From Candidatus Campbellbacteria bacterium (lineage in GTDB: Bacteria; Patescibacteriota; Minisyncoccia; Phycocordibacterales; JAXHMZ01), in NCBI GenBank assembly GCA_034521025.1, contig JAXHMZ010000004.1, forward strand, positions 41,315 to 105,314: a stretch of DNA of 64,000 nt, written 5' to 3'. This document shows, piece after piece, positions 1 to 64,000 of the stretch (position 1 is its first letter; each line of letters opens with the position of its first letter). A model generated the notes under the pieces. It was not told where the DNA came from. It saw nothing but the letters and a program-made list of their open reading frames with translations, and searched no databases. A program made the translations under genes and the position numbers.

Positions 1-799
1 TATAGAAAATATCTATAATTCGTTTATTAAAAAGGCGGCCAACTTTTTGTCAGTGTATCGCGATAAAAACACAGGTTTGCCGCTCCCCAGTTATGATCTG
101 TGGGAAGAAAGGTATGGCGTTCATACCTACACTGCAGCAAGCGTGTATGGTGCTCTGAGAGCGGCTGCACAATTTGCGGGCATACTAGGAAAGACCAAGT
201 CCGCAACTCAATATAAGAATATAGCTACTGAAGTTAAACAAGCGCTAGAAGAACATCTCTACGATGAAGATTTGGGAGCATTTGTCAAAATGGTGACGCT
301 TGATGAGAACGGTGTTAAAGAAAAAGATAAGACAATCGATGTATCTAGTGTGTATGGAGTTATAAGCTTCGGAGTATTAGATGCAGAAGATCCCAGAGTA
401 AAAAATTCTCTTAAAAAGACTGAGCAGGATCTAAGTGTTAAAACTGAAGTGTCGGGATTAGCTCGTTATGAAAATGACGGTTACTACAGAATCGACAATT
501 CTACTCCGGGCAACCCATGGATAATCTCTACGCTTTGGATGACGCAATGTAAGATAGATACTGCTAAAACAAAATCTGACTTAGAAATCGTTAAGAGAGA
601 TTTAGATTGGTGTGTCAAGTATTCTCTTTCAACCGGTGTTTTGCCTGAACAACTTCATCCACACACCGGTAAGCCTCTCTCGGCTACTCCATTGACCTGG
701 AGTCACGCTGAATTTGTTCTAACTGTTATAAAATACCTTGATAAATTGGAAGAGTTGGGTATTTGTAAAGACTGCAATCCCGTGAAAAAGGGTACATAG
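1..799 (+). CDS. Glycoside hydrolase family 15 (glucoamylase/glucodextranase-like), C-terminal part; 5' end lies outside the window.
   Basis: The frame is open to the window edge with no stop upstream of 47. The conserved GH15 (alpha/alpha)6 barrel C-terminal region is present (ARYENDGYY, NPWIISTLW, LTWSHAEF motifs). Confidence 0.6.
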   Translation, partial: IENIYNSFIKKAANFLSVYRDKNTGLPLPSYDLWEERYGVHTYTAASVYGALRAAAQFAGILGKTKSATQYKNIATEVKQALEEHLYDEDLGAFVKMVTLDENGVKEKDKTIDVSSVYGVISFGVLDAEDPRVKNSLKKTEQDLSVKTEVSGLARYENDGYYRIDNSTPGNPWIISTLWMTQCKIDTAKTKSDLEIVKRDLDWCVKYSLSTGVLPEQLHPHTGKPLSATPLTWSHAEFVLTVIKYLDKLEELGICKDCNPVKKGT

Positions 800-901
800 A
801 AGTATTTTATTTAAAGGTTTGGTGGTAAGATATTAGAACGTACAGCCGTCTATTTAGGTGCTAAATGGGATTTGGCGAAAATTATAATTAAATAAATATT
901 T

Positions 902-1693
902 ATGAAACAACTAATTGGAATAATAGCTGTCATTCTCGTTCTTCTTGGAATTTGGATGGTAGTCGGAGGAGATGAAGATGGTCTCGAAAGTGAATATGAG
1001 CAAACAGCTCGGACTTGGATGACCGAAGAATCACCTACTTATACGGGAAGAAACGGCGATAACTTGGAAATGAATAGCAGTGAAAAGGTAAACGACAGCG
1101 CTTTTCGTTTTGAATTTACGTTTGAGGCAAGTGAAGCCGGTTATGGCGAACCGTCGTCCGGAGAAATGTCAGCTCAAGTTATTACAGAGCACGAAACGGT
1201 AGTAACAGTAGAAGAGGGGGAAGTAACTGAGGCAGTCACAGATGGTGTTTTTGATGAAATAAGAAGCAGACTGATCAATGAGCAAGAAGATGTTGTAGAC
1301 TCAAGAGATGTGTCGCTCTATTTCTACGATGAGAAAAGTGATACGGATCAAGATGGGAACGTACTGTGTAGCGAAGAAGCAGTTGTACCTGCAGAGCGCT
1401 CAATCGCGGAATATACAATCGAAAAGCATATAAACTTACTACTAGATGGACCTACAGAGAGTGAGGTCTCAGACGGCTTATCAAGCGAATTTCCTTTAGA
1501 AGGTTTGACGCTTGAATCTGCGGATCTTGATGATAATGGTACGCTGACTTTGACGTTTTCAGATCCACAAAACCAAACTGTCGGTGGTTCATGCCGCGTC
1601 GGTCTACTTTATTCTCAGATTAGGAAAACCGCCGAATCTATCGAAAGAGTGAGTGAAGTAGTGATCGAGCCGGAAGAGCTCTTTCAGCCCTAG
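902..1693 (+). CDS. Secreted, N-terminally anchored, highly acidic protein with a GerMN-like C-terminal domain.
   Basis: The protein has an N-terminal TM helix and a D/E-rich body. Its C-terminal pattern (LLLDGPTE...GTLTLTFSD) resembles the GerMN domain. Unknown function. Confidence 0.35.
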   Translation: MKQLIGIIAVILVLLGIWMVVGGDEDGLESEYEQTARTWMTEESPTYTGRNGDNLEMNSSEKVNDSAFRFEFTFEASEAGYGEPSSGEMSAQVITEHETVVTVEEGEVTEAVTDGVFDEIRSRLINEQEDVVDSRDVSLYFYDEKSDTDQDGNVLCSEEAVVPAERSIAEYTIEKHINLLLDGPTESEVSDGLSSEFPLEGLTLESADLDDNGTLTLTFSDPQNQTVGGSCRVGLLYSQIRKTAESIERVSEVVIEPEELFQP

Positions 1694-1796
1694 GTCAAAA
1701 TAGGAGCGAGTCTTTTACTCTTCGTTTTTAAAAACTAGAGACAAAAAAAGATAAATACGCTATACTACTAGCGGATTTATTGGATAAGTTAGAACC

Positions 1797-2387
1797 ATGC
1801 AAAGAAATATAATTCTGTATATTCTTATTGCGCTTCTTGTGGTGGTTGGTGGTACTTGGTACGCGCTTTCCACGCAAACAGAAGAAGAGCAACAAGAAGA
1901 CCGAACGGAAGAGGAGCAAGAGGAAGATGAAAACGCCTCGGAGGGTGATACAGAAGATGACTTGGAGGACGAAGAAGTCGATGGTGATAGTGACTCTGAA
2001 GAAAACGGAGACACTGACACGGGTACCGACTCTTCTACTGAAGGGGAAACTTCTGATGAAACCTCAGGAAGCGGATCAGATTCCGAAGGTTCTACTTCAC
2101 AAGGATCCGAAGGATCTCTGAGTGAAGAAGATTCCCAGAGCGGTAGTGACGATCTTACTGACGGAGTCGGTGGGACTGAGATAACCACTACCACAACGTT
2201 AGACAAAGAAGAGATAAGGTCAGAGCTAAGTGCTCAAGCTGAAGTTCTCTCAACTGTTCTATCAGTTATAGAGTTACAGCTTGAAGAGGGAGAGATCACT
2301 GTTGAAGAAGCAGAAGAACTCCTTGAGCAAGTAAGTAACGCAACGGACGACCTGGAAGAATCTGTAGAAATGTATCTTGCTCTATAA
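1797..2387 (+). CDS. Membrane-anchored, extremely acidic low-complexity (E/D/S/T-rich) protein.
   Basis: An N-terminal TM helix is followed by D/E/S/T low-complexity sequence. The overlapping ORFs at 1760..2206(-) and 1828..2121(+) are shadows of this low-complexity gene. Confidence 0.4.
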   Translation: MQRNIILYILIALLVVVGGTWYALSTQTEEEQQEDRTEEEQEEDENASEGDTEDDLEDEEVDGDSDSEENGDTDTGTDSSTEGETSDETSGSGSDSEGSTSQGSEGSLSEEDSQSGSDDLTDGVGGTEITTTTTLDKEEIRSELSAQAEVLSTVLSVIELQLEEGEITVEEAEELLEQVSNATDDLEESVEMYLAL

Positions 2388-2393
2388 AAAAAT

Positions 2394-2441
2394 AAACCCG
2401 AGATCTTGGTGTGCGCTTGATCTTCGGGTTTATTTTTTTTT
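2394..2441 (+). terminator. Rho-independent terminator.
   Basis: Hairpin aaacccgagatc...gatcttcgggttt followed by a T11 run. Confidence 0.7.
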
Positions 2442-2463
2442 GATTTAGCTTTATTAAGCTATA

Positions 2464-3300
2464 ATGCAGGTAATGCTAAGACTTCTAAGTAAAATTCTTC
2501 TTTTTGCCATAGCGATGTTTGCTCTCTTCGTTTTCTTTAAAGAACCTACTAATGACAGAGAATGGACGCCCGATTTGGCTAAACTGGCTCAGGTGGAGAT
2601 CTATGAAGGCGGAGAAGGAACAAAGGTGGGTATAAAAAATATTAGAGACTCGACATATGAAGACGGAGAAGAAAATATACAATACTACTCGCAAATATTT
2701 GATCTAGCGGAATTAAAGAAGGTTTGGTTTTTAGTTGAGCCATTTTCTGACTGGGAAGCGGCGGCGCATACCTTTTTTGTATTTGACTTTAAGGACGGTC
2801 AGTCAATCGGGTTTTCAGTGGAAGCTCGCAAAGAAAAGAATGAGAAATATTCCGCCTTGCGCGGATTATTTCGAGAGTATGAACTGCATTATCTGTTTGC
2901 AAGTGAGCGCGACCTGGTCCTTCGTCGGACCGATCATTTAGACCATGAGGTTTATATGTATCCGATAGATACAAATAGAGAAAATGTTAGAAACTTATTT
3001 TTACGCATAGCAAATAGAGCCGACGAATTGGAAAGTGAGCCAGCTTTTTATAATACTATTACAAGTTCTTGTACAACCACATTGGTCAGGCACATTAACG
3101 AGACCTCTCCCAACAAAATCAAATGGTGGCACAAAGCCCAGTATTTGCCTGGATTATCCGATAGGTTGGCCTACGACCTAGGTCTTATCGATACAGATCT
3201 CCCGTTTGAAGAGACGAGAGAGCAATTCAGCATTAAAGAGAAAGCAAATGACTGTGCCTCCAGTGACAACTTTTCTCTTTGCTTACGTGAAAAACTTTAA
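2464..3300 (+). CDS. DUF4105-domain protein (Lnb N-terminal-like), membrane anchored.
   Basis: The protein has an N-terminal TM helix and the motif FYNTITSSCTTTL, which is typical of the DUF4105 Y..N..NCTT signature. Confidence 0.5.
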   Translation: MQVMLRLLSKILLFAIAMFALFVFFKEPTNDREWTPDLAKLAQVEIYEGGEGTKVGIKNIRDSTYEDGEENIQYYSQIFDLAELKKVWFLVEPFSDWEAAAHTFFVFDFKDGQSIGFSVEARKEKNEKYSALRGLFREYELHYLFASERDLVLRRTDHLDHEVYMYPIDTNRENVRNLFLRIANRADELESEPAFYNTITSSCTTTLVRHINETSPNKIKWWHKAQYLPGLSDRLAYDLGLIDTDLPFEETREQFSIKEKANDCASSDNFSLCLREKL

Positions 3301-3391
3301 CGTGCTCCAGGGACAGCAGTTTTCATTTGAACTGAAATGAAGATCAAGTGCAGTTTTGTTATAATAGTCGTAGTAAATTCCAAGAAGTTAT

Positions 3392-4603
3392 ATGCCTAAT
3401 GATCTGAGAAACTTTTTAAAGAAGAATAAGCAAATAATAATCACAACCGTATTATTTAATGCGTTCTTTTTGATCGTGGTAATGATCTCGCTTAGTCTCA
3501 TTTTTGACACATCGATAGAAGATCTGTACGAGAAAAGAACCACTGATGTACATAAGGAAGAGGGTCATCAGGTCGCACAGGAAGAAGCTGTTGTCAGAGC
3601 TGTCTCAAAAGCCAACCCTGCGGTTGTATCAATTGTTGCCACAAGAGATCTGCCCGAGATCAGTGAAGAAGAAAGGCGGTTCTTTGAATTTTTTGCCCCG
3701 CATTTAGAGTTGCCTGAAAATGATCCAGGAGAACAAGAAATAGGTGGGGGTTCAGGGTTTTTTGTTTCTCCTGACGGCATGGTAATTACTAACCGCCATG
3801 TGGTAGAAAATGACTCACTAAATTATAGTGTGGTTACAAATGAAGGCGAGAAACTTGAGGCCAGTGTAGTGGCAACTGATTCGGTCTATGATGTAGCAGT
3901 GCTTGACGTAGAGATAAGCGACGCTCCTTATCTGGAGTTCGGTAGCTCAGAGAATTTGGAGCTTGGTCAATCCGTTATAGCTATAGGTAACGCTCTGTCT
4001 GAATTTTCTAACAGTATAACTTCAGGGATAGTTTCCGGTCTTTCGCGTTCCATTGTCGCCGGTAGTCAAACCGGTCGCTCAGAATTACTTGAAAATGTTA
4101 TACAAACGGACGCCAGTATTAATCCCGGTAATTCCGGAGGCCCTCTTTTGGACCTGAAAGGAAATGTGATCGGGGTCAACGTAGCAATGGCTCGGGGTTC
4201 TGAAAATATTGGTTTTGCCGTACCATCGGATGTTGTTTCGCCAATAGTAGATTCTGTTAAAGAACATGGAGAGATCATTAGGCCTTTCCTAGGCGTTCGC
4301 TACGCGCCTGTAGACGAACAAACTGCCTCAAGAGAAGACCTTCCGGTATCGCACGGAGTGATCATCGTTTCGGGAGGAATTGGATCTCCGGCGGTGATGC
4401 CCGGAACTCCAGCCGACGTTGCCGGCCTTCGAGAAGGGGACATAATCGTTGAATATAACGACACAGAAATAAATAGCGAGGTTTCTTTTGCTCGGCTAAT
4501 CCGAGAATCAGAGGTGGGTGAAACGGTAACTCTAAAAGTAGTACGCGGAGAGGAAGAGATTGCCGTAGAAGTCACCCTAGAGAGAGCGCCTAACGATCTA
4601 TAA
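3392..4603 (+). CDS. htrA: HtrA/DegP-family periplasmic serine protease (trypsin-like domain plus PDZ).
   Basis: An N-terminal TM helix is present. The catalytic His sits in GMVITNRHVV, the Asp in DVAVLDV and the Ser in GNSGGPLLD. A C-terminal PDZ domain (GLREGDIIVEYND) follows. Confidence 0.85.
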   Translation: MPNDLRNFLKKNKQIIITTVLFNAFFLIVVMISLSLIFDTSIEDLYEKRTTDVHKEEGHQVAQEEAVVRAVSKANPAVVSIVATRDLPEISEEERRFFEFFAPHLELPENDPGEQEIGGGSGFFVSPDGMVITNRHVVENDSLNYSVVTNEGEKLEASVVATDSVYDVAVLDVEISDAPYLEFGSSENLELGQSVIAIGNALSEFSNSITSGIVSGLSRSIVAGSQTGRSELLENVIQTDASINPGNSGGPLLDLKGNVIGVNVAMARGSENIGFAVPSDVVSPIVDSVKEHGEIIRPFLGVRYAPVDEQTASREDLPVSHGVIIVSGGIGSPAVMPGTPADVAGLREGDIIVEYNDTEINSEVSFARLIRESEVGETVTLKVVRGEEEIAVEVTLERAPNDL

Positions 4604-4605
4604 AT

Positions 4606-6480
4606 ATGGATAAGATCAAACAGGTACTAGGGATTATAGGATTGTTGGCCCTTTTGTCATTTCCTGCATTTTTACAGGCTCAATCTAATGAAACAATTGA
4701 GGAATTTAATACAGTGCTCGAAATTCGTGAAGATGGAGTGCTTGAAGTAGAAGAAACGATACGTTACAGATTTGTCTCAGACGACCGCCATGGTATTTAT
4801 CGAGAAATTCCTAAAACCTATGAAGAGAACGGTGAGAAGTACAAGCTTATTATTCCTGAATTTTCGGTTAATAGCGATACAGCTCCAAATAAAATAAAAA
4901 GAGAAGATTCTAATTCACGTTATGTACTTCGTATAGGAGATCCAAATGAGACGATCTCCTCTGGGCTTCATACTTACAAAATTTCCTATACAGCGGAAAA
5001 TGCCGTTTCGTTTTATGAGGAATTTGATGAGATCTATTGGAATGCTACAGGCAGTGAGTGGGACGTACCGATCGAGAGAGCTAGTTTTACGATCAGACTT
5101 CCTGAAGAATTACCGGAAGACGATATTCAGTATGATTGCTACCAGGGTGTAGTGGGCGCTGAAACACAATGCGACGATATTACTTTGATCTCTAACTCAG
5201 AGAACGAAACTGTCAGCGGAGTCCAATTTAGCGCTACAAACCTTGCTCCTCTAGAAGGTTTGACTGGGGCGCTTGGTTTCCCTAAAGGAGTTGTACCGGA
5301 GACCGAAAAAGAGCTGGCGGGCATATCAACCGCATCTCTATTTTTGATGATCGGCGGTCTCTTTACGGCGCTGATAGCTTTCTTTTGGTGGGCGATAGCG
5401 CATTGGCGAAAGTATGGTCGTGATCCGGAAGGAAGGGGTACTATTGTCAGGCAATATGATGTACCTGAAGACCTTTCTCCTGCTGAACTTGGGCTTATGG
5501 TCGATGAAAAGATAAATTCTCATGACATTACCGCCGAAATCGTATATCTGGCAGAGCAAGGGTATTTACATATACTTTCAATTCCCAAGAAGATTTTATT
5601 CTTTAAAAATGTAAACTTTTACTTACTAAAAATGAAAGAAGAAGACGAAGGTCTGAAGACTCACCAGCAACAGATCTTATCTTCACTATTTTCATCTAAA
5701 TATACACTTTCTGGGGAAGAAAAAGAAAGTCTATTGGAAAAGGTCTCGGAAAGTAGCGAAATAAGGGGAGATCGAGGAAAGATAAAAAGTAAAATAGAAT
5801 CTTCGCTTGAAATTACACCAATTAAAGATCTCAAGAATAAGTTCTATGTTGATCTAAAATCAATAAAGAAAGAACTAGAAAGGAGTATGACCGAGGTGGG
5901 GTATTTCACTCAAAATCCCAACGAGGTACGTAAAAAGTATAATTTGTTATTTATCCTGCCTTTTTTGGCAATGTTCTTTCTTCCTTTTGTTTTTGGTCTT
6001 CTAGACCTAAATGGTTCTGTCGGGATTGCCTTATCTCTATCAATATTCTTCATTCTTATCTTTATGATAGCTTTTGTTATCTTTTTCGCGAACGCAATGG
6101 TGCAAAAGACAAAAAAGGGTGTATCCGTGCGAGAACATACTCTCGGACTCAAAGAATATTTATCAATTGCTGAAAAAGATCGGTTAGAGTTTCACTTTAA
6201 CCCAAGAAATAACCCAAAACTTTTTGAGAAATTTCTGCCGTACGCGATAGCTTTAGGAGTAGATAAACAGTGGGCGAGTGAATTGGAGGATATATATCTA
6301 GAACCCGACTGGTATACTGACGCAAACAGAGATAGCTTCACGGCCGGAGCTTTCTATAGCTCTTTTTCAGGATTTGATACTGCTGTTTCTTCCAGTTATT
6401 CCTCACCTTCCTCAAGCGGAAGTTCTGGCGGGGGTTCCGCTGGTGGAGGAGCAGGCGGCGGCGGAGGAGGTAGTTGGTAG
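4606..6480 (+). CDS. DUF2207-family membrane protein with a Gly/Ser-rich C-terminus.
   Basis: The protein has a signal peptide and an N-terminal DUF2207-like beta domain (IREDGVLEVEETIRYRF, GIYREIP). Internal TM helices and a C-terminal SSGGGSAGGGAGGGGGGSW tail, as seen in DUF2207 proteins, are also present. Confidence 0.6.
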   Translation: MDKIKQVLGIIGLLALLSFPAFLQAQSNETIEEFNTVLEIREDGVLEVEETIRYRFVSDDRHGIYREIPKTYEENGEKYKLIIPEFSVNSDTAPNKIKREDSNSRYVLRIGDPNETISSGLHTYKISYTAENAVSFYEEFDEIYWNATGSEWDVPIERASFTIRLPEELPEDDIQYDCYQGVVGAETQCDDITLISNSENETVSGVQFSATNLAPLEGLTGALGFPKGVVPETEKELAGISTASLFLMIGGLFTALIAFFWWAIAHWRKYGRDPEGRGTIVRQYDVPEDLSPAELGLMVDEKINSHDITAEIVYLAEQGYLHILSIPKKILFFKNVNFYLLKMKEEDEGLKTHQQQILSSLFSSKYTLSGEEKESLLEKVSESSEIRGDRGKIKSKIESSLEITPIKDLKNKFYVDLKSIKKELERSMTEVGYFTQNPNEVRKKYNLLFILPFLAMFFLPFVFGLLDLNGSVGIALSLSIFFILIFMIAFVIFFANAMVQKTKKGVSVREHTLGLKEYLSIAEKDRLEFHFNPRNNPKLFEKFLPYAIALGVDKQWASELEDIYLEPDWYTDANRDSFTAGAFYSSFSGFDTAVSSSYSSPSSSGSSGGGSAGGGAGGGGGGSW

Positions 6481-6940
6481 ACTTATCAAACTTTAAAGCA
6501 ATATAAAAGAAACAGCGCAGAGCATAGCTCTGCGCTGTAGATGGGCTGGTGTACCACCTCCTATTTACTCAATTAGATAATGGATCACCTCCTCTCACTC
6601 AATGAGCTTTCAAGGAGTGCTTTTAAAGCTAAAGCGCTCATAAATCCCTCCTTTCCAGGGAAGAAAGATTCCCCTAATAAGAGTATACATAAAAATACAA
6701 ATACTTTAATTCACACCATTAATTGTAAACAAAATATAAATTAGTACGTGTAATACTAGTAAAAAAGTAAAAAACATGGCTCTACAGAGCGATTATCGCT
6801 CCCTATAACATTTTTGTATTTTTGTCAAGTATTACTACTTTGCGATTAATTGACTTTCTTGCTGAGGGCCATATACTGCTTGTCAGCTTCACATTAGTGT
6901 GGGGTTTTATTCTTTCCTTAAAATTAAACTTGAACACAAA

Positions 6941-7528
6941 ATGACACGCAAAGCATTTGTTAGAACGGTTTCCGTCACAGTGCTTGCGCTTTCACTCGCT
7001 ACTCAACAGGGAATATTAGAAGCTAGTATTGACGACGATGTTCCCATACGTTCGACAGCTGAAATAGCTGTCGAAGAAAAAGAAGATTCCGAAGATGGTG
7101 AAAGCACTGCAAGTACTGATGATTCAAAATCAAAAGTTCGTAAGGTGGCCGTGCAAAAAACAGAGACTACAGTTAAGAACCAAGTTCCGTATAGATCCAC
7201 ACAGGTAGATCCTGAAACCGAGATGAAGGTTTATGCCTACTTTTCGGATATTCCGGAAATGATCTATGTAGCCGAATGTGAGTCTACTTTCAGACATTAC
7301 GGTTCGGACGGTAAGGTACTGAGAGGTAGAGCTGTAAGTGAAGACGTAGGAGTGATGCAGATAAATGAGGGGTACCACCTAAAAAGGTCTGAATCTCTCG
7401 GTTATGACATCCATACGTTAGAAGGAAATATGGAATACGCACGCCATCTTTACGAAGAAAAAGGTCTTCAGCCTTGGAGTGCTTCACGACCATGTTGGAT
7501 AAAAAAACATAGTCTGGCGCAACTTTAA
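6941..7528 (+). CDS. Secreted lytic transglycosylase-like protein (SLT/GH23-like domain).
   Basis: The ATG at 6941 is followed by a signal peptide. The motif AECESTF...S..DVGVMQIN matches the SLT catalytic signature E-S...S..G.MQ. Confidence 0.5.
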   Translation: MTRKAFVRTVSVTVLALSLATQQGILEASIDDDVPIRSTAEIAVEEKEDSEDGESTASTDDSKSKVRKVAVQKTETTVKNQVPYRSTQVDPETEMKVYAYFSDIPEMIYVAECESTFRHYGSDGKVLRGRAVSEDVGVMQINEGYHLKRSESLGYDIHTLEGNMEYARHLYEEKGLQPWSASRPCWIKKHSLAQL

Positions 7529-7542
7529 AGTCTGATTAGTAC

Positions 7543-7572
7543 AAAACCCGCGGTTTACCGCGGGTTTTGTTG
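7543..7572 (+). terminator. Rho-independent terminator.
   Basis: Hairpin aaacccgcgg-ttta-ccgcgggttt followed by a T-rich tract. Confidence 0.65.
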
Positions 7573-7720
7573 TTGTATCCTAGCCAAAGCAAAAAAGTGA
7601 TGGTAAAATTACATGTAATGAATGGAGTATACAATTCATCACCACAGGCTGACGTAATTGATGAGTCAATATACTATTTGGCCTCTCTCGGTGCGGCAAG
7701 CGCAGCTTCTCTAGCTGCTC

Positions 7721-8266
7721 TTGTTTGTAATTACTGTCCCATTTTGGGTAACGGGTGGAAGTTTATCGCTTACTTCTAGTTTGTGGGTCTTTTTATTTTT
7801 TCTTCCGGGAGCACTTTCCTTGCTATGTCCTTTTATATCTCGGAAATTAGGAAGATCATTAAGATACAATCCTCTTTATGGCGTTATCGCTGGCTACGGA
7901 GCATATTCCGTGGTGTCGTTTCTTGTTATAGTTTTTGGCGACGAGCCGACTTCTGTCGGGTGGCTGGCGACTATGTTTCTGGTTATCTCAGTCGCGGTCT
8001 TGTTCTCAGAACGTTATTCGCGCGAGAAATTAGAAACAGAAGAAACTAACGAGTCGAGACAGGATGGATCTGGTGATCTTCAAGAAGAAAATAAAGAAGA
8101 GCATAACAACGAATTTTTATTTGCCATGAACGGGCCGGAAGAGGATGAAATAACTACGGAAGAACGGAACGAAAAAGTTGATCATTACTCAAGAGAAGAA
8201 GGGTTGACGCCTGAGGACAAGGAGATCTTGGATTCTCTTGACTCTCGCGATAATAAAAATTCATAG
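7721..8266 (+). CDS. Hypothetical multi-TM membrane protein with an acidic C-terminal tail.
   Basis: It has two or three TM helices followed by an E/D-rich tail. The ORF at 7567..7779 overlaps it in another frame, so this may be a frameshifted or longer gene starting near ATG 7598. Confidence 0.3.
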   Translation: MFVITVPFWVTGGSLSLTSSLWVFLFFLPGALSLLCPFISRKLGRSLRYNPLYGVIAGYGAYSVVSFLVIVFGDEPTSVGWLATMFLVISVAVLFSERYSREKLETEETNESRQDGSGDLQEENKEEHNNEFLFAMNGPEEDEITTEERNEKVDHYSREEGLTPEDKEILDSLDSRDNKNS

Positions 8267-8272
8267 GAATTA

Positions 8273-8995
8273 TCACTCAAGCGCGTTTCTGAATTTTTCT
8301 AATTCTTTACCCTTTAGTATTTTGTGATCACCTTCCTTTAGCTTTCCTAAAGTAAGGGTCGCAATTCTAATTCTTTTTAGGTCTCGAACAGCGAAACCAA
8401 ACGCGTCAGCCATGCGTCGTATTTGATGCTTTTTGCCCTCTGTGAGAACAATTTTAAACGTTGTATCATTGATCTTTTCAACCTCGGCTTGTTTTGATGT
8501 GATGCCGCCGGAGAGATGAATCCCCTCTCTCATACGTTTTAGGAAAAAGTGTCTCAATGGCTTGTCTACTTCTACTATGTATTCCTTTTCGTGCTTGGAT
8601 CTGGGATTAAGTAATTTGTCCACAATCGTGCCGTCGTTTGATAGCAACATAAGGCCTCTTGATGCTCGGTCTAGACGACCCAGTACGGCTAGCCCTTTGC
8701 CGCGCATATTTTGCGGCAAAAGATCCAAAACTTCTTTTTGTCCCGGCAGTGGATTATGACTTACTATGCCAACCGGTTTGTTCACGAGTAGGTAAATTTT
8801 GTTCTGGGATTCTTCCAGAGCTCTATCGCTAACGGCTACTTCGTCTCCCAAAAATACTTTTTGTCCGATTTGGGCTGCTTCGTCGTTAATGGTAACTTCG
8901 CCATTAAGAATCAGATCATCAGCTTTGCGACGTGACGCTATGCCTTTGTCTTTTAAATATTTGTTTATCCTCACTGGAAAATTAGAGTCTTTCAT
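8273..8995 (-). CDS. RsuA/RluB-family rRNA pseudouridine synthase (S4 domain plus catalytic domain).
   Basis: The N-terminal S4 domain shows RINKYLKDKGIASRRKADDLI. The catalytic Asp motif is GRLDRASRGLMLLSNDG, and the HQIRRM motif is present. Confidence 0.8.
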   Translation of the reverse strand: MKDSNFPVRINKYLKDKGIASRRKADDLILNGEVTINDEAAQIGQKVFLGDEVAVSDRALEESQNKIYLLVNKPVGIVSHNPLPGQKEVLDLLPQNMRGKGLAVLGRLDRASRGLMLLSNDGTIVDKLLNPRSKHEKEYIVEVDKPLRHFFLKRMREGIHLSGGITSKQAEVEKINDTTFKIVLTEGKKHQIRRMADAFGFAVRDLKRIRIATLTLGKLKEGDHKILKGKELEKFRNALE

Positions 8996-9019
8996 AGTAT
9001 AAAGAGTAACATAGACCTT

Positions 9020-9544
9020 ATGAAAATGGCTCTTTATTTTATATTATTGATCACTTTGGCTGTAGTTTTACCCGGGTTAGTTCTTTATTTCAGTTCTGGA
9101 GGACATATCGAGAGTAACTTAGAGCGCGCAGAAGAGCAGAGGGAAAATATCCTAGGGGGTTCTTTTGAAAGGAGCAATGAAAGTGAACATGATCTTTTGG
9201 ATATTAAACGATCGCAACAAGAGTTTATAGTAGAAGATATAGTTGAAGGAACCGGACCAGAAGCAAAAGTTGGTGCTGTTATAAGCGTGCATTACACGGG
9301 AAGGTTTGAAAATGGAGAGGTTTTCGATTCTTCTCGTCGACCAGGGAGGAGCGCTTTTCAGTTTACTCTAGGTGAAGGTCAGGTTATAGACGGCTGGGAA
9401 AGAGGAATAGAAGGAATGAAGGTAGGTGGTGTACGCAGATTAACAATTCCTCCCCAGCTCGCTTACGGCTTCGAAGACTACGGACCTATCCCCGGTGGAT
9501 CGGTTTTGATTTTTGAAATAGAACTGCTTTCAGTATTTGAGTAA
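9020..9544 (+). CDS. FKBP-type peptidyl-prolyl cis-trans isomerase, membrane anchored.
   Basis: An N-terminal TM helix is present. The FKBP domain motifs are VISVHYTGRFENGEVFDSS, FQFTLGEGQVIDGWE and GGVRRLTIPPQLAYG. Confidence 0.8.
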   Translation: MKMALYFILLITLAVVLPGLVLYFSSGGHIESNLERAEEQRENILGGSFERSNESEHDLLDIKRSQQEFIVEDIVEGTGPEAKVGAVISVHYTGRFENGEVFDSSRRPGRSAFQFTLGEGQVIDGWERGIEGMKVGGVRRLTIPPQLAYGFEDYGPIPGGSVLIFEIELLSVFE

Positions 9545-9556
9545 TATTCAAACTAA

Positions 9557-9584
9557 TACCCGCGCCTGGAAACAGACGCGGGCT
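9557..9584. terminator. Bidirectional hairpin between convergent genes.
   Basis: Stem cccgcg...cgcggg nested inside a longer inverted repeat tattcaaac...gtttgaata. It lies between the convergent FKBP (+) and 9589..9987 (-) genes. Confidence 0.45.
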
Positions 9585-9588
9585 AAAT

Positions 9589-9987
9589 TTAGGTTTGAAT
9601 ATTGCCGTTAAGCTTAGCTGAGCCGTAGATGTTGAGTTTTACGTCTGTTTCCCCGATGGCTGTCTTCTGGATGCCACACACTAGGCACAGATCGCCAAAA
9701 ACTACGAGAAAACAACTGTAAAACGGCGATGCCCTATCTTTTACGGGGAATTTATCTCTAAACTCCTTTACTGCGGCTTTTCTGTAGTAACTGTATCCAT
9801 AGAGATAGGGCATTAGTTTCTTCTTGTGGCCTCTATTGCTTGATCTTTTTATTTCAAAGACCATCTCTCGAGCGTCATGTTCGATCTCGAGGACTTCTTT
9901 AACTATCTTCTTTGCCTCCTCAAGCTTCTCGGCGAAAGGTCCTGAGGTGGTGAGTATATCAATATCCTCTTGTGTAGGTCTTACCAA
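9589..9987 (-). CDS. Hypothetical protein (132 aa).
   Basis: This is an ORF only, with no recognisable motif. It is divergent from tgt. Confidence 0.35.
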   Translation of the reverse strand: MVRPTQEDIDILTTSGPFAEKLEEAKKIVKEVLEIEHDAREMVFEIKRSSNRGHKKKLMPYLYGYSYYRKAAVKEFRDKFPVKDRASPFYSCFLVVFGDLCLVCGIQKTAIGETDVKLNIYGSAKLNGNIQT

Positions 9988-10096
9988 CGATTCGGATCTG
10001 ACTCACGAATAATTACTTATGGCGACCCTGCGCATCTTTCTCACCTCCTTTCTTTTTTGAAAATACAACTATTGAGTTTTTTTGTCAAAAGAGTAA

Positions 10097-11341
10097 ATGG
10101 AAAAGGAACACTTCGCGTGGTACGATTTTCCAATGAGCGCAATGTCATTTAAAGTAGAAAAGAAATTAACCAATACTTTGGGACGAGTCGGTACTATTTC
10201 TACCCCGCACGGAAATATAGAAACTCCGGCTTTTACGTTGGTAGGAACCAAAGGGACAGTTAAAGCGATGACCGCCGAGCAAATAAAAGATGTTGAAGCA
10301 CAAGTTGTTCTAGCTAATACCTATCACTTATATCTTGAGCCGGGAGAAAGAATCGTGGAAAAAGCGGGAGGTATCGGAAAATTTATGAATTGGGACGGAC
10401 CTACTATTACGGATTCAGGCGGCTTTCAAGTTATGTCATTGGGAGGTTCTTTTGGTACTGGTTTGAATAAATTTATGACGAGAGAAGAGCTAGATAGTTC
10501 CGGTGGCTTAAAGCGCGACAAAGCCGAATCATCAGGCCAACTAGCCCGCGTATCAGAAGATGGAGTAAGTTTTCGCTCGCACTTAGATGGAGCTAAACAT
10601 TATCTAACACCGGAGCGTTCTATAGAAATACAACATTCTTTAGGTGCAGACATAATTTTTGCATTTGATGAATGCCCTCCGGCTGACTCAACAAAAGAAT
10701 ATCAGCGCGAAGCTATGGATCGTACTCATAGGTGGGCGGAACGCTGCATTCAATTTCATAGATCTAAAGAGAACAGTGATCATCAAGCGCTTTGGGGTAT
10801 AGTACAAGGTGGAAGTTTTGCTGATTTGCGTACTTTGAGCGCCCGTACTATCAGAGATCTCGGATTTGATGGTTATGGGATCGGCGGATCGTATATGAAA
10901 GAAGATCTGCCAGAAATTCTCGGTATTACTGCTAAAAATCTAGAAGAAGAGAAGCCGCGCCATCTTCTCGGGATCGGCGAGCCCGAAGATTTTTTTATTG
11001 GGATAGAAAATGGTGCGGATACATTTGACTGCGTATCGCCCACAAGACAAGCTCGCAACGGTTCTTTGTATACCCATAAAGGGAGAATAAACATTAAAAA
11101 CAATGCTTTTCGTTCTGATCTTTCAAGTATCGACAGCGATTGTGATTGTTATACCTGCTCGAATTATTCGCGAGCTTATATCTCACACCTTTTCCGCTCC
11201 AAAGAAATGCTGGGTCCAATTTTGGCCACTATTCACAATGCTCGTTTTATCATAAAGCTTGTGGCGGATATTAGAAGTTCTATTTACAACGACTCCTACT
11301 GGAAGTTCAAAGAAAACTTTTTAGATAGTTATTCGCGGTAG
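10097..11341 (+). CDS. tgt: Queuine tRNA-ribosyltransferase.
   Basis: Motifs GRVGTISTPHGNIETPAFTLVGTKG, VLANTYHLYLEPG and DSGGFQ are present. The C-terminal zinc site is CDCYTC...H. Confidence 0.9.
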   Translation: MEKEHFAWYDFPMSAMSFKVEKKLTNTLGRVGTISTPHGNIETPAFTLVGTKGTVKAMTAEQIKDVEAQVVLANTYHLYLEPGERIVEKAGGIGKFMNWDGPTITDSGGFQVMSLGGSFGTGLNKFMTREELDSSGGLKRDKAESSGQLARVSEDGVSFRSHLDGAKHYLTPERSIEIQHSLGADIIFAFDECPPADSTKEYQREAMDRTHRWAERCIQFHRSKENSDHQALWGIVQGGSFADLRTLSARTIRDLGFDGYGIGGSYMKEDLPEILGITAKNLEEEKPRHLLGIGEPEDFFIGIENGADTFDCVSPTRQARNGSLYTHKGRINIKNNAFRSDLSSIDSDCDCYTCSNYSRAYISHLFRSKEMLGPILATIHNARFIIKLVADIRSSIYNDSYWKFKENFLDSYSR

Positions 11342-11372
11342 ATATACCAAAAACACTTATTTTAGCCGTTCT

Positions 11373-11402
11373 AAATGCTTCAATCTATAGATTGAAGCAT
11401 TT
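11373..11402. repeat. Perfect 30-bp palindrome AAATGCTTCAATCTATAGATTGAAGCATTT; copy 1 of 4.
   Basis: The sequence is perfectly self-complementary. It lies 30 bp after the tgt stop and immediately upstream of the uvrB promoter -35. Further copies are at 27971-28000, 29159-29188 and 32565-32594. Confidence 0.9.
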
Positions 11403-11407
11403 AGCTG

Positions 11408-11436
11408 TTGGAAACTTCCTATTTTTCGCATACAAT
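11408..11436 (+). promoter_or_regulatory. Sigma70-like promoter for uvrB (TTGGAA-17-TACAAT).
   Basis: The -35 TTGGAA is at 11408-11413, the spacer is 17 nt, and the -10 TACAAT is at 11431-11436. This implies a near-leaderless uvrB mRNA with its ATG at 11446. Confidence 0.4.
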
Positions 11437-11445
11437 CAATCCGTA

Positions 11446-13467
11446 ATGACAAAACACTTTCAGGTAGTTTCTAACTACAAACCGGCCGGAGATCAACCGC
11501 GTGCTATAAACGAAATAGTAGAGGCATTTGGGCGTGGAGAAGAAGACGTGACGTTGCTTGGGGCTACCGGAACGGGTAAAACTTTTACTGTTGCAAACGT
11601 TATTGAGGAGATACAAAAACCGACTCTGGTCATAGCGCACAACAAGACACTGGCCGCACAACTTGCCCAAGAATATCGAGAATTCTTTCCCAATAACGCT
11701 GTCCATTACTTCGTGTCTTATTATGACTATTATCAGCCTGAGGCGTATATGCCTGTCTCGGATACATATATAGAAAAAGAGGCGATGATCAACGAGGAGA
11801 TAGAACGTTTGCGCCACGCTTCAACGCAGGCCTTGTTAACGCGAAATGATGTAATAATCGTGGCTTCGGTTTCCTGTATCTACGGTTTGGGTTCTCCAGA
11901 AGAATACGAAAAGAAAAATTTTCGAGTTGATATAGGCGCCAAAATCTCACGCGGAGAATTAGTGAGGCATTTAATAGATGTGTATTTTTCGCGCACGAAT
12001 GCTGACTTAACTCCCGGTACTTTCAGGGCGCTTGGCAACAGTGTGGAAATAATGCCGGTAAACGAACGCTCTATATATCGTTTCAAGTTGTTGGGTTCTA
12101 GTATTTCTAGTATTGAAAAGATCGATGCTACTACGAGAGAAATAATAGAAACTCCGGAAACATTGTTTATTTTTCCGGCCAAACACTTTGTAACCGAGAA
12201 GGATAAACTAGATAAAATAATATCTAAAATCGAAGAGGAGCTAAAGACTCGCGTGAAAGATCTGGAAAAGGAGGGCAAGGTTTTAGAAATAGAGAGACTG
12301 AAACGACGAACTAAGCACGATCTAGCGCTAATTAAAGAAATTGGTTATTGCAACGGTATTGAAAATTATTCACGGCATTTCACCGGGCGCAACGAAGGAG
12401 AGCCGCCGAATACACTACTTTCATATTTCCCCCATAAAGAAGACGGAACACCTGACTTTATGACGGTGGTTGATGAGAGTCACGTAACCATACCTCAGAT
12501 CGGAGGTATGTACGGAGGAGATAGATCTCGCAAGGAAACTCTAGTTGAGTATGGTTTTCGCTTACCTTCCGCTAAAGATAATAGGCCATTGAAATTCGAT
12601 GAATTTGAAAAAAGAGTTAATCCGGTGCTTTATGTTTCAGCTACTCCGGGGCCATATGAAAGAGAAAGGTCAACAACTATTGCCGAGCAAGTTATACGCC
12701 CCACCGGACTTGTAGATCCGAAAATAGATGTGAGAGCGGTAACAGGTACCAGTGATGAAGAGTACCCCGGGCAGATAAAAGATTTTATAAATGAAGCAGA
12801 GGCGGCGATCGAAAAAGGTGAAAGGGTCATAGCTACTACCCTGACCAAAAAGATGGCCGAAGATCTGTCTGAGTACCTGAAAGAACGCGGCTTGAAGTCC
12901 GAGTATCTTCATAGCGAGATAAAGACCATCGACCGGATTGATACAATTACTAATTTTCGAAGGGGTGAATTTGATGTTCTAGTCGGCGTCAACCTACTTC
13001 GCGAAGGATTAGATCTTCCCGAGCTTGCCCTTATCGGTATATTAGACGCCGATAAAGAAGGATTTTTGCGTTCGCAGACAAGTCTTTTGCAAATAATTGG
13101 CCGTGCCGCAAGAAATGTTAATGGACGAGTTATCTTATACGCGGATAGAGTAACTGAATCTATGCAAAAAGCTATAGATGAAACAGATAGGCGCCGTGAA
13201 ATACAGCTCGCGTTCAACAAAGAACATGGAATTACCCCTAAGACGATAGAAAAGAACATTCACGATATCGCAGAGACCATGCGCAGCGAGCACGACAAGG
13301 CGGTAGAAAAACTAGTTGAGCTGGACAGAACAGAATTCAACAAAAATCCTCGCGCGCTCATAAAGGAAAAACGACGCCGCATGGATGAAGCGGTTAAAGA
13401 TCTCGACTTTGAAACGGCGGCGATATTGCGCGATGAGATCTATGCTTTGGAAAAGGAAATGAAATAA
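11446..13467 (+). CDS. uvrB: Excinuclease ABC subunit B.
   Basis: Motifs QVVSNYKPAGDQPRAI and the Walker A LLGATGTGKTF are present. Helicase motifs and a C-terminal UVR domain (AAILRDEIYALEKEM) follow. ATG 11446 (MTKHF...) is preferred over the ORF-finder start at 11392. Confidence 0.9.
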   Translation: MTKHFQVVSNYKPAGDQPRAINEIVEAFGRGEEDVTLLGATGTGKTFTVANVIEEIQKPTLVIAHNKTLAAQLAQEYREFFPNNAVHYFVSYYDYYQPEAYMPVSDTYIEKEAMINEEIERLRHASTQALLTRNDVIIVASVSCIYGLGSPEEYEKKNFRVDIGAKISRGELVRHLIDVYFSRTNADLTPGTFRALGNSVEIMPVNERSIYRFKLLGSSISSIEKIDATTREIIETPETLFIFPAKHFVTEKDKLDKIISKIEEELKTRVKDLEKEGKVLEIERLKRRTKHDLALIKEIGYCNGIENYSRHFTGRNEGEPPNTLLSYFPHKEDGTPDFMTVVDESHVTIPQIGGMYGGDRSRKETLVEYGFRLPSAKDNRPLKFDEFEKRVNPVLYVSATPGPYERERSTTIAEQVIRPTGLVDPKIDVRAVTGTSDEEYPGQIKDFINEAEAAIEKGERVIATTLTKKMAEDLSEYLKERGLKSEYLHSEIKTIDRIDTITNFRRGEFDVLVGVNLLREGLDLPELALIGILDADKEGFLRSQTSLLQIIGRAARNVNGRVILYADRVTESMQKAIDETDRRREIQLAFNKEHGITPKTIEKNIHDIAETMRSEHDKAVEKLVELDRTEFNKNPRALIKEKRRRMDEAVKDLDFETAAILRDEIYALEKEMK

Positions 13468-13492
13468 GTGGTTTTTACACACAAACTAAAGG

Positions 13493-14128
13493 TTGATAAG
13501 TGTTATACTTCGCACTATGGATACCGAAGAGATATTAGATCTCAAGCCCATAGCCGATGAAATTATGTCCATATCGGGTAATACGAAAGGGAATTCTTTG
13601 TATACCGATATGCAGTTTATTCTTGAGCGCAAAGGAGAAGAAGGGCTGGAGGCGCTTGAAGAAGCCCTCTCAGTACTGGGCTATCCGTTTTCTTATAAAG
13701 ACGTAAAGGGATTTGAGTGGTATCCGGAATCACAAGCTGTTTTAGGTATCTTTTTGGCAAAGAAAATTTTCGGCTGGTCCGAAGAAGAAATATTTGATAT
13801 GGGATTCGCGGCGCCAACCTCTTCCTTGTTGGTAAAAACTATAATGCGCTTTATTTCACTAGAACGTACATTTGAACAAGGTCCTTCGGTTTGGAAAAAA
13901 CATTATGATTTTGGCAAATTTGAACCGTTGGAAATAAATAGCTCGGAGAAATATTTGAAATTCAGAGTTTCGGGCTACGGCTTTTTTGATTATATGGAAG
14001 CGTATTTCGAAGGTTTTTTTACAAGACTACTTCAGCTATTGGGCATCGCTGACCTTGAATCGCTTGAAGGAAAACCTTGCAAGGAAGACGCGCATAATTG
14101 TAGAGATTATGATGTTAGATGGAAATGA
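13493..14128 (+). CDS. Hypothetical cytoplasmic protein; paralog 1 of a pair upstream of the HK/RR.
   Basis: It shares WYP, IMRF(I/V)S and VW(K/H)K(H/Y)YDFG motifs with the next ORF. There is no TM helix and no recognised domain. Confidence 0.5.
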   Translation: MISVILRTMDTEEILDLKPIADEIMSISGNTKGNSLYTDMQFILERKGEEGLEALEEALSVLGYPFSYKDVKGFEWYPESQAVLGIFLAKKIFGWSEEEIFDMGFAAPTSSLLVKTIMRFISLERTFEQGPSVWKKHYDFGKFEPLEINSSEKYLKFRVSGYGFFDYMEAYFEGFFTRLLQLLGIADLESLEGKPCKEDAHNCRDYDVRWK

Positions 14129-14802
14129 TGAGTAATAATTTAGAAAAAAAAGAAAACGGAAATTCCCTTGCTCCTTTTCCAAGCGTTTCGACACGTGAGG
14201 AGTTGATCGATCAAGTTAATAATGCATTGGAATGGCAAGAAAATAACAATGGTAGAGTTCGCGGCATTTCTTTGAAGACTGATTCGCTTGGCGCCATCAA
14301 GACAATGTCCGGCAAAGACTCCCAAGAAAAAATTCAGAAGCTTTTGAATGAAATAGATGTTGATTTCGATCTATCTAAAATTCAATCGTACTCCTGGTAT
14401 CCGGCTGCTTATGGTCCGGTAATATATCTTGTCGCCGCTCATCTCTTCTCTTGGGGCCCAAAAGATCTAGAGGAGTTGGGCAGATTGTCGACGCGAGGCT
14501 CAATGCTTATAAAGGTTATAATGCGCTTTGTATCAATGAAAGTCACATTACGTCGTGGCTCTCAGGTTTGGCATAAATATTACGATTTTGGCGATCTTGT
14601 GCCTGTGGAGTATTCTGATGAAGGTTCGTATATTATATTTAAAATCGAGGAATACAATGTGCATCCAATAAACGAGTATTATCACAAAGGATATTTCGGT
14701 GGTATCGTTGAGTTAGTTACGGGCTCAGACAATGTTGTAGTGGAAGTACGGCGTTCGATCTATCAGGGAGAAGAGAGTTCCGAATATAAAATAAGTTGGT
14801 AA
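14119..14802 (+). CDS. Hypothetical cytoplasmic protein; paralog 2, 10-bp overlap with paralog 1.
   Basis: It carries the same conserved block (VIMRFVSMKV...SQVWHKYYDFG). It is translationally coupled to the preceding gene and lies immediately upstream of the histidine kinase. Confidence 0.5.
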   Translation: MEMMSNNLEKKENGNSLAPFPSVSTREELIDQVNNALEWQENNNGRVRGISLKTDSLGAIKTMSGKDSQEKIQKLLNEIDVDFDLSKIQSYSWYPAAYGPVIYLVAAHLFSWGPKDLEELGRLSTRGSMLIKVIMRFVSMKVTLRRGSQVWHKYYDFGDLVPVEYSDEGSYIIFKIEEYNVHPINEYYHKGYFGGIVELVTGSDNVVVEVRRSIYQGEESSEYKISW

Positions 14803-14811
14803 ATATAAAAT

Positions 14812-16365
14812 ATGGCTGAAGATAAAGAAATAGAACGAATGCAGGAAGACCTCGAAGATCTCGAGACCTATCTGCGCGAATATAACGCCTTCTTGCCCCT
14901 GGCGGTTTGTACCGTGAACCCCGTGGGTATACTTATAGACGTAAACTCTGCCTTTGAGAAAATGACCGGTTACTCTGCCATTGAAGGTACCGGAGAGAAA
15001 GTCACTAGGTTTTTTAAGGAATCGGAAAAAATTGATTCTTTTTTGTCACACCTAAAAGAAGGTGACAGTTTTGCGGAAAGCGTTGAAGCTGTTCTGGTTA
15101 AAAAAGAGGGTAAAGAGATCATTGTTAGTGTTACTGCTTCTACGCGTTCGGATCGTGAAGGTAATTTTATTGGTTTCTTTTTGGGAATTAATAATATAAC
15201 CGAGCTAAAGCGCCTACAAAATGAACTAGAAGAAAAGGTTAATGAAAGGACGCAAGATCTAGAGGAAAGAACAAAAGAATTGGAACGTTCTCAGAGAGAG
15301 ATAATGGAAGCGTTCGCGGTAGTTGAAGAAGAAAGGAATAAGACAAGTTCACTGGTTACAAACTTGACCGACGGACTTATCTATACCGACAAAGACGGAA
15401 ATATAGAAATGCTCAACCCGCAAGCTAAAGCAATGCTCAAACTGCATAATGAAGACGTTGAAGGTACGAACATATCTGAACCCACTGACTCTGAGCGTTT
15501 TGAGAAGCTGAGGTCAATGATCTCTCCGGAAAATGAATTAGATAGAGAAACTTTAAATTTTTCTGAAGATTTTATAGTTGAGGTTACAACGGTGACTGTC
15601 AAAAATGACAAAAACAAAGAAACGGGTCGGCTTGTAATTCTTCACGATATTTCTAAGGAAAGAGCTCTCGATAATCTAAAGATAGAGTTCATTTCAGTAG
15701 CTACGCACCAGATGAGGACTCCGCTTTCCGCTATCAAATGGGCTTTCGAAATTTTGCTATCAAGCGATGATGAAAAAATGGCTCCTGATCTAAAGAAGAT
15801 CGCCGAAAACGGCTTTGAATCTACGCAGCGAATTCTCAAGATCGTAAATAACTTCTTGGATGTGGACGCTATGGAGTCTTTGAACGTTGATTATGTTTTT
15901 GCTCCGGTGAGCATTAGTAAGGTCATAGAAAAGATATTTTCCGAGGTTTCAATACAGGCTCGGGAAAAGAGCATAGAGCTAGTTTATAAAAACGAAGGTG
16001 AGAATTTGCCGTATGTCCAAGCGGACCAAGAACAACTTACGGTGGTAATGCAGAACTTGATTGAAAACGCACTCAAATATACAATAGAGGAAGGTAATAT
16101 TACAGTTAAAGCTGAGGTCAAAGATAACAATATGGTTGTCTCAGTTTCCGATGAGGGGATAGGAATTTCAGAAAGTGAATCCGAAAATATATTCACAAAA
16201 TTCTTCCGAGCAGAGAACGCAAAAAGAGTTGAAACTGACGGAAACGGCCTGGGGCTTCATACAGCGAAAAGAATAGTGGAAAAGCATGGTGGCACTATTT
16301 GGTTTGAAAGCCAGATGGGAAAGGGCACCACATTTTATTTTACAATTCCTTTATACAATAAATAA
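14812..16365 (+). CDS. Cytoplasmic PAS-domain sensor histidine kinase.
   Basis: There is no TM helix. A PAS region, a coiled coil and a second PAS-like region are followed by HisKA (SVATHQMRTPLSAIKW) and HATPase_c (GNGLGLHTAKRIVEKHGGTIWFES...GKGTTFYFTIP). Confidence 0.85.
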   Translation: MAEDKEIERMQEDLEDLETYLREYNAFLPLAVCTVNPVGILIDVNSAFEKMTGYSAIEGTGEKVTRFFKESEKIDSFLSHLKEGDSFAESVEAVLVKKEGKEIIVSVTASTRSDREGNFIGFFLGINNITELKRLQNELEEKVNERTQDLEERTKELERSQREIMEAFAVVEEERNKTSSLVTNLTDGLIYTDKDGNIEMLNPQAKAMLKLHNEDVEGTNISEPTDSERFEKLRSMISPENELDRETLNFSEDFIVEVTTVTVKNDKNKETGRLVILHDISKERALDNLKIEFISVATHQMRTPLSAIKWAFEILLSSDDEKMAPDLKKIAENGFESTQRILKIVNNFLDVDAMESLNVDYVFAPVSISKVIEKIFSEVSIQAREKSIELVYKNEGENLPYVQADQEQLTVVMQNLIENALKYTIEEGNITVKAEVKDNNMVVSVSDEGIGISESESENIFTKFFRAENAKRVETDGNGLGLHTAKRIVEKHGGTIWFESQMGKGTTFYFTIPLYNK

Positions 16366-16372
16366 AAAAACA

Positions 16373-16768
16373 ATGGCAGAGGCAAACGATAAAAAAAAGG
16401 TATTAGCAGTTGAGGACGATCTGTTTCTTAAGGAGCTTTTGGCTGGCAAGCTCTCAGATGATGAATTTGATGTATCCTATGCAGCAACCGGGGAAGATGC
16501 TTTGGAGCTGGCGGACTCTGAAAAGCCAGATATTATTCTTCTAGATATACTATTGCCGGGAATGAGTGGTTTTGAAGTGCTAGAAAAACTTAAAGCCGAT
16601 GAAGGCACTAAAGATATTCCGGTAGTGATACTTTCCAACTTCGGTCAAACAGAAGATATTGAAAAAGGTAAATCATTAGGCGCTGTAGATTTCTTGGTGA
16701 AAGCAAATAATTCTCTGGATGCTATAGTTGAAAAGGTTCGAGAGGTTGCAAGCGGAGAGCAATCGTAA
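16373..16768 (+). CDS. Single-domain CheY-like response regulator (receiver only).
   Basis: The ATG is at 16373. The acidic pocket is EDD, and the phospho-acceptor Asp lies in IILLDILLPGMSGFEV. A conserved Lys is present (VDFLVKA). There is no output domain. Confidence 0.85.
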   Translation: MAEANDKKKVLAVEDDLFLKELLAGKLSDDEFDVSYAATGEDALELADSEKPDIILLDILLPGMSGFEVLEKLKADEGTKDIPVVILSNFGQTEDIEKGKSLGAVDFLVKANNSLDAIVEKVREVASGEQS

Positions 16769-16783
16769 TACTCTAAGGCCTTT

Positions 16784-19384
16784 ATGGCTAAAAGATCTTC
16801 TAATAGTAGAGTGAACGCAGAGAAGTGGATCTCTGTACGTGGAGCTCGCACGCATAATTTAAAAAATATTGATGTCTCTTTTCCGCGTGAAAAGATGGTT
16901 GTTTTTACGGGAGTATCAGGATCCGGAAAGTCTTCTCTCGCGTTTGATACGATCTTTGCGGAAGGACAGCGTCGCTACGTGGAAAGTCTCTCTAGTTACG
17001 CGCGGCAGTTTTTACAGCAATTTCAAAAGCCGGATGTAGACGAAATAACTGGCCTATCTCCGGCTATTTCTATTGATCAAAAGGCGCAATCCAGAAATCC
17101 ACGCTCTACCGTAGCAACTATCACTGAAATTTATGACTATCTAAGAGTGCTGTTCGCGCGCATAGGCAGACCGCATTGTTTAGTATGTGGGCGAGAAATT
17201 CAAAAACTTTCGCTCGAAGAGATCAAAGAATTCATATTCGAGGGTGTAAAAAAAGAAGAAGATGCTCAATATGTTGAAATTTTTTCGCCGGTAGTTCGTG
17301 GACGAAAGGGTGAGTACTACCAACTGTTATATGATCTTTTATCTGAAGGATTCGAGGAAGTAATTATTGACGGAAATAGAAAAAAATTGCGCGAGAGGAT
17401 AGTTTTGGAGAAAAATAAAACTCACGATATTTCTGTTTTGGTGGACAGAATAGAAGTTCAAGATTTTAAGGATGACTTCAAGTCCGCCGATGAAAGATTG
17501 TCGGAATCAATTGAAAGATCGCTCGAGGAATCCGGCTCCTTGGTGCATGTCGTTTATGGGAGCGAAAAGACTCCGATAATGTCGGATCGTATTTATTCCT
17601 CACAATTTTCTTGTCCGCACGATGGTTATTCGTATCCTGAGGTAGAGCCCAGATTATTTTCCTTTAATTCTCCCTATGGCGCTTGTGAGGTCTGTAATGG
17701 TTTGGGGACAAAATTTTATGGCAGTGACGAGCCGTGCGAGCAATGCGACGGTACCAGATTGCGCGAAGAAGCATTGAATGTTTTTGTATTCTCCAAAACT
17801 GAACCCAAAAAATCCAATATAGTAGACGTAACAAAACTATCGATTGATTCTGCCATAGAATATGTGTCCAACTTGGATCTGACTGAAAAAGAAGCGGAAA
17901 TAGCCAAACCAATACTGCGCGAAATTGAACTACGCTTGAAGTTTATGGAAAATGTCGGGATAGAGTATCTGACGTTGAATCGTCGCGCCAAAACTCTCAG
18001 CGGTGGAGAGGCACAGAGAATAAGACTAGCTTCTCAGCTGGGTTCGGGACTTGTGGGAGCGTTATATGTTCTCGACGAGCCAACGATCGGTTTGCACGCG
18101 AGGGACAACGATAGGTTGGTACAAACTCTTTTGCGGCTTCGCGACCTCGGCAACACCATAATCGTAGTAGAGCATGATGAAGATACTATATTCTCTGCTG
18201 ATTATCTGGTTGATATCGGGCCAAAGGCAGGTGTGCATGGCGGAAAAATTGTAGCTTCGGGGTATATAGATGAACTTATAAGCGGCGATTCTGATCACGA
18301 TTCTTCTACTCTTGCGTACCTGCGCAAAGAAAAAGAGATCCCAACACCGAAACGTCGCCGAAATCAAAACAAAGGAGACATAAAGATCCGAGGTGGCAAT
18401 ATTCACAACATAAAGAATCTCAATGTAAATCTGCCATTAGGTAAATTGGTAATGGTAACCGGTGTGTCGGGGTCAGGAAAATCTTCTTTTGTTTATGACA
18501 TTTTGCATAAAAACTTAGAAGCTCGCTTCAACAAACGCAAGAGGATCAATAAGGTATATAACGCCAAAGAGTTTTTAGGTACTGAATATGCCGGCCGGGC
18601 GGTACTTATAGATCAATCTGCTATCGGTAGGACAAGCAGATCCAACCCCGCTACCTACACTGGTGCTTTCGGTCACATTCGCGATCTTTTTGCCGCTACC
18701 ACGGAGGCGCAGGCGCGGGGCTGGAAGCCGGGCAGATTTAGTTTCAATGTTAAAAACAGCGGACGGTGCGAGGCGTGTCAGGGAATGGGCGAAATCGCTA
18801 TCGAGATGCACTTCCTGCCGACTGTTCATGTTAAGTGTGACGTTTGTGACGGGAAGCGTTTTACAAAGGAAACTCTTGAAGTTAAATACAAGAAGAAGAA
18901 TATTTATGAAGTCCTTGAAATGACAGTAGAGGAAGGGCTGGCGTTTTTTGAAGATATTCCGGCTATATTTGACCGTTTCAAAACTCTTGATGATGTGGGT
19001 CTGGGCTACTTAAAAATTGGCCAGTCAGCTACAACTCTTTCCGGAGGAGAAGCTCAACGCGTAAAAATTGCCTCTGAATTGTATCGACGGCACACTGAAA
19101 AAACAGTTTATCTTTTAGATGAACCTACGATCGGGCTTCACTATGAGGACGTAGAGAAGTTGATCGAGATCCTTCAGAGACTAGTCGACAGAGGGAACAC
19201 GGTAGTGGTGATCGAGCACAATATGGATATTATTAAATCTTCTGATTATATTATTGATATCGGTCCAGAAGGGGGTGAGGCAGGAGGTAAGATAGTAGCC
19301 AAGGGTACGCCAGAAGATGTGGCGCGCGTGCAAGAATCGTATACCGGACAATATCTAGCGAAAGCGCTAAAGAAGAAAAAATAA
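16784..19384 (+). CDS. uvrA: Excinuclease ABC subunit A (compact form lacking the insertion domain).
   Basis: There are two ABC modules with Walker A GVSGSGKSS at both positions and signature LSGGEAQR at both. Zinc modules are present. Only about 10 aa separate CNGLG from CEQCDGTRLR, where E. coli UvrA carries the ~110-aa insertion domain. Confidence 0.9.
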   Translation: MAKRSSNSRVNAEKWISVRGARTHNLKNIDVSFPREKMVVFTGVSGSGKSSLAFDTIFAEGQRRYVESLSSYARQFLQQFQKPDVDEITGLSPAISIDQKAQSRNPRSTVATITEIYDYLRVLFARIGRPHCLVCGREIQKLSLEEIKEFIFEGVKKEEDAQYVEIFSPVVRGRKGEYYQLLYDLLSEGFEEVIIDGNRKKLRERIVLEKNKTHDISVLVDRIEVQDFKDDFKSADERLSESIERSLEESGSLVHVVYGSEKTPIMSDRIYSSQFSCPHDGYSYPEVEPRLFSFNSPYGACEVCNGLGTKFYGSDEPCEQCDGTRLREEALNVFVFSKTEPKKSNIVDVTKLSIDSAIEYVSNLDLTEKEAEIAKPILREIELRLKFMENVGIEYLTLNRRAKTLSGGEAQRIRLASQLGSGLVGALYVLDEPTIGLHARDNDRLVQTLLRLRDLGNTIIVVEHDEDTIFSADYLVDIGPKAGVHGGKIVASGYIDELISGDSDHDSSTLAYLRKEKEIPTPKRRRNQNKGDIKIRGGNIHNIKNLNVNLPLGKLVMVTGVSGSGKSSFVYDILHKNLEARFNKRKRINKVYNAKEFLGTEYAGRAVLIDQSAIGRTSRSNPATYTGAFGHIRDLFAATTEAQARGWKPGRFSFNVKNSGRCEACQGMGEIAIEMHFLPTVHVKCDVCDGKRFTKETLEVKYKKKNIYEVLEMTVEEGLAFFEDIPAIFDRFKTLDDVGLGYLKIGQSATTLSGGEAQRVKIASELYRRHTEKTVYLLDEPTIGLHYEDVEKLIEILQRLVDRGNTVVVIEHNMDIIKSSDYIIDIGPEGGEAGGKIVAKGTPEDVARVQESYTGQYLAKALKKKK

Positions 19385-19403
19385 AGACCGACAATTCGTC
19401 GGT

Positions 19404-19772
19404 CTAGTTGAAGGCTTTTGTTTGGTGCTTCGTGTAGTGTTCGTAAAGGAAAAGTATCAGGTCTAATCCATCAAGTTTCCAGAAGGACTTGAAATCGTGG
19501 TAGGTACTTTCGGTAACGACAAGCGAGCCTTCTTTGGAAAACTCTTCAAACTTCTCCAGTTCCTTAACGGCATGCTCAAACTCAAACGAGTTAAGAGGCA
19601 TTAAGTTCTTTTGATCGTCCGGTCCATAAGAAAAGACGATCCATTCGTACACCTTGATCTCGCATCGTCTGCACTTCCGTACATTGGGTTTCCACGGTCT
19701 GTTTTCTTCAAGTCGCCAAGCTTGAGTCAGGGGCTTTTTACAAACCGGGCAAGGCACCGCTGTGTTTGTCAC
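19404..19772 (-). CDS. Hypothetical zinc-ribbon protein.
   Basis: Cys pairs CPVC...CRRC are present. It is the lone minus-strand gene between uvrA and uvrC. Confidence 0.4.
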   Translation of the reverse strand: MTNTAVPCPVCKKPLTQAWRLEENRPWKPNVRKCRRCEIKVYEWIVFSYGPDDQKNLMPLNSFEFEHAVKELEKFEEFSKEGSLVVTESTYHDFKSFWKLDGLDLILFLYEHYTKHQTKAFN

Positions 19773-19822
19773 CGCAAGCCTCCTTTCTTTTCTGGTGTTG
19801 ACACTATGTTAAAATAGTTGCT

Positions 19823-21103
19823 ATGTCAATTTCTAAAAAATTAATTAAAAGTATTGCCAAGCTTCCTGAATCTCCCGGGGTGTATTTTTTTCATGGCGCA
19901 AAAAGTGAAATCCTTTACATAGGTAAAGCTACTAGTCTTCGTGACAGGGTGAAGAGCTATCTTTCCGGTGATCTTTTGGATACTCGCGGTCCATTAATTA
20001 ACAAGATGGTAGGAGAGGCAGAAAAGGTAACTTATGTAGAGACTGATTCTGTGTTAGAGGCGCTAATCCTTGAAGCCAATTTAATAAAAAAACATCAGCC
20101 GGAATACAATAGTCGCGACAAAGACAACAAGAGCTGGAATTTTGTAGTTATAACGAACGAAAAATTTCCCAGGGTTCTAATAGAACGCGCGCGTACTCTG
20201 CCGGAACGGTTTGGTGAAGAAGACATCAAATATCAGTTCGGGCCTTTTACTTCCGGCTCAAATTTGCGAAGGGCGCTCAAAATAGTACGGAAACTATTTC
20301 CGTTTCGTGATAAGTGCACACCGTTTGTTGAGCTTACAGAAAAACAGAAAGACAAAGCACGAAAGTGCTTTAACGCCCAAATCGGGCTTTGTCCGGGCGT
20401 GTGCGTTGGGGAAGTCGATAAAAAGGAATACGCGCGAAACATACAGCATATTAAACTTTTCTTTGAGGGGCGGAAAAAAGCACTTATCAGATCTTTGGAG
20501 CGTGATATGAAAAAAGCTGCAAGATCGGAGAATTTTGAAAAAGCTGAAAGTATAAAACGTACTCTTTTTGCCCTTGACCACATCAACGATACGGCGCTCA
20601 TTTCAAGAGAGGAAGACATAGATAGCAAATACGCGAAAGATAAATCGGCGGTTCGAATTGAGGGATATGACGTATCGCATTTTGGCGGGTCTGAAACAAT
20701 CGGGGTTATGGTGGTAGTGGAAGACGGTTATAGCAAAAAAAGCGATTATCGTCGTTTTAAGATCCGCAATTCTAAATCTGGAGATACGGGTGCCCTAGAA
20801 GAGATATTGGAAAGACGCTTTAAGCATGATGAGTGGCAAACCCCTGACGTTCTCGTAACTGACGGAGGACGTGCTCAGCTCAACGTGGCTAAGAGGGTTG
20901 TCGGTAATCTCGAAAACGATAAAAAAGAGCGGATAAAAGTCGTTTCAGTAGTAAAGGATGAAAAACATCGTCCGCGGGAGATCATTGGATCAGACAAAAA
21001 GGTGATCGAAAAATACAACGCTGAGATACTTCTTGCGAACAGCGAAGCTCACAGATTTGCTATAGCCTTCCAGAAAGAACGCCGCAAGAAAGGATTTATA
21101 TAA
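19823..21103 (+). CDS. uvrC: Excinuclease ABC subunit C, short form (GIY-YIG + UVR + RNase H-like endonuclease; no C-terminal HhH2).
   Basis: The GIY-YIG domain shows GVYFFHG...ILYIGKA. A UVR motif lies around FEKAESIKRTLFAL. The endonuclease domain shows IEGYDVSHFGGSETIGV. The protein ends without helix-hairpin-helix repeats. Confidence 0.8.
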   Translation: MSISKKLIKSIAKLPESPGVYFFHGAKSEILYIGKATSLRDRVKSYLSGDLLDTRGPLINKMVGEAEKVTYVETDSVLEALILEANLIKKHQPEYNSRDKDNKSWNFVVITNEKFPRVLIERARTLPERFGEEDIKYQFGPFTSGSNLRRALKIVRKLFPFRDKCTPFVELTEKQKDKARKCFNAQIGLCPGVCVGEVDKKEYARNIQHIKLFFEGRKKALIRSLERDMKKAARSENFEKAESIKRTLFALDHINDTALISREEDIDSKYAKDKSAVRIEGYDVSHFGGSETIGVMVVVEDGYSKKSDYRRFKIRNSKSGDTGALEEILERRFKHDEWQTPDVLVTDGGRAQLNVAKRVVGNLENDKKERIKVVSVVKDEKHRPREIIGSDKKVIEKYNAEILLANSEAHRFAIAFQKERRKKGFI

Positions 21104-21155
21104 TTAAATCTACTAGTGCACAGGTCATAAATTAGTGCTCGTGTATAATGACACT

Positions 21156-22130
21156 ATGAGTCATGAAAAGATACGAGTTGGAGTTTTGCGCGGAGGTCCT
21201 TCGAACGAATATGAGGTATCTCTGCGGACCGGGCAATATGTTTTAGATCAGCTGCGAAAACTCTCTGAGGTGTTTGAGCCGGTTGACATTCTAATTTCAC
21301 GCAACGGAGCCTGGCACCTTAAGGGTATAGAGGTTGATCCAAAGAACGTCGTATTACATATTGATGTGGCTTTTGTGGCACTACATGGAGAATATGGTGA
21401 GGACGGAAAAGTGCAGGCGCTTTTGGAAAGGCACGGAGTTCCTTATACCGGATCAGATTCCATTTCTTCGGCTCTGGGGATGAATAAACACATAAGCAAA
21501 GAGATGTTCGAGCGAGAAGGAATCCGCTCTCCTCTGCATATTGTTTTAGATCCGCAGACGGATGATGTAGACGGTGCAGTAGAGAAGATCTCAAAAGAAT
21601 TTCCTTTGCCAATGATAGTTAAGCCAGCTTCCGGTGGTTCGTCAGTTGGGGTATCACTAATATCAAGCTATGATCATCTTCGCGAGGCTGTTACTTTTGC
21701 TTTGGAGCATTCTAGAAAAGTATTGATAGAAGAATTTATTTCCGGACGTGAAGCAACTGTAGGCGTACTAGAAGATTTTCGAAACGAAGAGTTGTATTCG
21801 CTCTTACCGGTTGAAATCGCTCCTACTAAAGAGGTCTATGATTACGAAGATAAATATACCGGAGAGTCTAAAGGTATATATCCGGGTAATTTTTCCGAAG
21901 AAGAAAAAAGGATCCTGCAAGACTTGGCGCGCAACGCTCACAATGCACTCGGTTTACGGCACTATTCTCGTTCTGATTTTATAGTTGCTCCTGATGACAT
22001 CTATATTCTAGAAGTTAATAGCCTTCCTGGATTAACGGAAACTTCTCATTTTCCAAAGTCGTTGGAGGTTCTCGGCATTGATCACCATTCCTTCATCGAA
22101 CATTTGATATATCTTGCTCTGAATAAGTAG
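21156..22130 (+). CDS. ddl: D-alanine--D-alanine ligase.
   Basis: Motifs KIRVGVLRGGPSNEYEVSL and VAFVALHGEYGEDGKVQALLE are present, followed by an ATP-grasp C-terminal domain. The ORF-finder start at 21135 is also possible. Confidence 0.85.
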   Translation: MSHEKIRVGVLRGGPSNEYEVSLRTGQYVLDQLRKLSEVFEPVDILISRNGAWHLKGIEVDPKNVVLHIDVAFVALHGEYGEDGKVQALLERHGVPYTGSDSISSALGMNKHISKEMFEREGIRSPLHIVLDPQTDDVDGAVEKISKEFPLPMIVKPASGGSSVGVSLISSYDHLREAVTFALEHSRKVLIEEFISGREATVGVLEDFRNEELYSLLPVEIAPTKEVYDYEDKYTGESKGIYPGNFSEEEKRILQDLARNAHNALGLRHYSRSDFIVAPDDIYILEVNSLPGLTETSHFPKSLEVLGIDHHSFIEHLIYLALNK

Positions 22131-22134
22131 TCTC

Positions 22135-22296
22135 ATGAAAGAAGAGAAAAATATAGGCAAAAAAGCAGAAGAAAGACTGGTTCATTTTCTTTGTTATAAT
22201 TGTGAAAAATGGTGGTCTATTGGTGATCCACCTGATGATAGAGACGACTGGTATTGCCCTTGGTGCGGGAAGAAACAAGAGTTTACTGAAAGTTAA
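22135..22296 (+). CDS. Small (53-aa) zinc-ribbon protein, below the ORF-track threshold.
   Basis: ATG at 22135. CYNC...CPWC cysteine pairs are present. It lies directly after ddl. Confidence 0.3.
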   Translation: MKEEKNIGKKAEERLVHFLCYNCEKWWSIGDPPDDRDDWYCPWCGKKQEFTES

Positions 22297-22374
22297 AAGC
22301 AGATCAAATTGTATCTGTTTGATCGTGCGTCAATCTTGCGTTAGAAATATAATAAGGTAGAATTCTAACGTGTC

Positions 22375-22447
22375 GGGCCCTTAGCTTAGTTGGTAGAGCG
22401 CCTCATTTGCACTGAGGAGGTCACCAGTTCGAGTCTGGTAGGGTCCA
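22375..22447 (+). tRNA. tRNA-Ala (anticodon UGC).
   Basis: A cloverleaf can be drawn with anticodon loop TTTGCAC and a G3:U70 Ala identity pair. T-arm is CCAGTTCGAGTCTGG. CCA is not encoded. Confidence 0.85.
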
Positions 22448-22456
22448 CAGCGTTAA

Positions 22457-22486
22457 GAAAAACAGCACCTGCGTGCTGTTTTTTAG
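22457..22486 (+). terminator. Rho-independent terminator after the tRNA.
   Basis: cagcac-ctgc-gtgctg followed by T6. Confidence 0.6.
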
Positions 22487-22767
22487 TTGCGGAAGGCGGA
22501 GCCATCTTTCAGCGAGCACGCTGAAAGGGCGAGCCGGGGTCGCGGAAATTGACAGCTGGCGAGCTGTCAATTATCTGTGACCACAAACAAAAGCAAAACA
22601 AAAAGCCCGCTAAATATCATTGGTATTTAGCGGTTTTGGTTTTCGAAATATTTGCTTTGAGCTGTAAAGGGGTCAAGTTGCCAGGTTGACACCTTCTTTT
22701 TCGACTTATTCAGTTTTCCACTTTTGGTATTTGGTTTTATGACCAGAAGAGATATATCTGTGCTAAG

Positions 22768-23640
22768 ATGGGAAATATGCAAAAAAGTACTCTCTGGACT
22801 ACGGTGATAGGTTTGGCGTTTCTCGTGGTTTTGGTACTCACTAACAGTCAAACCAATGATCAAAATCACAGCTCAGACCAGGAGGTCGTCAGTGAAGAGA
22901 CGGACGAACAGAAAGATACCGCAAACAACACAGACACAACGTCTCTGTGTCCAATGGAGGATGAACCCATTGCCTTTATCACGCCCTCAGCCGTTGAGGG
23001 TTGGGATCGTGTAGTGATCGATGAGGATGCGTCGTCATACGCAAGGTATGCGTTCTCAGGCTCGGTGCTTTTGCCACCAGAGAGCACTATTGAGCCAATT
23101 GATCATTCATCATGGGATTATGAAGTCACATTTCCTTTAAGTAACGGTGACGAGGTAAGCGTAACTATATCTATTTACGAACTCTCGTCAGAGTCATTTA
23201 TGTCGGGAAGTTACTCCCTTGTTGCTTATGATTATCTCGCCGATGTCTGGTATACAAATGCTGAGCGACCAGTTCACCAAAACACAAGAAGTGTGCACAA
23301 TGTCTATAATTACGAAAAATGTGAAGCGGTTGCTGTGGGTGCTACCACACAAGATCCATTATCTTTTGCTCTGACCGGCGAATCTGCGCCCGATGTTTCT
23401 ACCGGGCATAATATTTATAGAATGTCCGGCGGCGAAGATGGCTACTTCGGCGATGATCTTTTTGCTCTAATACATAAAAAGACCGATCCAAGCATTTCAT
23501 CTTCACAACCTCCTTACATCATCAACTTTGGATATATGCATACCTCTCCGACTACGAGAGGTGAGGGAGCCAAGGAAGAGATTAGAGAGACGGTGGATTA
23601 TATAGCTCAGTCGCTTGTGTATTATCCTTCACAGCCATAG
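22768..23640 (+). CDS. Hypothetical membrane-anchored secreted protein.
   Basis: An N-terminal TM helix is present. The body is acidic and Ser/Thr rich, with no recognised domain. Confidence 0.45.
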   Translation: MGNMQKSTLWTTVIGLAFLVVLVLTNSQTNDQNHSSDQEVVSEETDEQKDTANNTDTTSLCPMEDEPIAFITPSAVEGWDRVVIDEDASSYARYAFSGSVLLPPESTIEPIDHSSWDYEVTFPLSNGDEVSVTISIYELSSESFMSGSYSLVAYDYLADVWYTNAERPVHQNTRSVHNVYNYEKCEAVAVGATTQDPLSFALTGESAPDVSTGHNIYRMSGGEDGYFGDDLFALIHKKTDPSISSSQPPYIINFGYMHTSPTTRGEGAKEEIRETVDYIAQSLVYYPSQP

Positions 23641-23675
23641 AAAAAAGTAAGGGCCCTTAAGCCTTAAAAACCAAA

Positions 23676-24689
23676 ATGAGGAACGGTATCAAAAGACACG
23701 TTATAAGCTATCTGGCAATTGGACTTGCTGCTTTTGCCCTGCTCTTTTTCATAGCTCCTCAAAATGTAAGAGCAACAAGTGATCCACCACCAATGGTCAC
23801 CATAGAAGCCGAGTTAAATGATAATCTTTTTACACTGAAAAGAACTTGTTTGGATCAAAATTGTTTCTTTGTTCTTGAGGAAGATCAAACGGGTGATTTT
23901 TCTATAAAACGAGCTCACGACAAAGAAGATGAGTTCTCTATTCTTACTAGAGGAAGTGTATCGCGCGAAAACAATCGTATACGAATTCAACCTGATCCCT
24001 ATAGCATAAGGTACAAAGACGTTCCCTTTCGCGAAGACGCGTTAGTAGAAGCGTTGAAGGTGTTGATTCAAGATGATATTTCCGACATCAAACCAGTTTT
24101 ACTGCAAACATTTGAAGGATGGGCAAGAGTGGGAAGAGGGGCAAGCTTCACAGTTACTCCATATGAACCGAGCAAGGAAAGGGAACTTCAGAAAGACAAA
24201 AATAGACTTCTTGAGTGCTTCTTTAATGAGTACGAACGAAAAGGTGATTGGTTGATCATTTCAGAAGGAAATACTCGTGAGTACTGTTATCCGGATGGAA
24301 ATTTTAGTAGGTCGATTAACTACTCGCACTTTACGTATTTTCTTTTGACCAATATACACCAACTTCCTACCTATATTGGTCAATTACCTATTTTTCACCT
24401 TGTTATACTAATACTCATACTACTGGGCGTTGTAGGATTTATGTATCACCTCATCAGGAAAGGAAATTTTTGGCTTTTCTTGAAACCGAATAAAACCAAA
24501 GTAATTTTAGTAGTCGTATCAGGAATCATATTGACGGTCATATTCGCCGCTAAGTATATGCAACCAGGCCCTGCGATGTCCGTTGTTATTGGCGCGCGTA
24601 TAATAGATTATCTTATACAAATATATCTCCTTATCTGTGTGATCGGATATGTAATTTATAAGCTTAAGAATAGGCGGGAAACAAACTAA
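23676..24689 (+). CDS. Family member A of a paralogous 4-TM, 4-Cys surface protein family.
   Basis: It has a signal/TM helix, a PPP motif, CLDQNC, a second Cys pair (C...YCYPD) and three C-terminal TM helices. It shares FL(K/R)PNKTK...SGIILT...IDYL(I/V)(Q/E)IYLL(I/T)CVIGY with the genes at 28073 and 29268. Confidence 0.6.
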   Translation: MRNGIKRHVISYLAIGLAAFALLFFIAPQNVRATSDPPPMVTIEAELNDNLFTLKRTCLDQNCFFVLEEDQTGDFSIKRAHDKEDEFSILTRGSVSRENNRIRIQPDPYSIRYKDVPFREDALVEALKVLIQDDISDIKPVLLQTFEGWARVGRGASFTVTPYEPSKERELQKDKNRLLECFFNEYERKGDWLIISEGNTREYCYPDGNFSRSINYSHFTYFLLTNIHQLPTYIGQLPIFHLVILILILLGVVGFMYHLIRKGNFWLFLKPNKTKVILVVVSGIILTVIFAAKYMQPGPAMSVVIGARIIDYLIQIYLLICVIGYVIYKLKNRRETN

Positions 24690-24737
24690 TGTGGATATTT
24701 TGGATTCTAATTTTTCATAGTTTGCTATAATGGAGCA

Positions 24738-24899
24738 ATGAAGAAGAGTAAAAAGAATCTTTCCAGCAGTCTTCTATATATGCTTATTTTTACTCTTTTT
24801 GCTTCAGTGATGGCGCTTCTATTTCTAGGTATTGCACACAGAAACTATTCATTTACATCTACGGAGACGTATTATAATAAGGAAACCGCAGGCAGTTGA
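24738..24899 (+). CDS. Small (53-aa) predicted membrane protein, below the ORF-track threshold.
   Basis: ATG at 24738. It has a basic N-terminus and one hydrophobic helix (LLYMLIFTLFASVMALLFLGI). Confidence 0.25.
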   Translation: MKKSKKNLSSSLLYMLIFTLFASVMALLFLGIAHRNYSFTSTETYYNKETAGS

Positions 24900-24944
24900 A
24901 TTACAGCAGCTCTTAATTTTGTAATTTAGTATTAGTGTTGAAAT

Positions 24945-24979
24945 ATAAAAAAAGAGGGGGATCCATCGGATCCCCCTTC
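24945..24979 (-). terminator. Intrinsic terminator for a minus-strand transcript.
   Basis: Hairpin agggggatcc-atc-ggatccccct. On the minus strand it is followed by a U7 run (plus-strand A run at 24947-24953). Confidence 0.5.
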
Positions 24980-25262
24980 TGTGTCAGTTCGCACCAGCAA
25001 TAGAGTACTATATTTGTATCAAATCCTCCACGATACGGAAGATGCTCCCGCACCGCTTCAGCGGAACATGACTGCTCACCCCCTAAGCATTAAATGAGTT
25101 TGCGCTCTTACATTCTCAGTGTCGACGTGAGTATCAGTTGTTGGAGGTATTAAACAGTCCCAATTCTACTCCTTTCGACAAAAAAGGCTTTAAAGTACTC
25201 AGAGTCACTAATGCTCACCCGCAACTGTTTGTAGTATTAGTGACTCTAATGTTATATATAAT
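24980..25262 (-). ncRNA. Candidate ncRNA of about 300 nt with unknown identity.
   Basis: A minus-strand TTGACA-17/18-TATATA promoter lies at about 25256-25284, and the terminator is at 24945-24979. No ORF longer than about 10 codons occurs on that strand. A strong 5' hairpin (agagtcactaat...attagtgactct) and several internal hairpins are present. Confidence 0.3.
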
Positions 25263-25411
25263 ACAATACTTATATATTGTCAAATTCTTTAAGAGAATCG
25301 AGTGTATATTGCGTTGAAAGGGAAGGAGAAATCGAAACTGAGGAAAAGCGCGCGAATTTTCTACAGGTCAGATATTCGTCATTACCGCTAAGCATAGGCA
25401 CAGGGTATACA

Positions 25412-26371
25412 ATGTCGGTAACGAGATCTCTTTTTAATATCGTCGGCATATTAATAAGGAAGTTGCGTTCGCAAAGAGTCACAGATAATATAGACCCGAT
25501 GTATACAATTATACTTTTCTACAAATATATAACTATTGAAGATCCCGAAAAGGAACGGGATGAACAACGAGAGTTGTGTGAGAGACATGGACTTACCGGC
25601 CGCTTGATCGTGGCCAATGAGGGTATAAATGGAACTCTGGAAGGGCGTGAGCCAGATATCAAAAAATATATACAAGCACTAACCGAAGACGAACGATTTT
25701 CAGATATTGACTTTAAAACAAGTAAAGGTACCGGCGGGGCGTTTCCAAAACTTTCAGTAAAGGTAAGGTCGGAGATAGTATCTTCAAGACTGGGGAGTGG
25801 AGTGAATCCACAAGAAGATACGGGAACAAAGATCGATCCTGATGAGTTACATAGATGGTACGAGGAAGGCAGAGATTTTACGGTGATCGATATGCGTAAT
25901 GATTATGAGTTTGTTTCGGGTCATTTCCATAATTCGGTGGATCCGGGTATGCGCAATTTCCGTGATCTTCCAGAAAAAGCAAAAGAGCTTGAGCATTTAA
26001 AAGACAAGACCGTGGTTACAGTTTGTACTGGAGGCGTGCGTTGTGAAAAAGCTTCAGCATATCTAAAATCACAGGGATTTAGTAAAGTGCATCAACTCAA
26101 AGGTGGTCTTCATCGCTATATAGAAAAGTATCCGGCTGCGCACTTTAAAGGAGGATTGTATGTTTTTGATGGCAGGGTTGTTATGGAAACAGCTCCGGAC
26201 CAGGAAAGAGAGGTAGTAGGCAAGTGCCAGTTCTGTGGTGTTAATACGGAGAAGTATGCCGACGATGATTCTGTTACCCCTTCACGTCAGATCCTCTGCT
26301 GTGATAGTTGCTTTCAGGACCAAGGTAATTTGCGCAGAAATAAAGAGAGCCGAAAACAAACGAGTGCTTAG
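25412..26371 (+). CDS. trhO: Rhodanese-domain tRNA uridine(34) hydroxylase (TrhO/YceA, UPF0176).
   Basis: Motifs ILFYKY and ERHGLTGRLIVANEGINGTLEG are present. The rhodanese active Cys is in VCTGGVRCEKA. There is a C-terminal CxxC...CC..C. The start could be 25412 or 25499. The ORF-track extension to 25277 is probably not real. Confidence 0.7.
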   Translation: MSVTRSLFNIVGILIRKLRSQRVTDNIDPMYTIILFYKYITIEDPEKERDEQRELCERHGLTGRLIVANEGINGTLEGREPDIKKYIQALTEDERFSDIDFKTSKGTGGAFPKLSVKVRSEIVSSRLGSGVNPQEDTGTKIDPDELHRWYEEGRDFTVIDMRNDYEFVSGHFHNSVDPGMRNFRDLPEKAKELEHLKDKTVVTVCTGGVRCEKASAYLKSQGFSKVHQLKGGLHRYIEKYPAAHFKGGLYVFDGRVVMETAPDQEREVVGKCQFCGVNTEKYADDDSVTPSRQILCCDSCFQDQGNLRRNKESRKQTSA

Positions 26372-26443
26372 TTATAAACAGATGCTATTGTGCAATTCAA
26401 AAAACTTGGTGCTAGAATCAGATAAGCTAAATAGATTCAAGAT

Positions 26444-26977
26444 ATGGTAGAAAATGTAACCCTTTTATTATCTATACTTACGGTCGTCGCGCAGATCTTT
26501 ATTTTTTTCGCGATAGTTGAGTTAATCCGGACAAGGGGCAAAAAAAAGAATTCTATGATCTTGCGATTGGTTGATCGCACTCCTGTCTTGTATTCATTTT
26601 TTATTGCCGCCTTAGCAATGCTCGGTAGTTTGTTCTATTCTGAAATAGCCCAGTATGATCCGTGTGAGTTTTGTTGGTATCAACGTATTCTTATGTACCC
26701 CTTAGTCGTATTGTTTGGCCTAGCTCTCTTGCGACGTGACCGTAATATTCTCCCTTATGGTTTCATTCTTAGTATAATCGGCGCAATAATTGCCCTCTAT
26801 CATTATCTAATGCAACTGGGATTCATTGCGCCAACAACCTGCAGCGCTGTGGGTGTATCGGTCTCTTGTTCCGATTCGTTTACGGTGACGTTCGGATACA
26901 TAAGTATTCCGATGATGGCCCTGACGGCATTTGCATTAATTATTATATTTTCAGTAATTTCACAAAAAAATGACTAA
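26444..26977 (+). CDS. DsbB/BdbC-family disulfide bond formation protein B.
   Basis: It has four TM helices. The motif YDPCEFCWYQRILMYP matches the BdbC CxxC. A second Cys pair lies in a periplasmic loop. Confidence 0.7.
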   Translation: MVENVTLLLSILTVVAQIFIFFAIVELIRTRGKKKNSMILRLVDRTPVLYSFFIAALAMLGSLFYSEIAQYDPCEFCWYQRILMYPLVVLFGLALLRRDRNILPYGFILSIIGAIIALYHYLMQLGFIAPTTCSAVGVSVSCSDSFTVTFGYISIPMMALTAFALIIIFSVISQKND

Positions 26978-27416
26978 CTATCAAAAATGGGCGCTTACTA
27001 GTTTACGCGTAGGCCTCGGATGGCTCTTCTTCTATGCGGGTATTACTAAAATTTTCGATCCGACCTGGTCTGCAGGGGTATTTCTTAGCAATGCTTCGAC
27101 TTTCCCAGAAATGTACGAATTTTTCGCGCATCCTGACGTGTTGCCGATCGTTAATTTGCTCAATGAGTGGGGACTCACGTTGCTCGGTGTTTCGCTTATA
27201 ACCGGTGTACTTGTTCGGGTTTCCGCGCCGCTTGGAGTACTGTTGATGCTTCTCTACTATCTTGCTTCGCTCGACTTTCCGATGGTGGGAGAGCATTCGT
27301 ATATAGTCAATGATCACATAATCAAAGTGCTCGCTCTTTTGACCCTTGTTGCGTTTAACGCCGGACGATACAAAAGCCTTGGTACTGTTATACGAAAAGG
27401 TCTTAAAAAGAAATAG
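26970..27416 (+). CDS. DoxX-family membrane protein.
   Basis: The N-terminus is MTNYQKWALTSLRVGLGWLFFYAGITKIF. It has four TM helices and overlaps dsbB by 8 bp. Confidence 0.7.
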   Translation: MTNYQKWALTSLRVGLGWLFFYAGITKIFDPTWSAGVFLSNASTFPEMYEFFAHPDVLPIVNLLNEWGLTLLGVSLITGVLVRVSAPLGVLLMLLYYLASLDFPMVGEHSYIVNDHIIKVLALLTLVAFNAGRYKSLGTVIRKGLKKK

Positions 27417-27473
27417 AGGTTCTCTTATTTGTGCTCGTGCTTAATTTTTGTACTATGCATAGATAGTGCGTAG

Positions 27474-27546
27474 GGGCCATTAGCTCATTCGGTAGAGCGC
27501 ATCGCTGGCAGCGATGAGGTGACCGGTTCGATTCCGGTATGGTCCA
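27474..27546 (+). tRNA. tRNA-Ala (anticodon GGC).
   Basis: Acceptor GGGCCAT/ATGGTCC has a G3:U70 pair. D-arm is GCTC-ATTCGGTA-GAGC, anticodon loop CTGGCAG, T-arm ACCGG-TTCGATT-CCGGT. Confidence 0.8.
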
Positions 27547-27551
27547 CATTT

Positions 27552-27944
27552 ATGTTCGAAAATATGAACAGTGAAGGTGAAAACAGATCGACACCTGAGT
27601 TAGACAACCTACTAAAGCAAAGAGAAGAAGTCACTCGCCGTCTTTATGTAATGATGTTTGAAAATTTGGCGATATTTGGCGTGCCGGCTTTTGTGGCGCT
27701 CGTTGTTGGCTTGAAGTTGCGTGAGGAGTGGGGAAACATTGCTCTGTTTGCTTTGCTGGCTCTAGCTCTTGTTGTTTCTTGGTTGATCTTCTTCAGAAGA
27801 TATCGTTACTTTACCGGTGAGCTCGCCAAGCTAGAAACCGCGATCAAAAATGAAAGAAAAAGAGCCGGGATACCGGAACCGGAAGCGCCTGGCTACCCCG
27901 ACGAAGAAGAGGAAGAGAGCGACGAGGAAAAAGAAGAAGAATAA
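27552..27944 (+). CDS. Small two-TM membrane protein with an acidic C-tail.
   Basis: The ORF-track start at 27519 overlaps the tRNA, so ATG 27552 (or 27564) is more likely. The C-terminus is EEEEESDEEKEEE. Confidence 0.4.
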   Translation: MFENMNSEGENRSTPELDNLLKQREEVTRRLYVMMFENLAIFGVPAFVALVVGLKLREEWGNIALFALLALALVVSWLIFFRRYRYFTGELAKLETAIKNERKRAGIPEPEAPGYPDEEEEESDEEKEEE

Positions 27945-27970
27945 TAAAAATGACCAAATATAGCGATTCT

Positions 27971-28000
27971 AAATGCTTCAATCTATAGATTGAAGCATTT
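27971..28000. repeat. Palindrome copy 2 (identical to copy 1).
   Basis: AAATGCTTCAATCTATAGATTGAAGCATTT. It lies 26 bp after the upstream stop and 72 bp before the family-B start. Confidence 0.9.
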
Positions 28001-28072
28001 AATTGGTGGTTTGTAAGGTGTTTACTTCACTTTTGAGATTTTGTGATAAAGTTGACTTAAAGTTTTATAGTT

Positions 28073-29103
28073 ATGGCATACGTAAAAATTATAAAAACAT
28101 TAAGAAATTTTATAATCTATCCGGCTATAGTATTCGTGGTTCTCGGGATATCTCTTTATGTGGCTCCGCAAACTGTGGCAGCGATTAGTCCTCCTCCACC
28201 ACCAGAACCGGAAATTTATATAGAAGCTTCACTAGACGAAAACTTCTTTACACAAGAGACACAAGAGCGGGTCTGTTTGGATCAGGGCTGTACTTTTGTG
28301 TTAGAACCTGAACAAGATTCTGATGCCTATTACTTAAAAAAGGCTCACGAGCAAGGTCAGAAAGAAGAGCTTTCTTTACTGGGGATCGTGTCGCTTGAAG
28401 AGGGTTCCGTACTAATCACACCCAGTTCTTCACAGGAAGAGATTTCGCTAGATGAAAAAGCCCTTGTCGAGGCGTTAGATATGTTGATTGAAAATGACAT
28501 TTCTCCAATTGAATCTGATCTCTTACAAACACTTGAAAGATGGGCAGATTGGCAGTGGCAGATGGTGGTTATTCACTGTTGCCCACATACGAACAACAAG
28601 GGACAAGAGAACTCCAAAAGCAAAGAATAGGCTTTTTGATTTCATGTTATTACCCTGGGTACGAGCAAAGAGGAAGCTGGTTAATCACTATTGGAAACCA
28701 ACAGCGTGATTATTGTTCTGGTGGTCCCATGGATCACTCAAACTTTGCTCTTTATTTGTTGACCCATATTCCCGAACTACCAGTTACTTACCTCACTGGT
28801 CTAATTTTTGTACTGCTGGGCGCAGTGGTATTCATATATTATCTTGCCAGAAAAAATGAGCTCTGGTTCTTTCTAAGACCAAATAAAACTAAACTAATTA
28901 TAGTGATAATATCAGGGGCTATTCTCACATATCTACATATACCCTACATGCATTATTTCCCATATGATGTCCATCTAGATTTCCAAGAGCTTCTTTATAT
29001 TTTCGGCGCTTGGGTCATAGATTATCTCGTAGAAATATATCTCCTTACATGCGTGATCGGGTATGCGATGTACAGGCGCAGGATTAAGCGTACAACTAAT
29101 TAA
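28073..29103 (+). pseudogene. Family member B, disrupted by a frameshift near 28545-28560.
   Basis: Two overlapping ORFs (28073..28630 and 28540..29103) together align end to end with gene C. The frame change falls in a short direct repeat (tggcag tggcag), as if by slippage. Confidence 0.6.
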
Positions 29104-29158
29104 CTTTCACGGCTTCGTTGAATAACTTTGGAAGTTGTTCAACAAATATAGTGATCCT

Positions 29159-29188
29159 AAACGCTTCAATCTATAGATTGAAGCGTTT
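29159..29188. repeat. Palindrome copy 3 (variant AAACGC...GCGTTT).
   Basis: T>C in the left arm and the matching A>G in the right arm keep perfect dyad symmetry. The upstream ~55 bp are shared with copy 4. Confidence 0.9.
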
Positions 29189-29267
29189 ATTTGGTGTTTT
29201 GTGAGGTGTTTACTTCATTTTTTAGATTTTGTGGTAGCTTAAACTTAAGGTATTTTAATTGTAATAA

Positions 29268-30293
29268 GTGCAGAAAATGACAAAAACATCAAGGGGTTTT
29301 ATAGATTATCGTATAATCGGACTTTCTGCTTTTGTGTTGTTCTTCATTGTAGCTCCACAAACTGCGTCGGCCCTTAGTCCGCCGCCGGCGCCAAAGATTT
29401 ACATAGAAGCATCATTAGATGAAGGCCTTTTTACACAAGAGCAGATTTGTTTAGATCAAGGTTGTGCTTTCGTATTTGGCCCCGAGCAATCTTCTGATTT
29501 TTATTATATAAAGAGAGCTCACGAGCAGGATCAAGAAGAAGGCCTTTCTTTTTTTGGACAAGTATCGCTTGAAAAGAACTTTTTGCAGATTGAGCCTCCT
29601 ACCAGTCTCGAAAACAAAGATGTTCCTTTAGATGAAGCTGTGCTTGTTGATGCATTGGATGTGTTGATCGATGATGATATTTCTGACATCGAACCAATTC
29701 TATTACAAGCATTTAAAGAATGGACGGGGTCAAGGTACGGAGAAAGTCTCACTGTTGCACACCGTGAATCGGCCGAAGGGCGAGCACTAAAAGCATCGAA
29801 GAATACACTCGTTTTATGTAACTATATCGAATATCAACGAGAGGGAGATTGGTTGGTCACTCAAGGGAGCGTTGAGCGAAGCTACTGCTATCCAGACCAT
29901 AATACAATAGGTGTTTTTGGTCCACCGGATGTATCGATTCGCCATTCACACTTTGCGTTTTATTTACTGACTCATATGCACGAATTACCTATCTTTTACC
30001 TCGCTGGATTTATTCTCGTACTCCTGGGTGTTGCGAGGTTCATACATCGACGCATCAAGAGAGGGGAATTCTGGCTTTTTCTGAGACCGAATAAAACAAA
30101 AATAATTATACTGATCGTTTCCGGAATCATTTTGACTTACATATTAACTACAGAATATATGGAGCCGGGATTGGATGATGTGCGTTATATTCTCAGCACT
30201 TGGGTCATAGATTATCTTGTAGAAATATACCTCCTCACGTGCGTGGTCGGGTATGCGATGTATAAGCGAAGGATTGAGCGAGTAAGGAAATAA
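29268..30293 (+). CDS. Family member C (intact).
   Basis: It has a signal/TM helix, PPPAPKIYIEASLDE, CLDQGC, C..YCYPD and three C-terminal TM helices ending IDYLVEIYLLTCVVGYAMYKRR. Confidence 0.6.
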   Translation: MQKMTKTSRGFIDYRIIGLSAFVLFFIVAPQTASALSPPPAPKIYIEASLDEGLFTQEQICLDQGCAFVFGPEQSSDFYYIKRAHEQDQEEGLSFFGQVSLEKNFLQIEPPTSLENKDVPLDEAVLVDALDVLIDDDISDIEPILLQAFKEWTGSRYGESLTVAHRESAEGRALKASKNTLVLCNYIEYQREGDWLVTQGSVERSYCYPDHNTIGVFGPPDVSIRHSHFAFYLLTHMHELPIFYLAGFILVLLGVARFIHRRIKRGEFWLFLRPNKTKIIILIVSGIILTYILTTEYMEPGLDDVRYILSTWVIDYLVEIYLLTCVVGYAMYKRRIERVRK

Positions 30294-30786
30294 CTCGCGT
30301 CACTCAATAATGTTTGTTTTGTGCAAAAACATTGGAAGTAACGAGCTTGTATGATTATCAAGAATTCTCCAGTATCGTGGCAAGCTGAATCGCAAGAGCA
30401 CTTAAGATACCAATTAAAGATTTACCGTGAACATCACCTAACAAAAAGTTGTTAAATATTACACGAACCCCGAATTGTTTGAAAAAATTTCAAAAGAAAC
30501 GCAACAAAAAATGAGGGAGGGCAAAGGTCACATGGCTGCATCTGTGGAGGTACTGCGCAAATACCAAAACGAACTCCGCGATGCGCTCGGTGGTCCGCAG
30601 CAGTAATTCCAGCACTAGCGTAAGATAAAAGATTGTGGTATCGTCTCAGCAGAGAGGCGTCTTGGGGAGGACGTCTTTTCGTTTCTAGACGCAGTTACAG
30701 TACCAAGATGACTGTGACACTTGCACATTGACAGGGGAAGGAAGACAGAGGCAGGAAGAACAAATCCACCGAAAGGAGGTGAAATC

Positions 30787-32058
30787 ATGTACCGAACGCA
30801 AGTAGCTCGCGCCGCAATCGTTCTGTTTTGGATGACCTTAATGACGGTTGCGTTCGCGCAGCCATACGAGATTGTCCGGGCGGGCGACGAAAATCTGACG
30901 TTGCGCGTCGAGCGGGGGTTTACCCCGTGGGATTTCTGGGTGGCGAATGCCGACCGGAACACCTGCGGCTGGTCGGACTTCCGTCCGGCCGTAAACGCGC
31001 TCAACCCAAGCCATGTGGCGAGTGAGTTTCGCGCGATTGCGATCGACTCCGAATTCCGTGTGCCACAAGCGTGTGCTTCGGGCATAGTCAACGTGGCGCC
31101 AGCAGAAACGGATCTTGCACTGCTCGCAGAGAGCATCGATCGTTTCTCGGCGGCATTGGCCAATGCCGCGTCTCGGAACACGGTGAGCAGTGTAGAATTC
31201 GAGGAAATCGAGCAGCGCGTCAAGGGGGTTGAGGAGCGCATCGCTGAACTCGAAAACAACGATGAGCGGCTCAGCGGCCAAGTCGACGAGCTCTCCGCTT
31301 TCGTCGATGCGAGGTTCGCGAACCTCGCCCGAGAGCGCGACACCGGCGTGTTTTGGCAGTGGCCATATCGCTGGTGGGTGAGGGTTCTTATCTTTTTTGT
31401 GATCCTCGCGATTGTGGTTGCGCTACTCTACTACATAGAGCGCATCCGGAATGAGCGAAATCGCCAAAAAGGAAACCCTCCTGACCCGAAGTCGCGTATC
31501 ACGAAGATGCAGGATGAAATAGCCCGGCTTCGTGATAAAAATCAAGAGCTTCGAGACGAAGCTGTGGCCTACAAAGGAGCTCGCGACAAACTTCGCGAAG
31601 AAGTTGCGTTACTCAGAAATACGATCGAACGGCATAATGAAGAAAGCAACAAAATCCGCGAAGAACGCGATCGCGAAGTTGAAGCGCTTCGCGAAGAAGT
31701 GGATCGGCTTAGCAGGCAGGCGAAAGCATACCCCGAGGGGCATGTCGAGCGCGTGACAGTGCAGAACAAAACAACAGGAGGGGAAAAGGCCATGCTGTTA
31801 AAGCACGAACCTCCATATGTCACGGTATTCGACACCGACGGGAATCACATTAGTGGTCCCATGCACCGCAAAACGGCGATCAAACGCGCCGAAGAGAGCG
31901 AAGAAGAATCTGCTCATGCTAGAGGTGAGGTCGTCGAATCCGAGAAAACGTCAGAGGGGTCTTCCAAGAAAGGCAATCCCTCAAAAACACGCCGGGGCGG
32001 CAGACACGCCCATCGACGAAGGCAAAATCGCAACAAGAAGGACAAAGTGACGTCGTAG
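30787..32058 (+). CDS. Island-encoded bitopic membrane protein with a signal peptide, an ectodomain of about 190 aa, a TM helix and an R/E-rich cytoplasmic coiled coil with a basic tail.
   Basis: A GGAGGTG RBS lies 7 nt before ATG 30787. The order is signal peptide, TM helix VLIFFVILAIVVALLYYI, then heptad-like repeats (ARLRDKNQELRDEA...EALREEVDRLSRQ). The minus-strand ORFs 30615..31343 and 30838..31281 are GC-rich shadows. Confidence 0.6.
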   Translation: MYRTQVARAAIVLFWMTLMTVAFAQPYEIVRAGDENLTLRVERGFTPWDFWVANADRNTCGWSDFRPAVNALNPSHVASEFRAIAIDSEFRVPQACASGIVNVAPAETDLALLAESIDRFSAALANAASRNTVSSVEFEEIEQRVKGVEERIAELENNDERLSGQVDELSAFVDARFANLARERDTGVFWQWPYRWWVRVLIFFVILAIVVALLYYIERIRNERNRQKGNPPDPKSRITKMQDEIARLRDKNQELRDEAVAYKGARDKLREEVALLRNTIERHNEESNKIREERDREVEALREEVDRLSRQAKAYPEGHVERVTVQNKTTGGEKAMLLKHEPPYVTVFDTDGNHISGPMHRKTAIKRAEESEEESAHARGEVVESEKTSEGSSKKGNPSKTRRGGRHAHRRRQNRNKKDKVTS

Positions 32059-32204
32059 CTATACTCGACCAGTTGAAGCTTCAAGTGTGTCACACTTGTT
32101 GAGCGCCTGGTGTAGGTTGATGCTCCTGCTCATGTTGTAGCAGTAGAGCGCCCGTGGAGAGTAAACAGTTATCGACGTGCTTGATACATTTCTTCCCCAC
32201 CCCT

Positions 32205-32238
32205 GACTCCGCGGTCTCCCCGCCGCGGAGTTTTTTTA
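32205..32238 (+). terminator. Rho-independent terminator ending the island gene.
   Basis: ctccgcgg-tctccccg-ccgcggag followed by T7. Confidence 0.7.
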
Positions 32239-32282
32239 TACGTCAGCAAATTGATACACTTATACATATGGAAGAAAGACCT

Positions 32283-32508
32283 ACGTCATACCGATTGCGC
32301 GCACTGCTGGTGACTTTTATCGTTGTACTGATTGTTTCCGGAATCATTTTGAGTGCATATTAACTACAGAATATATGGAGCCGGGTTTCGATGATGTGCG
32401 TTATATTCTTAGCACTTGGATGATAGATTATCTTGTAGAAATCTATCTCCTTACGTGTGTGATCGGGTATGCGATGTACAGGCGCAGGATTAAGCGTACA
32501 ACTAATTA
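32283..32508 (+). pseudogene. 3' remnant (family member D) of a 4-TM family gene. It is a mosaic of C-like and B-like sequence and has an internal frameshift.
   Basis: 32283-32460 is nearly identical to the gene C 3' end, with a 1-nt indel that creates the stop at 32361. 32460-32508 and the following ~90 bp match the gene B 3' end and its downstream flank. Confidence 0.55.
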
Positions 32509-32564
32509 ACTTTCACGGCTTCGTTGAATAACTTCGGAAGTTGCTCAACAAATATAGGGATCCT

Positions 32565-32594
32565 AAACGCTTCAATCTATAGATTGAAGCGTTT
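32565..32594. repeat. Palindrome copy 4 (AAACGC...GCGTTT variant), 65 bp upstream of the atpB ATG.
   Basis: Identical to copy 3, including the flanking sequence. Confidence 0.9.
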
Positions 32595-32659
32595 ATTTAT
32601 TGAATAGTTTATCAGTTCTGCTTGCCCAAAGCGCTCTGCCGCGGTATCCTGAAGCGCGT

Positions 32660-33439
32660 ATGCTACACATATCACTGCCCGCAGAAACACTGTTTACTAT
32701 ATTGGGCTTTCCGGTCACTAACACTATGGTGACCGCTTGGGTTGTCATGGCGATAATATGCGCGGTGGCTTGGGCAGTAAGCCGTACGATGAAAACGGTT
32801 ACAGTTGGAGGCGCTGGAGATACAGAAGCCACAAAATCTCCCGGACGCATCGCTGTTTTGGTAGAAATGGTAGTAGGAGGACTTCTAAACTTTTTGGCCA
32901 TGATAGGAGGAGGAGAAGAAAGAGCCAGGCGTTATTTCCCTATTGTGGCCACGATCTTTATATTCGTGCTCGTTTCTAATTGGTTTGGAATAGTGCCGGG
33001 TATCGGCTCGATCATTGTTGAGCAGATGCACAATGGGGAAGTTTCGGCTGTGCCGGTACTTCGTACAGTTTTCTCTGACTTAAATATGACACTCGCACTC
33101 GCCTTTATTGCCGTAATTATGAGTCACGTTATTGGCGTGCGCAGTTTGGGCTTAGGTCACGTACAAAAATATATTTCCTTTAAAAGCCCGGTAGCGTTTT
33201 TTGTGGGGATACTTGAATTCATCGGCGAGATAGCGAAGATCGTCTCTTTTTCCTTTCGTCTTTTTGGCAATATTTTTGCGGGAGAAGTTCTTCTTGTAAT
33301 TATCGCGTTCTTAGTACCAATAGTGTTGCCGATCCCATTTATGGGGCTAGAGCTTTTTGTCGGAGTTATTCAAGCTCTCATATTTGCTGTTCTGACTATG
33401 ATATTCTTTGCCTCAGCTGAAGAACACGCTGAGCATTAA
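32660..33439 (+). CDS. atpB: F0F1 ATP synthase subunit a.
   Basis: MLHISLPAETLFTILGFPVTN matches the typical AtpB N-terminus. The conserved Arg is in LFGNIFAGE...SFRLFGN. The TTG at 32600 is an alternative start. Confidence 0.85.
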   Translation: MLHISLPAETLFTILGFPVTNTMVTAWVVMAIICAVAWAVSRTMKTVTVGGAGDTEATKSPGRIAVLVEMVVGGLLNFLAMIGGGEERARRYFPIVATIFIFVLVSNWFGIVPGIGSIIVEQMHNGEVSAVPVLRTVFSDLNMTLALAFIAVIMSHVIGVRSLGLGHVQKYISFKSPVAFFVGILEFIGEIAKIVSFSFRLFGNIFAGEVLLVIIAFLVPIVLPIPFMGLELFVGVIQALIFAVLTMIFFASAEEHAEH

Positions 33440-33552
33440 AAAAAGACCCGGACAAAATACTTTCCGGTTTTTTCGATAATACATTTGAAAAAGAGCCAGG
33501 TTTGCTGTAGGATATCTACTGTTTTAATAGTTAAAAATAACACTGTAAGTTT

Positions 33553-33765
33553 ATGGAATCACTTGCTTCAGCTATAGCTATCGGTGCCGGTTCACTGGCC
33601 CCAGCTATCGCTATCGGAATGCTTGCCAGTAAAGCCATGGAGGCTATCGGAAGAAATCCCGAGGCGGCATCTAAAATTCAATCAGCTATGATCTTGGCTA
33701 TTGCGTTCGCGGAAGCTATCGCGATCTATGCCTTGGTAGTAGCGCTAATCATTAAGTTCGTATAG
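33553..33765 (+). CDS. atpE: F0F1 ATP synthase subunit c.
   Basis: It forms a two-helix hairpin with a GxGxGxG-like [16 protein letters not shown] motif. The conserved carboxylate is in [14 protein letters not shown]. Confidence 0.9.
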
Positions 33766-33793
33766 ATCGGTTTTTTGCCGATAAATTAAAAGT

Positions 33794-34345
33794 ATGGGTG
33801 AGCTGATCACACAATTGGGAATTGATTGGCGCCTTATATTGGCGCAGCTTTTCAATTTTATACTTCTCTTGATCGTACTTGAGAGGTTTGTGTATCGTCC
33901 TGTACTGAAGATAATTGATGACAGACGCGCGCAAATCGAAGAGAACGAAAAGCGCGAGGAGAGACTAGAAAAGAAACTTTCCGGCATCGATTCAATGAAG
34001 GAAAAGGTAGTCTCTGAAGCGAATGCTGAAGCTCGAAAACTTCGCGAGGAAACCTTAGAGCAAGCCGAAGAGACAAAGAAACATATATTAGCTACTGCGA
34101 GGAAAGAAGCAGAAGCGCTTATTGAATCACAAAGAGATTCGCTCAAATCGGACTTTGAACGGCTTGAGGAAAGGATACACAACGAGATAGGAGACGTAGT
34201 CGCGAAAGCCGTTGAAAAGAGCGTAGGTGAGCTCTTAAATGAGGAAGAAAAAAACAAAATACTGAATCGCTCAATTGAAGAGTTTAAGTCCGAATATCAA
34301 AGATCATCGATCACTCCTTCTAGTGTTTTGAAAGAACGTAACTAA
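33794..34345 (+). CDS. atpF: F0F1 ATP synthase subunit b.
   Basis: It has an N-terminal TM helix and a long charged helix. Its position in the operon supports the call. Confidence 0.8.
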   Translation: MGELITQLGIDWRLILAQLFNFILLLIVLERFVYRPVLKIIDDRRAQIEENEKREERLEKKLSGIDSMKEKVVSEANAEARKLREETLEQAEETKKHILATARKEAEALIESQRDSLKSDFERLEERIHNEIGDVVAKAVEKSVGELLNEEEKNKILNRSIEEFKSEYQRSSITPSSVLKERN

Positions 34346-34358
34346 AGTTTAAATAACT

Positions 34359-34736
34359 ATGCAATCCGCGAAAAAAACAGCACTAGTTATTATTGAGGCA
34401 CTAAACAGAGGGAGTGAACCCAGTGAGATAGCTCAGTTGGTTGTAGATAAACTGCAAAATAGTTCCCAAAAAGAACAGCTGAGACTCATTGTTTTCTATC
34501 TCCGAGAATACGCAAAGAAGGAGAAAGAACGAAACACTTGCCTTGTAGAGAGTGCGACAGAATTAAACGAAGAGAAATTGTCGCAAATTAGAGACGTGTT
34601 TGACGTGAAGTCCGAGGAAGTAAAAGTCGTGACAAGCCCAAATCTTGTGGCCGGATTTCGCGCTAAGTATGGAGATATATTTATAGACAAAACCCTATCA
34701 ACTCGCTTGAGGAAACTAAAAGAAGCGGTCACTTAA
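34359..34736 (+). CDS. atpH: F0F1 ATP synthase subunit delta (OSCP), shortened to 125 aa.
   Basis: The C-terminal domain pattern VVTSPNLVAGFRAKYGDIFIDKTLSTRLRKL matches delta. The N-terminal helical domain is reduced. Confidence 0.6.
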   Translation: MQSAKKTALVIIEALNRGSEPSEIAQLVVDKLQNSSQKEQLRLIVFYLREYAKKEKERNTCLVESATELNEEKLSQIRDVFDVKSEEVKVVTSPNLVAGFRAKYGDIFIDKTLSTRLRKLKEAVT

Positions 34737-34745
34737 AATACAGCT

Positions 34746-36239
34746 ATGAAGATAGATACACTAATAAAAGAATTAAATCAACGCATCGATAAAGCTGAAA
34801 TAGATTCCGATGTAGAAGAAGTTGGAACGGTAGCAGAGGTGCATGACGGGATCGCTAGAATTTCCGGCTTGTCGGCCGTAGAATCTTCTGAAATGCTTTT
34901 GTTCCCCGGTGGAGTGATGGGTCTTGCTCTAAACCTGGAAGAAGACGCAGTGGGTTCAATCATCATCGGAGACGCGAGCGGGATCAAAGAAGGTGACACA
35001 GTAAAAAGAACTAAAAATATCCTTTCCATTCCTGTCGGCGAAAAAATGATCGGGAGAGTTATAAACCCACTAGGAGATCCGCTCGACGGCAAGGGTGACA
35101 TAGAATCAAGGGACAACTATCTTCTTGAGAAAAAGGCCCCCGGAGTGATGGAGCGAGAGCCTGTCTCAGAGCCTGTGCAAACCGGAATAAAAGCAATAGA
35201 CGCGATGATACCGGTTGGCAGAGGACAGCGTGAGCTCATCATCGGTGACCGTCAGACAGGGAAAACGACAGTGGCGGTGGATACGATACTAAATCAAAAA
35301 GGCAAGGATCTGATTTGTATTTATGTTGCCGTCAATCAAAAACAATCAAAAGTTGCCAGAGTGGTCAAAACCCTCGAAGAAAATGGAGCACTTGAGTACA
35401 CCACTGTAGTTTTAGCCGGCGCCTCTGATGGTCCTGCTCTTTCTTATCTTGCTCCATACGCCGGCGCTTCACTGGGAGAGTATTTTATGGATCAAGGCAA
35501 AGATGTGTTGGTAGTATTTGACGACCTGTCAAAACATGCTGCTTCTTATCGAGAGATCTCACTCTTATTAAGGCGCCCTCCCGGACGAGAGGCATATCCG
35601 GGTGACGTGTTTTATATTCACTCTAGATTATTGGAACGAGCCGCCAAGAGAGACAAAGAACACGGAGGTGGATCAATGACCGCTCTACCTATAATCGAGA
35701 CGCAGGCGGGGGATATTTCTTCGTACATTCCTACTAACGTTATTTCTATAACAGATGGACAAATTTTCCTTGAGACCGGGCTGTTTTATCGAGGCGTACG
35801 TCCGGCTATAAATATTGGAAACTCGGTTTCTCGTGTCGGGGGTTCGGCGCAGATCAAGTCAATGAAGAAAGTATCCGGACGAATGAAATTAGACCTTGCT
35901 CAATATAGAGAACTGGAGTCTTTTTCTCAATTTGCATCAGACTTGGATCAGGAAACAAAACAATCACTCGATAGGGGTCAACGAATTGTAGAGCTTTTAA
36001 AACAACCAGCTAACAGGCCTGTGCCCGTAGGAATTCAGATCGCTCTTGTCTACGCCGTAAACTCTGGCTTTCTTGACGAGGTTCCTATCCAGGAAATTTC
36101 TAAATGGGAAAAAGATCTGTGGTTGTATCTCGAATCGTCCCACGCTGATCTATTGGATAAATTGGTAGATGGTTGGGACGATGAAACAGAGGAATCTCTA
36201 AAGCAAGCGCTTTATAAATTTGAGAAAACTCGGACTTAA
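34746..36239 (+). CDS. atpA: F0F1 ATP synthase subunit alpha.
   Basis: Walker A GDRQTGKT is present, along with motifs [14 protein letters not shown] and DDLSKHA. Confidence 0.95.
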
Positions 36240-36244
36240 TTGAT

Positions 36245-38541
<2,297 letters not shown>

Positions 38542-38546
38542 ATCTT

Positions 38547-38813
38547 ATGCACGAAAAATTTAAGTGTAAAATAGCAACTCCTCTTGGAAACGTATTTGAC
38601 TCCACAGTGGAAAGGGTAACGATTCCGACAGAGTCCGGAGAAATAACCGTACTTGCTCACCATGAACCTTTAGTCGCATTGGCGCGCAAAGGGGCGGCAA
38701 TTCTTGAAATTGAAGATTCTAGTGAAAAACACTTTGAACTTGGAGAAGGAGTTGTGGAAATGAGGCGAGACGGAACTCTGCTTCTTTTGCTAGAAAGTGC
38801 AGTGGAAAAATAA
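38547..38813 (+). CDS. atpC: F0F1 ATP synthase subunit epsilon (88 aa, beta-sandwich only).
   Basis: IATPLGNVFDSTVERVTIPTESGEITVLAHHEPLV matches the epsilon N-terminal domain. There is no C-terminal helical hairpin. Confidence 0.75.
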   Translation: MHEKFKCKIATPLGNVFDSTVERVTIPTESGEITVLAHHEPLVALARKGAAILEIEDSSEKHFELGEGVVEMRRDGTLLLLLESAVEK

Positions 38814-38862
38814 AATCCTCCAACGGATAGTGTGTGTTTAAAAAATTAAAGTTGAGAAAACA

Positions 38863-39300
38863 ATGACAAATAACAAAAAGACTCTGATCGCGATCTATTG
38901 CTCCGACCCGCGTTTTACGGGATCGGCTGAATCTAGAGCGATAGAGAGCTTTAAGAACAAATTTGAAAACGAACTGGGGCTTTCGATCGAAAGCGTGGAT
39001 TTTATTCGTATTCCCGGACCTGATGCTCTAGCAGTCAAATATAGCGATGAAAAACGTAATGCTACTACAAGTTTTATACTAGATCTAATAGGAGCACATA
39101 ACGTAGTTGGTGTAGCTATCGCGGGGCATAGCGACTGTGCCGGCAATCAAGCTAGTGACGAGGATCACAGAAAGGACACAATAAGCTCCGCTGAGTATCT
39201 TCATGATACTATTTTTCAAGGTCCAGTGGGTGCGTTCTTGATGTTTCCTCCGAGCGACGGTAGAGAAGAAAGAGTAGAGACTCTAAAGTTAATTTCATAG
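38863..39300 (+). CDS. Small beta-carbonic-anhydrase-like protein.
   Basis: It carries the beta-CA zinc-ligand signatures CSDPRF (CxDxR) and GHSDCAG (HxxC). It is shorter than canonical beta-CA, so the activity is uncertain. Confidence 0.4.
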   Translation: MTNNKKTLIAIYCSDPRFTGSAESRAIESFKNKFENELGLSIESVDFIRIPGPDALAVKYSDEKRNATTSFILDLIGAHNVVGVAIAGHSDCAGNQASDEDHRKDTISSAEYLHDTIFQGPVGAFLMFPPSDGREERVETLKLIS

Positions 39301-39348
39301 TCAAGCTGGCAACTTAGAAGATGCGTAATTTAATTAGTTATTTATCTA

Positions 39349-39780
39349 TTGAATAGAGCTTTTATTAGCAACTACTTGCATTATCAAGGACTTTATGGTC
39401 AAAATAGTTCCTGTGATATGAAATATGTAGTTAAAAGAATTATTAATCTATTTCCCGGAAGGTTTCTTTTTGCCGGTCTAAATGGAAACAACCTAGGTAA
39501 AGAAGAAGATGATCGGGAGGTTATAAATATACTTGCGCGCTATAGGGAGATCAAGCAAGAACAAAACGCGATCGTAATAGAGACTGCGTTACCTATAACC
39601 GAATCCGACAAGAAAAGTGTTAGAGATATGTTGGGAGCGCCGGAGAATACTTTAGTCGTTGAGAAATTAAGTCCCGCACTAGTTAATTCGTTGCAGATAA
39701 TATATCAAGGTCAGATATATAGTTTCCAAAGCGATAATAGGTTAGAGAAAGTAAAAAAGAATTTTATACACATAAAATAG
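39349..39780 (+). CDS. Hypothetical protein.
   Basis: ORF only. The start could be ATG 39418. Confidence 0.35.
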   Translation: MNRAFISNYLHYQGLYGQNSSCDMKYVVKRIINLFPGRFLFAGLNGNNLGKEEDDREVINILARYREIKQEQNAIVIETALPITESDKKSVRDMLGAPENTLVVEKLSPALVNSLQIIYQGQIYSFQSDNRLEKVKKNFIHIK

Positions 39781-39843
39781 AGTTCCGGCGCCTTGAGTTT
39801 GTGTGCTATAGTAGCATTGTTCGATCCTAAATGAGTCAATTCT

Positions 39844-40164
39844 ATGCAAGAACTTTTGGATTATAATTGCGAGGAAATAGACAAAAAAGAACTCTCGCAA
39901 GAAGAGATAGATGAATATCTTGATGAACTTCCCGACTGGAACTTAAATGAAGATTCTACTATCTCCAAATCGGTTACTTTTGATTCATTTGCGGAAGCGG
40001 TTGAGTATGTGAATTCTGTTGCGTCAATTGCAGAGTCTGAAGATCATCATCCGGATATTGATCTGCGCTATAATACTGTTTATCTAAGACTGACCACTCA
40101 CGACCTCGGAGATCTAACACTTTGTGATTTTGTTGTCGCGGCTAAAATAAGTGGACTAAGTTAA
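39844..40164 (+). CDS. Pterin-4-alpha-carbinolamine dehydratase (PCD/DCoH).
   Basis: The SEDHHPDIDLRYNTV motif matches the PCD signature. Confidence 0.8.
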   Translation: MQELLDYNCEEIDKKELSQEEIDEYLDELPDWNLNEDSTISKSVTFDSFAEAVEYVNSVASIAESEDHHPDIDLRYNTVYLRLTTHDLGDLTLCDFVVAAKISGLS

Positions 40165-40182
40165 AAAAGTAAAAACAAAACT

Positions 40183-40434
40183 ATGGGAATTAAAGATTTC
40201 ATGACAAGAAAACTCCTTGAGCGTCAGATGAAAGATATGCCCAAGGATCAGAGGGATATGATCATAGCGGCAGTGCAAAAAAATCCCGAACTTTTTGAAA
40301 AAATATCAAAGGAAATACAAGAGAAAACCAAACAAGGCAAAAATCAAACGGCTGCCGCTATGGAGGTTATGAGAGCGCACCAGAGTGAATTACAACAAGC
40401 AATGCAAGATGTAGGTCAAAACAACAATAATTGA
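40183..40434 (+). CDS. Small hypothetical helical protein.
   Basis: ORF only. Confidence 0.35.
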   Translation: MGIKDFMTRKLLERQMKDMPKDQRDMIIAAVQKNPELFEKISKEIQEKTKQGKNQTAAAMEVMRAHQSELQQAMQDVGQNNNN

Positions 40435-40563
40435 TCTATTAAGTTTTACCTTGCGCAAAATTGAGAATAATTGTAAAACTAAACCAGTAATCCTATATAA
40501 GGATTTTGTTGTTTAAGTGAATAGAATTCTGGCTGTAGGCATTCCGAGAAAGGAGAGAGAGTT

Positions 40564-40857
40564 ATGAGACGGCTACTGGGTGTTTTCTTGCTGATCGCCC
40601 TGTCGAGCATAATAACCAGGATGAATGGTACTCCAATTGCTTGGGAGACGTTGGTAAGCTTTGTCTTGGTTATGGCGCTCCTTTGTGTGCTGTTTCTTCC
40701 GTACATAGCAAGATGGTACAACAACGGAAACAGTTGCGATGAATTGGAGGCGGAACTGACTAGACTGAGAAGAGAAAACGATGAATTGAGAAGAAAGAAC
40801 CAAGAAAAATACCAAAAAGGAATTCTAGTAAAAACAGACAAATCAAAGACTAGCTAA
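40564..40857 (+). CDS. Hypothetical two-TM membrane protein with a C-terminal coiled coil.
   Basis: An RBS aggagagag precedes the start. The C-terminus shows LEAELTRLRRENDELRRKN. A hairpin terminator at about 40863-40893 follows. Confidence 0.4.
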   Translation: MRRLLGVFLLIALSSIITRMNGTPIAWETLVSFVLVMALLCVLFLPYIARWYNNGNSCDELEAELTRLRRENDELRRKNQEKYQKGILVKTDKSKTS

Positions 40858-40923
40858 ATCAAAGCGCCCGTAGTTCAGCGGAGCGCTTTTTATTTAACGG
40901 TTTTTTGCTACAATGCGCTCTGT

Positions 40924-42027
40924 ATGAGCTTATCTATTGGCATAGTAGGTTTGCCAAATGTTGGCAAATCAACCCTTTTTAACGCGTTAACACGTAATAA
41001 TGTTTTGGCGGCTAATTATCCGTTTGCCACGATCGATCCTTCGGTGGGTGTGGTTGCAGTGCCGGATGAAAGGGTGGAAAGACTTTCTAAGTTATCAAAT
41101 TCAAAGAAAACCATTCCGGCAGTTGTCGAGTTCGTTGATATTGCCGGGTTAGTGAAGGGAGCGTCAACGGGAGAAGGTCTGGGAAATGCGTTTCTTTCAA
41201 ACGTGAGAGAAACGAACGCGATAGCGGAAGTGGTGCGAATTTTTGAAGATGAAAGTGTTACTCATGTTAGCGAAAAAATAGATCCGCTTGATGATATCGA
41301 GACAATAAACCTGGAACTGATCTTGTCCGACGAGCAAACAATAGCCAAAAGGCGCGGGAATATAGTGAGAGACGTAAAACGAGGAGACAAAGACGCCGTA
41401 GAGGAAGACAGAGCTCTCGAGAACTTAGAGAAAACACTCCGGGAAGGTGTTTTTATTTCACACAAAGGACTCAATAGTGATTTAGAAGAAAGGTTGGCAA
41501 GAGAGCTCAATCTTCTGACAGCAAAACCTCTAATTTACGTTTTAAATAAAAAAGCCGGTGCAAAAAACTTGGATGAAATAGACGACGAGAGATTTAAAAA
41601 ACTGATGAGCTTTTTAGAAGGTTCCAAAAGTGAATATGTGATCGTTGACGCAGGCATAGAAGACGAGTTAAAAGACATTGAAGCTCGTGAAAAGGGAGTA
41701 TTTCGCGAGGAACTTGGAGCGCCGGGAGATGACGGCATAAGTAACCTCATAAAATCAGGATATGCATCACTTGATCTGATCTCTTACTTCACTACCGGGG
41801 AGGACGAAACCCGTGCCTGGACAACCAAGCGAGGATCTACAGCCCCAGAAGCTGGAGCGGCGATCCATACGGACTTCAAAGAAAAGTTTATCCGAGCCGA
41901 AGTTATTTCATACGGTGAATTGATCGCGATCGGGTCTTTCGCCAAAGCCCGTTCCGAAGGAAAGATACGTACTGAAGGAAAAGAGTACGTGGTAGAAGAT
42001 GGCGATGTTATCGAGTTTAAAATTTAG
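40924..42027 (+). CDS. ychF: Ribosome-binding ATPase YchF (Obg-family).
   Basis: GIVGLPNVGKSTLFNALT is present, followed by a TGS domain at the C-terminus. Confidence 0.9.
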   Translation: MSLSIGIVGLPNVGKSTLFNALTRNNVLAANYPFATIDPSVGVVAVPDERVERLSKLSNSKKTIPAVVEFVDIAGLVKGASTGEGLGNAFLSNVRETNAIAEVVRIFEDESVTHVSEKIDPLDDIETINLELILSDEQTIAKRRGNIVRDVKRGDKDAVEEDRALENLEKTLREGVFISHKGLNSDLEERLARELNLLTAKPLIYVLNKKAGAKNLDEIDDERFKKLMSFLEGSKSEYVIVDAGIEDELKDIEAREKGVFREELGAPGDDGISNLIKSGYASLDLISYFTTGEDETRAWTTKRGSTAPEAGAAIHTDFKEKFIRAEVISYGELIAIGSFAKARSEGKIRTEGKEYVVEDGDVIEFKI

Positions 42028-42178
42028 ATATATTTAATATAATAAAAGCTTGTCATTGTTCTAATTTACTTGTCTAATATATATGATATACTGCCTTAGT
42101 AACACGCTGGACTAGATGTTTAGCTACGTTTAGCAGACTATTTGGGAATTATTTATACCTTTTACTAATTTGGGCTTT

Positions 42179-45067
42179 ATGACTAAATACGACCACAAGG
42201 ATATAGAGGAAAAATGGCAAAAATTTTGGGCGAAGCAAGATCTATATAAAGCCGTCGATAATTCAGATAAAGAAAAATATTACATTTTGGATATGTTCCC
42301 ATACCCGTCCGGTTCGGGGCTTCACGTGGGACACGTAGAGAGTTATACAGCAACCGATATCTACTCTCGTTTTAAGAGAATGCAGGGCTATAACGTTCTT
42401 CACCCAATGGGTTGGGATGCGTTCGGATTACCGGCAGAAAACTACGCAGTCAAGACTGGCGTTCCCCCGCAAGAAACCACAGACAAGTCTACTGATGTAT
42501 TTAGAGAACAGATAAAATCTCTTGGCCTTTCTTATGATTGGTCGCGAGAGATCAATACATCCTCTCCAGAATATTACAAATGGACACAGTGGCTTTTTTT
42601 GTTGCTTTACAAAAATAAACTGGCGTACAAAAAGAAAGCCACAGTAAATTGGTGTCCCGGATGTCAGACTGTCTTGGCCAATGAGCAGGTAGTGGACGGA
42701 GAGTGCGAAAGGTGTGATTCGGCCGTGGAAAAGAAAGAATTATCACAGTGGTTTTTCAACATTTTAAAATATGCCGACGAGCTAATTGATGGTTTAGATA
42801 CGGTAGACTGGCCAGAGTCTACAAAACTGGCTCAAAAAAATTGGATAGGAAAAAGCGAAGGAGCTATTTTTAGATTTCCCCTGAATAAAAAATTTCGTTA
42901 CGTGATCTTACATGGGTACGCGAGTGGCCCTGAAAAGCATTTTTTGCCTTGGCTCAGGAGGAAACTAGAGGAGCAAGGTCACTCTGTAGAAATTCCCACA
43001 CTACCGAACTCTGACGATCCAAACATTGAAGAGCAAGTAAAATATGTAAATGAAAACGTTAATTTAGATGAAGATACAATACTCTTAGGACATTCGCTTG
43101 GTACTGTAGTTGCTCTAAAGTATCTTGAAAATTCAAACAGCAAGATCCATGAGCTTGTGTTGTTCGGTGGGTTTATCGATACCGATATCAACGTAGACCG
43201 GGACTTTTTTGAGACCTTTGATTGGAAGTTTGATTTCGAGAATATAAAGGATAAGTCTCGAAGTATAAAAATTGTTCGAGACGAAAGCGATGATTCTATA
43301 CCGCCTGAACAGGCCGAAAAAATTGAACGCAGGATCGGCGGTGAGATCATAGATGTGCAGGCTCGCAAACCACATTTCAGAGATTCAGAAGAGCCAGAGG
43401 TACTGCGTACTTCACTTCCGTCAATCGAAGTGTTTACTACTCGTCCTGATACTTTATTTGGTGCTACTTATATGATCGTTTCTCCTGAGAACAGCTTGGT
43501 AGAAAAATATGCTAAATATATTGAGAATATTGATGAGGTCAGGAGTTATGTAGAGAGCGCAAAAGCGAAAACAGATATTGAACGAAGCTCAGAAGAAAGA
43601 GAGAAAACCGGGGTTGAATTAAAGGGACTGAAAGCGATAAATGAAGCAACGAAAGAGGAGCTGCCTGTGTTTGTCGCGGACTATGTTTTGAATACTTATG
43701 CTACAGGCTCGATCATGGCTGTTCCAGCTCATGATGAGAGGGATCATCAATTTGCCGAGAAGATGAATTTGCCTATTGTCGAAGTTGTATCCGGCGAAGG
43801 TGATCTGCCCAGGTCTGAGCCGGGTGTACTTATAAACTCTGGTGAATTTGATGGATTTTCTAACGCTGAGGCGAGGAGCAAAATTACTGAAGCATTTGGA
43901 GGAGAGATAAAAACAACTTATAAACTAAGAGATTGGCTAGTATCGAGACAGCGTTACTGGGGAGCACCAATTCCTATAGTGTATGATCCGGAAGGAAACC
44001 CCCATCCAATTCCCGAAAAATACTTACCGTGGGAGTTACCTACGGATGTAGATTATCAACCAAAAGGAACAGCGCCTTTGGGTTCTTCAGAAGAGCTAAA
44101 AAAGCGCACCGAAGAAATTTTTGGAGAAGGATGGACTCCGGAGATCGATACCATGGACACCTTTGTTGATTCAAGTTGGTACTATATGCGCTTTACAGAT
44201 CCACAAAACGCGGATGAATTCGCTAATAGTGAAAAATTGGATTCTTGGCTTCCCGTTGATATGTATATAGGAGGAGCGGAGCATACTGTATTGCACTTGT
44301 TGTATGCGCGATTTTTTACAAAAGTACTTCGAGATCTTGGTTATCTGGGGATAGACGAACCTTTTCAATCCCTAAGACATCAAGGTATGATACTTGGTCC
44401 GGACGGAAATAAAATGAGCAAAAGCAAGGGGAATATTGTTAACCCAGATGAAATGATGGAGCGCTTTGGAGCTGATACTGTTCGAATGTATGAGATGTTC
44501 ATGGGGCCACTAGAGCAAGCCAAAGCATGGTCTACTGACAATATGATCGGCCTAAGAAGATTCTTGGAGAAGTCATGGCGACTACAAGAAAAAGTTACAG
44601 AAAAAAGTGAGACTGCAGGTAGTATTGTAGCTCGCACGATCAAAAAAGTTACCGAAGATATTGAAAACCTCCAGTTTAATACCGCGATCTCTGCCTTAAT
44701 GATCTTAGCTAACGATTTTGATAAGAAAGAAAAGATCTTAGAGGCGGATTTCGAAGCTTATTTGCGTCTATTGGCACCATTTGCTCCACATATTACTGAA
44801 GAGATGTATCAGAATTTGGGCTATAAAACTTCAGTCCATTCGACTAAATGGCCTGAATTTAAAGAAGAAGACCTGTCTCTAGATGAGTTGACCTTAGCAG
44901 TACAGGTAGACGGTAAGGTACGAGATTCGATCACGGTTCCGAGCGAGGCGAACGAGGAAGAGATAAAACAAATGGCTCGTACCGAAAAGGTAGAAAAATG
45001 GATAGACGGCAGAGAAGTTAAAAAAATAATCGTTATACCGGGGAAGATCGTTAGTATCGTCCTATAA
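42179..45067 (+). CDS. leuS: Leucine--tRNA ligase with an inserted alpha/beta-hydrolase domain of about 175 aa.
   Basis: HIGH (HVGHVESY) and KMSKS motifs are present, along with the editing and anticodon-binding regions. Between NWIGKSEG and TTRPDT there are about 190 aa, where E. coli LeuS has about 20. Confidence 0.9.
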   Translation: MTKYDHKDIEEKWQKFWAKQDLYKAVDNSDKEKYYILDMFPYPSGSGLHVGHVESYTATDIYSRFKRMQGYNVLHPMGWDAFGLPAENYAVKTGVPPQETTDKSTDVFREQIKSLGLSYDWSREINTSSPEYYKWTQWLFLLLYKNKLAYKKKATVNWCPGCQTVLANEQVVDGECERCDSAVEKKELSQWFFNILKYADELIDGLDTVDWPESTKLAQKNWIGKSEGAIFRFPLNKKFRYVILHGYASGPEKHFLPWLRRKLEEQGHSVEIPTLPNSDDPNIEEQVKYVNENVNLDEDTILLGHSLGTVVALKYLENSNSKIHELVLFGGFIDTDINVDRDFFETFDWKFDFENIKDKSRSIKIVRDESDDSIPPEQAEKIERRIGGEIIDVQARKPHFRDSEEPEVLRTSLPSIEVFTTRPDTLFGATYMIVSPENSLVEKYAKYIENIDEVRSYVESAKAKTDIERSSEEREKTGVELKGLKAINEATKEELPVFVADYVLNTYATGSIMAVPAHDERDHQFAEKMNLPIVEVVSGEGDLPRSEPGVLINSGEFDGFSNAEARSKITEAFGGEIKTTYKLRDWLVSRQRYWGAPIPIVYDPEGNPHPIPEKYLPWELPTDVDYQPKGTAPLGSSEELKKRTEEIFGEGWTPEIDTMDTFVDSSWYYMRFTDPQNADEFANSEKLDSWLPVDMYIGGAEHTVLHLLYARFFTKVLRDLGYLGIDEPFQSLRHQGMILGPDGNKMSKSKGNIVNPDEMMERFGADTVRMYEMFMGPLEQAKAWSTDNMIGLRRFLEKSWRLQEKVTEKSETAGSIVARTIKKVTEDIENLQFNTAISALMILANDFDKKEKILEADFEAYLRLLAPFAPHITEEMYQNLGYKTSVHSTKWPEFKEEDLSLDELTLAVQVDGKVRDSITVPSEANEEEIKQMARTEKVEKWIDGREVKKIIVIPGKIVSIVL

Positions 45068-45152
45068 GCTTATGTAAATTACAAATATTTAGAAAATATA
45101 AATTTGACTATTTGTAAAATCAGTGTTAATATAAATCAAATTAAAAAAGAAA

Positions 45153-46196
45153 ATGTCCAGAAAACTAACATTTAAACCCAACCAAGTAACAAAGAAACTA
45201 ATTATAGTTCTTCCAGAACGAGCAAGAGATATAATAGTAGCTCGCTATGGACTTGGACAGAATCGCGAAAAAATGACCCTAGAAGGAATAGGGAATCTTT
45301 ATGGTATCACCAGAGAGCGCGTTAGGCAGATAGAAAACCATTCCCTAAATTCAATTCGTAAGTCAGAGCAATATGAAGAACATCAGATATCTTTCAAGGA
45401 GCTTGAAGAGATCATCAGATCTCTCGGAGGTGTAGTAGCTGAAGAGGATCTTCTAAAACATCTATCAGACAGCGAAAGGATTCAGAACCACATAGTATTC
45501 CTTTTAGAGCTAGGAAATAACTTCAAGAAACAAAAAGAAGATAAACACCTAAAGCATCGTTGGTACATTGAGGACGAATTACACGATAAGGTGCACAAAG
45601 CGATACAAGATCTCTATTCTAACCTGACTGACGAAGAGCTGGTTACTGAACCGGAGATCATCAGTCGATTTCTCGAGCACGTTAAAGATGTCTCTGAAGA
45701 ATATAGAAACGAAGAGATCGCTAGGCGGTGGCTTGGTGTTGCTAAGCATATAGATCGTAATCCTCTTGGCGAATGGGGACGATCCACTTCTCCTAATGTG
45801 AGAGTTAAGGGAATGAGAGACTACGCTTATCTGGTGATTCGAAAACATGGTTCCCCAATGCATTTTCGTGAGGTTGCCGAAAAAATTAATGAAATGTTCG
45901 GCAAGAAGGCTCATATCGCGACTACTCACAACGAATTGATAAAAGATCCTCGCTTTGTGCTTGTAGGTAGAGGTTTGTACGCTCTACGTGAGTGGGGTTA
46001 CGAAACCGGAGTGGTAAAGGATGTTATCAAATCGATACTTAAAAAACACGGACCACTTTCAAGAGAGAACATAATGGAGAAAGTTATGAAGGAGCGTTAC
46101 GTGAAAGGGAACACGATCCTCGTTAATCTCCAAGATACGGAAGTCTTTGGAAAAGACTCAAGAGGTAGGTACTATTTAAAAGGTAGCTCAAAGTAA
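45153..46196 (+). CDS. Sigma-70 region-4-like HTH protein with a C-terminal HARE-HTH domain.
   Basis: LPERARDIIVARYGL...TLEGIGNLYGITRERVRQIENHSL resembles sigma region 4.2. The C-terminal segment HFREVAEKI...RFVLVGRGLYALREWG resembles HARE-HTH. Confidence 0.5.
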   Translation: MSRKLTFKPNQVTKKLIIVLPERARDIIVARYGLGQNREKMTLEGIGNLYGITRERVRQIENHSLNSIRKSEQYEEHQISFKELEEIIRSLGGVVAEEDLLKHLSDSERIQNHIVFLLELGNNFKKQKEDKHLKHRWYIEDELHDKVHKAIQDLYSNLTDEELVTEPEIISRFLEHVKDVSEEYRNEEIARRWLGVAKHIDRNPLGEWGRSTSPNVRVKGMRDYAYLVIRKHGSPMHFREVAEKINEMFGKKAHIATTHNELIKDPRFVLVGRGLYALREWGYETGVVKDVIKSILKKHGPLSRENIMEKVMKERYVKGNTILVNLQDTEVFGKDSRGRYYLKGSSK

Positions 46197-46261
46197 AACG
46201 CTTACTCTATTTTCTTTGTAGGGAAAGACGTTCAGAATCTTTCTGATATAATGTAACTGAT

Positions 46262-47506
46262 ATGGAGCAATTTGTTCAATCATTCGAGCAAGTCACAACT
46301 GCTATAGGTCTTTTCTTGTATTTGACTTATCCAATATTACTTCCCCTGCTCCTCCTTTATGGCTTTTGGCAACTGTGGGTAACTTACGTACGTTCAAAGT
46401 TTATAGAAGATACGAAAGAGCAGGTTTTAGAGATAAAAGTACCGCGGGAAGTAAAGCGAACGCCTCTGGCAATGGAGCTTGTATTAAACGCTTTATATCA
46501 AACGGGGGGCGAGTCGACTTGGTATGATCGCTACGTTCTGGGCAAGGTGCGCTCCTGGTTTTCCCTTGAGATAGTATCGATCGGCGGCAATGTCAGGTTT
46601 TTTATATGGACCCCAGCAAAATGGAAGAACTTAATAGAGTCTCAACTATATGCTGAGTATCCCGGTATTGAAGTATTTGAATCTCCCGATTACGCGAAGT
46701 TTGTCTCATTCGATGAAAGTAAAATGGACTATTGGGGCTGTGAATTTGTGTTTTCAGAGCCGGATTATTTGCCACTAAAAACATACATGGATTACGGCAT
46801 GGATAAGCAAGCTGGTATGAAAGATGAGGATAAGGTAGATCCACTGCTTCCTACTATAGAATTTATGAGCACACTTTCTAGAAAGGAGCAGTTCTGGATT
46901 CAAATAGTAATCAGGGCTCATAAGGGTAGAAGTAAGGCCGGCGCGGGATTTTTGGGAATTTTGCCGGGCAAAGAAAAGTGGCAAGACACAGGTAAGAAGG
47001 CAATTAAAGAAACCACTGAAGCGGAGTCGAGCGGCGCTGAGGGAGCTCCTCAGTTCAAGGGACGCCTTCTCAATAAGAGTGAAGAACAGTACGTAGAAGC
47101 AATCAATAGAAACATCTCAAAGTATGGTTTTGACACTGGAGTTAGAGCTTTATATATGGGTGAAAAAGAAGCTTTTCAGGGAGCTAATATTCCAGGGTTC
47201 ATCGGTTCATTTAGACAGTTTGGCGCAAATAATTTAAACTCTTTGCGTCCTAATAACGTTACAGATTTTGATTATCCGTGGATCAAAGAGCTTAGAAAGA
47301 AAAAGCTTTCAGAGATGAAAGAAAAAATGCTAAAGGCATATAAAAGACGACAGTTTTTCCATGCCCCATTTATTAGAAAACACCAGGTGTTGAATGCCGA
47401 GCAGTTGGCCACTCTCTACCACTTCCCATCGGGAATAGTAGAAACTCCAGCCCTATCAAGAGTACAGTCACGCAAAGCTGAGCCACCTACAAACCTTCCA
47501 ACTTAA
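46262..47506 (+). CDS. Hypothetical membrane-anchored protein (414 aa).
   Basis: It has N-terminal TM helices and no recognised domain. Confidence 0.4.
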   Translation: MEQFVQSFEQVTTAIGLFLYLTYPILLPLLLLYGFWQLWVTYVRSKFIEDTKEQVLEIKVPREVKRTPLAMELVLNALYQTGGESTWYDRYVLGKVRSWFSLEIVSIGGNVRFFIWTPAKWKNLIESQLYAEYPGIEVFESPDYAKFVSFDESKMDYWGCEFVFSEPDYLPLKTYMDYGMDKQAGMKDEDKVDPLLPTIEFMSTLSRKEQFWIQIVIRAHKGRSKAGAGFLGILPGKEKWQDTGKKAIKETTEAESSGAEGAPQFKGRLLNKSEEQYVEAINRNISKYGFDTGVRALYMGEKEAFQGANIPGFIGSFRQFGANNLNSLRPNNVTDFDYPWIKELRKKKLSEMKEKMLKAYKRRQFFHAPFIRKHQVLNAEQLATLYHFPSGIVETPALSRVQSRKAEPPTNLPT

Positions 47507-47507
47507 T

Positions 47508-48473
47508 ATGGTTTTTTCACGAGTAGTCGCAGTTTTGGTTATTGTTTTCGTTTTTACTGCCTTAACAGTAAGCGCGATATTTTGGTTATCTATAACACCT
47601 AAGGCTACTGATGAGCCGGTAAAAGTTGAGATAGAACGCGGTTCAACTTTGAGCGATTCCGCTCAAAAATTAAAAGAAGCTGGGATTATCAAATCCGCTC
47701 TAGCGTTTCAAACTTATTTTCTATTTAAGGAGGACGAAAGCAAGATCGTCGCGGGTGAATATCGCTTTCTCGGAACTTCAACCGTCGAGGAGATAGCGAC
47801 TCGTTTAACCGAAGGTGATTTTGAAAATGGTTCATTAGGCATTTCTATCCCGGAAGGTTCTACCATTCAAGAGATCGCCGCTATTCTAAACAACGAATTA
47901 TCGTCTTTTGATAAGGAAGATTTTCTTAAAAAAGCGTCTCTTTTTGAGGGTTATCTTTTTCCTGATACATATATTTTTCATAAGGATGTAACTTCTGAGG
48001 AAGTAATCAGGAAAATGTATTCGAACTTTCAAAATAAAGTAGAAAGTATTGTAACCGAAGACGCTTTGGAAGATCATTCACTGAATGAAATTATCACTAT
48101 GGCTTCAATTCTTGAGGAAGAAGCGGGGAATATGGACTCTAGACAAATAATTTCCGGAATTCTTTGGAAGCGTTTAGAAAAAGGTATGCCCCTCCAAGTT
48201 GACGCTGCCTTTCTTTATGTCGATGAACTTGATGGAAAAAATACGTATTCTCTGACAACAGAAGATCTGGCGATAGAATCTCCATACAACACATATACAA
48301 ATACCGGATTACCACCAACGCCGATCACTAACCCGGGACTTGAATCTATTAGAGCGGCCGCAAATCCAATAGACTCAGAATACATTTTTTATTTATCTGA
48401 TACTCAAGGAAACACATATTATGCCGAAACGTTTGAGGAGCATATAGACAATCGTCAATTCTTGGGCAGCTAA
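47508..48473 (+). CDS. mltG: Endolytic murein transglycosylase MltG (YceG-like).
   Basis: An N-terminal TM helix is followed by a YceG domain (IPEGSTIQEIAAIL, LFPDTY, VDAAFLYV). Confidence 0.8.
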   Translation: MVFSRVVAVLVIVFVFTALTVSAIFWLSITPKATDEPVKVEIERGSTLSDSAQKLKEAGIIKSALAFQTYFLFKEDESKIVAGEYRFLGTSTVEEIATRLTEGDFENGSLGISIPEGSTIQEIAAILNNELSSFDKEDFLKKASLFEGYLFPDTYIFHKDVTSEEVIRKMYSNFQNKVESIVTEDALEDHSLNEIITMASILEEEAGNMDSRQIISGILWKRLEKGMPLQVDAAFLYVDELDGKNTYSLTTEDLAIESPYNTYTNTGLPPTPITNPGLESIRAAANPIDSEYIFYLSDTQGNTYYAETFEEHIDNRQFLGS

Positions 48474-48520
48474 AATTTTCTCGGTTTTAAATACTTGGTA
48501 AGTATAATAGTGTAAACGCT

Positions 48521-49603
48521 ATGGTTAATAAGTGGAGTGAAAAAGAAAAAGTTTTTGTCGGGATGTCGGGCGGAGTAGATTCTTCTGTTGCGGCGCTCCT
48601 GCTGAAAGAGGCGGGTTTCGAGGTAACCGGTGTTTTTATACGTGGTTGGTATCCCGAATTTCTAACTTGTAATTGGAAAGAAGATAGACGTGACGCGATG
48701 CGCGTCGCGGCGGCCTTAGACATACCCTTTTTAACTATAAACGCCGAAGAATCCTACAAGAGAGAAGTAGTCGACTATATGATCTCTGAGTATTCTCGCG
48801 GACGAACCCCGAATCCGGATGTTATGTGTAATCGACATGTAAAATTTGGGGTTTTTTACAAAGAAGCCATCAACAGAGGCGCTGATTACATAGCAACAGG
48901 TCATTATGCCAAAATGGATTCGAATAGCGAAGAAATAGAGTTAAAAATGGGCGAAGATCGAAATAAAGATCAGTCTTATTTTCTCTGGAATGTTGACAAA
49001 AGCGCGCTAACTAGCACTTTATTCCCCCTCGGTAACTATAAAAAAGAAGAAATTCGGAGTATTGCAAAGAAAAATAATTTGGTAACCGCGAACAAAAAAG
49101 ATAGCCAGGGTGTGTGTTTTCTCGGCAAGGTTTCTATGAAAGAGTTCATATCACACTATGTTTCCCCCAAAGAGGGTGAGGTCTTAGACCCTTACGGAGA
49201 GGTTATCGGTTATCACCCTGGAGCGATGTTATTTACATACGGTGAAAGAAAGGGATTTACCGTGACCAAAAAAGGAACTGAAGATAAACCACGCTATGTG
49301 GTTGCCAAAGATATAGAAAAAAATACCATAACGGTTGCAGAAAAAACTAACGACAAGTTTTCAAAATATAATAAAGAAAAAGTGCTTATTGAAAATACCA
49401 ATTGGATATCGCGAGAACCTGAAGAGAGCGAAGAATTGCTAGTGCGCTATCGTTATAGACAACCACTGATAAGGGCAAAGCTGCAAAAAAATGACGAATA
49501 TCACATTGTCATCTTTGATGAACCCCAAGAGTCCGTTACGTCCGGCCAGTCTTTGGTCGTATATAAAGACGATGTTTGTTTGGGCGGGGGTATAATCATG
49601 TAG
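48521..49603 (+). CDS. mnmA: tRNA-specific 2-thiouridylase MnmA.
   Basis: The PP-loop VFVGMSGGVDSSVAA is present, with the catalytic Cys in CNRHVKF and DSQGVCFLG. Confidence 0.9.
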   Translation: MVNKWSEKEKVFVGMSGGVDSSVAALLLKEAGFEVTGVFIRGWYPEFLTCNWKEDRRDAMRVAAALDIPFLTINAEESYKREVVDYMISEYSRGRTPNPDVMCNRHVKFGVFYKEAINRGADYIATGHYAKMDSNSEEIELKMGEDRNKDQSYFLWNVDKSALTSTLFPLGNYKKEEIRSIAKKNNLVTANKKDSQGVCFLGKVSMKEFISHYVSPKEGEVLDPYGEVIGYHPGAMLFTYGERKGFTVTKKGTEDKPRYVVAKDIEKNTITVAEKTNDKFSKYNKEKVLIENTNWISREPEESEELLVRYRYRQPLIRAKLQKNDEYHIVIFDEPQESVTSGQSLVVYKDDVCLGGGIIM

Positions 49604-49616
49604 TATACTACCCACT

Positions 49617-50477
49617 ATGGGTAAAAAAGAAAACGAAAAAGAAGAAGTGGAAATAATAAAAATGGATGGGTCGCGAGAGATATTTGATCCCAATAAATTG
49701 CGACATTCACTTGAAAAGGCCGGAGCGGGATCAGAAACAATAGAAGCGGTGGTGTCTAAAATAGAAAGCGAAATAGAAGACGGAATGACCACAGGTACGA
49801 TCTACAAGCGTGCTTATGAAATTTTAGAGCGAAAGGAATCTACAGCAGCCGCCCGGTATTCGCTTCGCCGAGCGCTGGTAGACCTTGGTCCCACCGGGTT
49901 TCCATTTGAGGAATTTGTGGGTGAAATATTCAGGGCAAAAGGATTCGATGTAAAAGTCGGGGTTATGGTAGAAGGAGAGTGTGTGGAGCACGAAGTAGAT
50001 ATGCTAGCCGAAAACGAGACCTCCGAGATCTCTATGGAAATTAAATTTCATAATAGTCAAAAGATCAGGTCGGATCTGAAAGTGGCTCTCTACGTCAAGT
50101 CGCGCTTTGAAGATATACTCAGTCGCCAACAAAAAGACGGAAATGGAAAGAAAAAGGAAGGTTGGCTTCTAACTAACACTAAATTTACCAAAAATGCTCT
50201 TGATTACGCGGAATGTGTCGGCTTAAAAATAGTTTCGTGGAGCTACCCTGAAAAAGGAAATTTGCAAGACTTGGTTGAGGAAACCGGCCTTCATCCTCTG
50301 ACTTGCCTAACGAGTTTACCCGATAAAGAAAAAACCTTACTAGTGGAACAGGGAACTGTTCTATGCAGGGACTTAAAAAATAACACCAAATTGCTTGAAG
50401 AGCTTGGATTCAAGGAAGAAAAGATTAACAAAATAAAAGATGAAGCTAGTAAGCTTTGTACTCCATATAGTAAATAA
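49617..50477 (+). CDS. Protein with an N-terminal ATP-cone domain and a restriction-endonuclease-like (Mrr/PD-(D/E)xK-like) domain.
   Basis: The ATP-cone is IIKMDGSREIFDPNKLRHSLEKAG. It is followed by FEEFVGEIFRAKGFDV...EVDMLAEN...EIKFH, as in the Mrr_cat fold. Confidence 0.5.
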   Translation: MGKKENEKEEVEIIKMDGSREIFDPNKLRHSLEKAGAGSETIEAVVSKIESEIEDGMTTGTIYKRAYEILERKESTAAARYSLRRALVDLGPTGFPFEEFVGEIFRAKGFDVKVGVMVEGECVEHEVDMLAENETSEISMEIKFHNSQKIRSDLKVALYVKSRFEDILSRQQKDGNGKKKEGWLLTNTKFTKNALDYAECVGLKIVSWSYPEKGNLQDLVEETGLHPLTCLTSLPDKEKTLLVEQGTVLCRDLKNNTKLLEELGFKEEKINKIKDEASKLCTPYSK

Positions 50478-50485
50478 ATAAAACC

Positions 50486-51286
50486 ATGGCATTTCCATAT
50501 AAACGGCGGGACGGCCGCTACTGTTATAAACCGGGCTCAAAAGATCGCTTTCGAGTAAGCAGAACCAAAATTGACCTGTTCTTAGAATGCAAAAGGTGTT
50601 TCTACCTAGATCAGCGTTATGGTGTAGCTCGCGTGAAATACCCTCCCTTTACTCTTAACAACGCTGTAGACGAACTTTTAAAAAAAGAGTTTGATAAACA
50701 TCGAGAAAAGGGAACTTGGCATCCGGTTTTAAAAGAAAACGATTTGCGCCTCAAGCCATTTAAGCATAAAAAAATGGAAGAGTGGCGTGACGCGATGCGC
50801 CACGGGGTACAATACGATCTACCCGATACAAATCTTACTATCAGAGGTGGAGTTGATGATATTTGGATAGACGACGAAGGCTTGCTCTACGTAGCGGATT
50901 ACAAAGCTACATCTAAAGAAGGGGGTCAAGAAGTCAGCATAGATAGCGATTGGCAAATTATGTACAAAAGACAAGTAGAGATCTATCAATGGCTTCTGCG
51001 AAGGAACGATTTCAAAGTTTCAAATACAGCTTACTTTTATTACGTTAATGGCTTACGCGACGTCGATAGCTTTAATGGGCAACTAAAATTTAGCGTTAAA
51101 ATAATACCGTACGAAGGAGACGATAGCTGGCTGGACGGAACATTGGAAGAGATGTATCAATGTCTACTGTCTGAAGAAATACCGGAAAGCCATAAAGATT
51201 GTGAGTTTTGCGGTTACTTTGAAGCAGTTTCTGATGTGCTAAACTCAAAGAATGAAGCTTCAGAAAAAGACCAAAGCTCAAAGTAA
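50486..51286 (+). CDS. PD-(D/E)xK nuclease with a four-Cys cluster (Cas4/RecB-family-like).
   Basis: An N-terminal CKRC is present. The nuclease motif is GGVDDIW...LYVADYKAT. A C-terminal CEFCG is present. Confidence 0.5.
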   Translation: MAFPYKRRDGRYCYKPGSKDRFRVSRTKIDLFLECKRCFYLDQRYGVARVKYPPFTLNNAVDELLKKEFDKHREKGTWHPVLKENDLRLKPFKHKKMEEWRDAMRHGVQYDLPDTNLTIRGGVDDIWIDDEGLLYVADYKATSKEGGQEVSIDSDWQIMYKRQVEIYQWLLRRNDFKVSNTAYFYYVNGLRDVDSFNGQLKFSVKIIPYEGDDSWLDGTLEEMYQCLLSEEIPESHKDCEFCGYFEAVSDVLNSKNEASEKDQSSK

Positions 51287-51551
51287 GAAGGAGAAAGCGA
51301 GCTCTTTTAAAGAGAGGGTGCGGGAGGTGGTGAGGAGAATACCCAAAGGAGAAACATTAACCTACGCTGAAGTTGCTCTAAAAGCGGGTTCGCCTAAAGC
51401 TTCGCGTGCAGTTGGTAGAATAATGGCTAATAATTATGATGAAAACATACCCTGCCATAGAGTAGTGCGAAGCGACGGCAAAGTTGGAAGTTACAACAGA
51501 GGCGGAGAGCAACGTAAAATAACTATTTTAAATAATGAAAGAAGATCATAG
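51252..51551 (+). CDS. ogt: Methylated-DNA--protein-cysteine methyltransferase, DNA-binding/active-site domain only.
   Basis: TYAEVALKAGSPKASRAVG and IPCHRVV are present. The active Cys is kept, so this is not an Atl. Confidence 0.7.
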   Translation: MKLQKKTKAQSKKEKASSFKERVREVVRRIPKGETLTYAEVALKAGSPKASRAVGRIMANNYDENIPCHRVVRSDGKVGSYNRGGEQRKITILNNERRS

Positions 51552-52188
51552 CATACCGGAAATTATGAATTCTCGTGAAGACCTGATCGAACAGCTAAAA
51601 CAAAAAGATGTTCTACGGTCTGAGGAATTAGAGAAAGCATTCAAAAAAATAGATAGAGCCGATTTTGTCTTAGGTGATTATGTACCGGAGGCATATGAAG
51701 ATTATCCGTTGCCTATTTTAGGTGACCAGACTATTTCTCAGCCGACAACTGTAGCTTTTATGCTAGAGCTACTTGATCCAATACTAGGAGAAAAGATACT
51801 TGACGTAGGATCAGGTTCAGGATGGACTACGGCATTATTAGCAGAAATGGTGGGAAAAGAAGGCGAAGTAACGGGTATTGAAATCGTCGATGAGTTAGTC
51901 GAAATGGGACAAGGTAATCTCAAAAGATACGATTATCCGCAGGCAGGTGTTTATAAAAGTGGCGAAGTAGAAATACCGGAAAATTATTACGACAAAGTGT
52001 TGGTTTCAGCTACGATATCTTCAAACATACCCGAACATTTCATAAGAAGCTTAAAAGAGGATGGACTCTTGGTCTCGCCCGTTGGAGAGGCAATTACACA
52101 GTATAAGAAGCAGGATGGCGGCTTGATCGAATTAAAAACCTTTCCTGGTTTTGTATTTGTGCCATATATCTATAACGTAGAGGAATAA
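51535..52188 (+). CDS. pcm: Protein-L-isoaspartate O-methyltransferase.
   Basis: QTISQPTTVAFMLELL and the SAM motif LDVGSGSGWTTALLA are present. Confidence 0.85.
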   Translation: MKEDHSIPEIMNSREDLIEQLKQKDVLRSEELEKAFKKIDRADFVLGDYVPEAYEDYPLPILGDQTISQPTTVAFMLELLDPILGEKILDVGSGSGWTTALLAEMVGKEGEVTGIEIVDELVEMGQGNLKRYDYPQAGVYKSGEVEIPENYYDKVLVSATISSNIPEHFIRSLKEDGLLVSPVGEAITQYKKQDGGLIELKTFPGFVFVPYIYNVEE

Positions 52189-52802
52189 TGAAAGACGAAA
52201 AGCGTGACGTGCGACATGAAAAGCTAAAGACTATTCGCGACAGAGTAGTTAATCTAAAAGATTCTACACTGTATTCATTTCGTAACGAAAACGAATATTT
52301 ACCCGTTATTGGTCAAGGCGATCACTATGCCGAAATAATGTTCATCGGGGAGGCGCCGGGCGAATCTGAAGCCAAATCCGGAGTTCCTTTTTGCGGTAGA
52401 GCCGGCAAGGTGTTGGATGAGCTTTTACAGTCAATTAATATTCCAAGAGAGGAGGTTTATATTACAAATATCGTAAAAGACCGTCCGCCCCAGAACCGCG
52501 ATCCTTCACCCGAAGAGATAGCTCTATACGCGCCTTTTTTGGACGAGCAAATCGAGATAATTGAACCGAAGGTGATAGCTACGTTGGGACGATTTTCTAT
52601 GGAATATATTTTGAAGCGCTACGGTCTGGAGGATAAAATCGAACCCATTTCCAAAATTCACGGTCAATTAGTAAAGGCAAATTTCAAATATGGCGATGTT
52701 TTCATAACTCCTCTTTATCACCCCGCGGTAGCTTTATACAACGCCGGTCAAAAAGAAACTTTGATCGAAGATTTTAAAAACATAAAAAAGGCATTATCTT
52801 AA
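52188..52802 (+). CDS. Uracil-DNA glycosylase, family 4.
   Basis: FIGEAPGESEAKSGVPFCGRAGKVLDELL is present, together with a C-terminal HPAV motif. Confidence 0.8.
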   Translation: MKDEKRDVRHEKLKTIRDRVVNLKDSTLYSFRNENEYLPVIGQGDHYAEIMFIGEAPGESEAKSGVPFCGRAGKVLDELLQSINIPREEVYITNIVKDRPPQNRDPSPEEIALYAPFLDEQIEIIEPKVIATLGRFSMEYILKRYGLEDKIEPISKIHGQLVKANFKYGDVFITPLYHPAVALYNAGQKETLIEDFKNIKKALS

Positions 52803-52884
52803 ATTAGGGATAGAAATTTAAATTTTACTCTTTTTTTGTTATCCTTATACTTTAATCGAGGAATTTCTAAGGGGAGATTATAAA

Positions 52885-54621
52885 ATGAAAAATAATACAG
52901 AATGGGACCTTTCTGCCATATACAGCTCCATCGATGATCCCAATATCGAGAAAGATGTCAGAAAGATCGAAAGAGAATATAAAAAATTTGCGGATACTTA
53001 CAAAAAGAAGAACGTATCTTCAGTTACTGTATTAGAAAAGGCGCTGAAAGATCTTGAAAAGTTATACACTCTACCCAAACCCATTGCCTATCTTTTTTTA
53101 AAGAAGTCGGTCACTACCAACGATAAAAGAATAGATGCCAAAATTGCTCAATTGCACCAACGAATTGTGTCTGCTCACAACTCCGTTTTATTTTTCGAGA
53201 TCAAGTTGGCACAAATTACAAAAAAGCAGCAGAAAGAGTTATTAGGGTCTTCTTCGTTAAAGGAATATCGCTATTTTTTGAAAAAAATATTTAACGCCTC
53301 AAAACATATTCTTAATGAAAAAGAAGAAGCGTTGTTAAATTCACTTTCATTACCGTCAGAGGAAATGTGGATCGATCTAACAGAAAGGCTTGTAAATAAT
53401 GACGAGGTAGAATTTGAAAATAACAAAGTTCCTATTTCAGAAGCGATGAATCGTGTGGCTGGTTTGAGAACAAAAAAAAGAAGAAGTCTTCATTCTTTGA
53501 TAATGAAAAAGTTGGGTGAACATTCAGAAGTCGCGGAGGCAGAAATCAATGCAATATATACGAAAAAGAAAATTACAGATTCTAAGCGCGGTTATAGAAT
53601 ACCGCATCAAGAAACACTGATCGATTTTGAAACCACCGATAAGGAGCTACAGCTTCTCAGAGAAGCAGTATTAGAAAATATCAAGGTTTCCCACGATTTC
53701 TATGATGTAAAAAGGCAGCTCCTAGGACTTAAGTATTTAACGTATGCGGACAGAAACGCCGAAATCGGAGGTCTGAAGACGACGTTTAGCTTCGATGAAT
53801 CGGTTGAAATTTTGAGGGATGTTTTTGCTAAAATCCATCCAAGATCACTCCATATATTTGACAGAATGCTCAGTGACGGGCGCATAGACGTATTTCCAAG
53901 GAGAAATAAGACGGCCGGCGGTTTTTGTTTTGGCACCACAGAATTTCCGACCTTTGTTTTACTAAATCATGTTAACACCTTCGATTCTCTATTAACGCTA
54001 GCGCATGAAATGGGACACGCAATTCACACTGAGATGGCAAAGGATGCAAGGCCTTTATACCAGAACTATTCCACAGCAGTCGCTGAATTTGCTTCGAAGT
54101 TCTTCGAAAATATTGTTTTTGAAGAAGTATTAAAACTCGTTAGTAAAAAAGAACAAAAAGTATTACTGCATAACAGGATAAACCAAGATATTTCAACAAT
54201 TTTTCGTCAGATGGCGTGTTTTGAATTCGAAAGTTCACTACACTCTGAGATTCGACAAAATGGTTATGTTGCCAAGGATCAAATAGTGGAAATTTTGAAT
54301 AAAAAAATGAGATCTTATCTTGGACCTTCTGTAAGAATGTCTGCCGAAGACGGGAACTTTTTCGTTGCGTGGTCGCATATTCGTAGATATTTTTACGTTT
54401 ATTCATATGCCTATGGTGGTATACTCTCACGAGTTATGTATCAGAACAGCATAGAAAATCCCAAAGTACTGGAAAAAATGTTCAAGCTGTTGGCTAGTGG
54501 TGGCAGCAGAAGTCCTAAGGATCTTTTCAAGCAAGCGGGTATAAATACTGAAGACAAGTCAACTTACAAAACGGGCATTGAATCAATAAAAGCAGATATA
54601 AAGAAACTAAAAACATTGTAA
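52885..54621 (+). CDS. pepF: Oligoendopeptidase F (M3B metallopeptidase).
   Basis: The HEMGHAIH zinc motif is present, with overall M3 architecture. Confidence 0.85.
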   Translation: MKNNTEWDLSAIYSSIDDPNIEKDVRKIEREYKKFADTYKKKNVSSVTVLEKALKDLEKLYTLPKPIAYLFLKKSVTTNDKRIDAKIAQLHQRIVSAHNSVLFFEIKLAQITKKQQKELLGSSSLKEYRYFLKKIFNASKHILNEKEEALLNSLSLPSEEMWIDLTERLVNNDEVEFENNKVPISEAMNRVAGLRTKKRRSLHSLIMKKLGEHSEVAEAEINAIYTKKKITDSKRGYRIPHQETLIDFETTDKELQLLREAVLENIKVSHDFYDVKRQLLGLKYLTYADRNAEIGGLKTTFSFDESVEILRDVFAKIHPRSLHIFDRMLSDGRIDVFPRRNKTAGGFCFGTTEFPTFVLLNHVNTFDSLLTLAHEMGHAIHTEMAKDARPLYQNYSTAVAEFASKFFENIVFEEVLKLVSKKEQKVLLHNRINQDISTIFRQMACFEFESSLHSEIRQNGYVAKDQIVEILNKKMRSYLGPSVRMSAEDGNFFVAWSHIRRYFYVYSYAYGGILSRVMYQNSIENPKVLEKMFKLLASGGSRSPKDLFKQAGINTEDKSTYKTGIESIKADIKKLKTL

Positions 54622-54622
54622 A

Positions 54623-55231
54623 ATGGAAAATAATAAAGATAGCGAAAAATTGGTAATTGGCATCCAAGGAGGCCCAGGAAGCTTTAACGAAGAAGCGGCT
54701 CATTGGTACGCCAAGGGGCATCGTATTCCCAATTATGAATTAAGCTATTGCTATACAACTGATAAGGTGCTAGCTCTGTTAGCAGAACATAAAATAGACA
54801 GAGGTATATTTGCTATACAAAATTCAGTTGGCGGAATGGTTGATGAATCCATTTACGCGATGGGAAGGCAGCTTTTTGAGATCGTTGATCAGTTTGAAAT
54901 AATAGTAAACCATAATCTGTTGGTGTTACCGGGTATAGAAATGGACGGTATCGTAACAATAATGTCTCATCCGCAAGCATTGGCACAGTGCAAGTCTACA
55001 TTGTCCTTGCAGTATCCTGACAAAAATCTGCGATCAGGCGAAGGAGAACTTATCGATCAGGCGATGGCGGCAAAAGCATTGTCAGAAGGCCAGCTGCCTG
55101 AAACTACCGCTGTTTTGGCATCACAAGCAGCTGCAGATCTTTATGAACTTAATATTCTGGATAGAGGATTACAGGATAAAACGGAAAACTATACAACCTT
55201 TCTCTTTGTCTCAAACCTCAAGCCAGAATAA
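54623..55231 (+). CDS. Prephenate dehydratase catalytic (PDT) domain protein, without an ACT domain.
   Basis: The N-terminus is VIGIQGGPGSFNEEAA. The TM-SHPQAL and TTFLFVS motifs are present. Confidence 0.55.
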   Translation: MENNKDSEKLVIGIQGGPGSFNEEAAHWYAKGHRIPNYELSYCYTTDKVLALLAEHKIDRGIFAIQNSVGGMVDESIYAMGRQLFEIVDQFEIIVNHNLLVLPGIEMDGIVTIMSHPQALAQCKSTLSLQYPDKNLRSGEGELIDQAMAAKALSEGQLPETTAVLASQAAADLYELNILDRGLQDKTENYTTFLFVSNLKPE

Positions 55232-55282
55232 TTTCAGTGTCGATCGTTTTGATATTTATTCTTTTCCGATATACTCAAAATT

Positions 55283-57166
55283 ATGAAAACAGCAGAAGTA
55301 AGAAAACGCTATCTAGACTTTTTTGCAAGCAAGGGGCACAGAATCGTTCCTTCGGCTTCTTTGGTACCCACAGATGATCCCACCACTCTTTTTACTGGCT
55401 CTGGTATGCAGCCTATGGTTCCTTACTTACTAGGCGAAGACCATCCCTTGGGTTCTAGGATAGTTGATTCGCAAAAATGTTTTCGCGCGGAAGATATTGA
55501 AGAAATTGGAGATAACCGCCATACGACCTTTTTTGAAATGCTTGGCAATTGGTCCCTGGGTGACTACTTTAAAGAAGAACAACTCTCCTGGCTTTTTGAA
55601 TTTCTAACAGATAAGGAAGCGGGGTTAGGCTTAGATCCGGAACGGCTATATATAACTGTTTTTCACGGTGATAAAAACAACGATCTGCCTAAAGATACTG
55701 AGTCGGTAGAAATTTGGAAGAGTTTGTTCAAACAAAAGAACATTGAGGCAAATGAGGTTGAGGTAGGCACTGAGGAAAATGGTAGTGAGATCGGTTTAGA
55801 AGGAGGTCGTATTTTTTACTATGATGCTTCAAAAAACTGGTGGAGCCGCGGTGGCACCCCCGATGATATGCCGGTGGGCGAACCGGGTGGTCCCGACAGC
55901 GAGGTTTTTTATGAATTTCAAGATGTAGAACACGATCCGGCGTTCGGTAAAAAATGCCACCCTAATTGTGATTGCGGACGTTTTCTCGAGATCGGCAATT
56001 CCGTATTTATGCAGTACGTAAAAAAAGCAGAAGGTCATTTTGAAAAACTACCTAAAGAAAATGTAGATTTCGGCGGTGGATTAGAACGACTAACAGCTGT
56101 TACGGAAGACTTCTCCGATATATTTAAAATTGACGTATTGCGCAGTATTATTGAAAGACTTGAGGATCATAGCGGTGAGAGATATGAGAATTCTGAGAAT
56201 AAGAACTCATTTCGTGTGATCGCGGATCATATTCGCGGTGCTGTTTTTATGATCTCTGATGGCGTTACACCCTCAAACAGCGAACGAGGATATTTTGTTA
56301 GGCGTCTAATACGTCGTTCTATCCGCCACGCGAATTTACTTGGTATCGAAACGAAAAAATTAAAAGACCTTGTTTCTGTAGTTGCTAACAATTATCGAGA
56401 AGTTTATCCAGAGGTTTTTGAAAGCCAAGAATGGATACAAGATGAAATTGAATCTGAAGAGAGTAAGTTTAAATTAGCACTCGATAGAGGATTAAAAGAA
56501 TTTAGAAAAATTATTGAAAAAGAAGACAAAATTAGCGGCAAGGGTGCATTCAAGCTGTTTACTACTCATGGATTCCCGTTTGAGCTCACAGAAGAATTGG
56601 CGCGAGAGTACGGTAAAGAAGTAGACAAAGAGGCATTTGAGGAAGAATATAGGATCCACCAAGAGGAATCCAGAAAAGGAGCGGATAAGAAGTTTAAGGG
56701 GGGACTTGGGGACACTGGTGAAATGTCAGTAAAATATCACACAGCAACGCACTTATTAAATGCCGCCCTAAGAGATGTACTTGGAGAACACGTAGAGCAA
56801 AAAGGATCGAATATTACTCCAGAAAGACTGCGTTTTGACTTTTCTCACAGCGAAAAACTTACAGAAGAAGAGAAAAAAGAAATCGAGACTTTTGTTAATG
56901 GAGCGATCGAAAGAAGCTTACCGGTGAGCTATAGCGAAATGACCTTAGAAGAAGCAAGAGCTCAAGGAGCAGTGGGGGTATTTGAAGATAAATACGAAGA
57001 AAAAGTTCGGGTGTATAAGATCGGAGATCGTAGCACAGGAGTAGTCAGCCTGGAAATTTGCGGTGGTCCTCACGTTGAAAATACCGGGGAGTTGGGAAAA
57101 TTTCGTATCAAGAAAGAAGAGGCGTCTTCAGCCGGAGTTCGCCGAATAAAAGCAATTCTTGAATAG
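55283..57166 (+). CDS. alaS: Alanine--tRNA ligase, short form (catalytic + tRNA-recognition + editing; no C-Ala domain).
   Basis: The class II core shows FTGSGMQP and FEMLGNWSFGDYFK-like motifs. The editing domain shows HTATHLLNAALRDVLG...CGGPH. The protein ends after the editing domain at 627 aa. Confidence 0.85.
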   Translation: MKTAEVRKRYLDFFASKGHRIVPSASLVPTDDPTTLFTGSGMQPMVPYLLGEDHPLGSRIVDSQKCFRAEDIEEIGDNRHTTFFEMLGNWSLGDYFKEEQLSWLFEFLTDKEAGLGLDPERLYITVFHGDKNNDLPKDTESVEIWKSLFKQKNIEANEVEVGTEENGSEIGLEGGRIFYYDASKNWWSRGGTPDDMPVGEPGGPDSEVFYEFQDVEHDPAFGKKCHPNCDCGRFLEIGNSVFMQYVKKAEGHFEKLPKENVDFGGGLERLTAVTEDFSDIFKIDVLRSIIERLEDHSGERYENSENKNSFRVIADHIRGAVFMISDGVTPSNSERGYFVRRLIRRSIRHANLLGIETKKLKDLVSVVANNYREVYPEVFESQEWIQDEIESEESKFKLALDRGLKEFRKIIEKEDKISGKGAFKLFTTHGFPFELTEELAREYGKEVDKEAFEEEYRIHQEESRKGADKKFKGGLGDTGEMSVKYHTATHLLNAALRDVLGEHVEQKGSNITPERLRFDFSHSEKLTEEEKKEIETFVNGAIERSLPVSYSEMTLEEARAQGAVGVFEDKYEEKVRVYKIGDRSTGVVSLEICGGPHVENTGELGKFRIKKEEASSAGVRRIKAILE

Positions 57167-57231
57167 CCGTCTAAGTCCGTCCACACCTAGAGTATAATTT
57201 TTAGACAAAAATACGCTATACTGGGAATGCA

Positions 57232-58443
57232 ATGGTTCTATTTGGTAATAAAAATACCTCAGAGGAAATAACCTTGATTTTTGATGTCGGCTCTTCTTCG
57301 GTGGGAGGTGCTATAGTTCGCTACCAAGAAGATACGCTGCCTCAAATATTGTTTACGGCGAGAAAGGGAATCGAGTTTAAATACGACTTTGATTATGATC
57401 GTTTTTACAAATCAATGCTCGATTCCCTGGAGTCTGTAACAGTAGATATTCTAACTTCTCTTTCGGGGTCAGTTGAAGAAGTATCAGACTCAATTGAAGA
57501 ATCAAGGTCCAGAGTTTTAGGTAAACGATCAAAACGCAAGATAAAAAATATTTTTTGTGTATTCTCTTCACCGTGGTATATGCCACGAGTGGTTGACGTT
57601 CATAACGAATTTGAAAATGAAACTCAAATTACTTCTGATGTGATCATAGAAATAGTTAAAGGAGCTGCTAAAGATCTCAAAAAAGAAATTGCACCGGCGG
57701 ATTCTATAAGTCTTTTGGAAGAGAGGATATTAGAATATAAACTGAATGGTTATAGTATAGACGATCCTTTATCTTCTACAGCGAAAACAGCCGACCTCAA
57801 ACTATATTTCTCAGCCGCTGCTAAGCAAACTCTAAGTGCGGTAAAAGAACCTATAAGAAAAAATTTCTCTTACAGAAAGATACGCACATTTTCATTTATG
57901 ATGGCGTATTTTTCAGTGATGCGCGATATGCATCCGGCAGTAAACTCTTTTGCTGTTTTTGATTTTAGAGGTGAAGTCTCAGAGCTTGCTGTCATAGAAA
58001 ATGATATTTTGGTTTCAACGGTTACGGTTCAAATTGGGAAAAATGAGCTTATTCGGGAGTTATCTAGCTCCTTGAACATTGATCTCTTTGAGGCAACCAC
58101 TAAGCTCAATCTCTATTTTGCCGGTAAACTTACTGAAGGTTCAGCTGATAATATAAGGTCAATTGTAGAAGAGAAAAAGGAGGAAATGAAAAACGAGCTT
58201 TTGAATAATATAGAAAAAGGCATATACATACCCAATACAAGCTTTGTTCTGGCTGATATGGATATGGAAGATTACGCGGCTGATCTGATGAATTCGATTT
58301 ATTTGATTAATTCACGTGAATCTGACATTAAGATCCTGACCAGCGAATACTTCGATAAATTTGTTACCTTTTCTAAATCTCGCTACAAAGATCATTTTCT
58401 ATCGCTAGAATCTCTTTTTTTCAGACCAATAGTTAACAGTTAG
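57232..58443 (+). CDS. Hypothetical actin-fold ATPase-like protein (PilM/FtsA-like N-terminus).
   Basis: LIFDVGSSSVGGAIV resembles the phosphate-1 motif of PilM/FtsA ATPases. The rest is unrecognised. Confidence 0.3.
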   Translation: MVLFGNKNTSEEITLIFDVGSSSVGGAIVRYQEDTLPQILFTARKGIEFKYDFDYDRFYKSMLDSLESVTVDILTSLSGSVEEVSDSIEESRSRVLGKRSKRKIKNIFCVFSSPWYMPRVVDVHNEFENETQITSDVIIEIVKGAAKDLKKEIAPADSISLLEERILEYKLNGYSIDDPLSSTAKTADLKLYFSAAAKQTLSAVKEPIRKNFSYRKIRTFSFMMAYFSVMRDMHPAVNSFAVFDFRGEVSELAVIENDILVSTVTVQIGKNELIRELSSSLNIDLFEATTKLNLYFAGKLTEGSADNIRSIVEEKKEEMKNELLNNIEKGIYIPNTSFVLADMDMEDYAADLMNSIYLINSRESDIKILTSEYFDKFVTFSKSRYKDHFLSLESLFFRPIVNS

Positions 58444-58504
58444 TTATGAAAAAAAGTGCATTATAAGATATACTTCTAAGTAATAAGACATTTAAGTTCA
58501 AGCT

Positions 58505-59803
58505 ATGGATCAAGACCCCAAAGACTACAATAACAACGAAGAACAAGATAAGCAGTTTAGTAACAATAATAGAAAGCGTTCTATAAGAGATATTTCTTTA
58601 GACGAAGAACTGCAAAGAAATACCAAGACAAAGCCAAGAAAAAGAATTAAAAGATCTCGGCACCACAGAGGGATAGGAGCAGGCAAGTACTTTATTGCGT
58701 TGTTTGTTGTCGCACTGCTTGTGTTTGGCGGAGTGATGATGACATCAATTTTCGCTAAAGCAACGGTTACCTTAGTTCCGAGAACTGAAAATGTGACTCT
58801 TGATGAAGAAGTTGAATTGACACAGGAAAATACAGGATCTGCGTCTCTCACTTATGAAGTGTTAAATATAACGGAGACAATGTCTGAGGCAGTGGATTCA
58901 GAAGGAGAGGAAGAGGTGGAGCGTAGAGCTCAGGGACCAATAACTATTTTTAATACCACCGAAAACGACGAACCGCTAATAGCCAATACGAGGTTTGAAA
59001 CTTCTGATGGAAGAATATATCGAATTGGTGACTCAGTAGTAGTGCCTGGCGTAAGAGCCGACGGTTCCCCGGGCTCGATCACGGTAACAGTTACAGCGGA
59101 TGAGCCGGGGGAAGAATACAACTTGTCTGAAGGTAGGTTTACTATTCCCGGCCTAGAGGGAACCGAGCTTTATGAAACTATGTATGCCGAAGCTGACTCC
59201 GAGATCAGCGGCGGTTTTGTCGGTGTTGAACAAGTAATCGGAGATGCTACCGAAGAGGAGGCGAGAGAAAACCTAAGAAATTCTCTGGAATCTGAATTAC
59301 AAAACAAGATCACAGAATCATTGCCAGAGAATAAAATATTGATACCAGGCTCTACATTTATTGAATATGAAGACCTGCCAAATACGACAGATGAAAACGC
59401 GGTAAATGTTCGTACCGAAGGTACGCTATATGGAATAATGATCAGTCATGACTTGCTTGCGGGATATATTGCCACAGAAAATGTAGATAACTATCAAAAT
59501 CAGCCACTTAATATCATCAATATCCAGGAGCTTCAGATCGGGCTAACAGAGGATGAGATCAATATTGATTCTATAGGGGAAAATCTAACGCTAACAATAA
59601 GCGGAGAAGCCATTTTGGAATGGATAATAGAAGAACAAGCTGTAACTGAATCTATTATGGGAGAGCCGAGAACTGAGGCAATTACTATATTATCTGAAAG
59701 ACCGGAAATTCGTGATGCGCGATTAGAACTAGTGCCAGGATTCATGCGTACAGTGCCGTCTAATAGTGAAAAGGTAGAAGTTGTTATAACTGAAGAGCTT
59801 TAA
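58505..59803 (+). CDS. Hypothetical bitopic membrane protein with a basic cytoplasmic N-terminus, one TM helix and a large acidic ectodomain.
   Basis: KRKRSRHHR is followed by TM helix FIALFVVALLVFGGVMM. The extracytoplasmic region is about 350 aa. Confidence 0.4.
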   Translation: MDQDPKDYNNNEEQDKQFSNNNRKRSIRDISLDEELQRNTKTKPRKRIKRSRHHRGIGAGKYFIALFVVALLVFGGVMMTSIFAKATVTLVPRTENVTLDEEVELTQENTGSASLTYEVLNITETMSEAVDSEGEEEVERRAQGPITIFNTTENDEPLIANTRFETSDGRIYRIGDSVVVPGVRADGSPGSITVTVTADEPGEEYNLSEGRFTIPGLEGTELYETMYAEADSEISGGFVGVEQVIGDATEEEARENLRNSLESELQNKITESLPENKILIPGSTFIEYEDLPNTTDENAVNVRTEGTLYGIMISHDLLAGYIATENVDNYQNQPLNIINIQELQIGLTEDEINIDSIGENLTLTISGEAILEWIIEEQAVTESIMGEPRTEAITILSERPEIRDARLELVPGFMRTVPSNSEKVEVVITEEL

Positions 59804-59880
59804 AGTGTTGATAGTTACTATATGCTACTTGACGTAGTGGCTGATCTTTTGCTACACTTTCGTTTGTATCCATTTCACTA

Positions 59881-60096
59881 ATGCCTAAAGAAAACGTTCA
59901 GACGCAGGTTGGTGTTGTTACGGAAGCACTTCCCAATACAATGTTTCGAGTTCAGCTCGAAGACAGTAATGAAGAAGTACTAGCTTATCTTTCTGGAAAG
60001 ATGAGAAAGTACAGGATTCGTGTTTTGGTTGGTGATTCTGTTCGTATGGAAATGGATCCTTATGGAGGAAAGGCGCGTATAGTAACTCGACTTTAG
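59881..60096 (+). CDS. infA: Translation initiation factor IF-1.
   Basis: S1-like domain showing [44 protein letters not shown]. Confidence 0.9.
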
Positions 60097-60149
60097 AGTT
60101 GGAGAGACTTGAGCGCGTCTGCGTACTTGCCGGCACAAATAGCATCACT

Positions 60150-60266
60150 ATGAAAGTTAATTCATCAATAAAAAAACGTAGCCCGGAAGACAAAATAGTT
60201 CGTCGTAAAGGACGTCTATATGTTATTAATAAAAAGAAACCTCGCAACAAGCAGCGCCAGGGTTAA
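60150..60266 (+). CDS. rpmJ: 50S ribosomal protein L36, zinc-independent (C-) variant (38 aa).
   Basis: [38 protein letters not shown] has L36 spacing, but the four Zn ligands are replaced by S/D/N/R. It was missed by the ORF track. Confidence 0.75.
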
Positions 60267-60290
60267 AATTGGCGTTATATATTTACTATT

Positions 60291-60671
60291 ATGAGAATTT
60301 TTGGTATTACAATTCCAGACGAGAAGCGACTAGAAATAGGCTTAACAGAACTATATGGCGTTGGCAGAAACCGCGCCCATGAGATCTTGGATGAGGCCGG
60401 AGTAGACTATGGTAAAAAAGCCAAGGATCTTAAAGAATCCGAGGAAACCAAATTAAGGAACATAATAGAAGGTTATACGATCGAAGGAGACTTAAAGAGG
60501 ACTGTATCCGGGAATATAAAGCGCTTAAAAGATTCGAATACTTATCGTGGTGCTAGGCATGCGCGAAACCTTCCCGGACGGGGACAGCGTACGAAATCCA
60601 ATTCACGTACAGTTCGCGGGAACCGTAGAAATACTATGGGATCAGGACGTAGAGCTGTTGAAAAGAAATAA
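60291..60671 (+). CDS. rpsM: 30S ribosomal protein S13.
   Basis: MRIFGITIPDEKRLEIGLTELYGVG is present. Confidence 0.95.
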   Translation: MRIFGITIPDEKRLEIGLTELYGVGRNRAHEILDEAGVDYGKKAKDLKESEETKLRNIIEGYTIEGDLKRTVSGNIKRLKDSNTYRGARHARNLPGRGQRTKSNSRTVRGNRRNTMGSGRRAVEKK

Positions 60672-60695
60672 GTTTGCAAAGCAAAGTAGAAATAT

Positions 60696-61115
60696 ATGGG
60701 TAAAAAGAGAATTATCACAAAGAGCGGAGAAGGAGGAAAGCGAGTACAAGCCAAAGCTGCGAAACGACGCGTTGCTGAAGGGAAGCTCTACATTCACTCT
60801 TCATACAATAACACCAAACTTCTTTTGACCGATAAAGAAGGAGGGGCTTTGGTGTGGTCTACCGCGGGCGCGCTTGGATTTAGTGGAGCGAGAAAAGCAA
60901 CTCCTTATGCCGCCGCGAAAGTAGGGGAGCTTTTAGCCGAAAGCGCCGAAAATATGGGAATGAAAGAGGTAGATATAGTAGTAAAGGGAGTAGGAGCAGG
61001 TCGTGAATCCTCCATCAGATCTTTTGCATCAAAAGGTGTGAAAATCGGTTCAATAAAAGACGACACACCAATTCCACACGGAGGTCCTCGTCCACCTCGG
61101 CCTAGAAGAGTTTAG
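60696..61115 (+). CDS. rpsK: 30S ribosomal protein S11.
   Basis: IHSSYNNTKLLLTDKEGGALVWSTAG is present. Confidence 0.95.
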   Translation: MGKKRIITKSGEGGKRVQAKAAKRRVAEGKLYIHSSYNNTKLLLTDKEGGALVWSTAGALGFSGARKATPYAAAKVGELLAESAENMGMKEVDIVVKGVGAGRESSIRSFASKGVKIGSIKDDTPIPHGGPRPPRPRRV

Positions 61116-61150
61116 TTGGTGTTTAAGTAATTTAGTACGGAATAATTGAT

Positions 61151-61765
61151 ATGTTAACAAGTCCAAAATACAAAATTTGCCGCAGACTCGGCTCTCATAT
61201 ATACGAAAAATGCCAAACTCAGAAGTTTCAGCTTGCTGAGGCTAGAAAGGGTAAGATGCAACGGCATGGTCGTCGCAGGAATGTTAGTGAATATGGAGAA
61301 CAGCTCCTAGAGAAGCAACGAGTTCGTTATACATACGGTCTAAGGGAAAAGCAGTTTTCTCGTTATGTTAAAGAAGCGAGCGAAACTACCGGCGCAGTGC
61401 CAGCAGAAATCCTTTTCCAGACATTGGAACGACGTCTTGATAATGCAGTATACAAACTCGGACTAGCTCCCTCGAGAGCGTTTGCAAGGCAATTGGTGTC
61501 ACACGGACACATAAAGATAAATAATAGAAAAATTGACATTCCGTCTTATCAGGTAAAGGTTGATGATGTGATCAGCGTCAAGGATTCAACCAAAGAAAAG
61601 AATATATTTGATATCATCCAAGGTCGTTTAGAAAATTACAAACAACCTAATTGGCTTTCTTTTGACCCCAAGAAGTTTGAAGGGAAAGTAACATCTTTGC
61701 CAAAAATGGAAGCGCACGAACTTGGTTTTGATCTTTCATCGGTGATTCAGTTTTATAGTAGATAA
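61151..61765 (+). CDS. rpsD: 30S ribosomal protein S4.
   Basis: S4 domain RLDNAVYKLGLAPSRAFARQLVSHGHI is present. Confidence 0.95.
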   Translation: MLTSPKYKICRRLGSHIYEKCQTQKFQLAEARKGKMQRHGRRRNVSEYGEQLLEKQRVRYTYGLREKQFSRYVKEASETTGAVPAEILFQTLERRLDNAVYKLGLAPSRAFARQLVSHGHIKINNRKIDIPSYQVKVDDVISVKDSTKEKNIFDIIQGRLENYKQPNWLSFDPKKFEGKVTSLPKMEAHELGFDLSSVIQFYSR

Positions 61766-61780
61766 CCAAAATTTAGCATT

Positions 61781-62761
61781 ATGTCAGAGCACAACATTGT
61801 ACTACCATCAAAGCCTAAAGTAATCAAAGAGGAAGAGTTTTCCGGAGTTTATGAAGTCGATGGCTTGTATCCGGGATATGGTCACACTTTGGGCAATTCG
61901 CTTCGAAGAATAATTCTCTCTTCACTTGAAGGAGCGGCAATAGTTTCTGTAAAAATTGATGGGGTTGGACACGAGTTTTCAACCATTGAAGGCGTAAAAG
62001 AGGATGTAATAACAATTTTACTTAACCTAAAAAACGTTAGAGTTAAACTTAATACTTCAGAAACCACCACCATTAATCTCTCAGTTAAAGGTCAGAAAGA
62101 AGTTACTGCTCAAGACCTGGAAGCTCCTAGTCAAGCTGAGATATTAAATCCGGATCAATACATCTGTTCTGTGACAGATAAGAATGCCGAGATCTCTATG
62201 GAGATCAAAGCAAGAAAAGGACTGGGGTATCTTCCTAAGGAAGTCCTTGGTGAGGATCGTACGGAGATAGGAACTATAATCCTAGACGCTTCATTCACTC
62301 CAATACGACGCGTTAATTACGAGGTAGAAAATATGCGTGTAGGAAACAGGACTGACTTCAACCGACTGAGGATCTTTATAGAGACCGACGGAACCTTAAC
62401 GCCGCGAGAAGCACTAGAACAGTCCATTCAGATCATGATCAGTCAATTGAGAGCAATTGTTGGATTTAAAGAAGAAGCTCCGGTTACTGAAGCAAAAGAA
62501 GAAAGTGAAGAGAGTGTAAGTGATGCAAACGAAGAAGAGTCTACTGAGGAAGATAGCGATACTGAATACCTAAAAACCAGAATTGAAACCCTCGATTTGT
62601 CCACTAGGACCATCAACGCCCTTACTGAGGCGAATATTCGAACAGTAGGAGGTCTCGCAAGAAAGAAGGAGGAAGATATCTTGAACCTTCCTGGACTAGG
62701 ATCAAAGGGCCTTCAAGAGATAAAAAGAGCTGTAACTAACTTCGGAATAACTCTTAAATAA
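61781..62761 (+). CDS. rpoA: DNA-directed RNA polymerase subunit alpha.
   Basis: The N-terminal dimerisation domain shows GYGHTLGNSLRRILLSSL. The C-terminal domain shows an HhH. Confidence 0.95.
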   Translation: MSEHNIVLPSKPKVIKEEEFSGVYEVDGLYPGYGHTLGNSLRRIILSSLEGAAIVSVKIDGVGHEFSTIEGVKEDVITILLNLKNVRVKLNTSETTTINLSVKGQKEVTAQDLEAPSQAEILNPDQYICSVTDKNAEISMEIKARKGLGYLPKEVLGEDRTEIGTIILDASFTPIRRVNYEVENMRVGNRTDFNRLRIFIETDGTLTPREALEQSIQIMISQLRAIVGFKEEAPVTEAKEESEESVSDANEEESTEEDSDTEYLKTRIETLDLSTRTINALTEANIRTVGGLARKKEEDILNLPGLGSKGLQEIKRAVTNFGITLK

Positions 62762-62826
62762 CCGTTTTGACTTTTAGAAAACTAACTGTTAAAGTTGCAA
62801 CGTTATAAAAAGCTATATTAGTAATT

Positions 62827-63186
62827 ATGCGACACCATTCTAAAATCCGTACACTTGGAAGAACGCGAAGTCAAAGGCGAGATCTTTTGCGTTCGTTAGC
62901 TAATTCGCTAATTAAGCATGGTCGCATTACCACAACTCAAGCCAAGGCGAAAGAACTTCGTCCTTATGTTGAGAAGATGGTTACTAAAGCAAAATCAAAT
63001 GACGACAATAAATTAGCAACGAAAAGGCTTTTATTGTCGCGACTAAATAACGAAGACGCTGTTAAAAAGCTTGAGAGCGACATTGGGCCTAGATATAAAG
63101 ACCGTGACGGTGGTTATACGAGGATATTGAAGCTTCCACGTCGCTCTAGCGATGGAGCCGAAATGGCAATTATCGAGTTTGTGTAG
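62827..63186 (+). CDS. rplQ: 50S ribosomal protein L17.
   Basis: MRHHSKIRTLGRTRSQRRDLLRSLANSLI is present. Confidence 0.9.
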   Translation: MRHHSKIRTLGRTRSQRRDLLRSLANSLIKHGRITTTQAKAKELRPYVEKMVTKAKSNDDNKLATKRLLLSRLNNEDAVKKLESDIGPRYKDRDGGYTRILKLPRRSSDGAEMAIIEFV

Positions 63187-63197
63187 AGATATCATTT

Positions 63198-63542
63198 ATG
63201 AACTATACTATTGATGCACAAGGGAAAAAGTTAGGAAGAGTAGCCAGTGAAGCGGCAAAGCTCCTTATGGGTAAGAATACTGTTACTTATAAACCGAATC
63301 TCGCTCCAGGAGTGACTGTGACGATCTCAAACGCTAGTAAACTATCTATATCAGAAGGCAAAAGAAGTGATAAAATATATCGCCGATATACTGGCTATCC
63401 CGGAGGCCTAAGAGAGGAAAGTTTGGGTGAAGTGGTAGATAAAAAGTCCAACGCTGAAATTATCAAAAAAGCAGTGTATGGAATGCTACCAGACAACAAG
63501 CTTCGCAAAGAAATGCTGGCTAATTTGGTTATAGAAGAATAA
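63198..63542 (+). CDS. rplM: 50S ribosomal protein L13 (short).
   Basis: GKKLGRVASEAAKLLMGKN...YRRYTGYPGG is present. Confidence 0.85.
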   Translation: MNYTIDAQGKKLGRVASEAAKLLMGKNTVTYKPNLAPGVTVTISNASKLSISEGKRSDKIYRRYTGYPGGLREESLGEVVDKKSNAEIIKKAVYGMLPDNKLRKEMLANLVIEE

Positions 63543-63544
63543 AT

Positions 63545-63952
63545 ATGGCGAAAAAAGAACAACAGAGATACATAGAGGCAGTGGGACGTAGGAAGCGAGC
63601 GATCGCGAGAGTTCGTCTTACCGAAAACAAAGAAAACGAAGTGGTTGTCAATGGAGTAAAACTCGAAGAAGCTTTTGATATTGGCGAACTACAAAAAGAC
63701 GTTATTTCTCCTTTGAAACTTGAGGGTGTTGCTCAATCGTATTCCGTCTCTGCTAAAGTAATGGGTGGCGGGATCTCGTCCCAAGCTGAAGCTATTCGCT
63801 TAGGTATAGCTAGAGCCTTGGTAAAAGAAGACGAAAACCTACGAAGCACTTTAAAGAAAGAAGGCTTCCTAAAGAGAGATCCACGTAAGAAGGAGAGGAA
63901 GAAATTCGGTCTTAAAAAGGCGCGAAAGTCACCACAATGGTCGAAGCGCTAG
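63545..63952 (+). CDS. rpsI: 30S ribosomal protein S9.
   Basis: GRRKRAIARVRL...GGGISSQAEAIRLGIARAL is present, and the protein ends in R. Confidence 0.9.
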   Translation: MAKKEQQRYIEAVGRRKRAIARVRLTENKENEVVVNGVKLEEAFDIGELQKDVISPLKLEGVAQSYSVSAKVMGGGISSQAEAIRLGIARALVKEDENLRSTLKKEGFLKRDPRKKERKKFGLKKARKSPQWSKR

Positions 63953-64000
63953 TGTTTCGCCAATAGTTGAATAAGTTGTTTGCGGCTCTTAATATAAGGC

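Follow-up and report, generated by a model that had tools for sequence, protein, structure and literature searches.

A YdeN/RBBP9-type serine hydrolase nested in a leucyl-tRNA synthetase of Candidatus Campbellbacteria: a possible accessory partner of the synthetase

Why should a leucyl-tRNA synthetase (LeuRS) carry an entire serine hydrolase within its own chain? This is the question raised by leuS in the window analysed here, a stretch of 64,000 nucleotides from a Candidatus Campbellbacteria bacterium (contig JAXHMZ010000004.1). An earlier note on this DNA, made from the sequence alone, had claimed that a complete YdeN/RBBP9-type serine hydrolase sits inside the synthetase, and matches to the family PF06821 and to YdeN, in both sequence and fold, bear this out. 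As to what the domain does, we come to the tentative view, held with close to but not quite even confidence, that it is an active hydrolase coupled to LeuRS, accessory and facultative, with a substrate that would come from aminoacylation chemistry.

We begin with the host. The reading frame is unbroken across the ORF and encodes 965 residues from a TTG at 42170, or 962 from the ATG at 42179 as deposited at NCBI, where MDZ7726324.1 (Candidatus Campbellbacteria) is 100% identical to the window's LeuRS; the closest homologues show 63-66% protein identity. The protein scores 969.5 bits against the TIGR00396 equivalog (cut-off 548.4 bits), with two matched stretches that flank the insert, and the full-length AlphaFold model reaches a pLDDT of 90 and a pTM of 0.80. 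In the synthetic site, H52, G54 and H55 of the HIGH signature are invariant among 60 aligned LeuRS, and M749, S750 and K751 of the KMSKS loop are likewise invariant in the aligned LeuRS. In the editing domain, PF13603 matches the remainder of CP1 at 177 bits over profile positions 22-183; since the match begins at position 22, the insert splits the Pfam CP1 model near 21/22. Residues T423, T424, R425, D427 and T428 of the TTRPDT motif, together with H521, D522, R524 and D525, do not vary, whether or not a LeuRS carries the insert. The leucine-specific domain is absent, LeuRS residues 745-749 aligning to T. thermophilus 581-638 with about 56 residues missing. Both T. thermophilus and E. coli LeuRS possess this domain, and it is not universal; its absence here is a lineage trait and no argument against LeuRS identity. 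The host is a true and otherwise complete bacterial-type LeuRS. Upstream of leuS, Rfam shows neither a leader RNA nor a T-box, its only matches in the window being two tRNA-Ala genes.

The insert occupies the tip of the first β-hairpin of the CP1 editing domain, a surface loop, to which it is joined by linkers of 2-4 residues, and 5 residues separate its end from the Thr-rich editing peptide of CP1. On the side of β-strand 1 the host aligns to T. thermophilus LeuRS up to K239, and on the side of β-strand 2 from I243. An extra segment between NWIGKSEG (residues 224-231) and TTRPDT (423-428) had been claimed, and this stands; the span then given, 42878-43405, translates exactly to residues 237-412 of the 965-residue ORF, and the true borders as judged against insert-less CPR LeuRS, 242 and 417, lie a few residues to the right. 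The other motifs quoted, ILHGY, GHSLG (307-311), DESDDSIPPE and KPHF (with His402), were all found. The features of the locus are collected in Table 1.

Table 1. Features of leuS and its nested hydrolase, with positions in the window
Feature	Position	Strand	Basis
leuS, bacterial-type leucyl-tRNA synthetase with nested hydrolase	42170..45067	+	ORF; TIGR00396 match
HIGH signature of synthetic site, H52-V-G-H55	42323..42334	+	read from sequence
Host β-strand 1, aa 228-238 KSEGAIFRFPL, and linker NKK	42851..42892	+	full-length model
Nested YdeN/RBBP9-type α/β serine hydrolase, aa 242-417, ~176 aa	42893..43420	+	PF06821; absent from insert-less orthologues
His248-Gly249, HG motif, putative oxyanion-hole element	42911..42916	+	conservation
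Predicted nucleophile elbow G307-H-S309-L-G311 (Ser309 codon 43094-43096)	43088..43102	+	aligned to YdeN AHSLG
Predicted catalytic acid Asp374	43289..43291	+	aligned to Asp-containing 'skddqivp' of YdeN
Predicted catalytic His402	43373..43375	+	aligned to YdeN GGHF
Host β-strand 2, S418-IEVFTTRPDT428, running into Thr-rich editing-site peptide	43421..43453	+	model strand 418-423
Remainder of CP1 editing domain, aa 418-575, including AVPAHDERD	43421..43894	+	PF13603
KMSKS loop of synthetic site, K748-S752	44411..44425	+	read from sequence
Anticodon-binding domain, aa 820-930	44627..44959	+	PF08264, 83.6 bits

Profile searches gave significant α/β-hydrolase matches: PF06821 (Ser_hydrolase, gathering cut-off 22 bits) scores 43.2 bits on the insert alone (E=5e-11) and 39.1 bits when the whole protein is searched, and phmmer against the PDB pairs the insert with B. 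subtilis YdeN (1uxo, E=7.6e-14) and with RBBP9 (about 2e-5). The AlphaFold model of the domain has a pLDDT of 96.5, and in the model of the full-length protein, a check that had been suggested for this claim, the hydrolase folds confidently beside its host (pLDDT 90-96). Foldseek matches the domain model to YdeN (1uxo) with a TM of 0.84 and an rmsd of 2.1 Å, and to human RBBP9 (PDB 2qs9, 7oex) with a TM of 0.82, all further matches falling at 0.72 or less. On the strength of sequence and models together, the insert is a complete, independently folding Ser-Asp-His hydrolase of the YdeN/RBBP9 type with a predicted lid-less fold.

The putative active site is conserved, triad and HG motif alike, despite a mean pairwise insert identity of 41%. 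S309 and G311 are kept in all 74 insert carriers, as is His402, while residue 374 is Asp in 72 and Glu in the remaining 2. The GHSLG elbow, described as intact in the earlier note, and the Asp and His candidates named there thus align to YdeN as a triad kept in 72-74 of 74 homologues; Ser309 also aligns with Ser75 of RBBP9. The HG motif (H248 in 73/74 and G249 in 72/74 carriers; 76/77 and 75/77, respectively, in stand-alone homologues) we take to be the oxyanion-hole element, as in α/β-hydrolases generally. The nested hydrolase is apparently catalytically competent, as far as can be read from its residues.

What such an enzyme may act on is suggested by its relatives. YdeN has the same ~180-residue lid-less fold and, within it, the same HG motif, G-H-S-L-G elbow and triad Asp and His. 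YdeN and ML-005 are, on the other hand, free-standing proteins, whereas the window's domain is nested within another enzyme, and the CPR subfamily differs from both in conserved positions of its own, among them Gln289, Glu408 and Arg344, the last being Arg in 56 of 74 carriers. ML-005, of the PF06821 family, is a short-chain esterase, and the predicted substrates of the lid-less YdeN are soluble esters or thioesters (PMC6119806). RBBP9 has the same triad positions; it hydrolyses α-aminoacyl amides and requires a free α-amine (PMC8866121), and it is reported to activate the valyl-ester drug valacyclovir (Shenoy 2020, as cited in PMC7730578), a chemistry that resembles the hydrolysis of an aminoacyl-ribose ester. 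RBBP9 is, however, just 18% identical to the window's domain, in which its Ser76, Tyr99 and Glu108 are not clearly conserved: the sequence alignment places Leu310 and Phe335 at the first two and, at Glu108, a variable acidic loop (residues 337-345) that is not strongly conserved and has Arg344 instead in most carriers. The specificity of RBBP9 thus does not readily carry over to the nested hydrolase.

Could the feature be unreal, that is, an assembly chimera, two misjoined genes or a decayed, dead spacer? The window does come from a metagenome-assembled genome, but the frame is unbroken, an identical protein has been deposited, the triad is conserved and the models are confident, and we find this reading barely credible. 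The LeuRS of related lineages carry the same hydrolase insert: it occurs at the same site in 74 of the 120 best LeuRS matches (73 besides the window's own), the hydrolase-in-LeuRS junction is shared by 104 protein clusters in all, and the same junction recurs in 12 species-representative genomes from independent projects. Misassembly or a fusion artefact, which the earlier note had named as a danger, is excluded by these more than 100 independent clusters with an identical junction. The carriers are CPR bacteria and contigs labelled as DPANN archaea, and insert-less LeuRS are interleaved among them; the partnership of hydrolase and LeuRS is recurrent but facultative in CPR bacteria, and apparently in DPANN archaea too.

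Other accounts of the insert were considered and set aside. An intein or selfish in-frame element is out, as the insert has no Hint/splicing or homing-endonuclease Pfam domains and the junction residues are not conserved as nucleophiles. A recent mobile insertion is out as well: the GC content falls only slightly, from about 0.41-0.44 in the flanking sequence to 0.36-0.38 in the insert. Matches to promoters and terminators and flanking signals at the insert are at chance level. Replacement of a decayed editing domain by the hydrolase is dismissed by the CP1 motifs, which are invariant in carriers. The domain is acidic (pI 4.8, net charge about -14), so direct RNA binding is not favoured and tRNA binding by charge was discarded. 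Glu408, which at first looked like an interface residue of the nested form, is not specific to it, being present also in free-standing members of the subfamily.

These free-standing members, of ~180 residues, are 35-45% identical to the nested domain and have the same motifs, which argues that the hydrolase is autonomous. Their genes lie at most 1.5 kb from leuS in 6 of 6 informative contigs, a small sample picked from the most similar free-standing matches. In three of these (P0121, P0127 and P0129) the hydrolase gene is directly upstream of leuS with gaps of 6-36 nt, in P0153 it is 1.35 kb upstream, and in P0156 it is directly downstream; both gene orders thus occur, and both bacterial-type and archaeal-type LeuRS are involved. 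One operon consists of two hydrolase genes in succession, a YbaK-like deacylase gene, Ham1 and an archaeal-type LeuRS. Members of the subfamily are nested at a second, different site of LeuRS as well, which brings the arrangements to three: nested as here, nested at the second site, and as a separate gene abutting leuS. No second hydrolase gene was found in the flanks of 12 nested-LeuRS loci, which makes the nested and adjacent forms complementary. The two nested sites, together with the free genes at leuS, argue that the hydrolase is coupled to LeuRS, and this nested-or-adjacent pattern points to a so far undescribed partner activity of the synthetase.

In the accessory role that we tentatively prefer, LeuRS would retain its own aminoacylation and CP1 editing chemistry, and the hydrolase, carried on CP1, would add a third hydrolytic site that works autonomously. 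Catalysis would proceed through an acyl-enzyme at Ser309 on a small, water-soluble ester or α-aminoacyl-type substrate. This substrate would be a product or by-product of aminoacylation, the candidates being aminoacyl esters (a mis-acylated tRNA end, for instance) and aminoacyl-nucleotides. Leucylation itself would not need the domain, which would serve quality control, or housecleaning, as an accessory present 1:1 with LeuRS. A LeuRS-linked role in editing or deacylation is favoured by the leuS-adjacent genes, once in the company of a YbaK-like deacylase gene, and by the chemistry of RBBP9, which acts on α-aminoacyl amides and reportedly on an aminoacyl ester. Against the accessory role counts the α-amine anchor of RBBP9, Glu108, which has no clearly conserved counterpart. 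Furthermore, CP1 is fully intact and thus leaves no obvious editing gap for the hydrolase to fill, and a dedicated editing role is disfavoured by the acidity of the domain, by close relatives that lack the hydrolase, by unrelated passengers in LeuRS and by nesting of the subfamily in SecA, UvrA and Der.

Known editing modules (CP1 of LeuRS, IleRS and ValRS; the free-standing trans-editing factors YbaK/ProX, AlaX and DTD) resemble the present case in that a hydrolytic module is attached to, or encoded beside, an aminoacyl-tRNA synthetase (aaRS). The nested hydrolase differs from them in having no homology to any known editing fold: among Pfam, NCBIfam and PDB folds, the insert matched α/β-hydrolases alone and none of CP1, YbaK/INS (PF04073), AlaX/tRNA_SAD or DTD. 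If it does edit, it would thus be a new kind of editing module. Covalent Ser catalysis is predicted for it, unlike CP1 and YbaK, which to our knowledge use none.

The main rival to an accessory role is that the domain is a passenger, a housekeeping esterase or aminopeptidase unrelated to leucylation and lodged in a permissive loop of an essential, constitutively expressed LeuRS, where nesting, or a place in the operon, secures its expression and blocks its deletion in a streamlined genome. We take this to be a serious possibility, though well short of even. First, beyond SecA, UvrA and Der, the same subfamily is nested in TsaD, Fmt, ValRS and AlaRS. Second, CPR LeuRS harbours other, unrelated enzymes, namely NUDIX, HAD, Ham1, GNAT and IS200-like (Y1) transposase domains, at three or more sites. 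Third, free-standing copies mean that the domain works alone. Fourth, the insert evolves faster than its host (mean identity 41% against 57%), the identities of insert and core are weakly correlated (r=0.38), and insert-less LeuRS are interleaved with carriers. A collinear relative has a LeuRS cleanly without the insert, and no hydrolase was found within 5 kb of two insert-less LeuRS genes, one of which is this collinear one. Finally, CP1 is intact and the domain acidic. Left unexplained, however, are the free-standing genes at leuS in all six informative contigs, the acquisition of the domain at two separate LeuRS sites, and the YbaK-like aminoacyl-tRNA deacylase gene in one operon. The window's own UvrA and AlaRS have no insert, and no paralogue of the hydrolase was found elsewhere in the window. 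More distant relatives of the hydrolase show a terminal fusion to Peptidase S51.

A role in substrate supply may also be envisaged, in which an RBBP9-like aminopeptidase frees N-terminal hydrophobic residues, leucine among them, from scavenged peptides and so feeds the most-used synthetase of an auxotroph. Amino-acid biosynthesis is generally described as absent from CPR organisms, RBBP9 acts as an aminopeptidase and depends on a free α-amine, and the subfamily is linked to LeuRS and present in ValRS and AlaRS too; the Peptidase S51 fusion would also fit. We nevertheless judge this improbable: the substrate residues of RBBP9 are not clearly conserved, ML-005, a relative from bacteria, is a short-chain esterase, channelling would gain little when free amino acids diffuse, and the co-occurring NUDIX, Ham1 and YbaK-like partners are left unexplained.

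Very improbable, in our estimate, is an antidote function, in which the domain, by analogy with MccF and MccE, would destroy natural leucyl-adenylate mimics and shield LeuRS at the point of attack. The serine peptidase MccF and the GNAT enzymes MccE/RimL detoxify processed microcin C and aminoacyl-sulfamoyl-adenylates. Circumstantially, the present family is a serine hydrolase family directed at aminoacyl compounds, GNAT domains are found at the same LeuRS site as the hydrolase (P0191), and an NCBIfam model describes an IleRS with GNAT. The nested hydrolase has, however, no homology to MccF, we know of no leucyl-adenylate-mimic inhibitor for the carrier organisms, and an antidote would not explain the domain in SecA, UvrA and Der. 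A wider proposal, which we think unlikely, extends the accessory role: CPR/DPANN LeuRS would be a docking platform for quality-control enzymes of the serine hydrolase, NUDIX, Ham1, HAD, GNAT and YbaK-like kinds, lodged in its loops or encoded at its side, and the serine hydrolase a third hydrolytic aaRS site that, with a covalent Ser, clears aminoacyl esters or nucleotides, possibly including leucyl-adenylate-mimic toxins, beyond the reach of CP1.

The editing folds on which aaRS proofreading is taken to depend are few and well catalogued, and the serine hydrolase would be a new candidate quality-control partner; at least three arrangements join it to LeuRS, which may be of bacterial or archaeal type, and they occur in two groups of ultra-small symbionts. 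If the coupling is true, the YdeN/RBBP9 family would gain its first physiological lead. Should the domain be a passenger, small housekeeping enzymes are still nested in frame within essential genes of both CPR and DPANN, apparently with cross-domain transfer, and this in-frame nesting is apparently a genome-streamlining phenomenon without earlier description as far as we have found. Such nesting also has consequences for annotation and for LeuRS when it serves as a marker in phylogeny.

The earlier note knew of no description of a serine hydrolase embedded in an aaRS. This fits the literature, since a search of open-access papers and bioRxiv found none on a hydrolase nested in an aaRS or on domain nesting in CPR/DPANN; many such sequences are, however, already public, and the IleRS-with-GNAT model exists. 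That model, NF040702 (isoleucine--tRNA ligase, N-acetyltransferase domain-containing), is comparable as a class I aaRS with a second, unrelated catalytic domain, and differs in its host (IleRS rather than LeuRS) and its passenger (a GNAT in place of the serine hydrolase); for neither architecture was a published functional study found. Nested-domain architectures in general share with the present one the interruption of a surface loop of one domain with both folds preserved (PMC13114784). Compared with these, one small enzyme family has here been inserted repeatedly, at several sites and into several essential proteins, and alternates with an adjacent-gene arrangement, all of this in two groups of ultra-small symbionts.

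Within the leucyl-tRNA synthetase (LeuRS) of the window lies a complete serine hydrolase domain of the YdeN/RBBP9 type, which is probably catalytically competent and shares its position with many relatives. By profile the host is a LeuRS of the bacterial type, with a TIGR00396 score of 969.5 bits (cut-off 548.4) and matches in two stretches on either side of an unmatched segment. The deposited NCBI counterpart, MDZ7726324.1 ('leucine--tRNA ligase [Candidatus Campbellbacteria bacterium]'), is the same protein starting at ATG 42179 and is encoded on a MAG contig of 166 kb. The HIGH residues H52, G54 and H55, the KMSKS residues M749, S750 and K751, the TTRPDT motif and residues H521, D522, R524 and D525 of the editing domain, CP1, are invariant across LeuRS with and without the hydrolase (carriers and non-carriers). 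The window LeuRS thus looks like a working synthetase and editor to which an extra, apparently intact catalytic centre has been added, and since the CP1 motifs are invariant in carriers, we reject the idea that the hydrolase substitutes for a decayed editing site. Separately, the leucine-specific domain is absent from the window LeuRS, with ~56 residues (581-638 of T. thermophilus LeuRS) missing just before KMSKS.

The earlier note had placed the insert at 42878-43405. This interval translates exactly to aa 237-412, but alignment with insert-less LeuRS from CPR bacteria moves the true insert to aa 242-417 (nt 42893-43420), with window junctions '...FRFPLNKK[F242...P417]SIEVFTTRPDT' where insert-less CPR LeuRS reads '...ISFNVSGGAVTIKVFTTRPDT'. 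The assignment to the Ser_hydrolase family held in a profile search, in which aa 237-412 score 43.2 bits against Pfam PF06821 (cut-off 22) and the other, weaker Pfam matches are to alpha/beta-hydrolase families only. Among solved structures, the closest by sequence is B. subtilis YdeN (1uxo, E=7.6e-14), and human RBBP9 follows at E about 2e-5. The nucleophile elbow is intact as had been proposed, GHSLG aligning with the YdeN elbow and with Ser75 of RBBP9, and the suggested Asp and His candidates likewise find partners, the DESDD stretch with the YdeN acid and KPHF with YdeN GGHF. All 74 LeuRS with the insert in this position have Ser309 and His402; residue 374 is Asp in 72 of them and Glu in 2, and His248 and Gly249 occur in 73 and 72, respectively.

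Modelled by AlphaFold with 36 homologues, the domain reaches pLDDT 96.5 and pTM 0.92. In a Foldseek search of the PDB, YdeN comes first (TM 0.84, rmsd 2.1 A) and RBBP9 chains come next (TM 0.80-0.83), with all remaining hydrolases at TM 0.72 or below. Profile, predicted fold and triad thus identify the insert as a member of PF06821, and its sequence shows the features of an intact YdeN/RBBP9-type catalytic domain, for which activity is predicted. In the full-length LeuRS model (60 sequences; pLDDT 90, pTM 0.80, insert region 90-96), host strands E228-238 and E418-423 directly flank the insert, so that the linkers are merely 2-4 residues. In an alignment with T. thermophilus LeuRS (1h3n), K239 pairs with window aa 241 and I243 with window aa 419; the insert therefore takes the place of the hairpin turn 'EGAEILFPVEGKE-VRIPVFTTRPDT'. 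In the window LeuRS the match to the Pfam CP1 model breaks off at about profile position 21 and resumes at about 22, which locates the hydrolase within CP1; in protein cluster P0137 this match is uninterrupted. As aligned, the insert lies inside CP1, 5 residues upstream of the Thr-rich editing peptide, and the models show a domain predicted to be autonomous in fold and nested in the CP1 hairpin.

Whether related LeuRS share the domain was a question raised by the earlier note, and they do: it is found at the same site (site A) in 74 of the 120 best LeuRS matches, all from CPR/Patescibacteria where the source is named. About 30 of the 120 have no insert and measure 789-835 aa. An artefact of assembly or fusion had also been considered; because the same architecture, with its site-A insert, occurs in independent assemblies, a chimera is excluded, and with the triad conserved as well, artefact or dead spacer is effectively excluded. 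Other domains occupy these LeuRS too: in many of the 120, CP1 is host to a NUDIX domain (site C, core position about 365-376), with or without an accompanying hydrolase, while single relatives have a HAD domain at site C in CP1 (P0110) or combine Ham1 at site A with a NUDIX domain at site C (P0119).

With the insert as query, an exhaustive HMMER search through 1.84 billion representatives returned 1827 matches at E<=1e-3, 611 of them at E<=1e-10. Architectures in the best 150 of the 1827 include nesting of the hydrolase, in 10 clusters, at another LeuRS site that follows CP1 (site B, core position about 430-437), and one LeuRS (P0182) with the hydrolase at site B whose site A is taken up, at aa 269-374, by an IS200-like Y1 transposase domain. 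Tandems at site A join the hydrolase to NUDIX (P0145) or GNAT (P0191). Other hosts of the nested hydrolase are ValRS (P0160), AlaRS (P0189), UvrA (P0177), SecA (P0130), TsaD (P0147), Der/EngA (P0206) and Fmt, methionyl-tRNA formyltransferase (P0266), and from these sequences in-frame nesting into essential proteins looks like a general habit of these lineages. The window's own AlaRS (55283-57166) and UvrA (16784-19384) contain no nested hydrolase.

This breadth bears on the main rival to the quality-control reading given below, namely that the hydrolase is a passenger that profits from sitting in a permissive loop and from being expressed with an essential gene. The presence of the same hydrolase in SecA, UvrA and Der, the variety of passenger domains hosted by LeuRS and the acidic surface of the insert (pI 4.8) all favour it. 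The insert also evolves faster than its host (mean pairwise identity 41% versus 57% for the host core), and insert and core identities correlate weakly (r=0.38). We regard a pure passenger as a serious possibility, only somewhat less likely than the quality-control reading.

Scanning species-representative genomes brought up 12 LeuRS loci that bear a site-A insert, and their record titles name Levyibacteriota, Paceibacterota, Saccharibacteria, Pacearchaeota, Woesearchaeota and 'archaeon'; the taxonomic labels on MAG contigs are open to error, and one 'Gammaproteobacteria' label is doubtful. Five contigs labelled as DPANN (Pacearchaeota, Woesearchaeota; L002, L004, L007, L009 and L012) carry bacterial-type LeuRS with the nested hydrolase. 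On L002 ('Pacearchaeota'), a tRNA-splicing endonuclease gene (2121-2699, minus strand; PF01974 and PF02778) adjoins the nested leuS. As this gene is an archaeal hallmark, an exchange of the architecture between CPR and DPANN seems to have taken place, and it suggests transfer of the composite gene from CPR to DPANN rather than mis-binning.

The hydrolase also occurs alone. A similarity network separates ordinary YdeN-like proteins, which include terminal fusions to Adk, NUDIX, HD, Peptidase S51, glyoxalase and ANT, from a nested-type subfamily comprising the LeuRS site-A and site-B copies, those in other essential proteins and some free-standing proteins of ~180 aa that start with Met and terminate right after the last helix. 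A free-standing nested-type gene lies near leuS in all six contigs long enough to judge, a small sample taken from the most similar free-standing genes (three further contigs and one control were too short). The most elaborate case, on L022 (GCA_020049755.1, JAHZTO010004402.1), is an operon of five same-strand genes: two for Ser_hydrolase proteins of 182 and 192 aa come first, then one for a 162-aa tRNA_edit protein resembling YbaK and one for a 205-aa NTP pyrophosphatase resembling Ham1, and last the gene for an archaeal-type LeuRS of 883 aa (TIGR00395, 784 bits). The gene families of this operon are the same ones nested in CPR LeuRS elsewhere. On L027 (GCA_040384245.1), one of the contigs too short to judge, a NUDIX ORF located 0.5 kb downstream of a free-standing nested-type hydrolase gene matches the profile of NUDIX domains nested in LeuRS CP1 (E=2e-9), so that both passenger families are linked also when free.

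No second copy was found in the flanks of leuS genes already containing the hydrolase (12 loci). Seen from the LeuRS side, the link is facultative rather than obligatory: two leuS genes that lack the insert show no hydrolase within 5 kb. One of the two, on L030 (Tara Oceans scaffold_349), encodes a 794-aa LeuRS without the 176-aa insert. Collinearity of L030 with window 34746-49603 runs from ATP synthase beta through ychF and leuS to four genes downstream, the proteins being 38-73% identical, and L030 has an extra DUF5671 gene between ychF and leuS; the insert is thus a clean presence/absence difference at an orthologous locus. Association of the hydrolase with leuS is shown to be both recurrent and facultative, in three arrangements.

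Features of the window and of related contigs
Feature	Location	Strand	Remark
leuS, LeuRS of 965 aa	window 42170-45067	+	ORF
Site of missing leucine-specific domain	window 44402-44416, LeuRS aa 745-749		alignment to T. thermophilus LeuRS
tRNA-Ala genes, anticodons TGC and GGC	window 22375-22448 and 27474-27547		5 kb apart
Hydrolase P0121	6 nt upstream of leuS		leuS insert-less
Hydrolase P0127	24 nt upstream of leuS		leuS with nested NUDIX
Hydrolase P0129	36 nt upstream of leuS		leuS insert-less
Hydrolase P0156	2 nt downstream of leuS		leuS insert-less; cluster also with Ham1 and Sua5/TsaC
Hydrolase P0153	1.35 kb upstream of leuS		leuS insert-less
Hydrolase P0131	opens L022 operon		operon ends in archaeal-type LeuRS
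Five-gene operon	L022:5001-9882	same strand	
Hydrolase gene and NUDIX ORF	L027:303-1749		
GlmS-like protein	L029:7406-10765		directly downstream of insert-less leuS

As to function, we tentatively favour a quality-control (housecleaning) hydrolase delivered with LeuRS. Such an accessory site, supplied together with the synthetase, would form an acyl-enzyme at Ser309 and so hydrolyse some by-product of aminoacylation chemistry, either an ester or an alpha-aminoacyl-type compound. RBBP9 is an aminopeptidase requiring a free alpha-amine (PMC8866121), and activation of valacyclovir, a valyl ester, has been reported for it (Shenoy 2020, as cited in PMC7730578). The bacterial homologue ML-005 is a short-chain esterase, and the lid-less YdeN is predicted to act on soluble esters or thioesters (PMC6119806). 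Leucine supply through aminopeptidase action and detoxification of leucyl-adenylate mimics by the insert are both of lower probability. The insert is homologous to none of the known editing folds CP1, YbaK/INS, AlaX and DTD; editing by the insert, should it occur, would represent a novel type of module that uses covalent catalysis. An aminoacyl-tRNA synthetase with an embedded second enzyme has precedent in the NCBIfam model 'IleRS, N-acetyltransferase domain-containing'. Databases already contain many of the hydrolase-bearing LeuRS, listed under plain names, and we found no description of the hydrolase-in-LeuRS architecture or of the wider nesting pattern in the open-access and bioRxiv literature. 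The linkage to LeuRS makes a concrete hypothesis testable.

Several minor observations can be added. The 1119-aa GlmS-like protein (GATase and SIS) on L029 (Yanofskybacteria, JAUYJF010000033.1) contains an intein with a LAGLIDADG endonuclease. An Rfam scan of the whole window gave no match besides the two tRNA-Ala genes, and window ORFs 30721-32058 (445 aa) and 58505-59803 (432 aa) have no Pfam match at E<=1e-5. The window AlaRS is short (627 aa) and stops right after the tRNA_SAD domain, the window UvrA measures 866 aa, and nearly all long ORFs of the window lie on the plus strand.
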